Source: Myxococcales bacterium
Lineage (GTDB): Bacteria > Myxococcota_A > Polyangia > Polyangiales > Ga0077539
DNA length: 64,000 nt
Direction: 5' to 3'
Assembly (NCBI GenBank): GCA_013298625.1
Contig: JAAFIF010000032.1
Location: forward strand, 17,329-81,328
This document shows positions 1-64,000 of this stretch, in pieces. How positions within the stretch are numbered: position 1 is the first letter of the stretch; each line of letters opens with the position of its first letter. The translations under genes were made by a program, and so were the position numbers. Under the pieces are notes generated by a model. That model ran no database searches. It worked only from the letters and a program-made list of their open reading frames with translations, and was not told the origin of the DNA.

Positions 1-460
1 TCGCCCGCTCTTGCGCGCGGCGCTCGAACTCGCGCACCAGGGCGTCGATGTTTCCATCGCGCTCGCGGACCATGCGCAAGAGCACGACCATCGGACCGCC
101 GTCGTCCGCGGCGCCACGAAGGACGCTCTCGGTGAGCACGGCGATCATCCGCGCGCGACGGTCGTTGCTGACGGCGGTGTTGGCGCCCGCGGCGCCGTTG
201 TTCGGAGGCGTCGTCACCGTGTTGGGCCGCGTCCCGCCAGGACGCGCGCCGCCAGGACGCGTTCCGCCGGGACGCGCTCCGCTGGGGCGATTGCCGCCGG
301 GACGGCTCCCTCCGGGGCGACTGCCGCCCGGTCGCCGCGTCACCGACCACTCGTCCATGGGCTGCGCGTGCGCCTCGCGCGAGAGCGCTCCCAGCGGGTC
401 CATCACCAGCGCAAGGACCGAGGCGAGCACAGAGCAACGCAGCCAACGCTTTCGACTCAC
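1..460 (-). CDS. secreted hypothetical protein, N-terminal part only (gene runs off the window start)
   Basis: GTG at 460-458 opens a frame that is not in the ORF track because no stop falls inside the window. It reads VSRKRWLRCSVLASVLALVMDPLGALSREAHAQP (signal-like), then seven x-RPGG repeats, then ordinary-composition sequence (MIAVLTESVLRGAADDGGPMVVLLRMVRERDGNIDALVREFERRAQ). Confidence 0.55.
   Translation of the reverse strand, partial: MSRKRWLRCSVLASVLALVMDPLGALSREAHAQPMDEWSVTRRPGGSRPGGSRPGGNRPSGARPGGTRPGGARPGGTRPNTVTTPPNNGAAGANTAVSNDRRARMIAVLTESVLRGAADDGGPMVVLLRMVRERDGNIDALVREFERRAQERA
231..335 (-). repeat. seven in-frame 15-nt tandem units encoding x-RPGG pentapeptides
   Basis: Plus-strand units gtcccgccaggacgc / gcgccgccaggacgc / gttccgccgggacgc / gctccgctggggcga / ttgccgccgggacgg / ctccctccggggcga / ctgccgcccggtcgc lie back to back inside CDS 1..460. 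Confidence 0.8.
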
Positions 461-521
461 GACGGCTGAGAGTATGCGACAGACGCCCCCGTTGGTCGAA
501 GCCGCGCGATCCGGTGACGAA

Positions 522-1073
522 TCAGGGCCGCGGCTCGCAATAGCCGTTGTAGCAGCGGTCCGGCGCGCACGGCCGATCGCAGCGCCCGCAGTGCTGCGCC
601 GAACGCGTGATGTCCACGCACTCGCCCGCGCAGCGCGCTTGCCCGGCGGGGCACGGATCGCCGCTGCCGCAGTTGATGTCGTTGTCCGCGACGCCGTCGC
701 AGTCGTCGTCGAGCCCGTTGCACTTCTCGTCCTCGTCGCAGCCCGCCCACGGGGCCTGACAGAGCGTGCGCGAGCAAAACCTCGCGAGCGGACACTCGCC
801 CATCGCGTTGCAGTTGGGCGACTCTGGCGTCGAGGTCTCTCTCTGCCGCACATCGGCCAGCGCGTCTGCAGCGGCATCCCGTTCGGAGCCGCCGTCCAAC
901 GATCCGTCCCCAGCGTCGGCGCGCGCGTCCATCGACAGGACAACGTCCGCTGGCGCCAGCACGTCGCTCGCGTCGACCGCAGTCGACAACGGCTTGAGCG
1001 AGCCGATCGTCCCCTCGACCTCGCACGCGCTCGCGAGCAGCGCCAGGGTCACCGCGAGCGCCGCGCGACGCAT
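522..1073 (-). CDS. Cys-rich repeat lipoprotein
   Basis: Lies in the frame of track ORF 522..1559. I take the start at ATG 1073-1071 (MRRAALAVTLALLASAC lipobox), which overlaps the TGA of the upstream gene (ATGA). The C-terminal half has CNGLDDDCDG and HCGRCDRPC motifs typical of myxobacterial Cys-rich repeat proteins. Confidence 0.75.
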   Translation of the reverse strand: MRRAALAVTLALLASACEVEGTIGSLKPLSTAVDASDVLAPADVVLSMDARADAGDGSLDGGSERDAAADALADVRQRETSTPESPNCNAMGECPLARFCSRTLCQAPWAGCDEDEKCNGLDDDCDGVADNDINCGSGDPCPAGQARCAGECVDITRSAQHCGRCDRPCAPDRCYNGYCEPRP

Positions 1074-1780
1074 CAGCGCACCATCGCCTCGACCGCCGAG
1101 CGAAGCGCGCTCGTCGGCCATCGCGCGACGAACCGCCCCGCCGCAGCCTGCGCTGCTTCGCGCTGATCGTCCGCGAGTAACGCGCGCACACGAAGGGCCT
1201 CTCGCTCCATGGTCAACACCCCGCGAGGATACCGCCGCGCGTGCAGAGAGAGCGCAGAGAGCGCGCCGTCCGCGTCGGACGAGGCGAGCCGATCGCGGGC
1301 GCGGTCGAGCAGGCGCTGCTCGTCGGCGAGCGTGTCCGCGGGGCTCGAGACGCTCGTGACATTGGCTGTCACCGTCGATCCGTCGGCGATTTCGCTGGTG
1401 ACGGCGGCGGTTGCGCCCGAGTCTTGCTCTGCGCTCGGCGTCGCGGGCTGCTCGCGAGCGGCGAGCACCGCGGCCACGACGTCGGGCTCGGCAGCAGGGG
1501 CCTCGATGGGAGCGGTCACGCGATGGGGCTCGTCGCCCTTCGGCGCGCGGGCGAACCACAGGGCCGCGGCGAGCACCCCCGCGCCGAGCAGGGCCATCGC
1601 GAGCTTGGGCAGCGCGGCGCTCGTGGGCGACGGAGCGGCCTGAGCGCTCACCGTCGCCTGAACGCGCGCTCGGACCGCGGCCTTCACCGACGCTGGCGGG
1701 GCGTCGAGCGGTCGCGCGTCCTCGAGCATCGCGGCGATGTGCGGCGGGTACTCTTCGAGCTCGTGCATCTCGTCGGTCAT
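1073..1780 (-). CDS. putative anti-sigma factor (single-pass membrane protein)
   Basis: 235-aa ORF. Its ATG overlaps the stop of the ECF sigma gene (ATGA at 1777-1780). It has a short N-terminus, one TM segment (LAMALLGAGVLAAALWF), an Ala/Pro-rich linker and a helical C-terminus. The role is assigned from position after an ECF sigma gene only. Confidence 0.6.
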   Translation of the reverse strand: MTDEMHELEEYPPHIAAMLEDARPLDAPPASVKAAVRARVQATVSAQAAPSPTSAALPKLAMALLGAGVLAAALWFARAPKGDEPHRVTAPIEAPAAEPDVVAAVLAAREQPATPSAEQDSGATAAVTSEIADGSTVTANVTSVSSPADTLADEQRLLDRARDRLASSDADGALSALSLHARRYPRGVLTMEREALRVRALLADDQREAAQAAAGRFVARWPTSALRSAVEAMVR

Positions 1781-2400
1781 GGGCGCTCTCCTCGCTTGCG
1801 CAGCGCGCGTTCGAGCGCGCGCGTGAGGGCCTCGCGGGCGAGGCGCAGCCTCGAGTACGCGGTCTTCACTGGGATCTCGAGCTCCGTCGCGATCTCGGCC
1901 ATGGGGCGGTCCTCGAGGTCGTGGGCGATCAGCACCGCGCGCTGCCCCTCGTCCACCTTCGCGAGCGCGTCGTGGACCATGGCCCTGCGCTGCGAGCGCT
2001 CGAGGGCGACGTCTTGCGCGAGCGCTCCTGAGTCGATGTCGGGAAGCTCCGACGGGGTCTCGCGGCGGTTGTACGCGAGCGCGCGGCGATCGCTGGCCAC
2101 GCGGTAGGAGATGCCGAAGAGCCAGGGGCGCAGCGGACGCGCAGGGTCGAAGTCGCCGAGCCGCCGAAACACCACCACGAACACGTCGTGCGTCGCGTCC
2201 GGCAGCGAAGCTTCAGTGACCCCCATTCTCCTCAACGTCGTCCACACGTAGTCGAACTCCCGCTCGTACACCGCGTCGAAGCTCGGCCTCACCGGAACAG
2301 GTCCAGCGGGCTCGGGCGAAGGCTGCGCGCTCGTATCGAGCATCTCGTGTGGGGATTGGGAGGGTCCGCGCTCGATTCTCACAGAATCGACCGAGGACAC
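1777..2400 (-). CDS. ECF-type RNA polymerase sigma-70 family factor
   Basis: Region 2-like FDYVWTTLRRMGV...DATHDVFVVVFRRL and region 4 HTH RAVLIAHDLEDRPMAEIATELEIPVKTAYSRLRLAREAL. The start is ambiguous: GTG 2400 or ATG 2343. Confidence 0.88.
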   Translation of the reverse strand: MSSVDSVRIERGPSQSPHEMLDTSAQPSPEPAGPVPVRPSFDAVYEREFDYVWTTLRRMGVTEASLPDATHDVFVVVFRRLGDFDPARPLRPWLFGISYRVASDRRALAYNRRETPSELPDIDSGALAQDVALERSQRRAMVHDALAKVDEGQRAVLIAHDLEDRPMAEIATELEIPVKTAYSRLRLAREALTRALERALRKRGERP

Positions 2401-2493
2401 TTCTGCGCCATCGATCCCCCCGATGGCAAGCGCCCCGACGCTTGTCCGCGCGCGAGCGGTGGTGCTAACTGCGCGGCCGAAAGCTCAGTAGCG

Positions 2494-4167
2494 ATGGACT
2501 CTGCCCCGCGCGTCGCGCTGCATCGGGCCTTGCTCGACCGGATCAACAAGATCGCGCCGAGCAACGCGTTGCATGCGCTTCTCTTCTCCACCCTCTCGAT
2601 CGTCGTGCTGGTGATGCTCTACCGCGCGCCGATCGGGCCGGGGCAGGACTACCACTACCACGTGATGTCCGCGGCGATGAACGCGCGGCCGAGCACGGAC
2701 CCGCTGCGCGGGCTCTACCACGCGCTGCACCCGTTCGACGCCAACACGCTCGTCTACCGAGTGGCGTGGCCGTTCATCAAGCTGTTCGGCCCGGTGCGCG
2801 GGTTTCAGTGCGCCGTGGCGCTGCTGTACTACCTGGGGTTTCCTGCGGCGACCTGGTACGCGCTGCGGCGGTCGGGCCGCGCGCCGTGGGGCTCGCTGCT
2901 CGCGTTCGCGGCGATGTTCTCGCGCGGATGGGCGGTGGACGGGTTCGTGCCGTTTCTCACGTCGGCGCCGTTCATGATCGTGATGCTCGCCGAGTGGGAC
3001 GCCCTCTTCGCCTCGCGCGACGCGCGGCCCCGGCGGGTCATGATCACCGGCGCCATCGCTTCGTGCCTGCTGTTTCTGGCGCACGGTCACACCTACGCGT
3101 GGACCGCGGTCATCCTCGGGCTCTTCACCGCCTTCGCCGCCGCGCGCGAGCTGCTGCTCGAAGACGAGCGCCCCCTGCGCACACGGGCGTTGGACGCCGC
3201 CAAAATGGCAGGCCGTTCGCTCGCGATGATCGCGCCCTCGCTCGTGCTCCTCGCGACCTGGTATCGCAGGGTCGAGACCTACGCGCCGCCCGTCCCCACG
3301 CCGCCCGGCGGAGAGTGGCGCTACGCGGGGCTCAACCTCGTCTTGCGCAACGCGCTGCAAGCGATCGATCAGTACTTCACGCCGCTCGTCGACCTGCAGG
3401 ACCTGCGCTTCGTCGCCGCCTTCGCGATGATCATCGCGCTGCTGCTCTTCGTGGTCCGACGCGACAACCGCAGCTCGCAGTTCTTCGAGTGGTTCGCGCT
3501 GCTCTCGTTCGCGGTCTACCTCGTCGGACCCGCGGACATCCGCGGGCAGTCGATCGCGCCGAGGCACATGGAGTTCTTCATCTGGACGCTGCCCTTGATC
3601 GTCTGGCGCGCCAAGGACCCCACGCTGCGCGAGCCCTCGGAGAACACTCGGCTCTCCAAGGCGATCGAAGCATCGCTCATCGCCCTGGTCATGGTCTTCA
3701 GCGTCATGCGCATCAAGGCCATCGAGAAGGCCCTCGTCGGGCTCAATCAAGTCGAGCTCGGCCCGATGCTCGCGCTCGAGGCGCCCTGCAGGCGCATCCG
3801 ACGCACGCCCTACAGCTTGCTCGCGTACGTCCCCATGAACACCGCCAGCAACTACGTGCAGAGCGTGAGCATGCACCAGGCGCACGAGACCCTCGCGGCG
3901 CTCTGCGGCGTCGAGACGCCCGTGTACGACTCGCGGCTGCGCCCCCATCACTTGCTGCCCCTGCGCTATCGGCAGGCGATGCCCGCGCCCGTCGGGATCT
4001 TTCACGGCGTCGGCTATTGGTTCGTCGACGTGACCGGAATCCTCCAGGCCTACGACATGGTCCTCACCTACGACTGGACGCCCACCGCCGAGCAGCAGCC
4101 CGAGCTCGACCGCGTCGCCGTCCTCGTCGCGCGCTCGGGCCCGTACCGCTTGTACCGTCGTCGATAG
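2494..4167 (+). CDS. polytopic inner-membrane protein, function unknown
   Basis: ATG 2494 lies in the frame of track ORF 2188..4167 (MDSAPRVALHRALLD...). There are many hydrophobic segments (LLFSTLSIVVLVMLY, VALLYYLGFPAATWYAL, IASCLLFLAHGHTYAWTAVILGLF, FAMIIALLLFVV) and normal amino-acid composition. Confidence 0.7.
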   Translation: MDSAPRVALHRALLDRINKIAPSNALHALLFSTLSIVVLVMLYRAPIGPGQDYHYHVMSAAMNARPSTDPLRGLYHALHPFDANTLVYRVAWPFIKLFGPVRGFQCAVALLYYLGFPAATWYALRRSGRAPWGSLLAFAAMFSRGWAVDGFVPFLTSAPFMIVMLAEWDALFASRDARPRRVMITGAIASCLLFLAHGHTYAWTAVILGLFTAFAAARELLLEDERPLRTRALDAAKMAGRSLAMIAPSLVLLATWYRRVETYAPPVPTPPGGEWRYAGLNLVLRNALQAIDQYFTPLVDLQDLRFVAAFAMIIALLLFVVRRDNRSSQFFEWFALLSFAVYLVGPADIRGQSIAPRHMEFFIWTLPLIVWRAKDPTLREPSENTRLSKAIEASLIALVMVFSVMRIKAIEKALVGLNQVELGPMLALEAPCRRIRRTPYSLLAYVPMNTASNYVQSVSMHQAHETLAALCGVETPVYDSRLRPHHLLPLRYRQAMPAPVGIFHGVGYWFVDVTGILQAYDMVLTYDWTPTAEQQPELDRVAVLVARSGPYRLYRRR

Positions 4168-4178
4168 GCGGCGCGCCT

Positions 4179-4252
4179 CTAAACCAATACCGCGACGGTC
4201 GTCGTAGTTTTCTCTGTTCGCGGTCTTGGTTTGACTTGATTTCAACCGCGCT
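4179..4252. repeat. 74-nt structured repeat, copy 1
   Basis: ctaaaccaataccgcgacggtcgtcgtagttttctctgttcgcggtcttggtttgacttgatttcaaccgcgct. 69 of 74 nt are identical to 26302-26375. A hairpin pairs 4181-4195 (aaaccaa-t-accgcga) with 4218-4232 (tcgcggt-c-ttggttt) around a 22-nt loop. It fills almost the whole gap between two convergent genes. Confidence 0.85.
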
Positions 4253-6293
4253 ACTCGACGCGCACCTGGGGGATGCCCGCCCCGTGGATGCTGAAGGACT
4301 CGACGTTGATCCGCACGCGATCGGCCTCGACGGGCGCAGGCCACGAGAACACCTGCGGGGTGTCCGTGTTGCAGAGCGCGGTCATGTTGGCGCGGCTCGT
4401 GGCGACGACGCGAGCGCCTTGGCGCAGCTCGACAGAGACGTCGCCGGTGCAGTGAAAGGCGTTGTTGTGGACGTTCCATACGCGCACGACGCGGACGCGG
4501 CCCGCGGGGACGGCGAGCTCGAGCCAGCCGAGCTGAAGGTCAGGCAAAAACCAGTGCGAATCGAGGTCCGAGTCGAGCACGTTGCGCGCGTGGTACGGCT
4601 GCGAATGGATGCTGCTCGCCCGCACCGCAACCGCGCGATCCGCGAGGTGCCGCCCGATCGAGACCAGCATCGCCATCGCCATCACGGCGCCCGAGGCCGT
4701 CTTCACACGATCCCACCACACGCCGCGCTCGACCGCAGGTGCATCGCTCTGCGCGTCGGAGGCCGTCGACCACCGCGTGACCACGCGCGCCAACGCCCGA
4801 GCCAGCGCGTACGCGATCAGCACGAACGCCACGAGGTGAAAGCACCCGTAGTACGTCATCCCGTGCAACGAGTAGACGATCAGCGCCTGCGACGAGAGGG
4901 GCGCGGCGAACACGATCAACAGCACCCATCGCCACCGACGCATGAACGCGAAGACGATCAACGCGAGCAGCGCCGCCGGCCCCACCCACTCGCCTTCGAG
5001 CTGATAGCGCTTCGCTCCCACAGCGACGCTCACGGGCGTGGTCTTCTCCAAGATGGTCCCGACGCGCTTGGCCAAGATCGTCGCGAACCAGCGGGGGTTG
5101 CGCTTGATGTCTCCGACGACCTTGTCGCGGATCACGTCGTGGTAGCCGGGGACCTCGGCCCAGAAGATCGGGTATTTTCCTGCTGAATCGTAGGTGTCAG
5201 CGAGGTAGTTGATCGCGGTGTTCCATTGGTAGCGGTCGCCGTGGCGCGCGCGCAGGATCGGGTACGCGTAGGCGAAGGCAGCGACGTCGTTCCACTGGTA
5301 GCCGAGCGTCTTGTCGTGATCGCCGAGCCCGCAGTACAGCGCGTGCCACACCTCGTGAAACGAGCGCACCGGGCCGTTGTACGGCGTCCCGCCCACGCGC
5401 CGCATCCACGCGTTGGTCTGCTCGACGCCCCGCACGAACAGCCGGTCGTACAGCTTGTTCGTACCCGCGAAGAGCACGCCCATCAAGAGCACCATCGCCG
5501 CGCGACGACGCCAATTCACGTGGCGAAAACCAGCGTACACCAGCGAGACGCTCAGCAAGAGCATCACGGGCTCCGAGCGGATCGTGCGCACCGTCGCGAC
5601 GCCCACGCCCAGCAGCACAGCCAAGAGCCACGGGTACCACCGCGCGGGCTTCTGCTTGTCCATCAGCGGCAGGCAGAGCCCCAGCACGAGCACAAACGTC
5701 GTGATCGGCCACGAAAACACGTTCTCTTGCGCGTACGTCGCGAAGAGCTGCCACGGGTTCGAGCCGAGCACCGCGACGAACAGCGCGCCGAGCAGCGGTC
5801 GCCGCTGCCACCAGAAGCCCGCCCACAGCGCGCAGAGCGCCAGCGAAAACGCCAGCGCGTGCGCAGGAACCAAGCTCGGCAGCAGCGCCCTGCCTCGCCA
5901 CAGCCCGTCGACCCAATAGAGATACGTCCGCCCGCGATCTCCCGAGCGAAACGTGCTCCCGTCGTCCATCAACAGGTCGTTGCTCTGCTCGCGCACCTGC
6001 CGCTCGGCCTCGGCCCGCGTGTCCTCACGGATCACCGCCCGCGTCATCAGCGGAAAGATCCCCAGGTGCCGCATGAAGAAGAACGCCCGCGACTCCTGGT
6101 TGATCCCGCTCGCGGCCGTCACGCGATACTTCGCGTCGGTCTTCGCGGCGTGCGGCGCCAACGAGATCTGCCACACAACGATCAGCAGCGCCCCGAGCAG
6201 CAGCGTCAACGCCGAGCGCGCGCCAACGCCCTCGCGCGCGACCGGAGCCACGAGCATCGAAGCGAACGCGCGAAGCCGAAGCATCACACTCAT
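4251..6293 (-). CDS. polytopic membrane protein with C-terminal discoidin/F5-8 type C-like (galactose-binding-like) domain
   Basis: Track ORF 4251..6329, which starts at TTG. I prefer ATG 6293 (MSVMLRLRAFASMLVAPV). It has about 10 TM segments and a large loop. The C-terminus (SQPYHARNVLDSDLDSHWFLP...ELAVPAGRVRVVRVWNVHNNAFH...VRINVESF) resembles a discoidin-type beta sandwich. Confidence 0.7.
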   Translation of the reverse strand: MSVMLRLRAFASMLVAPVAREGVGARSALTLLLGALLIVVWQISLAPHAAKTDAKYRVTAASGINQESRAFFFMRHLGIFPLMTRAVIREDTRAEAERQVREQSNDLLMDDGSTFRSGDRGRTYLYWVDGLWRGRALLPSLVPAHALAFSLALCALWAGFWWQRRPLLGALFVAVLGSNPWQLFATYAQENVFSWPITTFVLVLGLCLPLMDKQKPARWYPWLLAVLLGVGVATVRTIRSEPVMLLLSVSLVYAGFRHVNWRRRAAMVLLMGVLFAGTNKLYDRLFVRGVEQTNAWMRRVGGTPYNGPVRSFHEVWHALYCGLGDHDKTLGYQWNDVAAFAYAYPILRARHGDRYQWNTAINYLADTYDSAGKYPIFWAEVPGYHDVIRDKVVGDIKRNPRWFATILAKRVGTILEKTTPVSVAVGAKRYQLEGEWVGPAALLALIVFAFMRRWRWVLLIVFAAPLSSQALIVYSLHGMTYYGCFHLVAFVLIAYALARALARVVTRWSTASDAQSDAPAVERGVWWDRVKTASGAVMAMAMLVSIGRHLADRAVAVRASSIHSQPYHARNVLDSDLDSHWFLPDLQLGWLELAVPAGRVRVVRVWNVHNNAFHCTGDVSVELRQGARVVATSRANMTALCNTDTPQVFSWPAPVEADRVRINVESFSIHGAGIPQVRVE

Positions 6294-6353
6294 GCCCGTT
6301 GGGTACTGCACTGCCCGCGACCGAGGCAACGACGCTCGCGCCCGCGCGGACGG

Positions 6354-7421
6354 CTACAGCCACATGCGCGCGCCGATCCAGAGGCCCGCGGCCGCGATCG
6401 GGCTGCGAAACACCAGCGCTTCGCCAGGCGCGTCGGCGCCGTCGACCACCAGCGCAGGCCGCGCGATCGCGAGGTCTCCGTCGAGCGCGAGCCGCAGCGC
6501 CCAGCGGCGCGAGAGCCCGAAATCCACGCCTGCTCGCGCGCCTGCGAGCGCCAACGGCAGCAGCGCCGCGCCGTCGACGACGTAGCCCGAGCTCCACGCG
6601 GCCAGCGCTCCGCCCGTGGCGCGCGCGCAGAAGAAGGGCGCGATCATCCCGTCGGCGAAGCGGCAGACCGACGCGCTCGCGGTCCAGATCGTCCCGTCGA
6701 TAAACGCCCTTCGCGCAGGGTCCGACGCGCGACCGGGCAAGTCCGCGCTCGACTCGAGCGCGAAGAGCCACAGGCCCCGGCGCAGCCCGACGGACAGCGA
6801 AAACGACGGCCGCGCGAGGCTCTCTCCGAGGCCCGGCGCGAGCCCGACGCGCGCGCCCATCGCGAAGGACAGCTCGGTCTCGCTCAGCGCGACGGGGCTC
6901 GGAGCGCGCCACCGCGCGTCCCACAACACCACGGAGGGCGCTCGCTCTGGGTCCGTGATCGCCAGCACATTTTCAGGTGATTCGCGAAAGCCCGGCGGCA
7001 TCGCTGGCGGCGGCTCGAGCGCGGCGGCGCGACCTTCGGGGGCGCGGCGCGCGACGCCGAGGGCGAGCTCTGGGTCGAGCGCGATGGCGACGGTGAGCGA
7101 CGCGGCGCGCACAGCGTCTTCGCAGCGACGAGCGCGCACCGACCGCGCGGCGCCGTCGATGCTGAGATCGAGCGCGAACCACCCTGCGCGGCGACGAACG
7201 GAGACAGCCACGGTGCGCGAGGCCTCGCTGTCGAACGGCTCGCGCCCGAGTCGCGCCCGCACAGCCTCGCGAAACGAGGCCTCGTCGGGGCACGCGACCG
7301 CCTCTTGCGCGCGCTGGTACGAGGCGAGCTGCGCGCGCTCTTCGGCCTGAGAATTCACTGACAAAGTGAGCACAGCGCACGACAGCGCGAGCCTCGACGA
7401 GACGGACCCTCGACGCGCCAT
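6354..7421 (-). CDS. secreted hypothetical protein
   Basis: C-terminal part of track ORF 6354..9317. ATG 7421-7419 overlaps the TGA of the upstream gene (ATGA). It has a signal peptide (MARRGSVSSRLALSCAVLTLSVNSQA) and a Gly/Ala/Leu-rich C-terminal half that could be a beta-barrel. Confidence 0.6.
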   Translation of the reverse strand: MARRGSVSSRLALSCAVLTLSVNSQAEERAQLASYQRAQEAVACPDEASFREAVRARLGREPFDSEASRTVAVSVRRRAGWFALDLSIDGAARSVRARRCEDAVRAASLTVAIALDPELALGVARRAPEGRAAALEPPPAMPPGFRESPENVLAITDPERAPSVVLWDARWRAPSPVALSETELSFAMGARVGLAPGLGESLARPSFSLSVGLRRGLWLFALESSADLPGRASDPARRAFIDGTIWTASASVCRFADGMIAPFFCARATGGALAAWSSGYVVDGAALLPLALAGARAGVDFGLSRRWALRLALDGDLAIARPALVVDGADAPGEALVFRSPIAAAGLWIGARMWL

Positions 7422-8074
7422 CAGAACACCGCGTACACGCCGTTGGGGGTGAGCCACGCGCGGGCCGAGCGCTGCTCGCGCACGCGGGGCGCGCCTTCGC
7501 GGACGGTGAACCATCCGCCGACGAGCAGCCCGACGCCGAGCACCGTGGCGATGCTTCCGCCGAGCACGGCCCAGCCGAGCTGCTGCGGATCGCCCACGGC
7601 GACGTTGACGATGATCACTCCGGGCCCGAGCAGCGAGCCTGCGCAGCCGAGGATGAACATCGCTCCGCCGAGCGCGCTGAGCCCGATGCGCTGCGGGCGA
7701 ACGAGATAGCGCGAGCCTTGCGCGCCGAGGGCGAGGTCGACGCTGAAGGGCCACGGCGTGTCGGCGTCCATCGAGAGCCGATGCAGGCCGGGGCGAAGGT
7801 AGAGCGAGCACGGCGCGCGACAGCGAACGGGGTCGCGCTCGGCGCCGAAGCGCGCAGAGAGGTCGACGCGCAGCGGCGCGACGTCGGACAAGCCGATGGC
7901 GGTCGGCGCTGCGGGCTCTGTCTGCACAGTGAGCGCGGCGCGGCCCTCGCGGGGACGCAGGACGTCTTCGACCTCGACGCGCTCTTCGGTCGGGGCGCCT
8001 TCGCTCTGCGCAGCGGCGAGGCGCGAGGCCGAAGAGAGCAGCGCAGCGAGGACGATGGGGCGGCGAGCGCGCAC
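7421..8074 (-). CDS. hypothetical membrane-anchored protein
   Basis: Track ORF 7421..8113 starts at TTG. GTG 8074 gives a cleaner signal peptide (VRARRPIVLAALLSSASRLAAAQ). There are two C-terminal TM segments (LSALGGAMFILGCAGSLLGPGVIIV, AVLGGSIATVLGVGLLVGGWF). Confidence 0.6.
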   Translation of the reverse strand: MRARRPIVLAALLSSASRLAAAQSEGAPTEERVEVEDVLRPREGRAALTVQTEPAAPTAIGLSDVAPLRVDLSARFGAERDPVRCRAPCSLYLRPGLHRLSMDADTPWPFSVDLALGAQGSRYLVRPQRIGLSALGGAMFILGCAGSLLGPGVIIVNVAVGDPQQLGWAVLGGSIATVLGVGLLVGGWFTVREGAPRVREQRSARAWLTPNGVYAVF

Positions 8075-8128
8075 GGTGCGGCAGAGGTTCGGCCAGCGAC
8101 CGCGATGGCGCAAGTGCGATGCGCTCGT

Positions 8129-11044
8129 TCAGAAAGAGGCTTGCAAATGCACGGCGAAGTTGCGCCCTGGCTGCTGGATCGTGCGGCTCGCAAACGTGTC
8201 CGTGACCGGAACATCCCAGCGCCAGTCGAGCACGTTGTACACGCCGAACGAGTAGCGCAGCCCGAGCCGGGTCACCTGCCCCGAGATCACGACGTCGCCG
8301 AGGAGGGCCGGCGAGGTCCACGACTCGACGTCTTGCTGCACGCGGCGCGGCCCGACGAAGGTCGCGCGCACGGCTGCGCTGGCGTAAGGCGGGATCAAGG
8401 GCGCCACCATCTTGAGCGAGCCCTGGTGATCGGGCGCGTTGACGAGGCCCGGGATCGTGAAGCTGTTGCCGAGGTAGCGCGTGTGCTGGACGTTGTACGT
8501 CGCTGCGAAGAACCAGCCCTGACGAAACTCCCTCCGCAGCTCGAGGTCGCCGCCGACGGACAAGACGAGGTCGCTGCCGTTGGCGTAGCGGAGGAGGTTG
8601 GTGGGCGTTCCGTCGCCGGTGGTGTCGATGATGTCGGTGAGGACGCTGGTGTTGGCGCCAGCGACGAGCGACCAGTTTTCGCTGAAGCGCTGTGTCCACT
8701 CGAGCTCGCCCGTGTAGACCACCTCGGGCCTGAGCGTGCACGGCGCGCCCGTCATGCAGCCGGGCGCCTGGGTCATCCCGTCGCCGTACGTCTGCTCGTA
8801 GATGCTCGGCGCGCGAAAGGCGCGGCCGCCCATGAGCTTGATCGTCGTGCGGGCGCCGGGCTTGAAGATCAGCGCCCCGCGAAAGGACACGCCCGGATCC
8901 ACGGTGCTGAACGCGTCGACGCGCGCGCCGCCCGTGAAGCGAAACCACGAGGCCGGGGTGAGATCCAGCAGCGCGTAGCCCGAACCAATGAAGTACGGCC
9001 GCGACGCGGACAGATAGCTCGTGGGCGCGAGCGACGGCATCGTGCGGTCCGACGAGCTGCCCGAGAGCGTCGCGACGCCGTGCCACTGAAGCTCTCCGCC
9101 GGCGGTGAGCTTCACGGCGCTGACCGGAGCCCACACCGCGCGGGCCTCGGCGCCAGCCCAGACGCCCATGTAGCCCTCGCGGCCGAGCGGGCCGCCGTCG
9201 TACGCGTAGTCGCCCAAGAATCGATAGAGGTTGACGTGCGCGCGCGTGAAGAGCTGAAACGTGCGGCCGATGCGCGGGTCGTAGCGCACCTCGGCCATCA
9301 CGCGCCCATCGGTCCATCGCGTCGCGCGGTCACCGAGCGTGGTCGCGTACGCGCCGACCGGAATATCGTGCTCTTGAAACGAGACGTGCCACTGCGCGGA
9401 CAGGTCGCGCCACCACGCGCGCCCCGTGAGCGACGCGCTCAACATGCGATCGACCCCGCGCACGACCGTCGTCGTGTCGCCGCTCATCCCTGGGACGGTC
9501 ACCGGTGAGTCGACGCCCTGCGACGCGCCGACGCCGATCGCGAGCATCACCCCAGAGTCCCTCGCGATGCGCACGGCGCCCGAGGCGCGCACGCGCCCGA
9601 TGTTGTCTCCGTAGCCGCTGATGCCCGCGCTCGCGCCGGTGCGCACGTCGCGGTCGCGCAGCGAGAGGTTGATGACGCCTGAGATGGCGCCGGTTCCGTA
9701 CAAGAGAGAGCCGGGGCCGCGGACGATCTCGATGCGGTCGACCAGGTCGAGCGAGACGCGCCCGTCGTGGCCGACGTACGAGCTGTTGAGCAGGTTGTCG
9801 TTGAGGATCGCGCCGTCCTGCTGGACCAGCACGCGGTTGCCGTAGTCGTTGGGCTGCCCGAGCCCGCGGATGCCCACGGAGTTGTACGCCCTGTCGTTGG
9901 ACAGGTAGACCCCGCGCGTCCCCTGCACGGCCTCGGCGATCGTCGGGTACTGAAACGCCTCGATCTCTCGCGCAGAGATCACGCTCACGCTCGCTGGCGC
10001 GTCTTCGATCTGCTCGAGCGAGCGCGAGGCTGCAGAGATCTCTCTCACCGGCGCGAGGCTGATGTCCGTGAGCCTCGCCTCGCCGGTCGCGCCCACCTCG
10101 ACCTCGCGTTCGACCGCAGAAAATCCAGAGAGCGAGACGCGCACGCGGCGGCGCCCCACGGGCACGTCGCGCAACACGAGCGGCGCGAACCCCGCGGTGC
10201 GCCCGTCGATCTCGACCAGCGCGTCGCGCTCGTCCGCTTCGATCACCAGCGTCCCGACCAGCGGGCGCAGCGCGACGCTGAGCGCCGATCGCTGCCGCGC
10301 GGTCACCACGAGCGTGCGCGCTTCGGGCGCAAACCCCTCGCGAGAGACGTAGACCGTGTGCGGGCCGGGGCTCACGTCGAGCGAGCACGGCGCGGTGCAC
10401 TCGGGCCCGCGCGCCTCGTCGTCGACGCGCACCGTCGCGCCCGCGGATCCGCGCACGTCGATGGTCCCCACGATGCGTCGAAGCGTGAGCGAGACGCTGA
10501 CCCGCTGTCCGACCGCGACCGTGACGGGCTCGCTGGTCGCGGGTTCGTAGCCGTCGCGCACGGCGATGACGCGGTACGTCCCGGCGACGAGGGCGAGCGG
10601 TCGACCCGAGCGGCCGCGCTCGCCGAGGTCTCTGCGGTCGAGAAACAGCGCTGTGTCCGCGGGGTCCGTCGCGACCTCGAGCAGCGCGACCCGCGGCGAG
10701 ATGCGCTGAATCGCCGCGGTCACCTCGGCGATGATCCGCTCGTTGCTCTCGCCTTCGAGCGCGGCGTAGTAGTAGCGATGCGCTTCGGGCAGGCGGCCGA
10801 GCTGCTCGTACGTTCCGCCGATGTTGAAGAGCACGTTGCGGTTGCGCACGAGCCGGTTGGACGTGAAGAAGTGCTCGAGGGCCCCTTCGAAGTCCCCTGC
10901 GACGAAGCGCCGTCGCGCGATTTGAAAGTGCAGCTCGGCTTCGTCTGCGAGCCCATCGCCGCGCGCGATCGCCGGAGCGATCGAGGCAGCGACGAGCCAC
11001 AGGCCGAGCGCGCAGCGCAGGCCCTTGTGTCGCGAAAGTGTCAT
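8129..11044 (-). CDS. TonB-dependent outer-membrane receptor with N-terminal TPR-like and three PEGA domains
   Basis: Signal peptide, then TPR-like helices (FEGALEHFFTSNRL...GGTYEQLGRLPEAHRYYYAAL). Three PEGA-like modules follow (ALLEVATDPADTALFLD...YRVIAVRDGYEP; GTIDVRGSAGATVRVDD...HTVYVSREGFAP; GTLVIEADERDALVEIDG...RVRVSLSGFSA). Then come the plug (DAPASVSVISAREIE, RIEIVRGPGSLLYGTGAISGVINL), a long barrel and a terminal Phe (VHLQASF). ATG 11044 shares one nt with the kinase stop; TTG 11047 is the track start. Confidence 0.88.
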   Translation of the reverse strand: MTLSRHKGLRCALGLWLVAASIAPAIARGDGLADEAELHFQIARRRFVAGDFEGALEHFFTSNRLVRNRNVLFNIGGTYEQLGRLPEAHRYYYAALEGESNERIIAEVTAAIQRISPRVALLEVATDPADTALFLDRRDLGERGRSGRPLALVAGTYRVIAVRDGYEPATSEPVTVAVGQRVSVSLTLRRIVGTIDVRGSAGATVRVDDEARGPECTAPCSLDVSPGPHTVYVSREGFAPEARTLVVTARQRSALSVALRPLVGTLVIEADERDALVEIDGRTAGFAPLVLRDVPVGRRRVRVSLSGFSAVEREVEVGATGEARLTDISLAPVREISAASRSLEQIEDAPASVSVISAREIEAFQYPTIAEAVQGTRGVYLSNDRAYNSVGIRGLGQPNDYGNRVLVQQDGAILNDNLLNSSYVGHDGRVSLDLVDRIEIVRGPGSLLYGTGAISGVINLSLRDRDVRTGASAGISGYGDNIGRVRASGAVRIARDSGVMLAIGVGASQGVDSPVTVPGMSGDTTTVVRGVDRMLSASLTGRAWWRDLSAQWHVSFQEHDIPVGAYATTLGDRATRWTDGRVMAEVRYDPRIGRTFQLFTRAHVNLYRFLGDYAYDGGPLGREGYMGVWAGAEARAVWAPVSAVKLTAGGELQWHGVATLSGSSSDRTMPSLAPTSYLSASRPYFIGSGYALLDLTPASWFRFTGGARVDAFSTVDPGVSFRGALIFKPGARTTIKLMGGRAFRAPSIYEQTYGDGMTQAPGCMTGAPCTLRPEVVYTGELEWTQRFSENWSLVAGANTSVLTDIIDTTGDGTPTNLLRYANGSDLVLSVGGDLELRREFRQGWFFAATYNVQHTRYLGNSFTIPGLVNAPDHQGSLKMVAPLIPPYASAAVRATFVGPRRVQQDVESWTSPALLGDVVISGQVTRLGLRYSFGVYNVLDWRWDVPVTDTFASRTIQQPGRNFAVHLQASF

Positions 11045-12558
11045 CAACGCTCGTCTCGAAGCTGAATCAGCGGAGCGGACGCGGTCGACGCGTCACGCCC
11101 CTCTCGTGCGCGAGGCACGGCGATGCCCCGGGCGCGCGGCGCGCGGCGGCGATCGACGACGGACGCGGCTGCGTCTGGCGCGTCGACGATCACGCTGATC
11201 GTCGGCTGCGCGATGGGCGCAGGCAGCGGGGTCGTGTGAACCACAGCGGGCGACGCTGCGACCGGCGCCCGGACCGCGGCGCGCGGAGGAATCGACGGGT
11301 CTGCCGAGGCCACCACGGGCATCGTCGCCGCGCGGCCGCTCTGCGATCGGCGCTGTGAAAACAGCAGCGGAAGCGCAGCGAGCGCGGCGAGCGCCAGCGC
11401 GAGCGCCACCGTGGCGCGCGCTGGCAGCTTCGCGCGCGCCGCGGGCTTGACCGAGAGGATCTTCGCCGGGGGCTCGGACGGGCCGAGCGCGCTCGGCGAG
11501 CGCGGCGCGGGCGCGGCGGTGATGGGCGAAGGAGTCGCAGCCGTCGTGCGCTTGCCGTCGGCCACGCTCGCGACGTCGTCGGACGTGACAACCAGCTCGG
11601 GTTCACGTTGCGCGCGCTCGAGCAGCGCTTGCGGCGCGCGCAGCGTGCCGGGCGCGAGGGTCGAGTGCCAACGCACGCGGCCGGTGGGCTTGGCGTGCAG
11701 CTGCGCGCGCACGGTCTCGAGGGTGGTGAGCAGCGCGCGGCCGCTGTCGAAGCGCTGCTCGATGTCGCGCGCGAGGCACTTCTGAACGAGCGAAGAGAGC
11801 TCTGCGGGGAGGTCTGGTCGGAGCTGCGAAATGGCGCGAGGCTCGTCGTGGCAGATCGCCGAGAACATCGCGCTCGGCGTGGCGCCGTCGAACGGCAGTC
11901 GGCCGGTGAGGCACTCGAAGAGCACGACGCCGAGCGACCACAGGTCCGAGCGGAGGTCGCGCTCTTCGGGGTCGATCACGAGCTCGGGCGCCATGTACGC
12001 GGGCGTGCCGGCGATGACGTCGTCCGACTGAAACTCTTCTCGAAGCGACTGCGCGATGCCGAAGTCCAAGAGCTTCGGGACGAGCCCGCCTTGGACCTCC
12101 GAGAGAAAGATGTTCTCGGGCTTGATGTCGCGATGGACGATGGACCGAGCGTGCGCGTGCGCGAGGGCGGCGGCGATGGGCGTCAGCAGGTCGAGCGTGT
12201 CGACGATCGAGAGTCGACCTTGCGCTTCGAGTCGGCTCGCGAGCGTTTCGCCCTGCAAAAACTCTTGAACGATGAAGGGGACGCCGCTCGCGTCGACGTC
12301 GACGTCGAGCACGTCCACGACGTGCGGGTGACGCACGGTGTTGGCCGCGCGCGCCTCGGCGAGAAACCGCGCGGTAGACTCTTCGCTCACCGCGAACTCG
12401 GGCCGCAGGACCTTGAGCGCCACGTCGCGCTCGAGCAAGACGTGAAAGGCTCGGTAGACGAAGCCCATTCCACCAGAGCCGAGCAGCGCGTCGAGGCGAT
12501 ACTTGCCCGCCATCGTCGTGCCCAGATCGAGGGCCTTGGTCGTGGTCGTCGTCGTCAT
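11044..12558 (-). CDS. membrane-anchored Hanks-type Ser/Thr protein kinase
   Basis: GSGGMGFVYRA glycine loop, VALKVL, HRDIKPENIFL catalytic loop, DFGIA and GTPAYMAPE motifs. There is a C-terminal TM segment (VALALALAALAALPLLF) followed by a tail of about 100 aa. Confidence 0.92.
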   Translation of the reverse strand: MTTTTTTKALDLGTTMAGKYRLDALLGSGGMGFVYRAFHVLLERDVALKVLRPEFAVSEESTARFLAEARAANTVRHPHVVDVLDVDVDASGVPFIVQEFLQGETLASRLEAQGRLSIVDTLDLLTPIAAALAHAHARSIVHRDIKPENIFLSEVQGGLVPKLLDFGIAQSLREEFQSDDVIAGTPAYMAPELVIDPEERDLRSDLWSLGVVLFECLTGRLPFDGATPSAMFSAICHDEPRAISQLRPDLPAELSSLVQKCLARDIEQRFDSGRALLTTLETVRAQLHAKPTGRVRWHSTLAPGTLRAPQALLERAQREPELVVTSDDVASVADGKRTTAATPSPITAAPAPRSPSALGPSEPPAKILSVKPAARAKLPARATVALALALAALAALPLLFSQRRSQSGRAATMPVVASADPSIPPRAAVRAPVAASPAVVHTTPLPAPIAQPTISVIVDAPDAAASVVDRRRAPRARGIAVPRAREGRDASTASAPLIQLRDER

Positions 12559-12620
12559 GGTCGCGTCGCCGTGCTGCGCCGAAGTACGCAGAATTACGAC
12601 ACACTACCCGAGCTCTGTGA

Positions 12621-12692
12621 AAAGACCAAGTCGCCAAGAAATTCGGTCACTTACGCATTCTCATATTCCAAGTTTTATCCAGCTTGGTCTTT
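12621..12692. promoter_or_regulatory. 10-bp perfect inverted repeat in the AT-richer divergent kinase promoter region
   Basis: aaagaccaag (12621-12630) and cttggtcttt (12683-12692) are separated by 52 nt. This is the least GC-rich stretch of the window (ttacgcattctcatattccaagttttatcc). Confidence 0.3.
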
Positions 12693-12758
12693 CGGAGCAG
12701 ACGTGCGAGACACTGAGCGGTTTGTCGCTTCGGTGACCAGCAGCCGATACTGCTGGGG

Positions 12759-14066
12759 ATGAACCACGAAGAACCGCCGCACGACACGGTCGCGGACGGC
12801 GCGGCTCCCACGGCGTCCGCCAACGACTCGATCGGCGATGCTGCCACGATCGCGGCCAGCGACGACGCGACTGGCGTCGCGAAGAGAGCGGCGCCCACGG
12901 CGGCGGGGCGCACCGTGGTTCTTCCGCGGCGCGCGAAGACGACCAGCGCGACGGCCAGCGCGGCGTCGGGTGAGAGCGTCGAGTGGAGCGTCGACGATCA
13001 TCCCCGCTTCGAGACCATCGAAGCGCTCGGCGAAGGCGGGATGGGCGAGGTCGCGCTGGTGATGGACCAGGACATCCATCGCAAAGTCGCGATCAAGCGC
13101 CTGCACGCCGAGCAGCAATCGCCGACCGCGCTGCTGCGCTTCGCCGAAGAAGTGCGCGTCGTCGGCGCGCTCGAGCACCCGGGCATCGTGCCCGTGCACG
13201 ACGTGGGGATCGACGAGCGCGGACAACACTACGCGGTGATGAAGTACCTCGAGGGCGAGACGATGGAGTCCGTGATCGAGCGGCTCAAGGCAGGCTCGCC
13301 CGAGCACGTGCGGCGCTTCAGCTACGACTATCGCGCGCAGGTGTTCGCGAAGGTCTGCGAGGCCGTCCGCTTCGCGCACGAACGAGGGATCATCCACCGC
13401 GACCTCAAGCCGGCGAACATCATGATCGGCCCGTACGGCGAGGTCACCGTCGTCGACTGGGGCATCGCCCGGCGCATCGGCGGCAAGGACGACGGCGCGC
13501 GCGCGACGGACGCGACGCCCACGCCCACGTCCACCGACGATCGCCTCGTCCGCACCCGCGTCGGCGCGCTGATCGGAACCCCGCTCTACATGTCCCCCGA
13601 GCAAGCCGCGGGCAAGAACGACGCGCTCGACGAGCGCTCGGACATCTTCTCTCTGTGCATGGTGTTCTACGAATTTCTCGCGCTCGAGCACCCGCTCGCG
13701 GACAAGCGCACGGTCGAGCAAGTGATCCTCGCGCTCATCCACGAAGAGTGGGATCACTTGAAGCTGCGCTTGCCCGCGCTCAGCAAGGGCGTCCCGTGCG
13801 AGCTGCTGCGCGTGCTGCAAAAGGGGATCTACCGCGAGCCGTCCAAGCGCTATCGCACCGTGGCCGAGCTCGAGCGGCAGCTGCAGGACACGCTCGACGG
13901 CAACGTTCCGCCCGAGTGCTACATCACGAAGAGCAAGCGCGGCCTGCACGGGCTCATGCACTGGATCGACCGCCACCCCTACGCGTACGCGCCGATCTAC
14001 TACCTCACCCCGGTGCTCTTCGTCGGCGCCCTCGCCTCGATCGTGTGGAGCCTCGCGCGGCGATGA
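12759..14066 (+). CDS. Hanks-type Ser/Thr protein kinase with C-terminal TM anchor
   Basis: GEGGMGEVALV, VAIKRL, HRDLKPANIMI, DWGIA and GTPLYMSPEQ motifs. C-terminal TM segment YYLTPVLFVGALASIVWSL. Confidence 0.92.
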   Translation: MNHEEPPHDTVADGAAPTASANDSIGDAATIAASDDATGVAKRAAPTAAGRTVVLPRRAKTTSATASAASGESVEWSVDDHPRFETIEALGEGGMGEVALVMDQDIHRKVAIKRLHAEQQSPTALLRFAEEVRVVGALEHPGIVPVHDVGIDERGQHYAVMKYLEGETMESVIERLKAGSPEHVRRFSYDYRAQVFAKVCEAVRFAHERGIIHRDLKPANIMIGPYGEVTVVDWGIARRIGGKDDGARATDATPTPTSTDDRLVRTRVGALIGTPLYMSPEQAAGKNDALDERSDIFSLCMVFYEFLALEHPLADKRTVEQVILALIHEEWDHLKLRLPALSKGVPCELLRVLQKGIYREPSKRYRTVAELERQLQDTLDGNVPPECYITKSKRGLHGLMHWIDRHPYAYAPIYYLTPVLFVGALASIVWSLARR

Positions 14067-14069
14067 CGA

Positions 14070-14624
14070 TCACTCGCGCGTCGGCGACGCGAACTCGCTC
14101 TTGACCCACTTCTCGGCGCTCTTCACGGTGAGCTTGAAGTTGGCCGGAACCCGCACCTTCGAGAGCACGTCGCCGCCCGCGCTCGCCGAGAGCATCGCGT
14201 GCGGGTCGTCTTCGTCCGCCGCGATGTCGAGCTCGACCAACACCCAGCGCCCGTCCGCGTCCTCGACGGAGCACTCTTTGTGCAACATCGCCCGCCGCTG
14301 CTGCGCGTGCCGCGAGAGCACCTCGCTCGCGGTCTTCACCAGCGTGTTGAACGCGCTCTGATCGAGCGGCTTCGGGTTCTTCTTGTCGCGCCCCATCGTC
14401 CACGGCCCCACGAGCGCCGGCTCGTCTTGACCGTCCACGTACATCGCGACGGCCCAGCCGTCGTCGCTGTCGTTCTTGATCACCTGCGCGGTCCACCCGT
14501 TCGCGCGCCATCGCCGCGGGTCCTGCTCCTCGGGCTTCAACGGCTCGTTGTTGGTGTTCGGTCGCTCGGTCGAATCGGTCTCGGTCACTTCGGTGTTCTC
14601 CGTTGCGACACATCTTGCACGCAC
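14070..14624 (-). CDS. hypothetical cytoplasmic protein
   Basis: Lies in the frame of track ORF 14070..14777. I propose GTG 14624 as the start. Composition is normal (WTAQVIKNDSDDGWAVAMYVDGQDEPALVGPWTMGRDKKNPKPLDQSAFNTLVKTASEVL...). I recognised no family. Confidence 0.55.
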   Translation of the reverse strand: MRARCVATENTEVTETDSTERPNTNNEPLKPEEQDPRRWRANGWTAQVIKNDSDDGWAVAMYVDGQDEPALVGPWTMGRDKKNPKPLDQSAFNTLVKTASEVLSRHAQQRRAMLHKECSVEDADGRWVLVELDIAADEDDPHAMLSASAGGDVLSKVRVPANFKLTVKSAEKWVKSEFASPTRE

Positions 14625-14806
14625 CTTCGTCCCCGCGTCCAACCACGAGTGACAAGATATGTCACATGCTGGGGATTCGCGCGCGTTCGACCAGCCGCGC
14701 GGCGCCGCGGCGCGTCCGCCGTTCGTCGGCCAAACCCTGCAATCTCGCACGATCTTCGGCGTTAGTAGCAAAACCAAAACTCTTCGGGTACCGTGCGCAG
14801 ACGGTC

Positions 14807-15403
14807 ATGTCGCTCGCCCAGATGGATCGCTACGTCGCGGCCTTGCCTCGCGGGCTCGCCTCGTACCCCGAATGCCAGATCAAAGCCTCGGTGCTGCGAT
14901 CGTTCTTCGAGCGCGTCGAGCTGCGTCCGCTCGTCGAGCGACTGCCCGATACGCTTCGCGACCTCGTGCTGTCTCCGCCGCCGCCGAGCATGTGGCTCGC
15001 CGAAGTGCACACGACCGCGATCTTCATGGCCGCGGCGGACACCATCCTGCCCGGCGATCACTTCGTCGATCACGCGTATCGAACCAACTATGCGCTGCTC
15101 GACTCGACCATGTACCGCGTGCTCTTTCGCCTCGTCGGCGCGCGGCGAGTGCTGACCAAAGCCACCGAGAGCTGGTCGCAGTTTCATCGAGGCAGCTCGC
15201 TCACCGCGCGATCGTTCGACGAGCGCGGCGGCGCGGCGGCCCTGCGGATCAACGCCCCGGCGCACCACATCCCCGCGCTGCTCGCCGAGGGCTACGCCAC
15301 AGCGCTGCGCGCGGCCACGGAGATCGCAGGCGGCAAGCAGGTCGAGTGCGCGGTCAGCCGCTACGAGCCCTCGTGCATCGACCTCGACGTGCGCTGGAAG
15401 TAA
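14807..15403 (+). CDS. DUF2378 / TIGR02265-family protein (myxobacterial paralogous family)
   Basis: ATG 14807 lies in the frame of ORF 14603..15403. It aligns along its full length with 53310..53909 (shared LP...ASYPEC.IKAS, PPP.S.W..EVH and a terminal ...RWK). Confidence 0.75.
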   Translation: MSLAQMDRYVAALPRGLASYPECQIKASVLRSFFERVELRPLVERLPDTLRDLVLSPPPPSMWLAEVHTTAIFMAAADTILPGDHFVDHAYRTNYALLDSTMYRVLFRLVGARRVLTKATESWSQFHRGSSLTARSFDERGGAAALRINAPAHHIPALLAEGYATALRAATEIAGGKQVECAVSRYEPSCIDLDVRWK

Positions 15404-15461
15404 GCGCAGATTCGTCGCTCGCTCTCCGCGCGCAACAGCGGTACTCGCAGTTCACGCTGCG

Positions 15462-16340
15462 ATGAACCAACCTGCCCGTGAGAGCTCTCGCGAAGTGCGC
15501 GCGATCAAGGTCGCGATCGCCACTTCACTGCTCGGCTCCGTGACCAAGCTCACCGCCGGCGTGCTCACGGGCTCGATGTCCATGATCACCTCGGCGATCG
15601 ACTCGCTCGGCGACCTGTTCGTCTCGATCGTCAACCTCTTCGTCGTCCGCATCGCCGACGCCGAGCCCGACGACGATCACAACTACGGCCACGCCAAGGC
15701 CGAGGGCCTCGGGGCGATGTTCGAGGGCGGGTTCATCTTCGCCGCCGGGGCGTTCATCATCTACGAGGCGATCCACAAGATTCGAATCGGCGACCACAGC
15801 CGCAACTCGACGCTCGGCATCGTCGTGATGCTGCCGATCCTCGCGATCACCATCGCCACGGTGATCTACCTCCGCCGCGTCGCAAAAGAGACCGGCAGCT
15901 TGATCATCAAGTCTGACGCCCTGCACTACGCCACGGACGTCTACGTCAACATCGGCGTGCTGGTCTCGCTCGTGCTCGTGAAGCTCACCGGCAAGCCCGT
16001 CATCGACTCGATCATCTCCATCGGGATCGCCCTCTACATGCTCTATTCGAGCACGCACATCGTGCGCGCCGGCATCGACGTCGTGATGGACCGCAGCCTC
16101 GACGTCGAGACCACCGCCAAGGTGCGCGCGGTGCTCGAAGCCACGCGCGGGATCGAGTCGTTTCATGACTTTCGAACGCGCGCCGGGCGCATCCCGCACG
16201 TGGACTTTCACGTGGTCGTGAAGCCCGAGACGACCACCAAGCAAGTGCACGACCTGTTTCTCGACCTGCGCGAGAAGATCCGCGCCATCGTCGGCCCGTC
16301 GACGCGAGTGCTCATCCACGCCGACCCCCTCGGCGGTTGA
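15462..16340 (+). CDS. cation diffusion facilitator (CDF) family metal efflux transporter
   Basis: TM2 motif SMSMITSAIDSLGDLF, HNYGHAKAEGLGAMFEG, ALHYATDVYVNIG, and a C-terminal cytoplasmic domain (FHDFRTRAGRIPHVDFHVVV). Confidence 0.88.
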   Translation: MNQPARESSREVRAIKVAIATSLLGSVTKLTAGVLTGSMSMITSAIDSLGDLFVSIVNLFVVRIADAEPDDDHNYGHAKAEGLGAMFEGGFIFAAGAFIIYEAIHKIRIGDHSRNSTLGIVVMLPILAITIATVIYLRRVAKETGSLIIKSDALHYATDVYVNIGVLVSLVLVKLTGKPVIDSIISIGIALYMLYSSTHIVRAGIDVVMDRSLDVETTAKVRAVLEATRGIESFHDFRTRAGRIPHVDFHVVVKPETTTKQVHDLFLDLREKIRAIVGPSTRVLIHADPLGG

Positions 16341-16341
16341 G

Positions 16342-17424
16342 TCAATCGCAGGCCGCGGTCGCCGCCGTGATCGCGAAGGACGCGCCCATCGGGCTCGCGT
16401 CGCAGGCCGCCAGCTGCCCCGTCGCGGTGTCGTCCGAGTTGAGGTCGATCCGCACGCCGCACGCGCCGCGCACAGGGCTCGCGAAGCGAAAGAAGTACGC
16501 CCGGTCGAACGCGTGGTGCCCGTACACGCCCGTCATCGACTCGTACGAGCGCACGTCCACCGCCGCGCCGTCGAGCGTCCCCCGCAGCCGCAGCGGAACC
16601 GCCTGCCCCTGCCCCGGCGACGCCGCCCAGCGATACTCGTCCACCCGCGCCGTCCCCAAGCCCGGCAACGTAAGGTTGTAGCAATGGTTCGCCCGCAGCG
16701 CGCAGCTCACGTAGCCGCTGCCGTTGCTGCGCGCCGCCGTCACGCCGAACGCGTGCGACGCCACGGGCGAGGCAGAGAGCGTCGCGGTCACCGCACTCGT
16801 GATGGGTCGGGCCACCACCACGCCCAGCGTCTCGGCGCCGAGGCCGAACTGGGCTTCGACGTAGAAGCCGTCGTCGCGGCCGATTCCGCCCTCGAAGCGC
16901 ACCGCAGAGACCGAGCTCGCAGCGGTCGCCACGGGCCGCGCGCCCGAGAGGTCTTCGACGCACATCGGCAGCAAGAACGCACGCGTCTCGTTGGCCGTCG
17001 CGATCGCGTACGTTCCAGCGGGCATCGTGATCGTCCCCTTGCGCGCGAGCGCTTCGGTCAGCACGCGCTGCCGCATCTGCGCGTCGCTCTCGCCCTCGCG
17101 CCCCAGCCACTGCCCGCTCGGAATCGCGCACAGCCGCGCGCCGGGCTCGACCACCAGACGCGCGGTCCACGAGGCGTTTCCCTGGTACTGCGAGCATGCG
17201 CCCGCGCTCGCGTCCGGCAGCGATCCATCGGTCCCCGCGTCGGGCGCAGCGTCCGCGATGGCGTCGGGCGACGGGCTCGCGTCGGGCAGCGCGGTCGCGT
17301 CCGGCGTCGGGGTCGCGTCCGGCGTCAGCGCCGCGTCCGGAGAAGCGTCGGGCGCGGGCGTCACAGCGGGCGCGCACGCCGAGGCGAACGCCGCTGAGCA
17401 GAGAAGAAAGCACTGAAATTTCAC
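16342..17424 (-). CDS. lipoprotein, paralogue of 17447..18469
   Basis: GTG start and lipobox (MKFQCFLLCSAAFASAC). A PDA/PDT low-complexity linker is followed by a conserved domain that begins CSQYQGNASWTARLVVEPGARLCA and ends near a C-terminal Cys. Confidence 0.7.
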   Translation of the reverse strand: MKFQCFLLCSAAFASACAPAVTPAPDASPDAALTPDATPTPDATALPDASPSPDAIADAAPDAGTDGSLPDASAGACSQYQGNASWTARLVVEPGARLCAIPSGQWLGREGESDAQMRQRVLTEALARKGTITMPAGTYAIATANETRAFLLPMCVEDLSGARPVATAASSVSAVRFEGGIGRDDGFYVEAQFGLGAETLGVVVARPITSAVTATLSASPVASHAFGVTAARSNGSGYVSCALRANHCYNLTLPGLGTARVDEYRWAASPGQGQAVPLRLRGTLDGAAVDVRSYESMTGVYGHHAFDRAYFFRFASPVRGACGVRIDLNSDDTATGQLAACDASPMGASFAITAATAACD

Positions 17425-17446
17425 TGTTGATTCTCCTATTGGTGTC

Positions 17447-18469
17447 CTAAGAGCAGCTCGTCATCGACGAGGTCACCGCCAGCGGAGCGCCCATCGCGAC
17501 GCCCTCGCAGCTCGTCAGCTGCGCCGTCGTCGGGTCGCCCAGGTCGCTGACGTTGACGCGCAGCGCGCACGCCCCGCGGATCGGCGCGCTGAAGCGAAAC
17601 AACAGCGCGCGCTCGAACGCGTGCCGCGCGTAGATCGCCGCCATGTCGTCGTACGCGCTCACGTCCACCGCGACGCCGTCGAGCGCCCCGCGCAGCCGAA
17701 CGGGCGCTGAGAAGCCGAAGCCCGGCATCGCCTGCCAGTAGTGCTCGTCCATCCGAAGCGAGCCCGCGGCGCCGAACGCGAGCGTCGTGCAGCGGTTGGC
17801 CGCGAGCGCGCAGCTCGCGTACAAGCGCGACGTTCCGCGCACAATGTTGACGCCGCGATAGTGCGCGTCCTGCGCGGTCGCGCGGAGGTTGGCCGTCGCT
17901 CCTTCGGCCGCGGTGCGGTTGATCCGCAGCGCCAGCGGCTCGGCCCCGAGCATGAACGTCGCTTCGACGTTGGGCCCGTCCGGCGTCGACCCGATGCCCG
18001 AGCCTTCAGACGTCTGAACGCGCGCGCTCGCCGTCGCTGCGCCCGCCGCCACGCCGCGGTCTTCGACGCACATGGGAAGCAAAAATGCTCGGTCTTCGCT
18101 CGCCGTCGGCAGCGCGTGCGAGCCCGCCGCGATCGTGATCGTGCTCTTCTGCGCGAAGGCCTCGCGCAAGAGCCGCTCTTTCATCGCCGCCTGCGACTCG
18201 CCCGGGTTCGACGCCCACTGACGCGCGGGGTACGCGCACAGCCGCGCGCCCGGCTCGACCGCGAGACGAGCGGTCCACGCGGCGCTTCCCTGGTACTGCG
18301 AGCACGGGCCGCCGTCGGGCACAGCTGCGTCGGGCGCGCTCGAGTCCATCACCACAGCGCCGCCGTCCGAAGGAGCCGCGCTGTCCGGCGCGGCGTCGGC
18401 CATCGGGTTGGAGGGCGCGCACGCGGCGAGCAGCGCGGCGATCGATAGCGAGAACACACTGGTTTTCAT
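17447..18469 (-). CDS. lipoprotein, paralogue of 16342..17424
   Basis: MKTSVFSLSIAALLAAC lipobox. It shares with the neighbour CSQYQGSAAWTARLAVEPGARLCA, RAFLLPMCVED, YASCAL.ANRC and RLRGALDGVAVDV. Confidence 0.7.
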   Translation of the reverse strand: MKTSVFSLSIAALLAACAPSNPMADAAPDSAAPSDGGAVVMDSSAPDAAVPDGGPCSQYQGSAAWTARLAVEPGARLCAYPARQWASNPGESQAAMKERLLREAFAQKSTITIAAGSHALPTASEDRAFLLPMCVEDRGVAAGAATASARVQTSEGSGIGSTPDGPNVEATFMLGAEPLALRINRTAAEGATANLRATAQDAHYRGVNIVRGTSRLYASCALAANRCTTLAFGAAGSLRMDEHYWQAMPGFGFSAPVRLRGALDGVAVDVSAYDDMAAIYARHAFERALLFRFSAPIRGACALRVNVSDLGDPTTAQLTSCEGVAMGAPLAVTSSMTSCS

Positions 18470-18478
18470 GGGATGGAT

Positions 18479-20665
18479 TCACCCTCCGAGGTACGGGCGC
18501 GCCTGCTTGAACAGCGGGACGCCGTCGGACGTCACGTCGATCTCGACGTCGAGCCGCAGCGGGCTGAGCGTCGGGTAGACCCGGGTCGCGAAGTGGTCGT
18601 GCAAGCGCATGAGCAGCGCGGCGACCTGGGCGCGCTCGCTCTCGCTCCACAGGTCCATCATCGGCGACTCGCTCGATCGCTGCGAGACCGAGAACATCGT
18701 CGCCGTCGAGCCCTCGCGCACGAAGGTCATCGTCTCGGCGACGGCGCTGGGGATCTCTGGACGCACCACGCCGATCTCGCCGAGCTGCGAGACGAGCCGG
18801 TAGAGCCCCGCGCTCGCGCCGCTGTGCGCGAGGTTGGTGAGGGCGACGGTCTCGCGGCGCTCGAGCACCATCGTGGGCATCACGGCGACGCCCATGAACA
18901 CTTGCCGGTGATCGATCCCGTAGAACTCGCGCTCGTCGAAGGCCCGGGTGTTCCAGAGCGAACGCCAGACTTTTCGCAGGGCGTCCGCGACGGTCTTCTC
19001 TTCGGTGAGGTCCTCTTCGAGGTCGGCGACGAGCGGCGCGAGGTACGTTCGATCGGGATTGGCCGCGAGCTGCGCCCGGTAGTCCGCGAGCCGCGCTTCG
19101 AGCGCCGCCCGGTGCGTCGCCGTGAGGCAGCGCGAGGGGCCGACGTCGTCCGAGTCGAGGTCGTCCGCGAGGCACCCCGTGCGCGAGTCGTACAAGCCCG
19201 CGCCGCTGAACTGCTCGAGGTCCTCGGCGTTGGTGCTGCTGCGAAAGCGAACGAACATCGTGTCCGCGCCGGCGCCCCACGTGCTGCGGATGCGCGCGGC
19301 GATCGCGTCGCGCAGCCCCGGCGCCAGCGGCGCCCTGCGGATCGCGGTCTGCACCATGGCCAATCGCTGCGCGAGCGCCGCGCGGTCCGAGCGGAGGCCC
19401 GCGTCACCCACGAGCGCGTCGATCGAGCCCTGGAGGTTGTTGCGGCGGATGTGATCGGCGTACGTCGCGAAGGGGATCGCGAAGCCGTCGCTGCGAAAGG
19501 GAGCCTCGAGCGCGTCGTAGATCTCTCCGAGGTTCGCGGCCTTCGCGCCGTAGGCGATGGCGTCGCCGTGGCCGAGCTCGGCGAAGGGCGCGAGCGCGGT
19601 GATGGAGAGGTCCGAGCGCGGAGGGCTCAGCGGCGGCTGCAGCGCGCGCCAGAAGCACGTCGCGGCGTCGAGCGTGGCGCGCTCGAGGGTGATCTCGCCG
19701 CGCTCGCTGACGACCATGCGCACCAGCGCTCCTTCGAGCGCGCGGAGCTGCGCGGCGTCGCGCGCGGTGGACCAGCGCAGGTTGGGAAGGCGCTTCTCGC
19801 GCATACGCAGGTTGAGGTGACTGCCGAAGCTCTGCGGAAACGTGGTGATGAGCGCCGAGACGATGGAGATCTCTTCGTGCGCGGCGTCCGCGACGAGGAT
19901 GTCCCTCGCGCCGTAGTCCGCGACGGGCTGGCCGGGCGCGATGGTGTGGACGTAGCCGTACGTTTCTCCGGGCGAATACACTTCGATCGCGCCAGAGAGC
20001 GAGGCGCGCTCGGCGACGGTGACGCCCGCGGCGGCGAGGGCGGCGCGCTCGCGCAGGAGCCAGGCTTCTTGCGCGGGGTCGACGCCGACGAGGACGAGGT
20101 CGCTCGCTGGCCAACGGACGCACTGCCGCAAGCGCTGGTCGAACGCGGCCCACGCGGCGACGGTGTCCGGCGCTTCGTCGCTGGAGACCGAGAGGGTGTA
20201 CGCGAGGACGCCGAGCGTTCTGTCGGGGTGCGTGGCGCCGGGAAACCAGTAGAGCGAGCCCGGGGCCATCGTGCGCGTGGCGCGGCGCTCGGTGGCCATG
20301 GCGTAGTCCGCGGTCGAGTACGACTCGAGCCCTGGCAGCGAGCGCAGAAACTGAATGTGAAACGGAAACCGCGCGCTCTGCGAGAACACGCAATCGTTGC
20401 CCGCGAGCGGCCCCGGCAGCGCGCCGGTGTCCGCGCGCAGCAAGAACTTCACCTCGCGCTGAGCGCTCTCGAGCGCAGCGAAATCCGAGGCAGATTGCAG
20501 CGCAAACGAGTGCGACACCGACGCGTCCGACGGCGCGTCCGAGGGAGCGCTCGCGTCGGGCCGGGTGTAGTGCGAGCAGTCCGGCGCGTACGGGGGCGTC
20601 GGGGCGGCGCACGCCGAGAGCGCGAGGAGCACGAGCGAGCAAAGCGCGACGATGAGGCGAAGCAA
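18479..20665 (-). CDS. lipoprotein with PEP/pyruvate-binding (PPDK_N, ATP-grasp-like) domain
   Basis: TTG start with lipobox (MLRLIVALCSLVLLALSAC). The PPDK_N signatures YGAKAANLGEI and VRFRSSTNAEDLEQFSGAGLYDS lie in the C-terminal half. The N-terminal 350 aa or so are unassigned. Confidence 0.75.
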   Translation of the reverse strand: MLRLIVALCSLVLLALSACAAPTPPYAPDCSHYTRPDASAPSDAPSDASVSHSFALQSASDFAALESAQREVKFLLRADTGALPGPLAGNDCVFSQSARFPFHIQFLRSLPGLESYSTADYAMATERRATRTMAPGSLYWFPGATHPDRTLGVLAYTLSVSSDEAPDTVAAWAAFDQRLRQCVRWPASDLVLVGVDPAQEAWLLRERAALAAAGVTVAERASLSGAIEVYSPGETYGYVHTIAPGQPVADYGARDILVADAAHEEISIVSALITTFPQSFGSHLNLRMREKRLPNLRWSTARDAAQLRALEGALVRMVVSERGEITLERATLDAATCFWRALQPPLSPPRSDLSITALAPFAELGHGDAIAYGAKAANLGEIYDALEAPFRSDGFAIPFATYADHIRRNNLQGSIDALVGDAGLRSDRAALAQRLAMVQTAIRRAPLAPGLRDAIAARIRSTWGAGADTMFVRFRSSTNAEDLEQFSGAGLYDSRTGCLADDLDSDDVGPSRCLTATHRAALEARLADYRAQLAANPDRTYLAPLVADLEEDLTEEKTVADALRKVWRSLWNTRAFDEREFYGIDHRQVFMGVAVMPTMVLERRETVALTNLAHSGASAGLYRLVSQLGEIGVVRPEIPSAVAETMTFVREGSTATMFSVSQRSSESPMMDLWSESERAQVAALLMRLHDHFATRVYPTLSPLRLDVEIDVTSDGVPLFKQARPYLGG

Positions 20666-20738
20666 GGCGGTGATGTGCCGTTGGGTGCGACGCTCCCTTC
20701 GCTTCTGTGACGAAATCGTCCCGCGCTTGCGGAGACGG

Positions 20739-21899
20739 TCACAAGTAGCTCAGCCACCAGTCGCGGCGACGCTGTTTGAGCGCAGAGAACCAGCGACACG
20801 CGGGGTAGAGCGCGAGCAGCACGAGGACCCAGACGAGGTAGACCGCGGAGAGAGGGAGGCCTGTTCCTCGGCCCGAGGTGACCGCGGATTGGATCGCCGC
20901 GACGCCCCCGCGCGCGAGCAGGTACAGCCCCGCCGAGAGCTGCAGCATGGGCAAGTGCAGCACATAAAAGAACAGCGGAACGCGCCCAAACTTCTCGAGC
21001 CGATCCCCGACCGCGCTCGTCGGCGACGACCACACCCCGAGCAACACCAGCACGGGTCCGACCGTCATGAGCAAGAACGCCAGCGACGGCGGGTACTTCG
21101 TCACGTTGAGCGCCGAGAGCGCGGTGAAGCCCGCCCTCGCCTGCGCGGTCCACGGCGCCGGATCTCCGTACACGTTGCTGAGCCGCAGCGCGGCGAAGGC
21201 CGCGACACACCCCGCGCCGAGCGCGATCAAGCTGCGATTTCGCTGACGATCTGGACGTTCGAACACCGGGCCGAGCGCGTAGCCGAGCGCCATCAAGCCG
21301 ATCCACGGCAAGAGCGGATAGAGCACGAACACGCGCACGCCGCCGACGTTGAACCGACGCGAGACGTGCAGGATGGACCAGAGGGCAGAGCTCCACTCGA
21401 CGCGATCGAGCGCGTTGTGCCCGGCGCACAAGAGCGCTCCGACGACAGCGATCGCCCAGCGAGGGAGCCATCGCAGCGCGGCCAGCGCCACCATCGAGCA
21501 CCCGAGCGCCCAGATCACCTGCAGAGTCACCCGCGGGGTGTGCACGGCGAAGCTCCACCCGGCGCGCACGACGGTGAGCTCGAGCACGATCAGCCACAGC
21601 CCGCGCGTGAGCAGAAAGCGCGACGAGGCCGCGCCCGAAGCGAGCTTTCGCTCGTGCAGATACGCGGACACGCCGGCGAGCAGGACGAACGTCGGCGCGC
21701 AAAAGTGCGTGATCCACCGCGTGAAGAACAGCGCGGCGCTGGCGCGGGCGAGGTCCGTCGGCCGCACGCTCCAATCGCCGAAGAAGTCTCGCGTGTGATC
21801 GAGCGCCATCAGCGCCATCACCAGGCCGCGCACGCGGTCCAGCGAAGAGAGCCTCGGGCGCGCAGGGGAGTCGCTCGCGGGGTCGGTCCCTTCGGTCAC
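20739..21899 (-). CDS. DUF1624-family (heparan-alpha-glucosaminide N-acetyltransferase-like) membrane protein
   Basis: Proposed GTG 21899 start, in the frame of ORF 20739..22103. RLSSLDRVRGLVMALMALDHTRDFF and FFTRWITHFCAPTFVLLAGVS are typical of DUF1624. There are about 9 TM segments. Confidence 0.8.
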   Translation of the reverse strand: MTEGTDPASDSPARPRLSSLDRVRGLVMALMALDHTRDFFGDWSVRPTDLARASAALFFTRWITHFCAPTFVLLAGVSAYLHERKLASGAASSRFLLTRGLWLIVLELTVVRAGWSFAVHTPRVTLQVIWALGCSMVALAALRWLPRWAIAVVGALLCAGHNALDRVEWSSALWSILHVSRRFNVGGVRVFVLYPLLPWIGLMALGYALGPVFERPDRQRNRSLIALGAGCVAAFAALRLSNVYGDPAPWTAQARAGFTALSALNVTKYPPSLAFLLMTVGPVLVLLGVWSSPTSAVGDRLEKFGRVPLFFYVLHLPMLQLSAGLYLLARGGVAAIQSAVTSGRGTGLPLSAVYLVWVLVLLALYPACRWFSALKQRRRDWWLSYL

Positions 21900-22003
21900 C
21901 GCGCGAGTGTATGCAACGGGGGCGCGCTTACAACGTCTGACGTCGCTCGCGAATCGGACAGACAGTTTACGGCCTATTTCGCGTTCAGACAGCGCCCGAA
22001 CTG

Positions 22004-22050
22004 CAACGGCGGCCCCGCTCGACAGACCGCCGTTGGATGTCCTATCCCCC
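22004..22050. repeat. hairpin repeat, copy E1
   Basis: caacggcgg (22004-22012) pairs with ccgccgttg (22027-22035), followed by gatgtcctatccccc. The same stem and tail recur at 27062-27111 and 28951-29000. It lies 105 nt upstream of the DUF1624 start. Confidence 0.75.
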
Positions 22051-22124
22051 GATCGTCGACCCACTCGGCGTCGAGCCCCTCTTCGCGCAGCGCGCGCACG
22101 CACCGCTCAGCGTCCCGAGACAGT

Positions 22125-22358
22125 ATGCTCGTCGCGTTCGTGATCGAGACGCAGCGCTCGATCGCCGTGTGCGCGCCCGATGGCAGTGACTTCACCCAAT
22201 GGCTCGCAGTGGACGCCAGCGATCCGCTCGACACGATGAGCGCTGTCGCTATCGCGCCCGACGCGTCCCGCATCGCCGTCGGCACCGCGCGCGGAACGAT
22301 CCACATCTTCCGTCGCCCCACCTCTGCGGCCCAGTCCTCCGCCCCAGCGCTCACATGA
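22125..22358 (+). CDS. small hypothetical protein with a WD40-like blade
   Basis: ATG 22125. The stop overlaps the next ATG (ATGA at 22355-22358). Sequence MLVAFVIETQRSIAVCAPDGSDFTQWLAVD...IAPDASRIAVGTARGTIHIF. It could instead be a gene remnant. Confidence 0.4.
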   Translation: MLVAFVIETQRSIAVCAPDGSDFTQWLAVDASDPLDTMSAVAIAPDASRIAVGTARGTIHIFRRPTSAAQSSAPALT

Positions 22359-23692
22359 ACCTCGCCGACAGCCTCTACCCCGCGCTCGAATCAGCCCTCG
22401 CGCACCGCGACTCCGCAGCGCAATTGCTGCTCGCGCAGGTCCCCTTTCTCGGCGAGCCCGCCGCGGTCGCGCTCGTTCGCGCGCTCGTCGCCCAACGCCC
22501 CGATCTCTCGCTGAACGCGAGCGCGCTCTCGCAGTGGTGCGCTCCCGCCCGCGAGGCCGCGATCGCGCACGTCCTCTCCAAGCCCCGAGGTCGCAACCGC
22601 ATCGAGTCGATGCTCGCGCTCGAGGCCCTGCTCCCGCGCGAACACCACGTTGAAGCGCTCGAAGGAATCCTCGACGGGACCGCGCCCGAGTACGATTCTC
22701 ACTCGGGGCCTGTGAGCTATCTCTCGCTGCACGAAGCCTTCGTCCGAACGCTCGACGTCGCGCTCAAGGAGCGCTGGATCGCGTTTCGCACGGACAAGTT
22801 TCGCAACGCCCCGCTGGCCACCGAGATGGAGTCCCGCAACGCGGTCCACCACTGGCCCTCTGACGCCATCACCCGCTGTTGGAATGCCGTCCAATCCCGC
22901 ACCTCGCCCATCGGCGTGCTGCCCTCTGAGTCGATTCACATCTTCCGCTCGCTGCCTTCGCACCTGCTCGACGAAGCCCTCGCGATCCTGCGCGAACGCG
23001 CCTCACTCGACGAGCGCCGCTTCCTCTTCGCGTTCTTCCCCACCGACAAGCTCACCGACGAAGAGCGCGAGGACACCGTCGCCGTCCCATGGAACCCATA
23101 CACACGCGAAGACGACCGCACCTTCGCCGATCACCTGGACTGCGTTCGCCATCACTTCTCCCGCGTTTCTTCAGCGTTGAAGTCGCGCCTGATCGAGCGC
23201 GCCAGGCGCCTCCCCGAGCCCTACGACCGTCACTGCGCGCTCGCTCACATCGTCCGCGTCGTCGACGCGCACGAGCGCGCACGCATCACGCACGAGCTCG
23301 CCGAGCTCACGATCTCTGAAGCCTTCTGGCCGACCGGCGAAGACCGCTTCGAGTTCTTCGACGCGCCGACGCTCGCCCGCATCGTCTCGCACCCCGCGAT
23401 GCGCAAACGCCCCTCTGTCCTCACGGGCTTCATCACAGAAGCGCTGCATCGCGAGCCGCACGAACAGGACGCCATCATCGAAGCAGCGCTCGACAACATC
23501 GTCGCGCTCGCGCTGGACGACCGCGATCGCCGAAGGCGCGACGCCATCGCCGAAGCCACGATCGACGGCGTCGTTTGGTGGGTCCCCGTCGAGGACATCA
23601 CCGAACCGCTCTGCGCCGCGAGTCCGTGGTTCGCACGACGATCCAACGCAGAAATCCCGCGATGGATCGCCACACACGCCCACGCGCTCTGA
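22355..23692 (+). CDS. hypothetical helical-repeat protein
   Basis: ATG 22355 lies in the frame of ORF 22199..23692. It is 445 aa with normal composition. I recognised no family. Confidence 0.65.
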   Translation: MNLADSLYPALESALAHRDSAAQLLLAQVPFLGEPAAVALVRALVAQRPDLSLNASALSQWCAPAREAAIAHVLSKPRGRNRIESMLALEALLPREHHVEALEGILDGTAPEYDSHSGPVSYLSLHEAFVRTLDVALKERWIAFRTDKFRNAPLATEMESRNAVHHWPSDAITRCWNAVQSRTSPIGVLPSESIHIFRSLPSHLLDEALAILRERASLDERRFLFAFFPTDKLTDEEREDTVAVPWNPYTREDDRTFADHLDCVRHHFSRVSSALKSRLIERARRLPEPYDRHCALAHIVRVVDAHERARITHELAELTISEAFWPTGEDRFEFFDAPTLARIVSHPAMRKRPSVLTGFITEALHREPHEQDAIIEAALDNIVALALDDRDRRRRDAIAEATIDGVVWWVPVEDITEPLCAASPWFARRSNAEIPRWIATHAHAL

Positions 23693-24195
23693 CGCCTGTT
23701 CGCTCGTCGCGCTCGCGCCCCCTCCGCGGACCCACTCGCTCTTCGAGCCCTCGATGCCGATCCGCGCGCGTTCACAACGTCAATGACCGGCGCGGGGCGT
23801 CTCGTTGGATCCCCTCCCGCTTCGTCTTTCCCCCAAACGGGCGCTGGGGCGCCGTCGCGACGAGGCTCGGACACATCCAGCCCTCTGAGCGGTCTCGAGG
23901 CACACCGTGAAGTCCCCACGCCGCGACGCTGCGATGCCGAGACCCACCTGACAACGAGGTGCCAACACGGCCCGTCGTTCGTCGGATGCCAGCGCTTCGG
24001 CGACTCGTTGAACCTGAACGTTCGCTTTCACGGCGTCTTCGCTACATAACGCGTCCCGCGGTGGCGACGGACCGCGTGACGGAGTTGGCCGATGGTCGTG
24101 TCGCGTGCTGAAGCAGCCGGGCGGCCGAGGCGAGACGCATCGGGTGATGGAGCCGATGGAGTGCGCCTCCCTCCTCTCGCGACGAGCGAGCGTGC

Positions 24196-24223
24196 CCCGA
24201 GGAGAGAGCTCGCCTCGGGTTTC
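24196..24223 (+). terminator. terminator-like hairpin
   Basis: cccgagg (24196-24202) pairs with cctcggg (24213-24219) around a 10-nt loop, followed by tttcg. The T-tail fits plus-strand transcription only. Confidence 0.3.
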
Positions 24224-24241
24224 GACAGCGTCGAGTCGCGC

Positions 24242-25960
24242 TCAGTTCGCGGCCGAGCGGAGCGTGAGCGTCAGCCTCGCGTCGGCGCGCTCGAAGGAGA
24301 AAGACGCCCCGCGCGGGCCTTCGACGAAGAGCGAAGCCGGGTCTCGCTCGCGGGCGACGAGCGTTCCGACGGCGGGTCCCACGCGAGCGACGGGGCGCAG
24401 GGTGAGCGCCTCCAACGGCGCGCGCGTTGTGCAGAGCGCGATCGCGCGACGGTCCCCGATGTCGATCAGTCGCGCGAACCCTCCCTGCACCGCGCGGATC
24501 GCCGCCGTGAGCTCGCTGCCTCGCGGGCAACGGTCGCCGACGAGCGCGCACGCTGCTCGTTCCGCAGTGGTCGACGGAGTCAGCAGCGCGATCGACACGG
24601 GATGTTCGCTGTGCGCTGGGAGCGTCGCGAGCACCACCCGATCGATGCGAGCCGTCGCAGGCCACGGCGCGCCCGACGGACGCGCGGACTCGATCCGCGC
24701 GCGCAACGCAGCCACGAAGACGAGCGGCATCGCGACGAACATCGCTCCCCACCCTGCGTTCGCGCGCTCTCCGAGCAGCGTCGCTGAGTCGCGCGCGGGG
24801 CCGAAGCCATCGAGCCACGACGCGCGAAGGTCGATGTACTCCTGCGCTCCCACGACGGCGATCGAGGGCCCCTCTGCGAAGCTCGACGCGGTCGGCGCGA
24901 CCGTCGCGTCCGACCCCAGCTCGGACACGATCGTCGTGGTGCGAGACGAGGCGTCGCCGTTGACTCGGACGCTCGTTCGGACGAAGCGCGCTCCATCGCC
25001 CGCGAGCCGCGCAGCCGCTGCAGCTTCCCGAATTCCTTGGAGCACGAGGCGTTGACGAACAGCCGGCGCGAGCGCTGGGCCTTCGTCGGGGTGCCCCCAC
25101 GCGACCGCGCTCAATACGCTGACCATGCCCACGAGCAGCCCCTGGCGGCCCATCGCGCGCTCGTCGGTCTCGAGCGTCAACACTGCAGAGGACTCGCCGT
25201 CGTTCGCGCTCTCGTCGACCGCTCGAGGAATCGCCGCGAGCCTCGCGCGAGCGCGCTGCACGAGCGCGCGACGGTTCGCCTCGCTCTGGCATTCGACGTT
25301 GACCTCCTGCCACTCGTCGACGACGACGTAGCGACCCTCGACGTGAATGCGCGCGGTGGTTCCTGCCCTCGCCGACACCAACGTGTCCTGCGCTCCGCCC
25401 GCGGTCCACCGTCGCGCGAGGAGCGCGCTTCGAACCGCGCGAGACAGCTGCGCGGGGCGCGCTGTGGGGATCGCCGTGCGCCGCGCGAACCCTCCGGGAC
25501 GACAGTCGGTGAGCCAGTCGGACATGCGCTGGCCGAGCGCTCCGCCACCGGGCGCCGCCAACGCCGCACGGTCGGTTGTCGCAGGAATCTCCGCGGCAAT
25601 GTCTCGCGCGCGCACCGCGAACGCCTCGGCCCCTTCGTCGAGCGCGCCGACCCACATCCGGATGGGACGCGCGGGATCGACGCCCTCGATGAGCCCGTTG
25701 GCCGCACGAAAATCAATCAGCCCTGCGCCGAACGCGAGCGCGTTCCACCGATCGCGGACCGCGGCGTCGGGGCTCGCTCCGAGCGCGCGCGACAGAAAGA
25801 GCCGCGCTGTGGACGTCGGCTGCGCGAGCGGGTTTGCCGTCGCCGCGCTGGGCGTACGAGAACTCGCGGGGTCGCGCGGCGCTCGCTGCGCGTGCGCGCC
25901 CGCGCTGATCAACGACAGCAAACCTGCGAGCGCGATGGAGGTCTTCGACGTTGGTTTCAC
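24242..25960 (-). CDS. secreted hypothetical protein
   Basis: Proposed GTG 25960 start (VKPTSKTSIALAGLLSLISAGAHAQ signal peptide), in the frame of ORF 24242..26368. It is 572 aa with no recognised family. Confidence 0.65.
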   Translation of the reverse strand: MKPTSKTSIALAGLLSLISAGAHAQRAPRDPASSRTPSAATANPLAQPTSTARLFLSRALGASPDAAVRDRWNALAFGAGLIDFRAANGLIEGVDPARPIRMWVGALDEGAEAFAVRARDIAAEIPATTDRAALAAPGGGALGQRMSDWLTDCRPGGFARRTAIPTARPAQLSRAVRSALLARRWTAGGAQDTLVSARAGTTARIHVEGRYVVVDEWQEVNVECQSEANRRALVQRARARLAAIPRAVDESANDGESSAVLTLETDERAMGRQGLLVGMVSVLSAVAWGHPDEGPALAPAVRQRLVLQGIREAAAAARLAGDGARFVRTSVRVNGDASSRTTTIVSELGSDATVAPTASSFAEGPSIAVVGAQEYIDLRASWLDGFGPARDSATLLGERANAGWGAMFVAMPLVFVAALRARIESARPSGAPWPATARIDRVVLATLPAHSEHPVSIALLTPSTTAERAACALVGDRCPRGSELTAAIRAVQGGFARLIDIGDRRAIALCTTRAPLEALTLRPVARVGPAVGTLVARERDPASLFVEGPRGASFSFERADARLTLTLRSAAN

Positions 25961-26048
25961 CGTCGCCAGAGTACGTCTCGAGCGCGCGTCTCGTCGACCG
26001 TCGTGCGCCGCGGCGAACGCATCGTTCGGCCCCCCGCTCGTACGCGTG

Positions 26049-26300
26049 TCACCGCGCTGCGCGCACGGCGGCTTCGAGCGCGAACACGCGCAAGTCGCGA
26101 TCGCCCAATGACCGCAGCGCGTCGGCGAGAAGCAAGAGGTACGCGACGTTGCTTCCGTTGGGTCCGTGCGCGCGGAGGATCGTCGCCGCGATGTCCTCGT
26201 CACGCTCGTCGCCCGCGTCCCACACTTTGTCCCGGCGGAGCGATGTACACGTACGCGCTCGCGAGGGCGTCGTGCTCGAACGCGATCTCGACCGAGGAGC
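26049..26300 (-). pseudogene. chaC: ChaC-family gamma-glutamylcyclotransferase, 3' remnant with a frameshift
   Basis: The C-terminus DEDIAATILRAHGPNGSNVAYLLLLADALRSLGDRDLRVFALEAAV matches the conserved ChaC C-terminus (compare human CHAC1 EEAIATQILACRGFSGHNLEYLLRLADF). Upstream, SSVEIAFEHDALASAYVYIAPP is in another frame. The homology stops at the 74-nt repeat, so the N-terminal two-thirds are missing. Confidence 0.75.
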
Positions 26301-26301
26301 G

Positions 26302-26375
26302 CTAAACCAATACCGCGACGGTCGTCGTAGTTTTCTCTGTTCGCGGTCTTGGTTTGTCTGGATTTCAACCGCGCT
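26302..26375. repeat. 74-nt structured repeat, copy 2
   Basis: Same orientation as copy 1. The first 55 nt and last 14 nt are identical, and the 5 nt between differ (tctgg versus acttg). It sits exactly between the 5'-truncated chaC and Uma2 remnants. Confidence 0.85.
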
Positions 26376-26377
26376 GA

Positions 26378-26873
26378 TCCGCTTGGGCATCTTCGATGCC
26401 CGTCGCGGGCGCGGTATAGTACCCAGCGCGCTCGCGGTGATCGAGCGTGATCCTCGCGGGGTGCGACTTGCGATCGAGCCCGAGCGCCGTCATCACCCCG
26501 AGCAGCACGCGATCGCGACGGTTGTTCAACGCGGGCGCAGCTCCCTTCGCAAAGCGCCGAACAAACGCAGAGTGCGTCGCCTTCACCTCTGCGACCGCTG
26601 CCTCGAAACTCGGTCGTCTACGATCCGCAGCGGCAGCTCTCGGACGCGGTGCTGCAGAGCTTCGCGCTCAACGCGGGACAGTACGAAGAGCTCGAACGAC
26701 CGTGGTTCGAGCCGTTGGACCTCGGCCTCGCGCTGTAGCAAGGGGCCTTCGAGGGACGCGAAGACACGTGGCTTCGTTGGATCGACGCGCAGGGTACGTG
26801 GATTCCAACCGGCGCCGAGCGCGCCGAGCGATTGGCCGAGCGGCTGCGCGCGCTCGGAATCGATCCCGAGTGA
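26378..26873 (+). pseudogene. Uma2-family (DUF820) endonuclease remnant: 5'-truncated, frameshifted, in-frame TAG
   Basis: The frame ending at TGA 26871-26873 reads VVYDPQRQLSDAVLQSFALNAGQYEELERPWFEPLDLGLAL*QGAFEGREDTWLRWIDAQGTWIPTGAERAERLAERLRALGIDPE, with TAG at 26736-26738. This is the typical Uma2 C-terminus with its extension. Upstream pieces lie in other frames (RGRGIVPSALAVIERDPRGVR; ITPSSTRS...FAKRRTNAECV). The boundaries are approximate. Confidence 0.5.
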
Positions 26874-27002
26874 TCGCGTGAATGTGTGGGGCACGCCGAG
26901 CACGAACGTGATCGCGTCGCCGAGGGGAGCGCGAAGAGCGCATGCAACGAGCGCGTTCGCTCTTCGCCAGGTTGCCCGCGCTCTTCGCCCGTCGCGCACG
27001 CA

Positions 27003-27111
27003 ATGCGCGGCGCGGTCGTGTCGGAGTGAGGGCGGCAACAAGGCGATGACCGATCGGGGCGCCAACGGCTGCCCCGTGCTCGTCCGACCGCCGTTGGATG
27101 TCCTATCCCCC
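27003..27111. repeat. hairpin repeat, copy E2 (long form)
   Basis: Direct repeat of 28892-29000. The 86-nt core (27023-27108) differs from E3 at 6 positions. Stem ccaacggc (27062-27069) pairs with gccgttgg (27090-27097). Confidence 0.8.
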
Positions 27112-27436
27112 ACCACAACGTGACTGATTCGAAGGCTCGCCGGCATCGTTGCGCGGTCGGGCATGCGATTGACGACGGTGCGCAACGATGCCGCGATCTG
27201 CGCGCTCGAGCTCGCCGGTCGCCGCGATCAAGTTCGACACCCGCAGCAACGTGCAGCATCGTGGTCGCCCAACTCAGTATCAGCAGTGAAAACAGGGGCG
27301 ATCGCAGCGTGCGGCGCCGCGGTGTAGTCGGCTCGATGGCCCTCTCGACGGGCGACTGCACGACGCCGCGTCCCCGCGCGCTGATCGTGCCGCTTCAGCC
27401 GCAGTGAATCCCGCAACCGGTCGCTCGATCCATCGC

Positions 27437-27796
27437 TCAGCCACCGCTGTTCGCGTCAAGCGAGACCCCTGCATCGACGCAGATTCCCTCGAACCGATAG
27501 CGGCGCGTCCTCGGGGTGCACGCGCCTTCGGGGTTCGAGAAGGTCTGCCCGTCGCAGCCGCAGAAAAACACGACCGACGCGTCCGCGCAGGTGTTGGGCG
27601 CGCACTGGTAGGTCGGCGCTCCGTCACAGCCGGGGGCGACGGCGCAGTACGTTCCGCCAGTGCACGCGCCGCCGCACGGGTCGCTCGGAATCGCGTCACT
27701 TGGGGTCGCGTCGCTCGGGGCCGCGTCGAGAGGTGCCGCGGTGGTGCAACCCTGCGTGGCGAAGACCGAAGCGAGCACGAAAATCAGGGACTGCAT
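27437..27796 (-). CDS. small Cys-rich lipoprotein
   Basis: ATG 27796 (MQSLIFVLASVFATQGC lipobox), in the frame of ORF 27437..27826. A PSDA linker is followed by 12 Cys (CGGACTGGTYCAVAPGCDGAPTYQCAPNTCADASVVFFCGCDG...). Confidence 0.6.
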   Translation of the reverse strand: MQSLIFVLASVFATQGCTTAAPLDAAPSDATPSDAIPSDPCGGACTGGTYCAVAPGCDGAPTYQCAPNTCADASVVFFCGCDGQTFSNPEGACTPRTRRYRFEGICVDAGVSLDANSGG

Positions 27797-27999
27797 GATC
27801 GTGGTTGGCGTCATGGGACCGGCCATAGCACTTCGTGAGCCAACGAGCGCTGCTGTCGAAACACTCTCGAACCACTGTCGAAGCGCTGTCAGCCTGGTCC
27901 CCTCGACTGCGCGCGTCTTGTGCCACCATCGTCGTCGCTACGACACTGCTGTCGCGTGCCCCTCTCGGTCCCATCGTTCACGCCGCATGAGAGGGCGTT

Positions 28000-28830
28000 G
28001 GAGTGCATTCGCAGGAGATCATGCGGCTCGCCGCAGCATGAGTTGGATCGACGCCAATTGCAGCATTGCGCGGCTTGATTCTGGCTTCCGTTCGTAGTCT
28101 TTCGACAGGCGCCTCGAGCGTCCAAGCCATGCGAAAGTCCGTTCGACGACCCACCGTTGAGGCAGTGGAACGAATTGATTCCGTGGTTCCGAGCGACGGA
28201 CGATGCGAAGCGCCATCCCGTTGTCGTTGGCCGCTTGCTGCAGCGGGAGACCGACGTAGGCGGAATCGGCCACCACCTCGACGAGCATCGGCTCGACGGC
28301 CTTGGCCTCCCGAAACAGCCTGGCGGCTGGCTGGGAGTCGTGCGTGTTCGCGGGGGTGATCGCGGTGACGATGGGAAGCCCCTCGCTGTCGACCACTGAT
28401 GTGCCGCTTTCTTCCCAGGATCTTTTTGTTGCCGTCGTAGCCGCGCGGACCGCCGCTCTCTGTGGTTTTCGCGGACTGGCTATCGACGATTGCGAGGCGC
28501 GCCGATGGGCCGCGTCCGGCGGCCCTTCTCGCATTTGGGCGGAGCGACTCCATGCTCTGGTCGAGCACGCCGTTGTCCCGCCACTGTTGAAAGTACTCGT
28601 AAACCGTCGACCAGTTGGGCAGGTCGTGCGGCATCATCCTCCGCGGAATTCCGGACCGCACGACGTACAGCAGTCCGTTCACGATCTCTCGTCGATCCAT
28701 GGGGTCTCGACCGGGGCTCGGCTTGGGAGCTGGCAGGAGATCACGCAGCAATTCCCACTGCTCGTCCGTCACATCGGTTGGGTACGAAGCTCGGCTCATC
28801 AACGCCTACGATGCCGCGTCTTTTCACTCC
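28000..28830 (-). mobile_element. IS5-family insertion sequence (ends approximate)
   Basis: It contains the transposase below. Both candidate ends carry GGAGTG (28000-28005, and cactcc at 28825-28830). The inverted repeats are weak and I saw no clear target duplication. Confidence 0.5.
28019..28802 (-). pseudogene. IS5-family DDE transposase split by a +1 frame change
   Basis: ORF 27978..28802 gives MSRASYPTDVTDEQWELLRDLLP...WSTVYEYFQQWRDNGV...IVDSQSAKTTESGGPRGYDGNKKILGRKRHI. ORF 28019..28534 continues SVVDSEGLPIVTAITPANTHDSQ...VVADSAYVG...RWVVERTFAWLGRSRRLSKDYE. Joining them at GRKRHI/SVVD needs a +1 shift. Confidence 0.8.
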
Positions 28831-28891
28831 GACAAGCTCTCAGTTTCGCCTGCAAAAGCAGAGGCGAACGCACGATGCGGCGCGGTGGACC

Positions 28892-29000
28892 GATCGCGGC
28901 GCGGTAGCAAAGGAGTGAGGGCGGAGACAAGGCGATGACCGATCGGGGCGCCAACGGCTGACGCGTGCTCGACCGACCGCCGTTGGATGGCCTATCCTCG
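28892..29000. repeat. hairpin repeat, copy E3 (long form)
   Basis: Stem ccaacggc (28951-28958) pairs with gccgttgg (28979-28986). It directly abuts the truncated 3' end of the DUF1624 remnant. Confidence 0.8.
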
Positions 29001-29229
29001 CCGTCCACGGCGAAGGGACTCCGTACACGTTGCCGATGCGCAGCGCGGAGAACAGCGCGACGCGCGACGCGCCGAGCGTGAGCAGCGTGCGATTTCGCTG
29101 GCGATCGGGCCGCTCGAACACCGGGCCGAGCGCGTAGCCGAGGGCCATCAGCGCCATCACCAGACCGCGCACACGGTCCAGCGAAGAGAGCCTCGGGCGC
29201 GCAGGGGAGTCGCTCGCGGGGTCGGTCAT
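28999..29229 (-). pseudogene. DUF1624 paralogue remnant (internal in-frame deletion plus 3' truncation)
   Basis: MTDPASDSPARPRLSSLDRVRGLVMALMAL|GYALGPVFERPDRQRNRTLL...NVYGVPSPWTA. It matches residues of 20739..21899 on both sides of a gap that corresponds to 516 nt of the intact gene. The ATG overlaps the upstream TGA (ATGA at 29227-29231). Confidence 0.8.
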
Positions 29230-30521
29230 CACGGGGCTCCGTCGACGCACAGCAAGAGCGCGGCGACGCGACGAAGGACAGGGTCGAGCGCGAAGCCGAG
29301 GGACTCGATGGCGCGCTCGCGTTCGCTCTTGTGCTCGGGCGGACGATCGAGGGCGAAGCGCATCGCCTCGCGGGTGGCCGAGCGCCAATAGACCACGGGG
29401 CCTCCGCGCGCTTCGCGGGCGAGCGACTCGGCCGCGAGGACGCTCGGCACATCTTCGCTCATCGCCTGCAACATCACTGACGGAATGGACATCAAGCTGG
29501 TGACTCCGCTGGCGTCGCGCAGGTCGCGCGCCGATCCGAGCATGGACCACTCGCGCGCGTCGCAGAGGTAGCGACGGCGCTCGTCGCTCAGCCACGAGAG
29601 CGGCAGCGCGCCCCGAGCGCACAACGCTTCGAGCGTGGCGCGCCACGGGTCCGGCCGAGCGCTGACAGCGCTGATCCAGACGGGCCGCGAGTGCGTCGGG
29701 GCCCGCGCGATCACCGCCGCTTCGATGCGCGCAAGCGTGGGCTCGAGCTGGCTGCGCGAACGCGTGTGCGTCAACGCGTGGCGCAGCGTGGCGATCTCGT
29801 CGTCCGAGAGCACGACGCCCGCGACGCCGCTGTGCGTCTCCCACCACGCATCAAACGACTCGACGACCTCCCCGATCATCCACGCTCGAAAGCACCGCCT
29901 GAGCTCGTACGCAGCGTCGACGCAGTACTCTCGTTCTGGTGCTGGAAACGGGATTCCCTGCTCGGACACGAGGACCTGCTCGCCGCGACCGTCTTCGGTC
30001 CACCGGCGAAAATCCCCGTGTTCGAGCGAGTAGAACGGAGCGTCGGCCCACGTCGAGCCCGCAAAGCGATCGAGCGGCTGCAAGATCGGGTGCTCTTCGA
30101 AGCGCACTCCAGGCATCGCGAGGCACTGGGCCTGCACGCTCGCGGGCAGCTCGTCGATGTGCGCGGGGTTCAGCGGGCGCGTCATGCGCTCGTAGAGCAA
30201 CGCGGTCTGGCGAAAGTCGACCTCGTGCGAGAACTCGTAGAAGCCCGAAGAGAACGGCGCGGGGTCGCCAGACTCGTAGAGTTCTCGGTTCCACCCTTCG
30301 TTCTCGATCACGAAGGGCCGCCGCTCGCCGAGCTCCGCCGTTTCGGCAGTGTTCTGCGTCGCGGCCGCGGGCACTCCGCCGCTCTCACCAGAGTCGAACG
30401 CAGCGACGTGGCCGTCGTCGTCGACCGCGAACCACGTCGTGTCCATGCTGTGCGCCGCGGCGAGCGCGCTCGGGGCGAGCAGGGTCCTCGGCCCTGCTTC
30501 GCGCTCGGTCCCAAAGTTCAC
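29229..30521 (-). CDS. hypothetical cytoplasmic protein
   Basis: 430-aa ORF with normal composition (FVIENEGWNRELYESGDPAPFSSGFYEFSHEVDFRQTALLYERM...). The start could be the internal MDTTWFAV. I recognised no family. Confidence 0.65.
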   Translation of the reverse strand: MNFGTEREAGPRTLLAPSALAAAHSMDTTWFAVDDDGHVAAFDSGESGGVPAAATQNTAETAELGERRPFVIENEGWNRELYESGDPAPFSSGFYEFSHEVDFRQTALLYERMTRPLNPAHIDELPASVQAQCLAMPGVRFEEHPILQPLDRFAGSTWADAPFYSLEHGDFRRWTEDGRGEQVLVSEQGIPFPAPEREYCVDAAYELRRCFRAWMIGEVVESFDAWWETHSGVAGVVLSDDEIATLRHALTHTRSRSQLEPTLARIEAAVIARAPTHSRPVWISAVSARPDPWRATLEALCARGALPLSWLSDERRRYLCDAREWSMLGSARDLRDASGVTSLMSIPSVMLQAMSEDVPSVLAAESLAREARGGPVVYWRSATREAMRFALDRPPEHKSERERAIESLGFALDPVLRRVAALLLCVDGAP

Positions 30522-30637
30522 GGCGCGAGTGTATGCGAGCCGAGGATGGACGCCAGAACCGCGCGTCTGGCGACGGACTCACGACGAGCGCGCGAGGCGC
30601 CGCGTGTGGTACTGCCAGCGGCAGAGGTAGACGAACG

Positions 30638-31228
30638 ATGCACGCGCGACGGAGCTTGGTTTGTGTGGTGGGGATGTTGTTGTCGCTGAGCGCGTGCGGC
30701 GCGCCTGCGTCGTCGAGCGACGCAGCGACCAGCGGCGACGCAGTGACCAGCGGCGACGCCGCGGCCGGGGAGGACGTGCGGATCGACGCAGCGACGACGA
30801 GCGACGCGGCCGTCGGCGCAGACGGCGCCCCCGACCCCGACGCTTCGATGTGCACGACTGTGCTCTCGGGGCCGGCGATCACGAGCACAACCACCATCGG
30901 CGAGCCCATGGCCACAGGCGGAACGATCGTCGACGGCGACTATCGCCTCGAGTCCGCGACCGCGTACGCGGGCGCGGGCGTGACGCCGCCGGCTCGAACG
31001 ATCGCGGGCGCGATTCGCTTTCGCGGCACCCAAGCAGAGCTGGTGCTCACCGAGCGCGGAGAGACCACGGCGGTCTCGGGCACCTTCAGCACATCGAGGA
31101 CCAACGTGAGCCTGACGTGGACGTGTCCGCGGCCGGCTCCTGCGCGGCGGTATCCGTACAACGCGACGGCGACGCGCTTCGAGTGGTTCTTGCCGCCCAA
31201 CATGATGCTGGTGTTCGTGAAGCAGTGA
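30638..31228 (+). CDS. lipoprotein, function unknown
   Basis: ATG 30638 lies in the frame of ORF 29939..31228. It has the lipobox MHARRSLVCVVGMLLSLSAC, an Asp/Ala-rich linker, then a globular domain. Confidence 0.65.
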   Translation: MHARRSLVCVVGMLLSLSACGAPASSSDAATSGDAVTSGDAAAGEDVRIDAATTSDAAVGADGAPDPDASMCTTVLSGPAITSTTTIGEPMATGGTIVDGDYRLESATAYAGAGVTPPARTIAGAIRFRGTQAELVLTERGETTAVSGTFSTSRTNVSLTWTCPRPAPARRYPYNATATRFEWFLPPNMMLVFVKQ

Positions 31229-31259
31229 CCGAGGCGCCTTCGCTACACTGAGTGGCACC

Positions 31260-31745
31260 ATGTACGAAACGACGCGCCGGGAGTCTCTCGCCGCCGCGGC
31301 GGTCTTCGCCGTCGTCGCATACGTCCTGAGCGGCTACTTCGATCAGACTGCAGCGGACATCACGTTGAGGCTTCGCCGCGATGGCGCCGTGGTGACGACG
31401 CGCGTGACGAGCCAACAGGAGCTCCGCTCGACCAGCGGGAGAGGCACCTCGCAGGAGCGCAGCGTGACGTGCGAGTCGATCCTCGACGGGCAGTTCGCGC
31501 AGGGCCCGGCGGTGCGCGTCACGCTGCACGAGTCGGGAAACTGCATGCGTCGCGAGGGATCGTCGATCGACGTCGTGGTGTCTCGCGCCGACACGAGCGT
31601 GTGGCAGCTGCGCGAGAACTTCGAAGCCCGCGACGCGAGAGGGCACAAGCCCTCTGAGCGCAAGACGCGCGTGGTGACGGCCTGCGTCGGAGGGCTCGTG
31701 ACAGGGATGCTGTACTTCATGATTCGCATCAAGAAGCGCGCGTAG
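31260..31745 (+). CDS. hypothetical membrane protein (N- and C-terminal TM segments)
   Basis: 161-aa ORF with TM segments LAAAAVFAVVAYVLSGYF and VVTACVGGLVTGMLYFMI. Confidence 0.55.
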   Translation: MYETTRRESLAAAAVFAVVAYVLSGYFDQTAADITLRLRRDGAVVTTRVTSQQELRSTSGRGTSQERSVTCESILDGQFAQGPAVRVTLHESGNCMRREGSSIDVVVSRADTSVWQLRENFEARDARGHKPSERKTRVVTACVGGLVTGMLYFMIRIKKRA

Positions 31746-31797
31746 CGCCGCACGCGAGAACCCCGAGCGCGGCCCGCTGGCTCTCAGCCACGAAGCC

Positions 31798-32730
31798 ATG
31801 CTTCGCTCTGCGCTCTTCGTCACCCTCGCGCTCTTCTCGCTCACGCCGTGGGCGTCCGCGCCGTTGGCGCTCGTCGCAGGGATCACCTTCGCGCTGCTCT
31901 TCGGCACGCCGTTCGCGGCGAAGGTGAAGGTCGCCCAGACGTGGCTGTTGCAAGCGTCGGTCGTGGGCCTCGGCGCAGCGACCAACCTCGCCGTCGTGCT
32001 GCGCGTCGGCGCGACCGGGGTGCGGCAGACCGCCGTGACCCTGGTCGCGGTGTTCGCGGTGGGAATGCTCCTCGCGCGATGGCTGCGCGTCCCTCGCACG
32101 ACGGCGCTGCTCATCGCCTCGGGCACCGCCATCTGCGGAGGCAGCGCCATTGCTGCGGTCGGCCCCGTGCTCAGCGCAAAACCGCAAGAGATGAGCGTCT
32201 CGCTCGCGGTGGTGTTTCTGCTCAACGCGCTGGCGCTGATGGTGTTTCCTGCGGTGGGCCACGGGCTCGCGCTCGATCAACACTCGTTCGGACTGTGGAG
32301 CGCGCTGGCCATCCACGACACCAGCTCGGTCGTCGGAGCCTCGATGCAGTTCGGCCCCGAGGCGCTCGCGACCGCCACGACCGTGAAGCTCGCGCGCGCG
32401 CTGTGGATCATCCCCGTGACGCTCGCGCTCTCGCGCTTCGCGCCCCGCCAAGAGGGCGCGCGCGGGCCCGCCAAGCGCCCGTGGTTCATCGCAGGGTTCG
32501 TGGCGATGGCGGCGATCGTGACCGTGTTTCCTTCGCTGGCGCCGATCGGACGCAGCATCGCCGCGATGAGCCGCTCGGCCCTGGTGCTCACGCTCTTTCT
32601 CATCGGCGCTGGCGTGTCCCGCGACGCGCTGCGCTCGGTCGGAGCGCGCCCGTTCGTGCTCGGCGTCGCGCTGTGGACGATCGTGTCCGCCGCGACGCTC
32701 GCGGCCATTCGCGCGGGGCTGCTCCGCTGA
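31798..32730 (+). CDS. YeiH/UPF0324-family putative sulfate exporter
   Basis: 310 aa and about 9 TM segments. LIASGTAICGGSAIAAV and ALAIHDTSSVVGA are characteristic of the YeiH family. Confidence 0.8.
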   Translation: MLRSALFVTLALFSLTPWASAPLALVAGITFALLFGTPFAAKVKVAQTWLLQASVVGLGAATNLAVVLRVGATGVRQTAVTLVAVFAVGMLLARWLRVPRTTALLIASGTAICGGSAIAAVGPVLSAKPQEMSVSLAVVFLLNALALMVFPAVGHGLALDQHSFGLWSALAIHDTSSVVGASMQFGPEALATATTVKLARALWIIPVTLALSRFAPRQEGARGPAKRPWFIAGFVAMAAIVTVFPSLAPIGRSIAAMSRSALVLTLFLIGAGVSRDALRSVGARPFVLGVALWTIVSAATLAAIRAGLLR

Positions 32731-32785
32731 GCGCGTTCTGTCAATCACACGGCGGTCACCGCGGGCGTCCACGAGCTCGCTTACA

Positions 32786-33931
32786 GTGCCCGACCACACG
32801 ATGGCAGAACCGCTGAAGCTCTTCTTCGACCGCGCGTTGGTGGGGCGAATCGCAGACTCGATCGCCGCCGCGCACCCTGGCTTCGCGCGCCGCTCGTTCG
32901 TGCGCGAAGCTACGGACGGGCTCGACGAGCTCGAACTCAAGGACCGCGCCAAGAAGATCTCCGACGCGATGGCCTCGCACCTGCCCGAGGACTTCGCCGA
33001 CGCCGCGCGGGTGCTCACCGCGTCGCTCGGCGCCAAGCACAAGAGCGACGAGCTCGAAGGCGCCGGAATGGAGCCGTTCTTCTACCTCCCACACACCATG
33101 TTCGTGGCCGAGCGCGGGCTCGATCACTTCGAAGAGTCAATGGCGCTTCAGCACGAGCTGACCCAGAGATTCACCTGTGAATTCTCGATCCGATCGTTTC
33201 TCGACCGACACCCCGAGGCCACCCTCGCGCGGCTCGCTCAGTGGACGATGGACCCGAGCCCGCACGTGCGACGGCTCGTGTCCGAAGGGACGCGACAGCG
33301 CCTTCCGTGGGCCCCTCGCGTGCGCCTGCTCGACGATCACCCCGAGCGCGCCCTCGCGCTCATCGAGGCCCTGCGGGACGACCCGAGCACCCTCGTCCGT
33401 CGCAGCGTGGCCAACCACCTCAACGACCTCACCAAGAGCCGCCCCGAGCTCGCCTACGCCGTCTGCGAACGGTGGCTCGCAGACGCGACGGTCGAGCGTC
33501 GCAAGCTCGTCGAGCACGCGCTGCGCAGCGCCGTGAAGCGCGCGGACAAGCGCGCCCTCGCGCTGCTCGGTCACGGCGAGAAGCCCAAGGTGAAGGTCGA
33601 AGACGTGCGGTTTTCTCCAGCGCGCGTCGCGATCGGCGAGAGCGTCCGCGTCGCGCTGTCCGTCAGAAGCACCGCGAGCGCGTCGCAGTCGCTCAACCTC
33701 GACCTCGCCGTGGACTTCGTGAAGCTGCGCGGCGTAAGCACCAAGGTGTTCAAGCTGCGTCGGGTCGAGCTCGGGCCGAAGGCTACGCTCGAGCTCGACA
33801 AGAGCGTCTCGCTCGCGGTGCACACCACGCGCACGCCCAACGTCGGCCGCCACGCGGTCGCGCTGCTCGTCAACGGGACGCGCGTCGAGCTCGGCGCGTT
33901 CGACGTCGTGGCCGCGAAGCGACGAGCATGA
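32786..33931 (+). CDS. DNA alkylation repair protein, AlkC-like (HEAT-like repeats plus C-terminal Ig-like domain)
   Basis: HVRRLVSEGTRQRLPWAPRV and DPSTLVRRSVANHLNDLTK match the AlkC/AlkD HEAT-like repeat family. The C-terminal 110 aa or so are beta-rich (VEDVRFSPARVAIGESVRVALSV...HAVALLVNGTRVELGAFDV). Confidence 0.75.
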   Translation: MPDHTMAEPLKLFFDRALVGRIADSIAAAHPGFARRSFVREATDGLDELELKDRAKKISDAMASHLPEDFADAARVLTASLGAKHKSDELEGAGMEPFFYLPHTMFVAERGLDHFEESMALQHELTQRFTCEFSIRSFLDRHPEATLARLAQWTMDPSPHVRRLVSEGTRQRLPWAPRVRLLDDHPERALALIEALRDDPSTLVRRSVANHLNDLTKSRPELAYAVCERWLADATVERRKLVEHALRSAVKRADKRALALLGHGEKPKVKVEDVRFSPARVAIGESVRVALSVRSTASASQSLNLDLAVDFVKLRGVSTKVFKLRRVELGPKATLELDKSVSLAVHTTRTPNVGRHAVALLVNGTRVELGAFDVVAAKRRA

Positions 33932-33981
33932 AGCGATCGACGCAGACCGCGCCATGACTCGCCCGTACACAAAAAACGGCG

Positions 33982-35151
33982 GTGATCTTCGTTGACGAGC
34001 GTCGCGCGCGCGAGGCAAACAGCGGCGCGACGACGCTCCGAATGCTGCAATCTTTCAAGGCAAGACAGCGATGGATCTCCGCGCTGCGCGAGGCGACGCT
34101 CGCGCTGATCGACGCCTCTGCGCCAGCGCCGCGGGGCGAGCAACCAGCTCGACCCAAGGACGACTTCGGAGCGCTCAAGCGCGAGGTGAGCGCCCTCGGA
34201 CTGCTGAGGCGAAGACCAAACTTGTACGTAGCGATCGTCGCGCGCACCTTCTCGATCGCGGCCGTCGCGTGGACCGCCCTCGCGCTCGCCCGCGGATCTT
34301 CGCTCGTGTGGCTCACGGCTCCGCTGCTCGCGTTCGCGTCGGGACAGCTCGTCTTGCTGGCGCACGACGCCTGTCACCACGCGGTGTTCGAGCGGCGCGA
34401 GGCGAACGACTGGCTCGGCCTGCTCGCGATCAACCTGCTCAACGGCGGGAGCTACACGTGGTGGACCGCCAGCCACAACGAGCACCACGCGCGGTCGAAC
34501 TACCGCGGGGCAGACCCAGACATCGAGTACCCCATGCTCGCGTTCGATCCTGCGCAGGCGGACGCGAAGCACCCGAGGTTCGAGCCGATCCTGGCCCGGC
34601 AGCACTGGCTATTGCCGCTGTTGCTCACTGGGGTCGCGCTCAACTTGAGGATCTACAGCGCAGCGAGGCTGCTCAGCGCGTCGGTCCGATGGCGCGAGCG
34701 CGTGGCGTTCGTCGCGCACTGGGTCGGGTATCCAGCGTTGCTCGTCGCGATGCTCGGCCCGTGGCGCGCGCTCGCGATGATGGTCCTGCACCAGGCGCTC
34801 TTCGGCGTCTACGTCGGCGCGATCACGATGAGCAACCACTGGGCCATGCCGATGCCCGAAGAGGGCTCGCTCGGCTTCGTCGAGCATCAGGTCAGCACCT
34901 CGCGCAACATCACGGGAGGCGCGCTCGCGGACCTCTGCTTCGGCGGACTCAACAAACAGATCGAGCATCATCTGTTTCCCTCGATGCCGCGGGTCAACCT
35001 GCGCCGGGCGACGCCGCTGGTGCGCGCGCACTGCGAGGCGCGAGAGATCGAGTACGTCGAGCGCTCGTTCACCGAGGCGGTTGTCGAGATCTACCGCGCG
35101 ATGCGCGGCGTCGCGCAGCATGTCCGCCGAACGCAGGAGTCGCGATCGTGA
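33982..35151 (+). CDS. membrane fatty-acid desaturase (front-end-type third His box)
   Basis: His boxes HDACHH, HNEHHA and QIEHHLFP. The start is uncertain: GTG 33982 or ATG 34042. Confidence 0.88.
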   Translation: MIFVDERRAREANSGATTLRMLQSFKARQRWISALREATLALIDASAPAPRGEQPARPKDDFGALKREVSALGLLRRRPNLYVAIVARTFSIAAVAWTALALARGSSLVWLTAPLLAFASGQLVLLAHDACHHAVFERREANDWLGLLAINLLNGGSYTWWTASHNEHHARSNYRGADPDIEYPMLAFDPAQADAKHPRFEPILARQHWLLPLLLTGVALNLRIYSAARLLSASVRWRERVAFVAHWVGYPALLVAMLGPWRALAMMVLHQALFGVYVGAITMSNHWAMPMPEEGSLGFVEHQVSTSRNITGGALADLCFGGLNKQIEHHLFPSMPRVNLRRATPLVRAHCEAREIEYVERSFTEAVVEIYRAMRGVAQHVRRTQESRS

Positions 35152-36467
35152 CCGACCCGCTCGCGCCGCTCGCCGATCGACTGCACAGCGCCCTGAGAGC
35201 GCTCCAGCGGCTGGGCGTGCGCGAGGCGCTCGCCCTCTCCGAGCAAGAGCTTCGCGGAACAGCCCACATGCTCGCGTGCGCTGTCTCGCTGCGTCGCTGG
35301 CAGCTCGAGCGGCGACGGCCGTCGTGGGACGAACTCTCGCTCGCGTGGGAGGACCTCGCCACGCAGACAGCGGCGAACGAGCCCTCGCTCTGCGCGACGC
35401 TGCACGACGAAGATCGCGTCGAGCTCGTCACCGACAACGCCGCGTCCTTCGCGCTGCGCGCGCGGTGGATCGCCGAGTCGCAGCGCAGCATCGAGCTCGC
35501 GACCTACTACTTGCAGGGAGACTCGACCGGCCAGCGCACGGTCGAGCAGCTGATCGCCGCAGCGCGCCGCGGCGTGCGGGTGCGGGTGATCGCCGACCGA
35601 TACGCGCTCAGCAAGAAGCAATACGAAGGGCTCGGGGCCGACGCGCTGGTCGATCGGCTCGTCGCGCACGGCGCGTCCGTGCAGCGCTGGTCCGACCCGA
35701 CGCGGCCTTACGACGTCAACCACCGCAAGCTGTTGATCGTCGACGATCGCAGGCTGCTCATCGGCGGCCGCAACATCGCCGATCACTACGCGGGGCCAGC
35801 CTGGCGAGACGTCGAGCTCGCCCTCGAAGGCCCGAGCGCACAGCGGGCGTCCTCGCTGTACGAGCGCACGGCGAGCGGCGCGGACGAGCCCGCGCTGCGA
35901 CCGGGGTCGCTCTTGTACGCGAGCACGCCGGCGCGCGTTCGAGAGCACAGCTACTGGGTGTTCTTGCTGCAATGCATCCGCGCCGCGAGAAGCACGGTAG
36001 ACATCGAAAACGCGTACCTCTTCGCGCACCCCGCGCTGCGGCGAGCGCTGGCCGCGGCCGTCCGCCGAGGCGTGCGCGCGAGGGTCCTGACCAACTCCGA
36101 CGAGACCAACGACCTCGGGTATGCGAACTACCGACTGTACACAGGGCTCACAGCGCTCTTCGACGCGGGCGTCGAGGTGCACGTGCGGCGCGGCGCAGGA
36201 CGAACGCTGCACTGCAAGTACTTCGTCGTCGATCAGCGCTGGGTGGGCCTCGGCAGCTCGAACCTCGACTACTACTCCGCTCGGTTCTGCACCGAAGCAA
36301 ACGTTCACGTCGAGAGCGCATCGCTCGCGCAGCAGTGCGCGCGCTGGTTCGAAGCGGGGATCGACGACGCGACGCGGCTCGCCGATCGCGCAGAGATCGT
36401 GAGCGCCGCGCGCAAGCACGCGCGGATCGGGCGAGTGATCGACGCGCTGCTCGAGGACACCCAGTGA
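35148..36467 (+). CDS. phospholipase D / cardiolipin synthase-like protein (two HKD motifs)
   Basis: GTG 35148 overlaps the desaturase stop (GTGA). HKD motifs are HRKLLIVDDRRLLIGGRNI and LHCKYFVVDQRWVGLGSSNL. Confidence 0.85.
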   Translation: MTDPLAPLADRLHSALRALQRLGVREALALSEQELRGTAHMLACAVSLRRWQLERRRPSWDELSLAWEDLATQTAANEPSLCATLHDEDRVELVTDNAASFALRARWIAESQRSIELATYYLQGDSTGQRTVEQLIAAARRGVRVRVIADRYALSKKQYEGLGADALVDRLVAHGASVQRWSDPTRPYDVNHRKLLIVDDRRLLIGGRNIADHYAGPAWRDVELALEGPSAQRASSLYERTASGADEPALRPGSLLYASTPARVREHSYWVFLLQCIRAARSTVDIENAYLFAHPALRRALAAAVRRGVRARVLTNSDETNDLGYANYRLYTGLTALFDAGVEVHVRRGAGRTLHCKYFVVDQRWVGLGSSNLDYYSARFCTEANVHVESASLAQQCARWFEAGIDDATRLADRAEIVSAARKHARIGRVIDALLEDTQ

Positions 36468-37633
36468 GCGCGCTGGTGTGGCGCGCGGCGAGCGCGATGC
36501 TGCTGTTGTCCTTCGTGATGTCGGCCAACGGCAACGTGCTGCCGCAGCTGTATTTTCAACGTCACGCGCCGAGCCAGAAGCTCTCTTGGCTCGCGGCCTC
36601 GCTGCTCTGCGCGACGATCGGTTCGATCGCGGGCGTCCTCTCGTCGCGCGCCCGCTCGAGCCACGGGAGCAGCGCGCTCGCGGCGGTGATCGTCGGGCTC
36701 ATCGCCGAGGTCGCGATGCTGCGCGCGCCTGCGCCGTCGGCGTTCGTGGCGCTGGCGGTCGTCGCGCAGTTCTCTGTGAATTATGCGCTCAACGCGATCG
36801 ACCACAGCGCGGTCCGCGCGAGCGGCGAGCAGAGGTCCCGCCATGATCGCGCGAGCACCGCGGCGCGGCTGCTGGGGATGTTGTCGGCGCCGGTGATCGT
36901 TCCGTCGTTGATCGACCGCGGACAAGCGCTGACGATCGGGCTCGTCGCAGCGGCGGTGGTGGCCGTGCCCTGCGCAGCTGCAGTGCTCGCCGCGGGCGCG
37001 GCTGCGAGAAGCGCCACACACGATGACGCCGAGCAGCGCGGCGAAGGACTCAGCCGCGACGATCGACGAATCCTCGGATTCTCCGTCGCCGTGTACGTCT
37101 CGCTCTATCTCGTCGCCGCCAACCTGATCTATCTGCTCAGAGACGTCGCGCGCATCGCAGACGCAGAGCGGCGCGGGGGAGCGACGCTGACCGTGGTGTT
37201 CTTCGGGGCCCTGCTCGGCGCGGCGCTGAGGCCGAAGCTCCGCGCGACGCACAAGCAGCCGCCCGATGTGGCGCACTTGCTCGCGCCGCTGCCGTGGCTC
37301 GTCATCGTACCCGCGGCGTTGAGCAGCGGATGGGCCGTGCCGTTCGCCGCGCTCGCGACGGGCGGCCTCGCGCTCGGAGCAACGTACGGAGTCTTTCTCG
37401 CCGCGCTTCGCGAGTACGTTTCGCGCGGCGCAAGCCAGCGCGCGCCTCTGCTCAGCGCGTTCAACAACCTCGCCAACACGAGCTCGCTCGTGGCCTTTGC
37501 GTTGCTCGCGCTGGCCGCGGCGCTGAGCGGCGGGCGCACCGCGCGCGCGTACCCTTACGTCATGGCGACGGCTGCGATGCTGCCGATCGCCGCGCTCTCG
37601 CTGCTCACGAGGCTACGTCCGCCGCGCGTGTAG
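36464..37633 (+). CDS. polytopic membrane protein (MFS-like)
   Basis: GTG 36464 overlaps the PLD stop (GTGA). It is 389 aa with 10-12 hydrophobic segments. I saw no diagnostic motif. Confidence 0.6.
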   Translation: MSALVWRAASAMLLLSFVMSANGNVLPQLYFQRHAPSQKLSWLAASLLCATIGSIAGVLSSRARSSHGSSALAAVIVGLIAEVAMLRAPAPSAFVALAVVAQFSVNYALNAIDHSAVRASGEQRSRHDRASTAARLLGMLSAPVIVPSLIDRGQALTIGLVAAAVVAVPCAAAVLAAGAAARSATHDDAEQRGEGLSRDDRRILGFSVAVYVSLYLVAANLIYLLRDVARIADAERRGGATLTVVFFGALLGAALRPKLRATHKQPPDVAHLLAPLPWLVIVPAALSSGWAVPFAALATGGLALGATYGVFLAALREYVSRGASQRAPLLSAFNNLANTSSLVAFALLALAAALSGGRTARAYPYVMATAAMLPIAALSLLTRLRPPRV

Positions 37634-39499
37634 CGGGACGAACCCGCGCAAACGCTCGCGCGTATAGTCGTAGCCGATGCGGACGAGCGCGTTGGCCGAG
37701 GCGACGTCGCCCGTGCCAAAATGCTCGACCGGCGGGCGCAAGAACAACTCAGCGTCCGTCGCCACCGCGTCCACGCGCCCCGGAACGCTGAACGACGCCG
37801 CGCGCAGAAACAGCTCGGGCAACAGCGGCGTTCGTATTCCGCCCGGTCGAACATGCTCCCACAGCGCGCGAAGCGACGTCGGATACCGCTCTGCAGGGTA
37901 GTCCACGGCGCGCTCCCGGCTCACGTCCACAGCGATCAACGTGCCTGGGCAACGAGCGCGCATGCGCGCGCCGGGCAGCGTGTCGCTCGTGCCGCCATCG
38001 ACCAGAATCCGACCACCCACCACGCGCGGCGGCAGCACGCCTGGCAGCGCAGCGCTCGCGAGCAACGCGTCCGCGACGAGCCCTCGTTCGAAGAGCACCT
38101 CTTCGAACCTCGAAATGTCACACGCGTTGCAGAAGAACGGCAGCCACAAGTCCTCGATGCACACCTCGCCAAACAGCGATCGAATGATCGACTCCATGCG
38201 CCGACCGCGCAGCAACGAGGTGAGCGGCAGCGTGAAGTCCGACAGCGGCCCAGACGCCACCGCCCGATCCGCAGCAGCGCGCATCGCGTCCGACGATCGC
38301 GCCATCGCGTAGTGCGCCGCCGCGACGGCGCCGATGCTGGCCCCTGCGATCTGATCGACCGCGATCCCCCCTTCTTCGAGCGCGCGAAGCGCGCCGACGT
38401 GCGCGAAGCCGCGGGCGCCGCCGCCGCCGAGCACGACGCCGACCGAGCGCCCCGCGACGGATCGAGCCAGGCTCGCGATGTCCTCGACGCGCCCGCGCCG
38501 CACGTGCCTGTGCTGCTGCACGTCGCGAGCGCGCAACCAGCGCGAGGTCCCCGACGGCAACGCAGTGTCAGCAGAGTGGGACAGCACCAGCGTTCGGCGA
38601 GCGTGTCGCGTAGAGCGAGCCTCGAAGAGCGAGCGCTCGAGCGCGTGCGGCACGGGCGAGCTCGACGCGTCCGCGAGCAGCAAGACGTGATCCGCTTCGG
38701 CGAGGATGCGACGGTTCCAAATCGTGTCGCGCCGGTCGCCTTCGAGCAAGACGAACCGGTGACGCTCGCCGAGCGCGTCGATCGACGCCGCGAAGTCCAG
38801 CCACGCCGGGTGCTCCTCGCGCCGAGTGTGCTCGGCGGTCGGCCCTAGCGCGCCGTCCGACCGCTGGTGGGACAGCGGCCCGAGCGCGCCGAGCTGCTCG
38901 GCGAGCTGCGCGCAGAACGCCTCCAGCGCGACCTCGGGACGCGCGGCCACAACGGCGACGCACTGGCATTGATGCGCAGGCCGCTCGCGCTCGATCGGGT
39001 GCAGCGAGCGTCGCAGCGCGAAGCGAAAGGCCCGACGCAGGGCGTCCGCGTCGAGCTCGCTCAGCGCGTCGACGTGCCCATCGAAGCGCAGCAGCACCGA
39101 GTCACGAAGGGCGATCGCGCTGTAACAGTGATCAACGCCGGCGAGCACGGCAGCGTCGCCGACGACCTCGCCGCGTCCGATCTCTGCGACGGACTCATCG
39201 AGCCCCGCGCGCAGGCGGCGCGTGAGCTCGAGGCGACCATGCGCGAGGACGAACCACGAGCGAGCGGGGTCTCCTTCGCGAAACAACGGTTCGCCTCGAT
39301 CGATCTCGACCCAGCGAGCCCGCGCGTCGAACGCGTCGAGCGATCGTTGGTCGAGCGGACCGAGCAGCGTCGGCAGCGCCTCTGCGAGCAGCGCGATTCG
39401 CTGCGCTTCGAGCCACTGGAGCCTCGCGGGATCGCGGGGCTCGCGGCAGGGGCCGCCCGAGGTCGAACCGTCGTCGCGCGCGCGCAGCTCGGTGCTCAT
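37613..39499 (-). CDS. patatin-like phospholipase with N-terminal cyclic-nucleotide-binding domain (NTE-like)
   Basis: ATG 39499 lies in the frame of ORF 37613..39691. cNMP-like segment FREGDPARSWFVLAHGRLEL...GRGEVVGDAAVL. Patatin motifs are GGGGARGFAHVG, GASIG and VDGG. Confidence 0.85.
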   Translation of the reverse strand: MSTELRARDDGSTSGGPCREPRDPARLQWLEAQRIALLAEALPTLLGPLDQRSLDAFDARARWVEIDRGEPLFREGDPARSWFVLAHGRLELTRRLRAGLDESVAEIGRGEVVGDAAVLAGVDHCYSAIALRDSVLLRFDGHVDALSELDADALRRAFRFALRRSLHPIERERPAHQCQCVAVVAARPEVALEAFCAQLAEQLGALGPLSHQRSDGALGPTAEHTRREEHPAWLDFAASIDALGERHRFVLLEGDRRDTIWNRRILAEADHVLLLADASSSPVPHALERSLFEARSTRHARRTLVLSHSADTALPSGTSRWLRARDVQQHRHVRRGRVEDIASLARSVAGRSVGVVLGGGGARGFAHVGALRALEEGGIAVDQIAGASIGAVAAAHYAMARSSDAMRAAADRAVASGPLSDFTLPLTSLLRGRRMESIIRSLFGEVCIEDLWLPFFCNACDISRFEEVLFERGLVADALLASAALPGVLPPRVVGGRILVDGGTSDTLPGARMRARCPGTLIAVDVSRERAVDYPAERYPTSLRALWEHVRPGGIRTPLLPELFLRAASFSVPGRVDAVATDAELFLRPPVEHFGTGDVASANALVRIGYDYTRERLRGFVPLHARRT

Positions 39500-39507
39500 C
39501 GCCGCGA

Positions 39508-40713
39508 TCACACCCGGTACATCGGCGCGTTGTTGCGAAAGTCCTTGGTGAACAGGATCTGAAAGAGCCCGCCCACCAGCGCATCGCAGCCTGCGACGTA
39601 GAGCGCGAGGAGGTAGTCGTACATGCGCACGAAGCGCGCGTCGTAGCGCGTCGAGTCGATGCGATGCTTGTTCGCGTTCCAGTTGGCCCACCAGTGCTTG
39701 GCGGTGGGAAGGTAGTGGCGGCCCATGTTCTCGACGTCGAGCACTGCGAGGTCGTTCTTCTCGAGCTGACGGATCGCCGAGCTGATGTTCGGATGGGTCG
39801 ACCCCGGAAAGATGTACTTCTGCACGAAGGGATCGGGGTCGTTTTTGCCCTTCACGCAGCCCATGAAGTGAACGAGCCCCCAGCCGTCGTCCTTCAGCAT
39901 CTTGTTGACGTGCTTGAAGTACGTCGGGTGCTCGTGCGGGTACAAATGCTCGAACATTCCGATCGAAGCGACCCGGTCGAACACGCCGCGCGTCTGACGA
40001 AAATCGCCGTACTCGACGCTCACCAGGTCCTCAAGCCCAAGGTGCCGAGCGCGCCTCATCACCCACTCCGCCTGGTTCTTCGCGATCGTCACGCCGCGAC
40101 CCTTCACGCCGTGCTTCTGAGCGGCGTAGATCAGCAGCCCACCCCACCCGCAGCCGATGTCGAGCAGCGTGTGCCCCCGCTCGACGCGAAGCTTCTGGCA
40201 GACGCGCTCGTACTTGTTCTCTTGCAGCTGCTGCAGCGTGTCTTCAGCGGTCTTCTGGTAGCCGCACGTGTAGCCCATGGTCTCGTCCAGAAAGAGCTCG
40301 TACACGTCGTTGCCGACGTCGTAGTGGAGCTGAACGTTGGACTCGGCCCCGGTCAGCGCGTGCTGCACGCGCATCGCGGCGACCCTGAGCAACACTTGCG
40401 GATGATCTCGGAGGTGCCGGTCCATATCCGCCCGCGCGAACGCCGTCAGCAGCGCGTCGAGCGTGCCGACCTCGAGGGTCCAACCCTCTTCCATAAACGA
40501 CTCGGCGAGCCCCAGGTTTCCGCTCGTCAGGATGCGTCGCGCGAAATTGGGATCGGTCACGCGCAGCACAAAGTCCGGGTCCGTCGAGGCGCTGGCGCTG
40601 CGACCGATGTCCCAGATCCGATCTGGGAGCACGAAGCGCATGCGCTTCGCGGTCATCGCGTGGTCCAGCATCGAGAACAGCGCTTGGTCAGCGGTAGGAA
40701 TCAGTTGAACCAT
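39508..40713 (-). CDS. cfa: cyclopropane-fatty-acyl-phospholipid synthase family methyltransferase
   Basis: ATG 40713, preceded by a GAGGA Shine-Dalgarno. Motifs: HYDVGNDVYELFLDETMGYTCGY, the SAM motif LLDIGCGWGGL, and SIGMFEH. Confidence 0.88.
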   Translation of the reverse strand: MVQLIPTADQALFSMLDHAMTAKRMRFVLPDRIWDIGRSASASTDPDFVLRVTDPNFARRILTSGNLGLAESFMEEGWTLEVGTLDALLTAFARADMDRHLRDHPQVLLRVAAMRVQHALTGAESNVQLHYDVGNDVYELFLDETMGYTCGYQKTAEDTLQQLQENKYERVCQKLRVERGHTLLDIGCGWGGLLIYAAQKHGVKGRGVTIAKNQAEWVMRRARHLGLEDLVSVEYGDFRQTRGVFDRVASIGMFEHLYPHEHPTYFKHVNKMLKDDGWGLVHFMGCVKGKNDPDPFVQKYIFPGSTHPNISSAIRQLEKNDLAVLDVENMGRHYLPTAKHWWANWNANKHRIDSTRYDARFVRMYDYLLALYVAGCDALVGGLFQILFTKDFRNNAPMYRV

Positions 40714-40941
40714 CGTCAGTCGTATCCTCGTGGATGGCGACCGCAGCGGCGTCACGCCAGCGATCACCGTCGCGCAGGCGCGTTGATTATGTGTGTGTAT
40801 CCATCCGCCGCGGTCGGTCGCCGCGCGCACATACCGTGCGCGTCGCAGCGATGTCTACGCGCGAGACGCGAGCGCGTCACCCGACGCGAGCAGACTCGGC
40901 GTAGCGAACGATGACAAGACCTTGCACCGGCGGCGTTCGCG

Positions 40942-41862
40942 CTACCGCAGCGCCTCGATCTGCCCCTCTTCGAGCGCGAGCACGTAGCCCCCGCCCGGGA
41001 TCAACCCGAGCACCGTCCGCGCCGCGGTGAACGGCGGCTCGGACTCTCCGCTCGCCGTCGTGCGGCTCACGTGCCGGCCAAACGCGCTCACCACCGTCGA
41101 ACCGTCGAAGCACGCGGTGTGGCCTTCGCCCGAGAGCGCTCCCCGCGCGCCGTCCCCGTGAAAGATCCTCCATCCGCCGTCGCGCGCGACCGCCAGCAGC
41201 CGCCCGTCGATCGAGCGAGACAACGTGCGCGGCCAGTCCATCCCCTCGCGATGCGCGCGCGTCAACGTCAGCGTCGCCAGCGAGAGCAGGTGCACGTCGT
41301 CGCCGCGCTCGTCCGGCGCGCCGTCGGTCGGCCGCGAGGTCAGGACCAACACCGTCGCGTCGTCGACGAAGGCCGCCGCGGCGCTCTCGTAGGCCCCCAC
41401 GCTCACGTGCGTCGAGCGCGAGCGCTGGACGTCCAGCAACACGAGGTGCGCGCACTCTTTGTCAGCGGTGCTCGCGCTGACAGCCAACAGACGCTCGCCG
41501 TTCGGCGACCAGTCGAGCTGCGTCACCGTCGCCGGTCCGCGCGCGGGGTCGTGCACCGACAGCCTGGCGATCACGACGCCGTCCCGCGCTTCGCGAAGCT
41601 CGACGTGAGGCTCGTCGAGCTCGGGCCCGCCGGTGACAGCCACTGCGACTCGGCCGCCGTCCGGAGACGCTGCGATGGCGGTCACCGCGCCCGCGGAGTC
41701 AGGCCACGAAACGGTCTTCCAATTGAAGAAATCCAGCGCGTACAGCGCAGAGGGAGCGCTGCTCACCACGACCAACGAGCCCTCTGCGTTGCCGCCGAAG
41801 TCGCTCGAAAACGTCGTCTTGACCTTCACGGTCTTCGGACCCCTGGCTGCCTTCGTCGTCAT
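40942..41862 (-). CDS. hypothetical beta-propeller-like (WD40-like) protein
   Basis: ATG 41862 lies in the frame of ORF 40942..42402. Repeated blade-like segments (AIAASPDGGRVAVAV, LDWSPNGERLLAVSA, SIDGRLLAVARDGGWRIF). Confidence 0.6.
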   Translation of the reverse strand: MTTKAARGPKTVKVKTTFSSDFGGNAEGSLVVVSSAPSALYALDFFNWKTVSWPDSAGAVTAIAASPDGGRVAVAVTGGPELDEPHVELREARDGVVIARLSVHDPARGPATVTQLDWSPNGERLLAVSASTADKECAHLVLLDVQRSRSTHVSVGAYESAAAAFVDDATVLVLTSRPTDGAPDERGDDVHLLSLATLTLTRAHREGMDWPRTLSRSIDGRLLAVARDGGWRIFHGDGARGALSGEGHTACFDGSTVVSAFGRHVSRTTASGESEPPFTAARTVLGLIPGGGYVLALEEGQIEALR

Positions 41863-41919
41863 CGACCGGCAGCTACAGCACGGCACACGCGCGCGTCGCA
41901 ACGTTCTTTCTTCTCGGCG

Positions 41920-42207
41920 ATGGCGTTGCGATTGCACAGAACGGCCATTGCAACGAGCGAACGAGCAGCTTCCGCGACGCTCGACGAGCTCGTCGGCGCA
42001 GCGGCGATCGTCGCCACTCTGTCGTTTTCGCCCGTCCTCGCGTGGCGCTATCGGCGCTGGGGAGCGACGGACGAAGAGCGCCTCCGCGCGATGCCGGGCG
42101 ACGCGCTGGTTTCTGCGCCGAAGCTGCAATCGACGCGCGCGATCGACATCGACGCCCCGCCCGAGGCCGTCTGGCCCTGGCTCGTGCAGCTCGGGCACGA
42201 GCGCCTG
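41920..42207 (+). pseudogene. SRPBCC-family protein, N-terminal 96 codons only
   Basis: MALRLH...WRYRRWGATDEERLRAMPGDALVSAPKLQSTRAIDIDAPPEAVWPWLVQLGHER is the conserved N-terminus of a widespread SRPBCC family. The reading frame runs into the foldback repeat at 42208, and no continuation exists downstream. Confidence 0.7.
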
Positions 42208-42808
42208 ATGGTTGCCCAACAGCTGCCTGGAGAAACAGCGGCGAAAGAGCCCGGAGCCCAAGGGCTCATGGTTACCCAGATTCTCCTTGGAGAAACAGCG
42301 GCGAAAGAGCCCGCAGCCCAAGGGGCCGGGCATCAGCGCCCGCACCGTTACCGGTGTTCTCTTCGGGCGAAGCGCAGCGGTCTCGCGACCGCAGCTAGCC
42401 AATGGAGCTCGGCGAGCACTCTCGTTGCCTTGCCACGGTCCTCACTGAAGACACGATCCTCGACGCGATCACCGTCGCGGCGCCGCTGCATCGAGCGATG
42501 GTCGTGACCGAGTCGAGGACTGAGTTTTCAGCGAGGACCGCGGACGAGCATCGCGCGTTCGATGGTTCGCCATTGGCTAGCTGCGGTCGCGAGACCGCTG
42601 CGCCTCGCACCGAAGGTGCGCTGTTGCCCGCCCCCTTGGGCTGCGGGTCGCTGTGCCGCTGTTTCTCCACACAAGACTTGGGCAACCATGAGGCCCAAGG
42701 GGCCGGGCACTTTCGCTGCTGTTTCTCCACGCAGAATTTGGGCAACCATGAGCCCTTGGGCTCCGGGCCCTTCGCCTGTGATTCTCCACAAAAGATTTGG
42801 GTAACCGT
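42208..42808. repeat. foldback element: inverted arms built from tandem 60-nt units around a 164-bp centre
   Basis: Units lie at 42208-42267 and 42268-42327 (forward) and at 42630-42689, 42690-42749 and 42750-42808 (reverse complement). A perfect 34-nt inverted repeat sits at 42372-42405 / 42570-42603. Confidence 0.85.
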
Positions 42809-42939
42809 GAGGGCTCGTCTCCCGGGGCGCAGCGCAACGGATCGTCCCGCGATGCCCCGCGCGAAACGCTCGGCGCGAGGTATACCGATGCGATCCGCGT
42901 CACGCGGAGCTGCCCACGAAACGGAGAGTTGCCCACTTG

Positions 42940-44592
42940 ATGTCGATGAAGCGAAGCCCCCCTGTCCTCGCCGCCACGCTCGCGCTCAGCGCCGCGTGCT
43001 CGGCGCCCGAAACCATGCCGGACGCGCGCGTCGATCGCGACGCGACGACCACGATGGACGCGGCGGCCGACGTCGCAGTGGACGCGAGCGCGCCGGTCGA
43101 CACCGGCGTGCAAACGGACACCGGCGTCGACACCGGCGTCGCGCCGCAATGCCCGATGGGGCAGACCCGCTGCGGAGACACCTGCGCCAACCTTCAAGAC
43201 GACGCGACCCACTGCGGCGCCTGCGGCAACGCCTGCCCTGCGGGCCAGAGCTGCATCGCCGGTCGTTGCGGCTGTCCGATGGGACAAGAGCTCTGCTCGG
43301 GCGCGTGCGTCGACCCGCGCACGAGCACGATGAACTGTGGTGCGTGCGGCAACGCCTGCCCGATGGGGCAGATGTGCGTCGCCGGCGCGTGCCGCGTGGA
43401 CTGTCCCCTGCCGCGGACCATCTGCGGAGCGGGCGCTGCGATGGAGTGCGTCGACGCCGCCAACGACGCGCGCCACTGCGGGAGCTGCAACAACGCGTGC
43501 CCGACGCCCGCCAACGCCGCGAGCGCGTGCGTGATGGGCAGCTGCGGCCTCGGCGCGTGCAGCGCGGGCTTCGCCAACTGCGACAGCAACGCGGCCAACG
43601 GCTGCGAGGTCGACACGCGCAGCGACGCGCGCAGCTGCGGGACGTGCGGGACGGTGTGCCCGGCGCTTCCCAACGCGATGGGCGCGTGCGCGATGGGCAT
43701 GTGCGGCCTCGGCGCGTGCAACCCCGGCTTCGCGGACTGCGACGGCAACGCGGCCAACGGCTGCGAAGTGGACACGCGCAGGGACACGGGCAACTGCGGG
43801 CGATGCGGCGCCGCGTGTGCGCCGATCGCCAACGGAACCAACGTGTGCAACGCGGGCGTGTGCGGCATCGCCGGATGCAACGCTGGCTTCGCCAACTGCG
43901 ACGGCAACGCCGCGACGGGCTGCGAGATCGACACACGAACCAACATGGCGAACTGCGGCGGCTGCGGCAGCGTGTGCGGCGCGCTCGCCAACGGGACGAG
44001 CGTGTGCGCCGCGAGCCAGTGCCGAGTGGCCTCGTGCAACGCGGGCTTCGCAGACTGCAACGGCGCTCCCAACGACGGATGCGAGACCAACGTCAACACC
44101 AGCGCGAGCCACTGCGGTCGCTGCGGGATGGTGTGCCCTGGCGGCCAGATGTGCATCGCGGGGGCGTGCATCGCTGCGCCGACCACGGTGACGTTTCCCT
44201 CCGCGGGCTCGACGCTCGGCGTCTCGCCTGCGACGACGCTGGGCGCGGTCGGGACGAACCGCTACTACCAGACGGGCGACTTCGTGACCGAGACGTTCAT
44301 GCGGACGTCCGCGACCACGCAGCTCGACATCAGCTTCTCGATGAACGACTTCACCGCGGGCTGCGCCGTCGGACAAGCCCTCTCGTGGAACGTTCTGGTC
44401 AACGGCGCGGTCGTCGGCACCTTCGGCTGGTCCGGCGGATCCGCGGTGAATCCACGCACGGTGACGCAGTCGTACGTGTTCGCCCCTCGCCCTGCGGGCG
44501 CGGTGACGCTTCGATTTCAAGCGACCACCACCGTGTGCCCGGGCGGCAACTCGTGGGTGTGGGCCCCCGGCGGGACCGCGACCCTTCGCTGA
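42940..44592 (+). CDS. large Cys-rich repeat lipoprotein with C-terminal beta-sandwich-like domain
   Basis: ATG 42940 lies 11 nt after GGAGAG. Lipobox LAATLALSAAC. About 9 repeats carry (H/N)CG.CG..C and GC(E)(V/I)DT motifs. The last 150 aa or so are Cys-poor (TVTFPSAGSTLGV...WNVLVNGAVVGTFGW...). Confidence 0.8.
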   Translation: MSMKRSPPVLAATLALSAACSAPETMPDARVDRDATTTMDAAADVAVDASAPVDTGVQTDTGVDTGVAPQCPMGQTRCGDTCANLQDDATHCGACGNACPAGQSCIAGRCGCPMGQELCSGACVDPRTSTMNCGACGNACPMGQMCVAGACRVDCPLPRTICGAGAAMECVDAANDARHCGSCNNACPTPANAASACVMGSCGLGACSAGFANCDSNAANGCEVDTRSDARSCGTCGTVCPALPNAMGACAMGMCGLGACNPGFADCDGNAANGCEVDTRRDTGNCGRCGAACAPIANGTNVCNAGVCGIAGCNAGFANCDGNAATGCEIDTRTNMANCGGCGSVCGALANGTSVCAASQCRVASCNAGFADCNGAPNDGCETNVNTSASHCGRCGMVCPGGQMCIAGACIAAPTTVTFPSAGSTLGVSPATTLGAVGTNRYYQTGDFVTETFMRTSATTQLDISFSMNDFTAGCAVGQALSWNVLVNGAVVGTFGWSGGSAVNPRTVTQSYVFAPRPAGAVTLRFQATTTVCPGGNSWVWAPGGTATLR

Positions 44593-44595
44593 CGC

Positions 44596-45066
44596 TCAGC
44601 CGCTGGACGGCGCGACGACGAACTCGCCGCAGCTCGGGTGCTGAATCCGTCCGCGAAACACCCCGTCGGCGCCGATGCGGCCGCGCATCCCGACCATGAC
44701 GTAGTTCTCGGGGCGCGCGATCCACGCGACGGGGACGAGCTCGAGCTGGCCGCTCGCGCCGCGGGTTCCGCGCATCGAGTAGCGGCCGCGCACGCTCGTC
44801 GGAGCGAAGTGAAAATCGAACACGGCTTCGACGCTGTTCGCGCCGGTCGATCGCAGCTCGAGCACGAGGTCGGTCCATCCCTGCGCGCACAAATACCGCC
44901 CCACCATGCGCCCCGATGGCTGCTGCGCGCGCGGCGCGGGCGAGCGTCGCGTCGGAGGTGGCGGAGGCGAAGACTCACCAGCCGCAGCGAACGACACGCT
45001 CCCGCCGCCGAGCACGCTGACCACCCAGAGCGACAACCACAGCGTCGAGCGAGCGCGGAGCAACAT
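44596..45066 (-). CDS. small secreted hypothetical protein
   Basis: ATG 45066 lies in the frame of ORF 44596..45801. It has a signal peptide (MLLRARSTLWLSLWVVSVLGG) and a poly-Pro linker. Confidence 0.55.
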   Translation of the reverse strand: MLLRARSTLWLSLWVVSVLGGGSVSFAAAGESSPPPPPTRRSPAPRAQQPSGRMVGRYLCAQGWTDLVLELRSTGANSVEAVFDFHFAPTSVRGRYSMRGTRGASGQLELVPVAWIARPENYVMVGMRGRIGADGVFRGRIQHPSCGEFVVAPSSG

Positions 45067-45113
45067 CGTGTTCGCGACAGTAGCAGCCCCACGCGCGCCT
45101 CGCAGCCGAGCGC

Positions 45114-46070
45114 TCAGCGCGGGTCGCTGCCGCAGGCGTCGAGCCACTCGAGCATCGCTTTGATGCTCCCGCGCGCCATCGCCACGCACGAGTCCGCCGC
45201 GCCGTAGTAGAGATGCAGCGTGTCGCCGTCGTCTTCGACCGTGTATCCGCAGGGAAACACCACGTACCCCACGTCTCCTTCGCGCTCGTAGGTGGCCTCT
45301 GGGCCGAACACCCACTCGTCGCCGCGCAAGATGCACACGTTGGGATGCTCGCGGTCGAGCAGCGCGAGGCCGAGCCGATACAAGCTGCCCGCCGCGGTGT
45401 GCCGCACGCCGTGATAGATCATCAGCCACCCGCGCTCGGTCTCGATCAACGGCGGCGAGAGCCCCACTTTGTTCGCGTCCCACCACGCGCCCTTGCGCGC
45501 AAGCAACACCAGCTTGTGCCCGCCCCAGTTGCGCAGGTCGGGCGAGTACGAGATCCACACGTGCGCGCCGGACTCGTGCATCGGTCGATGGATCAGCGCC
45601 CAGTGACCGTCGATCCGATGCGGCAAGAGCGCGGCGTCCTTGTCGTCGGGCTGCATCACAAGGCCGAGGCGCTCGAAGCTGCGAAAATCCTCGGTGAGCG
45701 CGAGCGCGACGCCCGGCCCTCCCTTGCTGAACGCCGTGTACGTCACGGCGTACTTGTTGAGCTCGGAGACCCACGTGATGCGCGGGTCTTCGATGCCCCA
45801 CAGCTCTTCGGGAAACTCATCGGGCCTCGCGCTCATCGTGGGCTCGGCGTCGATCACCCAGTGATCCACGCCGTTGGCCGAGCGCGCTGCGCACAGGTGC
45901 GAGTGACCGCGGTGGTCTTCGACGCGGCACAAGAGCAGGGTCGTTCCGTCGCGCAGGCGGGTGGCCGCGGGGTTGAAGACGGTGTGAATCGGGTACGGCC
46001 AGTCGGCAGCGCACAGGATCGGGTTGTTGGGTTCGCGAGTGAGCAGCGCCGGGCGCGGCCCGGGCCTCAC
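45114..46070 (-). CDS. glycoside hydrolase family 130 (beta-mannoside phosphorylase-like)
   Basis: GTG 46070 overlaps the upstream TGA (GTGA). NPILCAADWPYPIHTVFNPAA, EDPRITW, DKDAALLPHRIDGHWALIHRP and GWLMIYHGV are GH130-like. Confidence 0.8.
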   Translation of the reverse strand: MRPGPRPALLTREPNNPILCAADWPYPIHTVFNPAATRLRDGTTLLLCRVEDHRGHSHLCAARSANGVDHWVIDAEPTMSARPDEFPEELWGIEDPRITWVSELNKYAVTYTAFSKGGPGVALALTEDFRSFERLGLVMQPDDKDAALLPHRIDGHWALIHRPMHESGAHVWISYSPDLRNWGGHKLVLLARKGAWWDANKVGLSPPLIETERGWLMIYHGVRHTAAGSLYRLGLALLDREHPNVCILRGDEWVFGPEATYEREGDVGYVVFPCGYTVEDDGDTLHLYYGAADSCVAMARGSIKAMLEWLDACGSDPR

Positions 46071-48508
46071 GCGCTCACCGCCGCCATCGCGCTCTGGCTG
46101 CTCGCGCGGCGCTCTTCGCTCTCGGCTCGGAGGGCGACCTCGCGCTCTGCGAGGCGCAGCTCGAGCAGCGCCATCGTAAACGAGAGCGTCGACTCGGCGC
46201 CCTGGTTCTCGTTGACGCTCTCGGCGTGAAGCCCGTCGCGGCAGCCTCCGGTCGCCGGGTCGTAGAGCGACTCTCGCCGGTGATTTTGCCCGACGAACCA
46301 ATAGAAGAGCCACCGCGCTTGCTCGGACCAGAAGCGCTGCCCGGTGACCCTTCGCGCGGTCAAGCACGCAGAGAGCATCGCGCCCGCTTCGACCGGCTGC
46401 TGGTCGAACTCGGCCTTGTGACCGTCCTTCACGTAGAAGCCGTTCGAGCCGATGGGCGCGAAGCAGCCGTCGTTCGAGCGCTGGACGCTGAGCAGCCACT
46501 CGAGCGAGCGAAGAGCAGCGTCCACCATGTCGCTTCGCCCGAGGCGCGCGCCGCTCGTGAGCAGCGCCTGCGAGAGCCGCGCGTTGCAGTAGGTCAAGCT
46601 GTGCTCGAACCACGGCCACGTCGCGCTCTGCGACGCTTCGAAGCGCGCGTAGAGCGCCTGCGCGAGCGCGGCGCGCACGGACTCGACCTCCGCCTCTTGC
46701 CCGAACGCGAGCGCGTACTCGTCGATGCCGAGCAGCGTATACGCCCACGCGCGGGGGCTCTCGAACGCTGGCGTCGCGGGCAGCCCGTTGAGAAACAGCC
46801 CTCGCGCGGCGCGGCGTCGCGGCCCGTCGGTCGATCGCCCCACCAGCGACCCGAGCGCCCACAGCGAGCGCCCGTGGCTGTCCTCGGAGCCGACGCGCTC
46901 GGTCCATCCGCGTTGGTACGAGAGAAAGTTGCGAAACCGCCCGCTCGATCGGTCGAACGCGTGGCTGACGAACGCGAGGTACCGCCCCGCCAGCGAGCGA
47001 ATCTCGCTGAGCGGCTCGGCGCCGGACTCTTCAGCGAGCACCATCGCGCGCAGCCCGCGGGCGTTGTCGTCGACGCAGTAGCCGTCGTCGTAGCTGGGCA
47101 CGTCGAAGGTCGCGTGCTGCAAGAGCCCAGTGTCGTCGGTCATCGCGCGCAAATGAACGAGGTTGAGCTCGGGCAAGTCCGCCGGGCGCATCGTGAGCGT
47201 GGGCGAGTACGACGAGGGCGTGCGGCTCTTGTAGTCGGTCATCGCGCGCTCGAAGGACGCTGCGTACGAGCGCGCGACGACGGGCCAGGTCATCGCTTTG
47301 CCGTAGCTCGCGGCCTTCGCTTGCATGGCGAGGCGCGCGGTCTCGTCGCCGAGCAGCGCGCACACAGCGTCGGCCGTCGCGCGTCCGTCGCGAAAGGGGA
47401 TGATCACGCCGCGCCCGTCCGCGAGCAGCTCGCGGGCGTAGTGGTAGGGGGTCGAGAGCGTGGCTTTTCCTGCGCCGACCGCGTAGGCGAGGGTGCCCGA
47501 GGTGATCTGCTCTTCGTTGAGGTAGGGCGTGATGTACACGTCCGCCGCAGAGAGAAACTGCACGAGCTCGTCGTGGCCGACGAAGCGGTTGTGAAACACG
47601 ATGTTCGACGCGACGCCGAGCTTCTTGGCGCGCTCTTCGAGCAGCAGCCGATACGTCTCGCCGTGCTGCTCTTTCACGTGCGGGTGCGTCGCGCCGAGCA
47701 CGAGGTACACGACGTCGGGGTGTCGCGCGATGATCGCGGGCAGCGCGTCGATCACGTGCTCGATGCCCTTGTCCGGCGAGAGCAACCCGAACGTCATGAT
47801 CACGGTCTTCTTGTCGAGCCCGAGCTTCGCCTTGCTCGCCGCCACCTGCGGAAACACCGGAATCCCGTGCGGAATCACGTCGATCCTCGCGTCGCGCGCC
47901 CGATACACGTCGCGCAGGATGCGCGCCCCGTGCTCGCTCATCACCACCACGCGCTCGGAGCGCTGCAGGATCTCGTCGAGCACCGCGCGCTGCGCGAGGT
48001 CGGGCCGCGAGAGGATGGTGTGCAGCGTCGTCACGGTGGGGATGCGCAGCTCGCGCAAGAGGGCGAGCACGTGGCTCCCTGCCCTTCCGCCGAAGATCCC
48101 GAACTCGTGCTGCAGCGACAGGGCGTCGGCCCCGCTGGCGTTGAGAAAATCCGCGGCGCGCTGGTAGGCGCCGAGGTCTGCTTCGGCGAGCGAGAAGCGC
48201 ACGCGATCGGGGTAGGCGTGGCGGTTTCCCTTGTCGTTCATCGCGAGCACGAAGCAGTCGAGCTCGTCGTATTCGCGCTGGAGGGCGTCGGTGAGGTCCG
48301 AGGTAAACGTCGCGATTCCACACTGGCGCGGCATGTGATTGCCGAGCACGGCGAGCTTGCGAATCGCTCCGCTGCGTAGCCTGTTCTGGTCGATGAGGGC
48401 TCCAATCGAGCGCGCGTGTTCACGAAGAAACGTCGCGCTCTCGACCGTCACGCCCGACGCTCGATTCGCGGAGGATCGGCAGTATGGGCGCAACGCCCCG
48501 CGATGCAA
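46067..48508 (-). CDS. GT4-family glycosyltransferase fused to a C-terminal alpha/alpha-toroid-like domain
   Basis: The GT4 core runs from KLAVLGNHMPRQCGIATFT to FVGHDELVQFLSAADVYITPYLNEEQITSGTLAYAVGAGKATLSTP. The C-terminal 400 aa or so form a helical domain. The start is uncertain: 48508 or GTG 48451. Confidence 0.8.
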   Translation of the reverse strand: MHRGALRPYCRSSANRASGVTVESATFLREHARSIGALIDQNRLRSGAIRKLAVLGNHMPRQCGIATFTSDLTDALQREYDELDCFVLAMNDKGNRHAYPDRVRFSLAEADLGAYQRAADFLNASGADALSLQHEFGIFGGRAGSHVLALLRELRIPTVTTLHTILSRPDLAQRAVLDEILQRSERVVVMSEHGARILRDVYRARDARIDVIPHGIPVFPQVAASKAKLGLDKKTVIMTFGLLSPDKGIEHVIDALPAIIARHPDVVYLVLGATHPHVKEQHGETYRLLLEERAKKLGVASNIVFHNRFVGHDELVQFLSAADVYITPYLNEEQITSGTLAYAVGAGKATLSTPYHYARELLADGRGVIIPFRDGRATADAVCALLGDETARLAMQAKAASYGKAMTWPVVARSYAASFERAMTDYKSRTPSSYSPTLTMRPADLPELNLVHLRAMTDDTGLLQHATFDVPSYDDGYCVDDNARGLRAMVLAEESGAEPLSEIRSLAGRYLAFVSHAFDRSSGRFRNFLSYQRGWTERVGSEDSHGRSLWALGSLVGRSTDGPRRRAARGLFLNGLPATPAFESPRAWAYTLLGIDEYALAFGQEAEVESVRAALAQALYARFEASQSATWPWFEHSLTYCNARLSQALLTSGARLGRSDMVDAALRSLEWLLSVQRSNDGCFAPIGSNGFYVKDGHKAEFDQQPVEAGAMLSACLTARRVTGQRFWSEQARWLFYWFVGQNHRRESLYDPATGGCRDGLHAESVNENQGAESTLSFTMALLELRLAEREVALRAESEERRASSQSAMAAVSA

Positions 48509-48743
48509 CGACCGCCCGGGCGCAGCGCGCGTGCACGCGTTGCGCGCGCGACGCCGCAGAGAGTACGAGCGCGTATATTCGCAGAGCAGCCCGAGCTCGC
48601 GATTCGTTGATCACATTCGGCGAACAATAGCGGGCCGACTGCATTCAACGGTCACCGCACGCCGAATGCTACCGAAGCGCTCGCCGCGAACCGAGCGCTC
48701 GTACGATCCACAATCGCCCCCCGTCACGCAGTACTGTTGCCCG

Positions 48744-49613
48744 ATGACAACAGTCTCGCTCGACGCGGTGCGGGTCTTTCAAGTGGTCGCGCAAGAGCAG
48801 AGCTTCACCCGCGCGGCGCAGAAGCTGCGGCTCGATAAATCGCACGTGAGCCGAACGGTGCGCGCGCTCGAGGCGCAGATGGGCCTCGCGCTGCTCGTTC
48901 GAAGCACGCGCTCGGTCAAGCCCACGGCCGAAGGAGAGGCCTTGCTCGCCAAGATCGCCCCGCACATCGCGGAGATCGAAGGCGCCGTCGCCACCACGCC
49001 CGAGAAGGCCAACACCCCCAGCGGAGAGGTCGTCGTCACCACGACGCCAGACCTCGGACGGGCGCTGCTCGCGCCGTCGCTCGTGCGGTTTCGCGCGAGG
49101 TTTCCTGCGGTGCGCGCGCGGGTGCTGCTCTCGTACGAAATGGTGGACCTCATGCGCGACGGCGTCGACCTCGCGCTGCGCATCGGACGCCCCGGCGCCG
49201 ACGCGCTGATCGCTCGCAAGCTCTGCGACCTCTCGGCGGGCTTCTTCGCCGCCCCTGCGTACCTGCAGCGCCGCTCGACGCCCCGCGCCGTCGAAGACCT
49301 CGCCCACCACGACGGCCTGTGGCCCATCCCGCCGAAGGGTCAGCGCTCGTTCGCGGCGCTCTCGCCGAGGCCGCCCGCCATCGAGTGCGCCGACTTCACC
49401 CTGCTCGCCGACTGCGCCCGCGCAGGCGGCGGAATCGCCATGCTCCCGCTCGTCCTCGCCGCCGCGGACCTCGCGACCGGGGCGCTCGTTCGCGTGCTGC
49501 CCGAGCTCTCGCTCGGCGGCGCGCCGCTCTACCTCGTCTCGCGCCCGCTCAAGCCCCTGCCCGCCCGCGTCCAAGCGCTGCGCAGCTTTCTGCTCGAAGA
49601 CGCGCGAGCGTAG
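48744..49613 (+). CDS. LysR-family transcriptional regulator
   Basis: ATG 48744. HTH segment LDAVRVFQVVAQEQSFTRAAQKLRLDKSHVSRTVRALE, plus a substrate-binding domain. Confidence 0.9.
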   Translation: MTTVSLDAVRVFQVVAQEQSFTRAAQKLRLDKSHVSRTVRALEAQMGLALLVRSTRSVKPTAEGEALLAKIAPHIAEIEGAVATTPEKANTPSGEVVVTTTPDLGRALLAPSLVRFRARFPAVRARVLLSYEMVDLMRDGVDLALRIGRPGADALIARKLCDLSAGFFAAPAYLQRRSTPRAVEDLAHHDGLWPIPPKGQRSFAALSPRPPAIECADFTLLADCARAGGGIAMLPLVLAAADLATGALVRVLPELSLGGAPLYLVSRPLKPLPARVQALRSFLLEDARA

Positions 49614-49614
49614 C

Positions 49615-50232
49615 TCAGCGCACGGTGGGCGCGCGGTCGAACGTGCGCGCGGCGAACAGCGTCGCCACCTCGCGGTTGCGCACCCACGGAGCGTCGCCCT
49701 TGTTGAGCTCGACCGTCTCGGTCAGCCGCCCGCCCTCGTAGTCGTACTGCTGCGTGATGCGATAGCGGTCGAACGGCGCCATCGAGCTCACGCCCGCCGC
49801 GGCGAAGCGCAGCTCGGACCGCCGAAACTCACGGTCGCTCGTCCCGTCGCCGTCGCCGAGCGTCGTCCTGACGTTGGCCCGCAGCGGCGCGGCGGGCTCG
49901 GTCGCGCGCCAGTCGATCTGAAAGAAGTACGTCTGCGCGCGCTCGCCCGCGCTTCCGTCGTACGCGGGGTGTCGTCGTCGCATGGACTTCACGGACTCCC
50001 AGCGGTCGCCCATCCGTCGCTGCTCGACGCTGAACTCGTAGTCGAACTCCGGTCGCCGCACCCAACGGCCGCCTTCGAAGCGCTCGCACTCTCCGCGACC
50101 GACCCACACCAACGTGAGCTCTGCCTGCGCCTGCGGCGCAGACGTCAACGGAACCCACGGCCTCGCCGTCGCGCAGCCGCTCACCGCGCCCAACGCCAAC
50201 GCAATGGCCAATACCCATGCAGCTCTTCTCAT
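49615..50232 (-). CDS. lipoprotein, function unknown
   Basis: ATG 50232 (MRRAAWVLAIALALGAVSGC), in the frame of ORF 49615..50328. Confidence 0.65.
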   Translation of the reverse strand: MRRAAWVLAIALALGAVSGCATARPWVPLTSAPQAQAELTLVWVGRGECERFEGGRWVRRPEFDYEFSVEQRRMGDRWESVKSMRRRHPAYDGSAGERAQTYFFQIDWRATEPAAPLRANVRTTLGDGDGTSDREFRRSELRFAAAGVSSMAPFDRYRITQQYDYEGGRLTETVELNKGDAPWVRNREVATLFAARTFDRAPTVR

Positions 50233-50421
50233 GACTCGCTCCAGTTCGGCACCAGCGCCCAGCGCGACCGGTGACGCACACAGAGGTAGTCGCGCGGACG
50301 TGCTGCAACAATCCACGCAGTCGTCCATTCACTGTTGTCGCCGAACAACAATCTTCCCGCCGCCGAGCGCGCGCCGCGCGTGGCTGACGACGCGCCGCCG
50401 ATCGCTCTATGATCGCTCGCA

Positions 50422-50901
50422 GTGAGCAAGAGCGACGTCGATGCATCGGTCCTCGAACTGCCCGCGCGCGAGCCCTGGCCGACGGAGGCAGAAGCCCTCG
50501 CGCGGCGCTGCGCCGCGGTGACGACCCTCGCCGTGGACGCCTACGGCTTGCGCGAACTGCATGCGGGCCGCCCGTTCGATGCCCGCTCGCAGGGCTTCTT
50601 CGCGCGGCTCTCTCGCGCGCCGGACTCGGACCTTCTGCACGCTCCGTCGCGGGCGCACGTGCTGGGAGCGCTGGTCGAAGCCGCGACGTTGGGCGAGCGA
50701 CTCGGGCCGCCCGCGCTCGCGCTGATCGACGAGGTCCTTGCGCTCGACGCGCTGCGGTCACGGTATCCATCGCTCACCACCGTGCGCGTGTTCGCTTCGA
50801 CCGGGACGCTGCGCGCGCCGACGCGAGAGCAGCACGCAGCGCTCTTCGCGCTGGTCGACGCGCTGTCCGAGCGCGGGGTCCGGGTCGAGTTCGAAGACTG
50901 A
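50422..50901 (+). CDS. hypothetical protein
   Basis: 159-aa ORF with a GTG start, high third-position GC and normal composition. I recognised no family. Confidence 0.5.
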   Translation: MSKSDVDASVLELPAREPWPTEAEALARRCAAVTTLAVDAYGLRELHAGRPFDARSQGFFARLSRAPDSDLLHAPSRAHVLGALVEAATLGERLGPPALALIDEVLALDALRSRYPSLTTVRVFASTGTLRAPTREQHAALFALVDALSERGVRVEFED

Positions 50902-50943
50902 GCCACGACGGGAGTGCGCAGCGCCAGCGGCCGCTCGCCTCGC

Positions 50944-51384
50944 TCAGCGCGAATCGCCGACGAAATGCTCGCGCAGCTCGCGCTCTCGCGACTCGATGTC
51001 GGACACGGGCATCACCAGCACGCGCGAGGCGGCCTCGTCGCCGAGCCGCTCGCGCAGGAGGCCCTGCACGACGCTGGCGCCTGCGATCTTCACGGGCATG
51101 AGCGCGCGTCGCGGACGAGCGCAGGGCAAGAAGCGCTCGATGAGATCGATTCCAGTGACCGCGCCAGTCGCGTGAAAGGGGATCACGAGCTGATCGTCGA
51201 TCCCCCGGCCGCGGAAGTAGCGCTCGATCTGCGCGAGGTCGAGGGGCTCGCGAAACACCTCGCCGACCGACGCGCCCGCGCGCAGCAGGCTCGCCTCGAC
51301 CTTCGTGCGCACGCTCTCTTCGTAGGGGCGAACAAAGGACACGCGAAACAAGGGCGCGCCCGAGAGTTTGGTTGGCGGCTTCAT
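50944..51384 (-). CDS. hypothetical protein
   Basis: ATG 51384 (MKPPTKLSGAPLFRVSFVRPYEE...), in the frame of ORF 50944..51453. I recognised no family. Confidence 0.5.
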   Translation of the reverse strand: MKPPTKLSGAPLFRVSFVRPYEESVRTKVEASLLRAGASVGEVFREPLDLAQIERYFRGRGIDDQLVIPFHATGAVTGIDLIERFLPCARPRRALMPVKIAGASVVQGLLRERLGDEAASRVLVMPVSDIESRERELREHFVGDSR

Positions 51385-51506
51385 CGTCGACTCTGGGGAA
51401 ACGGGTCGGCGCGAGGCTCGCGCGTCGAGACTCTCGTAGCACTTCACGCGCACCGCGACGATGCCTCGCTCGTGACAGCTGTGGCACCCTCGCGAGAGAA
51501 GAAGAG

Positions 51507-53264
51507 ATGTTCGGGTACGCGATCGACGGGCAGCACTTTCTCTATCAAGACGGCTACGGGCTCACGCGGCTCACCCTGCCTCGCGCGGTGAAGACCGATC
51601 GAGCGCTGGCGGGGACGCGGCTCGACGTGTGCGGCGCGCTCGGCGTGGCGCGGCGACGCTACGATCGGCTCGCGGCGTTCGACCCGGTCACGCTCGAGAA
51701 GCGACCGCTGCCTGTGGGCGAGTACGGCTCTTTTGCCCCGCACAACAACGGCTCGCATTTCATCGACTACGGCAGCGGAACACCGCGGCTGATCGACGCC
51801 GCCACCAACGCCGCCATCGTGCTCGCGTGCGACGAAGCCGTCCCCGAGCTCGCGCCCTTCGAGCTCGGCCGCCCGTGGCCGCGCACCGAGTACGCGCACA
51901 ACGCCGCGCGCTGCCCGATGGACGGGCCTGCGCTGGTGCTGCAGGCGAACACCAAGGAGGGAGGCGGGCAGCTCTTCGGCGTGGACCTGACGTCGCCCGA
52001 GACGCCGAGGTTTCTCTGGCGTGCGCGCGCGCAGCGGCCGGTGGGCACGCTCTCGCTCGAGCCGGGCAGCGCGCGCTCGTTTGTGCACGCGTTCGACCCG
52101 GGGCTGCGTCGCGCGGTGATCTACGCGATCGATCACAGCACGCTCGCCGTCGAGCGCAGAGAGCTGCCTTCGCTGGTCGCTCCGGCCTGGTCGGGCACGC
52201 GTTGGTGCTTCGTCGACGAAGGCGGCGCCGTGTGCTCAGCCTCGTGGGACGCGCTCGACGCGCCGCAACGCTGGACCCTTCCTGCCGGCGTCGAGCCGTA
52301 CGGAACGCTCCTCTGCCACCACGACACCACGCTCTTCGTCCCTCGCGACGGCGAGAGCTTCATCGACGTCCGCGAGAAGAAATCCATCCCCCGCAAGCTC
52401 GCCGCGGGCGAGTCGTCCATGCGCGCGGTCGTCAACAACGAGGTCGAGCGCTACGACCGCTGGCTCGCCGAAGATGGCGGACGACTGGCTTGCGTCCACG
52501 CCGAGCGCAACAAGCGCTCGGGCGCCATCGAGTGGTCCGCGCTGTGGGACGTCGGGACCGGGTCCCTCTCGTCGCACCTCGCGGTCGGCGAGCTGGTCGA
52601 GGCGTCGCGCGAGCGCAACGCCGGGAGCGAGCCGACGACGTTCTCGGGCGTCTCGAGCTCGCGCGGGCTGCGGCACAACACGCTCGACGACGTTCGCGCG
52701 GCGTTCTCTGCGCTCGATCGCCGAGGAGGCAAGCTCGTGCGCGCGCTCAGCATGCTGCGCTACCCGCTCGCGGCCTGGTTCGAGCCGGCGCACAACGACG
52801 CCGCCCGACGCGGGCTCGCGCGGCCCGAGCGAGCGTTCTCGGTCGAAGCCGCGACGGTGCTGCTGCGCGCAGCGTTCGCGCAGAGCGCTGTTCGCGAGCG
52901 GCTGCAGCTCGCGCCGCGCGTCGACGAGTGGGCGGCGCAGCGCTGGACCGCCGACGAGCTGGCTGCGCAGCGCTTCGACCCTGCCCCCTTCGAGCACCCG
53001 CAAATCGGCGAGCACGAGCACCCGCACGCGATGGCCTACGTCGCGCTCGACCTGCTCGGCGCCGACGCGCTGCCCGTCCTCATCCGATGGCTCGTCGAAG
53101 CGCCCTTGTTCTTTGCGGCGCACAACCCGCACATCATCGGCGCCGTCGCCGCGCGAATGATGCAGTACTACCCCGAGACCGAGCTGCCCTTCGTCGACGC
53201 GTGCGCCCGCAGCCAAGAGCAAGGGCAGCGAATCATGCAGAGCGCGACGATGACCGCTCGGTGA
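51507..53264 (+). CDS. large hypothetical protein
   Basis: ATG 51507, preceded by GAGAGAAGAAGAG. It is 585 aa, with a beta-rich N-terminal half and a helical C-terminal half. I recognised no family. Confidence 0.65.
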   Translation: MFGYAIDGQHFLYQDGYGLTRLTLPRAVKTDRALAGTRLDVCGALGVARRRYDRLAAFDPVTLEKRPLPVGEYGSFAPHNNGSHFIDYGSGTPRLIDAATNAAIVLACDEAVPELAPFELGRPWPRTEYAHNAARCPMDGPALVLQANTKEGGGQLFGVDLTSPETPRFLWRARAQRPVGTLSLEPGSARSFVHAFDPGLRRAVIYAIDHSTLAVERRELPSLVAPAWSGTRWCFVDEGGAVCSASWDALDAPQRWTLPAGVEPYGTLLCHHDTTLFVPRDGESFIDVREKKSIPRKLAAGESSMRAVVNNEVERYDRWLAEDGGRLACVHAERNKRSGAIEWSALWDVGTGSLSSHLAVGELVEASRERNAGSEPTTFSGVSSSRGLRHNTLDDVRAAFSALDRRGGKLVRALSMLRYPLAAWFEPAHNDAARRGLARPERAFSVEAATVLLRAAFAQSAVRERLQLAPRVDEWAAQRWTADELAAQRFDPAPFEHPQIGEHEHPHAMAYVALDLLGADALPVLIRWLVEAPLFFAAHNPHIIGAVAARMMQYYPETELPFVDACARSQEQGQRIMQSATMTAR

Positions 53265-53309
53265 CGGCCGCGCTCGGTATACTGTCAAAGCGACGCCACT
53301 CGCCCCGTC

Positions 53310-53909
53310 ATGCCCGCGACGCTGCCCACCATCGACGAATACCTCTCTGCGCTGCCCAACGCAGAAGCGTCGCACCCCGAGTGCTGCGTGAAGGCCTCGC
53401 TCATCCGCAACGCGCTCGCGGACAAGCCGCTCGGGCGCGAGGTTCCTCTGCCGCCTGCGGTGCGCGCGCTCGTCGACGCGCCGCCGCCGGTGTCCGTGTG
53501 GATCCCCGAGGTGCACTTCAACGTGGTGATGCACGGGATCCGCGACTGGCACTTCGGCGGGCGACGCGAGGACTTCGTCGCGTGGGTGTACAGCCAGAAC
53601 CGCAAGCTGTTCTCGACGACGCTGTACCGGGCGATTTTTCTCGTGGTCTCGCCCGAGCGACTGCTGGTCAACATGGAGAAGCGCTGGGCCTCGCTGCGCT
53701 GCGGAACCGAGCTCACGCATAGGCGGCTCGCGGCCAACGACCTCGAGCTGTCCGTGCGCACGCCGCCGAACCTCTACTCGACGCCGGTCGCCGAGGGCAT
53801 GAGCAACGCGGTCCGCGCCGCGATCGACTCGGCAGGCGCCGAGCAGAGCACGGTCGAGCACCGCATCGTGAGCGCGACCGACGTGCGCTTTCGCGCGCGG
53901 TGGAAGTAG
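53310..53909 (+). CDS. DUF2378 / TIGR02265-family protein, paralogue of 14807..15403
   Basis: 199-aa ORF with LPNAEASHPECCVKAS, PPPVSVWIPEVH and a terminal RFRARWK. Confidence 0.75.
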   Translation: MPATLPTIDEYLSALPNAEASHPECCVKASLIRNALADKPLGREVPLPPAVRALVDAPPPVSVWIPEVHFNVVMHGIRDWHFGGRREDFVAWVYSQNRKLFSTTLYRAIFLVVSPERLLVNMEKRWASLRCGTELTHRRLAANDLELSVRTPPNLYSTPVAEGMSNAVRAAIDSAGAEQSTVEHRIVSATDVRFRARWK

Positions 53910-53978
53910 CGAGCGCGACGAGAACAGCCCCTCGCGCCCCCTTGCGCACGCACACAGTGTTACGGTATTTATCCACCT

Positions 53979-54605
53979 ATGGTGGACCGTCTGGGTGGGT
54001 GTGTCGTGGTCGCGTGCGCGCTCAGCGCGCCGTCGGTGGCGCACGCGCAAGCGCGTGATTCAGTGCTCTCTCGCGAAGCGCGCGAGGCGGAGGAGCAGGC
54101 GACGATCGCGAGCCGACCGACTCGATTGTTGGTGAGCAATCTCGCGGCGCTCGGCGCGACGACGCTGTCCGTCGCGATCCCTGCGCTGACCGACGCTTTG
54201 CCGCGCTCCAGCTGGGCGAGCGCTGTTCGCGTGCACCTCGGCGTGTACGTGAGCGTCGCGACGCTCGCGAGCGTCGGCGCAGCAACGACGGTGTATTGGT
54301 TCTCGGCGCAGTCGATCGGCGGCCGCGGGCAGCTTGGGTTGACCGTGCTCGGCGCAGGCATCGGCATGCTCGCGTCGGTCGCCTCCGTCGCTGCGATCGA
54401 CGAGCGAGCACCGCAGGGCGCGGTCGTCCCAGTGATCTGCATGTCGCTCACCGGGATCATCGGCGCGTCGCTCGGTCACGAGCTCTCGCAGCCGAGCGCG
54501 CAAGACTGGGCCTCCCCCCGGCAGGGTCGCGGGGCGGTGCGGCTGCTTCCGATCGCGTCAGCGTCCCGTGACGGCGTGACGCTCTCGATCGGAGGCACGC
54601 TGTGA
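53979..54605 (+). CDS. hypothetical membrane protein, tandem paralogue 1
   Basis: Signal peptide plus about 4 TM segments. It shares ...LGATTLSV... and a C-terminal ...TLSIGG motif with the next gene. Confidence 0.6.
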   Translation: MVDRLGGCVVVACALSAPSVAHAQARDSVLSREAREAEEQATIASRPTRLLVSNLAALGATTLSVAIPALTDALPRSSWASAVRVHLGVYVSVATLASVGAATTVYWFSAQSIGGRGQLGLTVLGAGIGMLASVASVAAIDERAPQGAVVPVICMSLTGIIGASLGHELSQPSAQDWASPRQGRGAVRLLPIASASRDGVTLSIGGTL

Positions 54606-55354
54606 TCGCTCGCAAGCATCTCGCGCTCAGCGCTCTCGCGCTCGCTTCGTCGCTCGCGCCGACGAGGGCGATCGCGCAGACCGCGTCGCCGCCGCCCTAC
54701 TCGCCGCCAACACCGCAGGTCATGGGCCCTCCGCCAGCGCTGCCCACGGCCGGCGATCCACCGGACCCCACGCTGCGACTGGGAGCGATGCCCGTCCCGT
54801 ACCTCGATCGACGCGCGCTCGTGGCCCACCGCGATACGCGCCTCGACACCGCGCGCTTCGACGAGCGACGAGCGCTGCGCATCGCGACCGCGTCGATGGC
54901 GTCGCTCGGCGCGACCACCCTCAGCGTCGGGTTCGGCGCTGGGGTCATAGAGATCAGCCAGGGCGGCACGTGCCCGTGGTGCTCGTTCGGGCTCGTGGTC
55001 ACCAGCATCGTGACGATGACCGCGGTGTCCTCGTTCGCGATCGCGGGCGCGTACGTCCTGGCGTCCAACGCGTTCAACGCGCGCACTTCGTACTGGAGCG
55101 CGTTTGGCGGCTGGTGGGCGGGCGCGGTGGTCGGCGGCACGGTTATCGCGACGGCGTTGACCTTCGGTCGACCGGACTTGCCCACGCTCTTCAGCGCGGT
55201 CGCGCTCCTGCCGCTGATCGGACAGGTGATCGCGAGCGAGGCGACCGCGCGGCCCACGGAGACGCGGCGCAGCGAGGCTGGGGCGAGGATCGTTCCGTCG
55301 ATCTACGTCGCGGCAAACGGGGCGGCGACGCTGTCGATCGCAGGCGCGATGTAA
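54602..55354 (+). CDS. hypothetical membrane protein, tandem paralogue 2
   Basis: GTG 54602 overlaps the upstream TGA. Signal peptide, Pro-rich linker, then TM segments. Confidence 0.6.
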   Translation: MIARKHLALSALALASSLAPTRAIAQTASPPPYSPPTPQVMGPPPALPTAGDPPDPTLRLGAMPVPYLDRRALVAHRDTRLDTARFDERRALRIATASMASLGATTLSVGFGAGVIEISQGGTCPWCSFGLVVTSIVTMTAVSSFAIAGAYVLASNAFNARTSYWSAFGGWWAGAVVGGTVIATALTFGRPDLPTLFSAVALLPLIGQVIASEATARPTETRRSEAGARIVPSIYVAANGAATLSIAGAM

Positions 55355-55361
55355 CCAACAC

Positions 55362-55505
55362 TCACGCCCCCGCTGCGAATCCCAACGCCCGTCGCGCGTC
55401 CTCGACGGTCATCGAGAAGAACCGCTCGTACGGGTGCGCCACGATCTTCGCCGAGCGCCGCCCGCGCGCGAACGCCGCGCGGAGCGTGTCCCTCCATCGC
55501 CCGAT
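55362..55505 (-). pseudogene. duplicated 3' end of the Coq4-family gene (last ~45 codons)
   Basis: It reads ...RWRDTLRAAFARGRRSAKIVAHPYERFFSMTVEDARRALGFAAGA*. The 103-nt core 55383-55485 is identical to 56431-56533 inside the intact gene. There is no start codon and no upstream homology. Confidence 0.8.
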
Positions 55506-55527
55506 CAACGGAGCAATCGAGAGACGC

Positions 55528-56367
55528 TCAGCCCGCGCTCGGCGGCTCGAGCACCACGCCCGCGGCCTGCAGCGACTCGGGCGTGCTGAAGCGCACGCGG
55601 CGATAGCGCTCGGTGAGCCGCGCGGTCACGCCGCGGATCATCACGATCGCGAGCACGGCGGAGGCGACGTCGAACAGCGACGAAATGACGGTCCCGACGT
55701 TGCGCGTCGAGAGGCCCTCGATCGTCGCGGCCGTCGAGCGAGACGTCCCGTTGGCGATGACCCCAGAGAGCCAATACGTGCCCCACCACGCGCCGACCGC
55801 CGCCGCTGGCAGCGGCCTCGGAGGAGGAGGCGCTTCGAGCTGAACCGAGCGATACCCGCCAGCGCCGTCGGCGACCACCATCGCCTGCGGCTGCGGCAGC
55901 TGCGGGTCGAGCAGCGCGTCGTGAACGTTCTTCACCACCTCGTACGGCCGCTTGATGTTGACGAACGGAATGAAAAACGACCACACCGCGTCCTTCGGCG
56001 ACCACAACAACATCGCCCCCAGCATGCGAGACGCCAGCGTCGTGCGGTGCAACCACCGCAGAAACAGCACAGCCGTCACCACGAGAAGCGCGAGCTGCGA
56101 CAGCACAGCCGTCCCGGTGAGCAAGTCGCTCGCGGCGAGCTGCTCGCGCTCGACCTGGCGCCCCGCCTGCACCTGCGAGAGCAGCGCGTTCTGCGACAGC
56201 GCCGCGTAAATGCTGAAGGCCCTGCTGGCCAACGTGAGCGACAGCGCCGCGATCGCGAGCTTCGCCCTCCCCTCTGCAGCCCGAACCGAAGGCTCGATCG
56301 CCTCGGCCGGGTGCAGCGCACTCGGAATGTTCATATCGCGACGATATCGCAATTCGTCGATTGTCAC
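55528..56367 (-). CDS. DUF4328-family membrane protein
   Basis: WSFFIPFVNIKRPYEVVKNVHDAL matches the DUF4328 signature. The start is GTG 56367 or ATG 56334. Confidence 0.75.
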   Translation of the reverse strand: MTIDELRYRRDMNIPSALHPAEAIEPSVRAAEGRAKLAIAALSLTLASRAFSIYAALSQNALLSQVQAGRQVEREQLAASDLLTGTAVLSQLALLVVTAVLFLRWLHRTTLASRMLGAMLLWSPKDAVWSFFIPFVNIKRPYEVVKNVHDALLDPQLPQPQAMVVADGAGGYRSVQLEAPPPPRPLPAAAVGAWWGTYWLSGVIANGTSRSTAATIEGLSTRNVGTVISSLFDVASAVLAIVMIRGVTARLTERYRRVRFSTPESLQAAGVVLEPPSAG

Positions 56368-56397
56368 GCGCGGCGATTCGTCGAACCCACGCTCGCG

Positions 56398-57108
56398 TCA
56401 CCCCTGCGCGCTCGGCGCCTCTGCGATACGCAACGCCCGTCGCGCGTCCTCGACGGTCATCGAGAAGAACCGCTCGTACGGGTGCGCCACGATCTTCGCC
56501 GAGCGCCGCCCGCGCGCGAACGCCGCGCGGAGCTTGTCCGTGTACCTCCACATCGGCGGCAGCCCGTGCGGCTGCAGGACCGCGGCGAACAGCAAGATCA
56601 ACGCGCTCGTGCGAAGCGAGAGGTTGCCCAGCGCGAAGGCCTGCAGCTCCATCTCTCCGAGCGCGTCGGTCCCGTAGCCCGTCAGCACGTGCACGAGGTC
56701 GTGCGTCTCGCGGTAGCGCTTCACCAGGTAATCCACGGAGTTGCGCACTTCGTACGGGCTCTCGAAGGGCTGGATCTTGTTGTCGTCGAAGTACTTCGCA
56801 AACGCCCGGCCCAAGGTCCCTTCGGGCATCGCGCGCAAGGCGTCGAGGTCGATCGAGCTGCCCTGCATGCTCGGCCGCGCGCGCAACAGCGCCCTTCCCT
56901 CTTCGCTCTGCGACAGCTCGCGCACCAGCGCCGCGAAGCGGTCTCCGTCCAGGCTCGCGTTGAACAGCGGCGCCGCGACGCTGTCGTCCGGCTTCTTCTC
57001 GAGCACACGCAGCGCGCGGACCGCCACGCGCAGCCGCGTGAAGACCGAAGCGCCCTCGGGCAAATACAGCCCGTCTGCGACGCGGGCGGTGGGAGAGCTG
57101 AAAGACAT
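56398..57108 (-). CDS. Coq4-family protein
   Basis: ATG 57108. The HDLVHVLTGYGTDALGEMELQ segment fits the Coq4 HDxxH-x(n)-E metal-binding motif. Confidence 0.8.
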   Translation of the reverse strand: MSFSSPTARVADGLYLPEGASVFTRLRVAVRALRVLEKKPDDSVAAPLFNASLDGDRFAALVRELSQSEEGRALLRARPSMQGSSIDLDALRAMPEGTLGRAFAKYFDDNKIQPFESPYEVRNSVDYLVKRYRETHDLVHVLTGYGTDALGEMELQAFALGNLSLRTSALILLFAAVLQPHGLPPMWRYTDKLRAAFARGRRSAKIVAHPYERFFSMTVEDARRALRIAEAPSAQG

Positions 57109-57128
57109 CGGGTGGGTTCTCTCTTTCG

Positions 57129-57809
57129 TCAGCCTTCGGGTCGCGTCGAGCTCGGCGCGCGCCACAGCCCGAGCAACGCATCAACGATACCGTCCGCAGC
57201 CTCGTCCCAGCTCGCGCGCGCAGTCGGCCGCCGCGCGTGCAGCGAGCTCTCTCGCTCGGCCAGCGCGTGCACGATGAGATAGCGCATCATGTCCGAGCGC
57301 TCGGCGAACACCTCGGGCGCGAGCGACGGCAGGCGCTCGGTCACCCCTTCGGTCACCACGCGCATCGTCTCGGTGGCGAGCCATCGATCGACCACGAGCT
57401 GCCGCAGCGTCGGGTCCGTCGTCACCTGCGCGAGAAACCGCGCGTAGAAGCTCTTGCGACCGAGCGACGACAGGTGATCGGTGACGGGCTTGACCAGCGC
57501 GAGCAGCCACGGGCGCAGCCTCGGCCCGTCGCTCAGCGTCTCGATCATCGCCGCGCGGCGCGCTTCGATGTCCGGCGTGTGCCGCCCGACGATCGCCGCG
57601 ATCAGGTCCGCCTTGGCGCCGAAGTGATAGCCCACCACCGAGTTGTTCGACTGGCCCGCGGCCTCGCCGATCTGACGGTTGGACACCGAGAGCCCCTGCT
57701 CGGCGAAGAGCCGCTCGGCCGTCTCGACGATGCGCTCGCGCGTCTCTTCGCCCGCCGCGCTGCGCGAGGGCTGCGCGCTGGTGGCCTTCGAGCTGATCGT
57801 AGCGCCCAT
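57129..57809 (-). CDS. TetR/AcrR-family transcriptional regulator
   Basis: N-terminal HTH RERIVETAERLFAEQGLSVSNRQIGEAAGQSNNSVVGYHFG. Confidence 0.9.
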   Translation of the reverse strand: MGATISSKATSAQPSRSAAGEETRERIVETAERLFAEQGLSVSNRQIGEAAGQSNNSVVGYHFGAKADLIAAIVGRHTPDIEARRAAMIETLSDGPRLRPWLLALVKPVTDHLSSLGRKSFYARFLAQVTTDPTLRQLVVDRWLATETMRVVTEGVTERLPSLAPEVFAERSDMMRYLIVHALAERESSLHARRPTARASWDEAADGIVDALLGLWRAPSSTRPEG

Positions 57810-57839
57810 CGGGTTGTCCGACCGTTGATTTGAGACAAG

Positions 57840-57854
57840 TGACTTACTAAGTCA
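57840..57854. promoter_or_regulatory. candidate TetR operator (15-bp palindrome)
   Basis: tgactta-c-taagtca lies 31 nt upstream of the tetR ATG, flanked by direct aagtgact repeats. This is one of the few AT-rich spots in the window. Confidence 0.5.
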
Positions 57855-57879
57855 AGTGACTCAACGATGGGCCCCGCGC

Positions 57880-59391
57880 TCAGACGTCGCCGGGCAGCGA
57901 CGGGATGGCGGACCACTGCGTCGCGATCACCGCCACCGTCGAGAGCAGCGAGAGCAACGAGAGCGCGAGACCGGCGAACACCTTCGCGCGCACCGCGCGC
58001 AGCACGGCCGTCGGCTGCTCACCGGGCGCGCACACGAGCAGGACCGCGGCCTCGCCGCTGTCGCCGACGAGCGACGGGGCGCCGTCGCGACGACCGCGCC
58101 TTCCCCAGGCGATCGCCGGGGCGCCGACGGGGACGACGACGGTGTGAACGATCAGCGGTCGCCCGCGCTGCTCGCCGCGAGACTCGGCGGCGTACAGCGT
58201 GCTGGCCCAACACGTCGCGTTGGGCTCGATCGCGAGCTCGCCCTCGAGCGAGCGAAGCACGAACCCGTCGTCGGTCAGCGTCGAGTGCGTGAGGATGTTG
58301 GGGTCCGACCCGCTGACCACTTCTTCTTCGGTGATCGCGACGATCCCAGCGGGACCTAGATCGCTCTCGACCGGCGTGGGATCGACGATGCTCCCCTCGA
58401 TCACGCCGGCGGCCGACGCGGTGGCGCGCGGCGCGCTCAACAGCTGCGCGACCCGCGCGCGCGCGACGCGAGAGCGCATCCAGCCGTACAGCAGCGAGCC
58501 GAGCGAGAGCGCGACGGTCCAGAGCAGCGCCATGCTCGCGTACGAAGTCGCTGTGTGCGTGCGCCCGGCGGCCGCGTCGAGCGCGAGCATCAGCCCCACG
58601 CCGACCGCGGTGACGAGCGCGAAGAGAAAGCCCACCGAGCCTTCGGAGCGCACGCGCACGTCGCGCGGCTCGTTGGCCGAGTGCCTCCACTGCGTCGCGA
58701 GCAGCACGCCGCTATCCGAGAGCAACGCCCCCGCGGACGCCGCGAGCGACGCCGCCATCGATGCCCATTGCGCGAGCCACTGGGGCGACGAGCGCGTCGC
58801 GAGCGCGAGCGCCGCGCACACGAGCGCGCCCGTCAGAAAGAGCCACGGAGCGTAGCCCCTCGCGCGCAGCGACGACGGAGCCGGCGCGACGTAGCCATCG
58901 AGCGCCTGCGCCATCGCGCGCGCAGGGTCCGCGCCGTGCGCGACGTGGGTGAGCTTCAACGCAGCGACGACGAGCCGCGCTGCGCCGCGAAAGGCCGACT
59001 CGGTCCCAGCGTCGAGCGCGCGCACCTCCGTCACGACGCCGCGCACCCGGACGCGCTCATCAGCGGCGACGCTCGCGATGCGCAGCTCGACCACGCGCTC
59101 TTCGTCGTCGAGCTCGTCGCGTGCGATCAGGGCGCACTCCGAGCGAACCCTCCCCCATTTCGCGCGGATCGTACGCGCCGGAACGACCCCGCGGCTCTCC
59201 ATCTCCGCCGCGTCCAAGGCGACCGCGCCGCCGTCGTCGAGCAGCAACGAGAGCCCGTGGCGTCTCCATCGCGTCCTGCGCGGCCTGGCGCTCGCGCCGT
59301 GCAGCGTCGAGAGACGCTCGACTCGCAGCTCGCCGCGAAGGACGCCCTCGACCTCGATCACCGCTCCGACCCGCGCGTCTTGCTCGGACAT
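57880..59391 (-). CDS. hypothetical polytopic membrane protein
   Basis: 503-aa ORF with a soluble N-terminal domain, central TM segments and a C-terminal TM (FAGLALSLLSLLSTVAVIA). Confidence 0.65.
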   Translation of the reverse strand: MSEQDARVGAVIEVEGVLRGELRVERLSTLHGASARPRRTRWRRHGLSLLLDDGGAVALDAAEMESRGVVPARTIRAKWGRVRSECALIARDELDDEERVVELRIASVAADERVRVRGVVTEVRALDAGTESAFRGAARLVVAALKLTHVAHGADPARAMAQALDGYVAPAPSSLRARGYAPWLFLTGALVCAALALATRSSPQWLAQWASMAASLAASAGALLSDSGVLLATQWRHSANEPRDVRVRSEGSVGFLFALVTAVGVGLMLALDAAAGRTHTATSYASMALLWTVALSLGSLLYGWMRSRVARARVAQLLSAPRATASAAGVIEGSIVDPTPVESDLGPAGIVAITEEEVVSGSDPNILTHSTLTDDGFVLRSLEGELAIEPNATCWASTLYAAESRGEQRGRPLIVHTVVVPVGAPAIAWGRRGRRDGAPSLVGDSGEAAVLLVCAPGEQPTAVLRAVRAKVFAGLALSLLSLLSTVAVIATQWSAIPSLPGDV

Positions 59392-59476
59392 GTGCGCTCC
59401 GTGGCTGTTCTGCGGCCGCGTGGATCGGTCGCGCGAACACCACGCCGGATTTCACCGGGGCCGTCAACGACGCGCT

Positions 59477-59944
59477 CTACGCGCGTGCGTCGGCGCGCGC
59501 TCGCGCGAGGGCGACCACGACGAACACGCACGGCAGCGCGACGAGGTCCGTCGGGTCGCGGGCGAGGCTCACCCTGTGCGGTGGGGGGGCCGTGACAAAC
59601 GTCGCCGGAGCGAGCCAATGCGCCATCGCGTACACCACGTCGATCGGGTGCGCGAGCCAGCCCCAGCACTCACGATACAGCTCCGCCGCGGGAACCCAGG
59701 TTTTCACCAGCGCAAACACGGCTCCGACGCACACGGCGACGGCGAGCGCAGCGCGCGCGCCGAGCGGGCGACGCGCGACGAGCTCGATCGACGCCACGAG
59801 CACCACGGGCGTCAAGATCAAGCCGGCGAAGTCCGAGAGCTTTCCCGTGACGAGCCCAGGCCAGCGCGCCTTCGCCCAGTGGTCGTTGACGATCAGCGCC
59901 GCGAGCGCCGCGAGCGAGACCGGATGCGCGGCGAGCGATCGCAT
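59477..59944 (-). CDS. small membrane protein (possibly DUF2809-like)
   Basis: 155-aa ORF with 4 hydrophobic segments. The family assignment is tentative. Confidence 0.55.
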   Translation of the reverse strand: MRSLAAHPVSLAALAALIVNDHWAKARWPGLVTGKLSDFAGLILTPVVLVASIELVARRPLGARAALAVAVCVGAVFALVKTWVPAAELYRECWGWLAHPIDVVYAMAHWLAPATFVTAPPPHRVSLARDPTDLVALPCVFVVVALARARADARA

Positions 59945-60026
59945 GAGGGAGCGTCATCACAGTCGCCCAGGACCGCCGACGTCAAGCGCTCGAAACCGCG
60001 GCGCGCGGCGCTACCATCGCGCCCCC

Positions 60027-60581
60027 ATGTTCGCGACCCTCACGACCGAGCGCTTATCGCTGCGCCCCTTCACAGAGAGCGACCTCGCGCTTCTCGACCA
60101 GCTTCACGCAGACCCCGAGGTCTATCGCTACCTCGGCGACGGACGGCCGCGAACGACTGCGTTTCACCAGGGATGGCTCGCGCGCACGCTGCAAGGGCAC
60201 GCCGAGGGGATCGGCCAGCGCGTCGTCGAGCGCGACGGCCGCGCCATCGGCCGCTGCGGGCTCAGCCGCTATTGGCGCAGCGGCGATCGAGACGGCGCCG
60301 CGCTCACCACCACGCCGCCCGCGCAGCCCGAAGCGTGGAGCTCGTTTCTCGAAATGGGCTGGACCTTCGAGCGCGCCGCTTGGGGCCAGGGGCTCGCGAG
60401 CGAAGCGGCCGCCGCGGTCCTCGCCGCGTTCGTCGCCCACACGGACGAGCCCGTCTTCGCGATGATCCACGTGGATAACTCCCGCTCGATCCGCGTCGCA
60501 GAGCGCCTCGGGTGGTCCGCACAACAGCGCGCCACGCTCGGCGATCGTCCGACCGTGCTCTACGGCCCGCCGTCGAAGTAG
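60027..60581 (+). CDS. GNAT-family N-acetyltransferase
   Basis: ATG 60027. TERLSLRPFTESDLALLDQLHADPEVYRYL and the core WGQGLASEAAAAVLAF are typical of RimJ/RimL-type GNATs. Confidence 0.8.
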   Translation: MFATLTTERLSLRPFTESDLALLDQLHADPEVYRYLGDGRPRTTAFHQGWLARTLQGHAEGIGQRVVERDGRAIGRCGLSRYWRSGDRDGAALTTTPPAQPEAWSSFLEMGWTFERAAWGQGLASEAAAAVLAAFVAHTDEPVFAMIHVDNSRSIRVAERLGWSAQQRATLGDRPTVLYGPPSK

Positions 60582-60594
60582 CGCGGGCTTCGTC

Positions 60595-60963
60595 TCAGCG
60601 AGCTTCGTCGCGGACCGCCGCGCGCCACGCACGTGCGAAGCCGCCGTCCATCACGAAGCGCGGAAACGTCACCCACTGCTCGGCGAAGATCCGCGCCGCC
60701 GCGTCGAGCGGACCGTCGAACGGCACCGGCGCGACCCGCTCTCGCGCGTGCGTCTTGCCCTGCGCCGCCATGGCCACGGCCATCGACGCGAGCCCGACGA
60801 GGGCGGCCCAGAGGCTGGTCAGCGGCGCGGACACGAGCGCGATGTTTCCCAGCAAAAATAGAGGATTTGTGAGCGCGTGCACGAGCAGCGTCCCGCGGCC
60901 CGTGTGGTTGTCGTCGTAGAGCGAGCGCTGCCATTGCAGCAAGGGCTGTGATCGTCCCGTCAT
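60595..60963 (-). CDS. small hypothetical membrane protein
   Basis: 122-aa ORF with two TM segments (LFLLGNIALVSAPLTSLWAALVGLASMAVAMAA). Confidence 0.5.
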   Translation of the reverse strand: MTGRSQPLLQWQRSLYDDNHTGRGTLLVHALTNPLFLLGNIALVSAPLTSLWAALVGLASMAVAMAAQGKTHARERVAPVPFDGPLDAAARIFAEQWVTFPRFVMDGGFARAWRAAVRDEAR

Positions 60964-60985
60964 CGTTGGTGCGACGATGCTTGCG

Positions 60986-61774
60986 TCACCCAGCGCTCGG
61001 CGTCTTGAACAGACTGGCTGCGATCGTCGCGCGCACTTGCACCGGCGTCAGCCCCAGCGTCTTGCGAAAGGTCCTGCTCATGTGGGCCGCGTCCGAGAAG
61101 CCCGCGTCCGCAGCGGCTGCGCTCAGCGCGACCCCGTCGGCGATCGCCGCGACCGCGCGCTGAACGCGCAGCCAGAGGACGTACGGACGCCAGGGAATTC
61201 CCACGGATTCAGTGAAGGCGTGCATGAACCGGCCGTCCGAGAGGCCCACCTTCGCGGCCATCGCGCCGAGCGCGCAGAGCTCGTCGTCGAGCGGTCCACG
61301 CAAGAGCGCCAGGGCCTCGAGCACCGCAGGGTGCGCCACCGGAAGCGAGGGCTCGGCCGAGGCCCCGAGCGCCATCGCGACCGCGCGCGTCCATCGCACG
61401 CCCGCCGCGTCCATGATCGCCATGGGGTCCTCGCTGATCGCGACGATCTCGTCTCGCTCTCGCTCGGTCACGCGCCGCGCAGAGCCGCCGATCACCGAGC
61501 GAAGCGCCACGCCGATCGCGCTCTCGGGCTCGATGAACACCAGCAGCGACTCGCCGAAGCGCTGGTCGATCTCGTGCTCGACGTCCGGCGCCGTGATGAT
61601 CCCCGCGCACGCAGACGGCGCGCTCTCTCCGTGCACCCGCGCTTCGATCGTCCCGCGAAGCGAGAGCACCAGGTGCATCCCGTGGTGCGCGTGCGCGCTG
61701 CTGGCTCCGAGTCGACCGCGCGCCGCGAGCAGCGGCGGCCAGGGGGGAGCGTCCCGTCGGTGAGGCTCGTTCAC
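60986..61774 (-). CDS. AraC-family transcriptional regulator
   Basis: C-terminal HTH pair (LGAMAAKVGLSDGRFMHAFTESVGIPWRPYV...AAADAGFSDAAHMSRTFRKTLGLTP). Confidence 0.88.
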   Translation of the reverse strand: MNEPHRRDAPPWPPLLAARGRLGASSAHAHHGMHLVLSLRGTIEARVHGESAPSACAGIITAPDVEHEIDQRFGESLLVFIEPESAIGVALRSVIGGSARRVTERERDEIVAISEDPMAIMDAAGVRWTRAVAMALGASAEPSLPVAHPAVLEALALLRGPLDDELCALGAMAAKVGLSDGRFMHAFTESVGIPWRPYVLWLRVQRAVAAIADGVALSAAAADAGFSDAAHMSRTFRKTLGLTPVQVRATIAASLFKTPSAG

Positions 61775-61832
61775 GATCGACGCGCAGTGTACCCGGCGAG
61801 CGCTGATCGACCACGGTCAGCGCGCGCGGAGG

Positions 61833-62984
61833 TCACCACGAGAAGCCCGTCGTGACGAGGCCGCCGCCCGTGCACATCGCGCGCACCGAGCAGTATTGCG
61901 CGCGCTCGTACGTTCCGTCGTTGCAGCGAAGGGTCCCGCAGTGAGGCACGCCGGCGCCGCACGAGGGCGTCCCGCAGGACGAGCCCGAGCACGTCACCAT
62001 CGCCTCGCACGACCCGCCGCCGGTCGTGATGCACGACGGCCCGCCCACGGTCCCCGCAGGAATCGCCCAGCGAACCACGCCCGGCGCGCACGTCGCGCAC
62101 CCCTCGTCCGCCATCCCGTCGCAGTCGTCGTCCACGCCGTTGCCGCAGGACTCGGCGCCAGGGACGACCTGCCCGATGCACGAGCCGCTCCAGTTGCGAG
62201 AGGCGTCGCACTGCTCGGTCCCCCCGCGGCAAACACCGACGCCCGCTGTCCCTGCAGGGCCCGCGTAGCACGTGCGCGTCGCACCCGGCGCGCACACGCC
62301 GCAGCCCTCGTCCACCATCCCGTCGCAGTCGTCATCGACGCTGTTTCCGCAAGCCTCCGCGGTCGGAACAACGGCCCCCGCGCACATCCCGAACGCCCCG
62401 CTCGCGCACGTCCTCGTCCCGGCGCGGCAGGCCCCGACGCCCGCCGTTCCCGCGGGACCCGCGTAGCAGCTCTCGGTCGCGCCGTTGCGACAACACCCCG
62501 CGCCGTCGTCCACGACGCCGTTGCAATCCTGGTCCATCGAGTCGCCGCACACCTCGGCCACCGGACGGATCGCGCCGACGCACTCGCCCCAGCCGAACAC
62601 TTCGCCTTCGCCGTTGCAGCGCTGCGTCCCAGGCCGACACGTCCCCCTCGACGCCTCGATCATCGGCCCCGGATAACACAGCTGCGTCGCGCCCACGGCG
62701 CACGCGCAGCCCTCGTCGATGCGCCCGTCCGCGTTGTCGTCGAAGCCGTTGCACAGCTCTGCGCCTGCGTCCGATCGCGGCGCGCTGTCGCTCGACGCAG
62801 CGTCCTCGACGCGCCCTGCGTCCGGCGTCGAGCCGCTGTCCATCCCCGAGACCCCCGAGTCGATCACAGCCACGTCGGCGGCGCTGTCCCCGGTCGCAGC
62901 CGCGTCCGGTCGGCTGAGCGGCGCGTTGTCCGCGCACGCTGACAACACCCACACACAAAGCCCCAACGACGCTCGCTTCATCAT
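61833..62984 (-). CDS. lipoprotein with MopE-like putative metal-binding repeats
   Basis: Lipobox LGLCVWVLSAC. Repeated C-x-G-x-D-(D/N)-(D/N)-C-(D/N)-G-x-(V/I/A)-D-E-G-C modules (CNGFDDNADGRIDEGC, CGDSMDQDCNGVVDDG, CGNSVDDDCDGMVDEGC, CGNGVDDDCDGMADEGC). Confidence 0.8.
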   Translation of the reverse strand: MMKRASLGLCVWVLSACADNAPLSRPDAAATGDSAADVAVIDSGVSGMDSGSTPDAGRVEDAASSDSAPRSDAGAELCNGFDDNADGRIDEGCACAVGATQLCYPGPMIEASRGTCRPGTQRCNGEGEVFGWGECVGAIRPVAEVCGDSMDQDCNGVVDDGAGCCRNGATESCYAGPAGTAGVGACRAGTRTCASGAFGMCAGAVVPTAEACGNSVDDDCDGMVDEGCGVCAPGATRTCYAGPAGTAGVGVCRGGTEQCDASRNWSGSCIGQVVPGAESCGNGVDDDCDGMADEGCATCAPGVVRWAIPAGTVGGPSCITTGGGSCEAMVTCSGSSCGTPSCGAGVPHCGTLRCNDGTYERAQYCSVRAMCTGGGLVTTGFSW

Positions 62985-63029
62985 CGTCTGCGAGACTACA
63001 CCACGACGCGCTCGCCTCGGGCGGTTTCA

Positions 63030-63983
63030 TCATTCGCGAGCAAATCTCCCGCGAAACTCGCCGGGGCTCACCCCGAGGCTGCGACGGCACAGCCGCGCGA
63101 GCTGCGCGCCGTCCCGAAGGCCGCAGCGCGTCGCGATCTCTTTGCTCGAGAGGTCCGTCGTCGCGAGCAACGTGCGCGCCCGCTCGACGCGCAGCCGCGC
63201 CACGAGCCGCGCCGGCGTCGTGCGCAAGCTCTCGGCGCACCGCCGATGAAACGTCCTCACGGACAGCCCCGCCTTGCGCGCGAGCGACTCGACGTCGAGC
63301 GCCGCGTCGAGGTTGTCCCGCGCCCACGCGAGCGCCGCCCCCAGCGGGTCCGACGCGTCCCGCTGCGCGACGAGCGCCGCGCTCCACTGCGATTGAAACC
63401 CAGCCCGACGCGCGTAGAGCACCAGCCGCGCGGCGATCGTGTCGACGAGCTTGCGGCCGTGGTCGCGCTCGACCATCGCGAGCGCCATGTCGATCCCCGT
63501 CGTCACGCCCGCCGAGGTCCACACGCGCCCGTCCTGCACGAAGATCGACTCGCGGTCGACGGTCACTTCGGGCCTGAGCTCGGCGAGCCGATCGCAGCTC
63601 GACCAGTGCGTCGCCGCGCGCTTGTGATCGAGCAGCCCCGCCATCGCCAGGACGAACGCGCCCGAGCACACCGAGCCGAGCCGCTCGACCACGGGAGCTG
63701 CGCGCTCGAGCCAACGAGCCAGCGCGCGATCAGCCACCGCGCCGCGCACCGCCGCTTCGTCTCCGCCCGCGACCAACACCGTGTCCCTGCTCGTCGGCCG
63801 CAGCGAAGCCAGCGCGCGGGTGCTCATCGCATAACCCGCGGTGGTCTCGATCGCGCCTCCCCCGACGCTCGCAGGGACGAGCTCGTACAGAGGCTCTTCG
63901 GCGATGCGATTGGCCGAGGCGAAGACCTCGAGCGGGCCCGTCGCGTCGAGCGACTGCACCGCGTCGAAGACCACGACGATCAC
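63030..63983 (-). CDS. GlxA-family regulator (DJ-1/PfpI domain fused to AraC HTH)
   Basis: The DJ-1/PfpI-like N-terminus has the nucleophile elbow SVCSGAFVLAMAGLL. AraC HTH at the C-terminus (LARKAGLSVRTFHRRCAE...IATRCGLRDGAQLARLCRRSLGVSPGEFR). Confidence 0.88.
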   Translation of the reverse strand: MIVVVFDAVQSLDATGPLEVFASANRIAEEPLYELVPASVGGGAIETTAGYAMSTRALASLRPTSRDTVLVAGGDEAAVRGAVADRALARWLERAAPVVERLGSVCSGAFVLAMAGLLDHKRAATHWSSCDRLAELRPEVTVDRESIFVQDGRVWTSAGVTTGIDMALAMVERDHGRKLVDTIAARLVLYARRAGFQSQWSAALVAQRDASDPLGAALAWARDNLDAALDVESLARKAGLSVRTFHRRCAESLRTTPARLVARLRVERARTLLATTDLSSKEIATRCGLRDGAQLARLCRRSLGVSPGEFRGRFARE

Positions 63984-64000
63984 GCGACGCGTGCGCTGCA

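What the first reader, a model, noticed from the sequence alone, without database searches (positions are those of the whole stretch)
41920..42808. 601-bp foldback element made of tandem 60-nt subrepeats has replaced most of an SRPBCC gene
What the sequence shows:
- Two head-to-tail 60-nt units lie at 42208-42267 and 42268-42327 (atggttRcccaR..tggagaaacagcggcgaaagagcccgSagcccaagggSc).
- Three units of the same family lie in reverse complement at 42630-42689, 42690-42749 and 42750-42808.
- Inside them, a perfect 34-nt inverted repeat (42372-42405 and 42570-42603) brackets a 164-bp unique centre.
- The 34-mer itself contains a local hairpin, gcggtc-tcgc-gaccgc.
- The arms are 198 and 239 bp. They differ by one unit and by short, non-homologous linker hairpins (caccg-ttac-cggtg on the left, gcacc-gaa-ggtgc on the right).

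Context:
- The left end cuts an ORF after codon 96. That ORF has the conserved N-terminus of an SRPBCC family (RRWGATDEE...APPEAVWPWLVQLG), and the rest of the gene is absent.
- The element encodes no transposase.
- It ends 131 nt upstream of the large Cys-rich lipoprotein gene on the same strand. Read-through RNA would therefore fold into an imperfect hairpin of about 200 bp.

Long terminal inverted repeats built from tandem subrepeats are the hallmark of eukaryotic foldback transposons. I am not aware of a described bacterial counterpart.
Basis: partly seen in the sequence, partly recalled or inferred. Interest (0 to 1): 0.75.

Follow-up and report, generated by a model that had tools for sequence, protein, structure and literature searches.

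The report
Modular palindromic repeat element, multi-copy family
The 0.6-kb foldback is real, and it is one copy of a rare, non-coding, modular palindromic repeat family found in a few uncultured myxobacteria-like lineages; it resembles known bacterial mosaic repeats more than a proven transposon.

Summary
The described structure is in the sequence. There are two 60-nt units on the left and three inverted units on the right. A perfect 34-nt inverted repeat (H) flanks a 164-bp centre. The whole stretch 42190-42826 folds into one hairpin (-453 kcal/mol, z = -19).

Homology to the upstream gene family stops at codon 92-95, and the rest of that gene is not in the window.

It is not a one-off. Searching with the arms translated as peptides picked up spurious ORFs in other assemblies. 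Six contigs retrieved this way, from five ENA and JGI samples, carry the same modules at 75-94% identity. Module number and orientation vary. Solo arms exist. Some copies carry a group II intron or a small TA-duplicating MITE.

H is the most conserved module (93%), then the centre (85%), then the units (80%).

- Nothing in it is coding.
- It has no Rfam match.
- Five aligned cores show no compensatory base-pair changes.
- I found no target-site duplication and no transposase next to it.

A relative with 93% nucleotide identity lacks window 42062-42866. That gap is a deletion between short imperfect direct repeats, not a clean empty site.

Best reading: a new BIME/BOX/MITE-like interspersed palindromic repeat family. 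Transposition is unproven. Interest is moderate.

The parts
40942..41862 (-). Left neighbour: WD40-like beta-propeller gene (306 aa), divergent from the truncated gene.
   Evidence: Weak WD40 Pfam hits. An orthologue lies in the same position in relative L029.
41920..42204 (+). 5' remnant (92-95 codons) of a gene of the RWGATxxE...WPWLVQxGxGR family, putatively SRPBCC. It is a pseudogene; the open frame runs on into the repeat as far as 42507.
   Evidence: 128 homologues. tblastn ends at 42195-42204. Alignment A2. GC3 of 0.8-0.93 drops to about 0.6 after 42200. Pfam Polyketide_cyc2 reaches only E = 0.06.
42190..42207 (.). Left junction zone. CTCGGGCACGAGCGCCTG resembles the degenerate partial unit that precedes terminal units elsewhere (CCCGGGAGACGAGCCCTC), so the exact breakpoint is ambiguous.
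   Evidence: Arm-to-arm alignment. Comparison with L032, L034, L035 and L037.
42208..42327 (+). Two tandem 60-nt U units. Each holds two short palindromes: TTCTnCnnGGAGAA and GAGCCCAAGGGCTC.
42328..42371 (+). Left linker La, with the hairpin caccg-ttac-cggtg (42343-42356).
   Evidence: It is homologous to Lb apart from an indel of about 18 nt. It is conserved in L033, L034 and L037.
42372..42405 (+). H: the 34-nt left arm of the perfect inverted repeat, containing gcggtc-tcgc-gaccgc and CTAG. It is the most conserved module of the family.
   Evidence: Fifteen copies have a mean pairwise identity of 93%.
42406..42569 (.). Centre C, 164 bp. It is quasi-palindromic with a small apical loop, and it is non-coding.
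   Evidence: Folds. Seven copies have a mean identity of 85%. About 13 amino-acid changes in 68 codons against P0243, counted by eye.
42570..42603 (-). H': the right arm of the perfect 34-nt inverted repeat.
42604..42629 (-). Right linker Lb, with the hairpin gcacc-gaa-ggtgc. In copy L034 a group II intron sits 6 nt after this hairpin.
42630..42808 (-). Three tandem U units in reverse complement. The middle unit carries the flipped form of the CCCAAGGG palindrome.
42809..42840 (-). Degenerate partial unit that forms the right terminus (reverse complement ...GCGCCCCGGGAGACGAGCCCTC).
   Evidence: The same motif lies between U units in L037, P0247 and P0248.
42062..42866 (.). Segment absent from the 93%-identical relative L029. 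It is bounded by the imperfect direct repeats CGCTGGGGAGCGA (42055-42067) and CGCTCGGCGCGAG (42869-42881).
   Evidence: blastn. Three-way junction alignment.
42940..44592 (+). Right neighbour: MXAN_6577-like cysteine-rich lipoprotein gene with 159-nt internal repeats.
   Evidence: NCBIfam NF041328, 148.8 bits. Pfam Stig1. Tandem repeats.

Best explanation
Window ~42193-42840 is one copy of a rare, lineage-restricted family of non-coding, modular palindromic interspersed repeats.

The modules are:
- a 60-nt unit U, in tandem arrays of 1-3;
- a linker hairpin, in two length variants (La and Lb);
- a highly conserved 34-nt module H;
- a ~164-nt quasi-palindromic centre C.

The unit-linker-H arm and its inverse face each other across the centre, so the locus is a ~640-bp imperfect hairpin or cruciform.

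Shown:
- The family is dispersed over different loci and samples.
- It is built as a mosaic.
- It is not protein-coding, and there is no evidence that it is an RNA under selection for structure.

Inferred:
- It is selfish or neutral repeat DNA of the MITE/BIME/BOX kind.
- It spreads and reshuffles mainly by recombination among its own palindromic modules: unit-number changes, inversion of the centre between the H arms, and solo arms. It may also be mobilised in trans by an enzyme not encoded here.
- At this locus it became joined, probably through microhomology, to the broken end of an already decaying gene.
- Being a long palindrome, it is prone to deletion. That fits the 805-bp microhomology-flanked deletion in the close relative.
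- If transcribed from the pseudogene promoter, it would form a long double-stranded RNA upstream of the lipoprotein gene.
For: Structure and statistics.

Other copies:
- A profile of the translated arms found spurious ORFs P0241-P0244 and P0245-P0249.
- Retrieved contigs L032-L037 carry U, linker, H and C at 75-94% identity to the window.
- Counting the window, there are 21 U units, 15 H copies and 7 centres.

Mosaic arrangement:
- L033 reads U+[K]U+[K']U-U-[K..., where K is linker-H-centre-H'-linker.
- L034 and L037 are similar.
- Solo arms lie in L032 and in L035/L036, between a kinase gene and an HTH_5/rhodanese gene.
- P0241 and P0246 join La to the end of the centre that is joined to Lb in the window, which implies an inverted centre.

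Non-coding:
- Units of 59-61 nt break any reading frame.
- GC3 is low in the frame of the upstream gene.
- Most changes are non-synonymous.

No known RNA and no selection for structure:
- No Rfam match.
- No tRNA or tmRNA.
- Pairing is 93.5%, but covariation equals shuffle level.

Loss in a relative.

Landing pad for other mobile elements: a group II intron and a TA-duplicating MITE inside the CTAG of H'.
Against: - Only one copy is visible in the 64-kb window, and the rest of the source genome could not be searched.
- Neither a 22-nt H core nor a 24-nt H pattern with one degenerate base has a hit in 185,579 species-representative genomes.
- Only 8 spurious ORFs match the arm profile among 1.84 billion representatives. 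Abundance is therefore far below that of classical REP or BOX families.
- The short metagenomic contigs that show the mosaics (0.9-1.9 kb) could be partly mis-joined by the assembler.
- The strong conservation of H hints at a sequence-specific protein partner that I have not identified.
- Five cores are too few to exclude selection on structure.
Confidence: 0.68

Rival explanations
1. It is a genuine non-autonomous foldback-type transposon. The U arrays would be multiple transposase-binding sites in the two ends, as in Tn7, Mu or eukaryotic FB elements. The element would have inserted into the gene and be mobilised in trans by a transposase encoded elsewhere.
For: - It is multi-copy at unrelated loci.
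- Units are direct within an end and inverted between ends, with unequal numbers (2 against 3).
- The unit-proximal H is strongly conserved.
- It is present in the window and absent in a relative at the same locus.
- The left flank resembles the terminal partial unit, which could reflect target preference.
Against: - No target-site duplication is visible at the window copy, nor at the L034 and L035 ends.
- The relative's gap does not coincide with the element's ends. It extends about 143 bp further left and about 26-40 bp further right, and it is flanked by microhomology.
- U orientation relative to linker-H is not fixed.
- Cores share U arrays, and solo arms exist.
- No autonomous copy was seen and no transposase lies next to any copy.
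- The only transposase-like ORF in the window is an IS4/5-type ORF 14 kb away.
- A bona fide MITE from the same lineage does show clear inverted ends and a TA duplication, by contrast.
Confidence: 0.2
2. It is a functional cis-acting element or RNA. It might be a long hairpin that terminates, insulates or stabilises transcripts. It might be a protein-binding array that regulates the downstream cysteine-rich lipoprotein gene.
For: - The fold is very stable on both strands.
- It lies about 100-130 nt upstream of the lipoprotein gene, on the same strand as the pseudogene promoter.
- Each unit holds two dyad-symmetric motifs suited to dimeric binding proteins.
- REP, BIME and BOX elements are reported to affect expression of neighbouring genes (PMC3049150).
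Against: - The relative keeps the lipoprotein gene without the element.
- The one other copy with readable genes around it (L035/L036) sits in an unrelated gene context.
- There is no covariation above shuffle level.
- There is no Rfam match.
- The consensus scan finds no terminator beyond chance.
Confidence: 0.08
3. It is a local accident: a one-off inverted duplication made by template switching, or an assembly artefact at a palindrome.
For: - Palindromes are classic assembler artefacts.
- There is only one copy in the window.
Against: - Independent assemblies from at least five other samples contain the same modules in the same inverted arrangement.
- Those copies carry their own substitutions.
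- The two arms in the window differ by about 10-20% and by one unit, which is unlike a collapse or chimera artefact.
Confidence: 0.03

Closest known systems
BOX elements of Streptococcus pneumoniae (boxA, tandem boxB copies, boxC)
   Same: - Both are non-coding, modular, interspersed repeats.
- Both have a variable number of tandem sub-modules between outer modules that pair into a tight stem-loop.
- BOX sizes reach about 640 bp.
- BOX elements occur in clusters and inside one another.
- No transposase is encoded in either (PMC3049150).
   Different: - There is no sequence similarity to BOX.
- Here the tandem units lie in both arms and pair with each other.
- There is a large palindromic core of about 230-300 bp.
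- GC content is 64%.
- Abundance is very low, and the host is a different phylum.
REP / BIME clusters and REPINs of Proteobacteria
   Same: - Both are mosaics of short palindromic units in alternating orientation with variable linkers.
- Both are intergenic.
- Both are favoured landing sites for insertion sequences (PMC2817692, PMC3116915, PMC1525189, PMC3333891).
   Different: - The modules have no GTAG or CGTC tag at the unit end.
- No RAYT (Y1 transposase) was seen.
- Units are 60 nt rather than 20-40 nt.
- The copy number appears low.
Bacterial MITEs (for example Correia, Nezha, ERIC)
   Same: - It is small and non-autonomous.
- It is inverted-repeat rich and folds tightly.
- It is dispersed and can disrupt genes.
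   Different: - No target-site duplication was found.
- No defined terminal inverted repeat lies at the true ends.
- No partner insertion sequence with matching ends was found.
- The inverted repeat spans the whole element and is built of tandem units.
Eukaryotic Foldback (FB) transposons (from my own knowledge)
   Same: - Long inverted arms are made of tandem sub-repeats.
- Arm lengths are variable and unequal.
- The central segment is short.
   Different: - Mobility, target-site duplication and an associated transposase are not shown here.
- The host is prokaryotic.
- The resemblance is architectural only.

Membership tests
MITE (miniature inverted-repeat transposable element) | Terminal inverted repeats at defined ends | tested here: inconclusive
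   Inverted repeats cover the whole element. The termini are degenerate partial units and differ between copies.
MITE (miniature inverted-repeat transposable element) | Target-site duplication flanking the insertion | tested here: not met
   There is no direct repeat at 42190-42207 against 42827-42845, nor at the L034 and L035 ends. A different MITE from the same lineage shows a clear TA duplication.
MITE (miniature inverted-repeat transposable element) | Multiple dispersed copies | tested here: met
   Copies lie in L032-L037 and in P0241, P0246, P0247 and P0249, from at least five samples. Copy number within the source genome could not be tested.
MITE (miniature inverted-repeat transposable element) | Partner autonomous element with matching ends | tested here: not met
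   No transposase lies beside any copy. The window's IS4/5-like ORF at 27978-28802 shares no sequence with the element. Whole genomes were not searchable.
MITE (miniature inverted-repeat transposable element) | Precise empty site in a relative | tested here: not met
   Relative L029 lacks 42062-42866. That is a deletion flanked by imperfect direct repeats, and it also removes gene codons 48-95.
Foldback (FB-type) transposon | Long inverted arms composed of tandem sub-repeats, of variable length | tested here: met
   The window has 2 against 3 (plus a partial) 60-nt units. Other copies have 1-3 units.
Foldback (FB-type) transposon | Demonstrated transposition (target-site duplication, excision, associated transposase) | tested here: not met
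   Same evidence as for the MITE rows. Mobility itself cannot be tested with these tools.
REP / BIME | Palindromic units of 20-40 nt with a conserved GTAG or CGTC tag | tested here: not met
   There is no GTAG or CTAC anywhere in 42205-42840. CGTC occurs only at two non-homologous positions.
REP / BIME | Association with a RAYT (Y1 transposase) gene and more than 100 copies per genome | not testable with these tools
   No such gene appeared among the window ORFs scanned. The genome outside the window is unavailable.
BOX-like modular repeat | Outer modules that pair, with a variable number of tandem inner modules; non-coding | tested here: met
   Searches show this by architecture only. BOX is defined by its own sequences, and those were not compared here.
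Known structured RNA family (Rfam 15) | Match to a covariance model, or significant covariation | tested here: not met
   There are no matches at E <= 1. Covariation equals shuffle level on five cores.
CRISPR array | Conserved repeats separated by unique spacers | tested here: not met
   The whole 60-nt period is conserved between units, so there are no unique spacers.

The most novel reading that the evidence does not exclude
The family could be a true prokaryotic foldback-type mobile element, or the substrate of a dedicated sequence-specific recombinase. That enzyme would recognise the invariant 34-nt H and/or the GCCCAAGGGC dyads. It would insert, invert and amplify the modules. This would be a mobilisation system with no described bacterial equivalent.
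Probability: 0.17. Interest if true: 0.7.

Novelty: new member of a known kind. Interest (0 to 1): 0.42.

Why it matters
- It adds a previously undescribed interspersed repeat family from poorly sampled, uncultured relatives of the Polyangia.
- It shows that imperfect palindromes of about 0.6 kb can persist in a bacterial chromosome.
- The locus is an example of pseudogene decay and deletion around such a palindrome.
- The family acts as a landing pad for a group II intron and a TA-specific MITE.
- The near-invariant 34-nt module is a concrete handle for finding the protein, if any, that acts on these repeats.
- In practice, such elements break assemblies and generate spurious ORFs. All nine database 'proteins' that match it (P0241-P0249) appear to be artefacts of this kind.

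Tried and rejected
1. Exact-pattern scans of the species-representative genomes found no copy.
   - Two unit patterns gave only chance or coding hits in unrelated taxa.
   - Two H patterns gave zero hits.
   - The source genome itself was never hit by these scans, so it is either not in that collection or is masked there.

2. The single metagenome scan with the unit pattern hit only low-GC Bacteroidota genes that encode an ...EMVTQLxFGET... peptide. This is a by-product of the chosen pattern and is not related.

3. There were no matches in viral contigs, phage records or plasmid records.

4. The WD40-like neighbour gave no related loci in the representative genomes. The lipoprotein is not on record as an exact sequence.

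5. More distant GH130-anchored loci are not syntenic on the relevant side: L030, L031 and the P0123 contig. The Polyketide_cyc2 gene next to GH130 in L031 is not the orthologue of the truncated gene.

6. The contigs of P0241 (13.5 kb, NCBI) and P0246 could not be retrieved.

7. Coding hypothesis for the 20-residue periodicity. One inward frame has GC3 of about 0.8 by my hand count on the unit consensus (supported by the frame plot). I rejected it because unit lengths of 59-61 nt break the frame and substitutions are mostly non-synonymous.

8. RNA-structure selection: no covariation.

9. Other readings rejected:
   - CRISPR, rejected on inspection.
   - tRNA.
   - Intrinsic terminator.
   - parS, by eye only.

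10. Literature searches for myxobacterial MITE or REP families found nothing specific.

Full report
**1. Observation**

- Two head-to-tail 60-nt units lie at 42208-42327. Three lie in reverse complement at 42630-42808.
- A perfect 34-nt inverted repeat sits at 42372-42405 / 42570-42603. It extends to 39 nt at 97%. It flanks 164 bp.
- A 26-nt unit core occurs three times in the window against none in shuffles.
- The stretch 42190-42830 folds into one long hairpin of -453 kcal/mol. Shuffles give -278 +/- 9, so z = -19. The minus strand behaves the same way, with z = -15.

Some details need correcting.
- The centre is itself a quasi-palindrome with only a small apical loop.
- The two 'non-homologous' linkers are homologous, apart from an indel of about 18 nt.
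- Similarity between the arms, and to other family members, continues to about 42826-42840 as a degenerate partial unit.

**2. The truncated gene**

- The first 96 codons from 41920 have 128 homologues. All are unnamed and none has a Pfam domain on record.
- tblastn with 40 of these homologues stops at 42195-42204. It finds no C-terminal part anywhere in the window.
- The family motif WPWLVQxGxGRAGxYSYD is cut after ...WPWLVQLGHER.
- GC3 in this frame falls from 0.8-0.93 to about 0.6 at the junction.
- The left flank CTCGGGCACGAGCGCCTG resembles the partial unit CCCGGGAGACGAGCCCTC that precedes terminal units elsewhere. I therefore place the breakpoint at 42193-42207, probably at a microhomology.
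- The 'SRPBCC' label is plausible but weakly supported. Pfam Polyketide_cyc2 reaches only E = 0.06 and NCBIfam gives nothing.

**3. What it is not**

- It matches no Rfam family at E <= 1.
- It contains no tRNA or tmRNA.
- The consensus scan finds no terminator or promoter signal beyond chance.
- It has no Pfam hit.
- It has no plasmid or phage match.
- It is not coding. Units vary between 59 and 61 nt. A second copy of the centre differs by about 13 amino acids in 68 codons, counted by eye.

**4. A close relative**

- The neighbouring GH130 gene has a 96%-identical protein on JGI contig Ga0556162_0028253, fetched as L029.
- L029 is collinear with the window at 93% nucleotide identity but lacks window 42062-42866.
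- It keeps codons 1-47 of the truncated gene, with an in-frame TGA at codon 15.
- It then joins directly to the sequence 70 nt upstream of the lipoprotein gene.
- The junction lies between imperfect direct repeats: CGCTGGGGAGCGA at 42055-42067 and CGCTCGGCGCGAG at 42869-42881.

Codons 48-95 are genuine gene sequence, so the L029 state must derive from a deletion. It is not a precise empty site. Whether the ancestor of that deletion already carried the element cannot be decided from these data.

**5. Other copies**

DNA pattern scans failed (see section 7). I therefore translated both arms reading inwards and searched for spurious ORFs.
- The word-index search returned four 'proteins'.
- An exhaustive HMMER search of 1.84 billion representatives returned eight.

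I retrieved these contigs:
- L032 (ENA ERZ27280349)
- L033 (ENA ERZ28594039)
- L034 (ENA ERZ27280352)
- L037 (ENA ERZ965217, wastewater)
- L035 (JGI 3300055001, the same sample as L029)
- L036 (JGI 3300056999)

All of them carry the unit U, a linker and H. L033, L034 and L037 also carry the centre C. Identity to the window is 75-94%.

Counting the window, there are 21 U units, 15 H copies and 7 centres. Mean pairwise identities are 80% for U, 93% for H and 85% for C.

The arrangement is a mosaic. K below stands for linker-H-centre-H'-linker.
- L033 reads U+ [La H C H' Lb] U+ [Lb' H C' H' La'] U- U- [Lb' H ...
- L034 reads U+U+U+ [K] {group II intron} U-U- [K] U-, then unique flank.
- L037 reads (U+)3 [K] U+ partial-U U+ [K'] U- ...
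- L032, L035 and L036 have a solo arm (U-Lb'-H) followed by other palindromic modules.

The solo arm in L035/L036 lies between a kinase gene and an HTH_5/rhodanese gene. P0241 and P0246 join La to the end of the centre that is joined to Lb in the window. This implies that the centre can be inverted between the H arms.

**6. Other mobile elements use it as a landing pad**

- In L034 an ORF-less group II intron (Rfam RF02001, 94.6 bits, E = 4e-19) starts 6 nt after the Lb hairpin.
- In L037 a MITE of about 110 bp sits inside the CTAG of H'. It has inverted ends of about 17 nt and a TA duplication.
- The same MITE family occurs in the window at about 26302-26424 (again in CTAG) and, truncated, at 4179-4252.
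- This textbook MITE contrasts with the foldback, for which I found no target-site duplication at any end.

**7. Rarity**

- Two unit patterns gave only chance or coding matches in the 185,579 species-representative genomes. Two H patterns gave none.
- There is nothing in viral contigs.
- The JGI metagenome scan hit only an unrelated Bacteroidota coding motif.
- The family is therefore confined to a few poorly sampled lineages and is not abundant. The exact-pattern scans are insensitive to diverged copies.

**8. Structure versus selection**

On five aligned cores, 116 predicted pairs are 93.5% paired. Double-sided changes and the covariation score are at the level of the shuffles. The pairing is therefore explained by the inverted-repeat ancestry of the arms. 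There is no evidence for an RNA under structural selection, although five sequences are few.

**9. Mechanism**

Shown:
- It is a dispersed, modular, non-coding palindromic repeat.
- Module number and orientation vary between copies.
- H is the most conserved module.
- The locus differs between close relatives by a microhomology-flanked deletion.

Inferred:
- The family behaves as selfish or neutral repeat DNA.
- It is reshuffled by recombination among its own dyads, producing unit gain and loss, inversion of the centre and solo arms.
- It may be seeded at new loci by an enzyme acting in trans.
- At this locus it was joined to a decaying gene at a microhomology.
- Its hairpin or cruciform potential makes it prone to deletion.

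No transposase lies beside any copy. The only transposase-like ORF in the window is an IS4/5 (DUF4096) ORF at 27978-28802. It is 14 kb away and unrelated in sequence. The other window ORFs scanned are ordinary genes.

**10. Comparison with known families and verdict**

- By architecture the closest described bacterial elements are pneumococcal BOX elements. These have tandem boxB copies between pairing boxA and boxC, reach 637 bp, and cluster and nest (PMC3049150).
- REP/BIME/REPIN mosaics are also close, and they are known targets for insertion sequences (PMC2817692, PMC3116915, PMC1525189, PMC3333891).
- The family fails the REP tag test: there is no GTAG or CGTC tag.
- It fails the MITE tests for target-site duplication, empty site and partner element.
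- It meets only the architectural criterion of eukaryotic foldback elements.

I file it as a new member of the known kind 'interspersed modular palindromic repeats'. It is unusual for the length of its palindrome and for its low abundance. A true foldback-type transposon, or a recombinase-driven system, remains possible at about 0.17-0.2. Interest is moderate.

Noticed in passing
window 26302-26424 and 4179-4252; L037 449-545: This is a small MITE of about 110-120 bp with inverted ends of about 17 nt (AACCAnnACCGCGACGG...CCGTCGCGGGCGCGGT). It is inserted in CTAG with a TA duplication, which is IS630/Tc1-like behaviour. The window has one full copy and one truncated copy, 97% identical over 74 nt. 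In L037 the same family is inserted inside the 34-nt H' of a foldback copy.
   Followed up: partly
L034 600-1278: An ORF-less group II intron (Rfam RF02001, 94.6 bits; RF01998, 34.4 bits) lies inside a foldback copy. It starts GTGCGCCC 6 nt after the Lb hairpin CGCACCGAAGGTGCG. This is reminiscent of introns that home to stem-loops.
   Followed up: partly
window 33922-40938: A 7-kb segment is absent from the 93%-identical relative L029. It carries a fatty-acid desaturase, a patatin/cNMP-binding phospholipase and a cyclopropane-fatty-acid synthase-like gene. GC is only 0.59-0.67 over about 39.5-40.8 kb, the stretch profiled. It looks like a lipid-modification islet gained or lost recently.
   Followed up: partly
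window 27978-28802 (-) and repeats at 27006-27108 / 28895-28997, 22017 / 27078 / 28967: There is an IS4/IS5-family transposase N-terminal domain (DUF4096, E = 1e-25). Duplicated segments of about 100 nt and a 34-nt motif present three times surround it. The ends of the insertion sequence were not resolved.
   Followed up: partly
L032 1-1158; L035 10745-10870: Further families of palindromic modules accompany the foldback arms. One is a ~95-nt repeat (GGTAACCGTTCAGGCCCCCCCATGC...AATGGACACACGGCCAGAGGGCAAGCC) present four times in L032. Another is the module CACGGCCAGAGGCAAGCCTCAGGCCTTTGCGCGACGAAGCGTCGCGGAGCGGGC, found in L032 and L035. L032 1-220 also has many TGTCCTAGAC iterations. None of these is present in the window.
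   Followed up: no
window 42940-44592: The downstream gene is an MXAN_6577-like cysteine-rich lipoprotein (NCBIfam NF041328). It has four 159-nt (53-residue) tandem repeats at 43450-44085, and the copies are 64-79% identical to the first one.
   Followed up: partly
database proteins P0241-P0249: All nine database 'proteins' that match the translated arms appear to be spurious ORFs called across copies of this repeat, or antisense to a kinase gene in the case of P0245. They are annotation artefacts.
   Followed up: yes
window 3088-3309: The C-terminal half of one homologue of the truncated gene (P0048) gives a weak tblastn match here (35% identity, E = 8e-4). It lies inside a 711-codon ORF and may be a distant paralogous domain. 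It is not the missing 3' part of the truncated gene.
   Followed up: no
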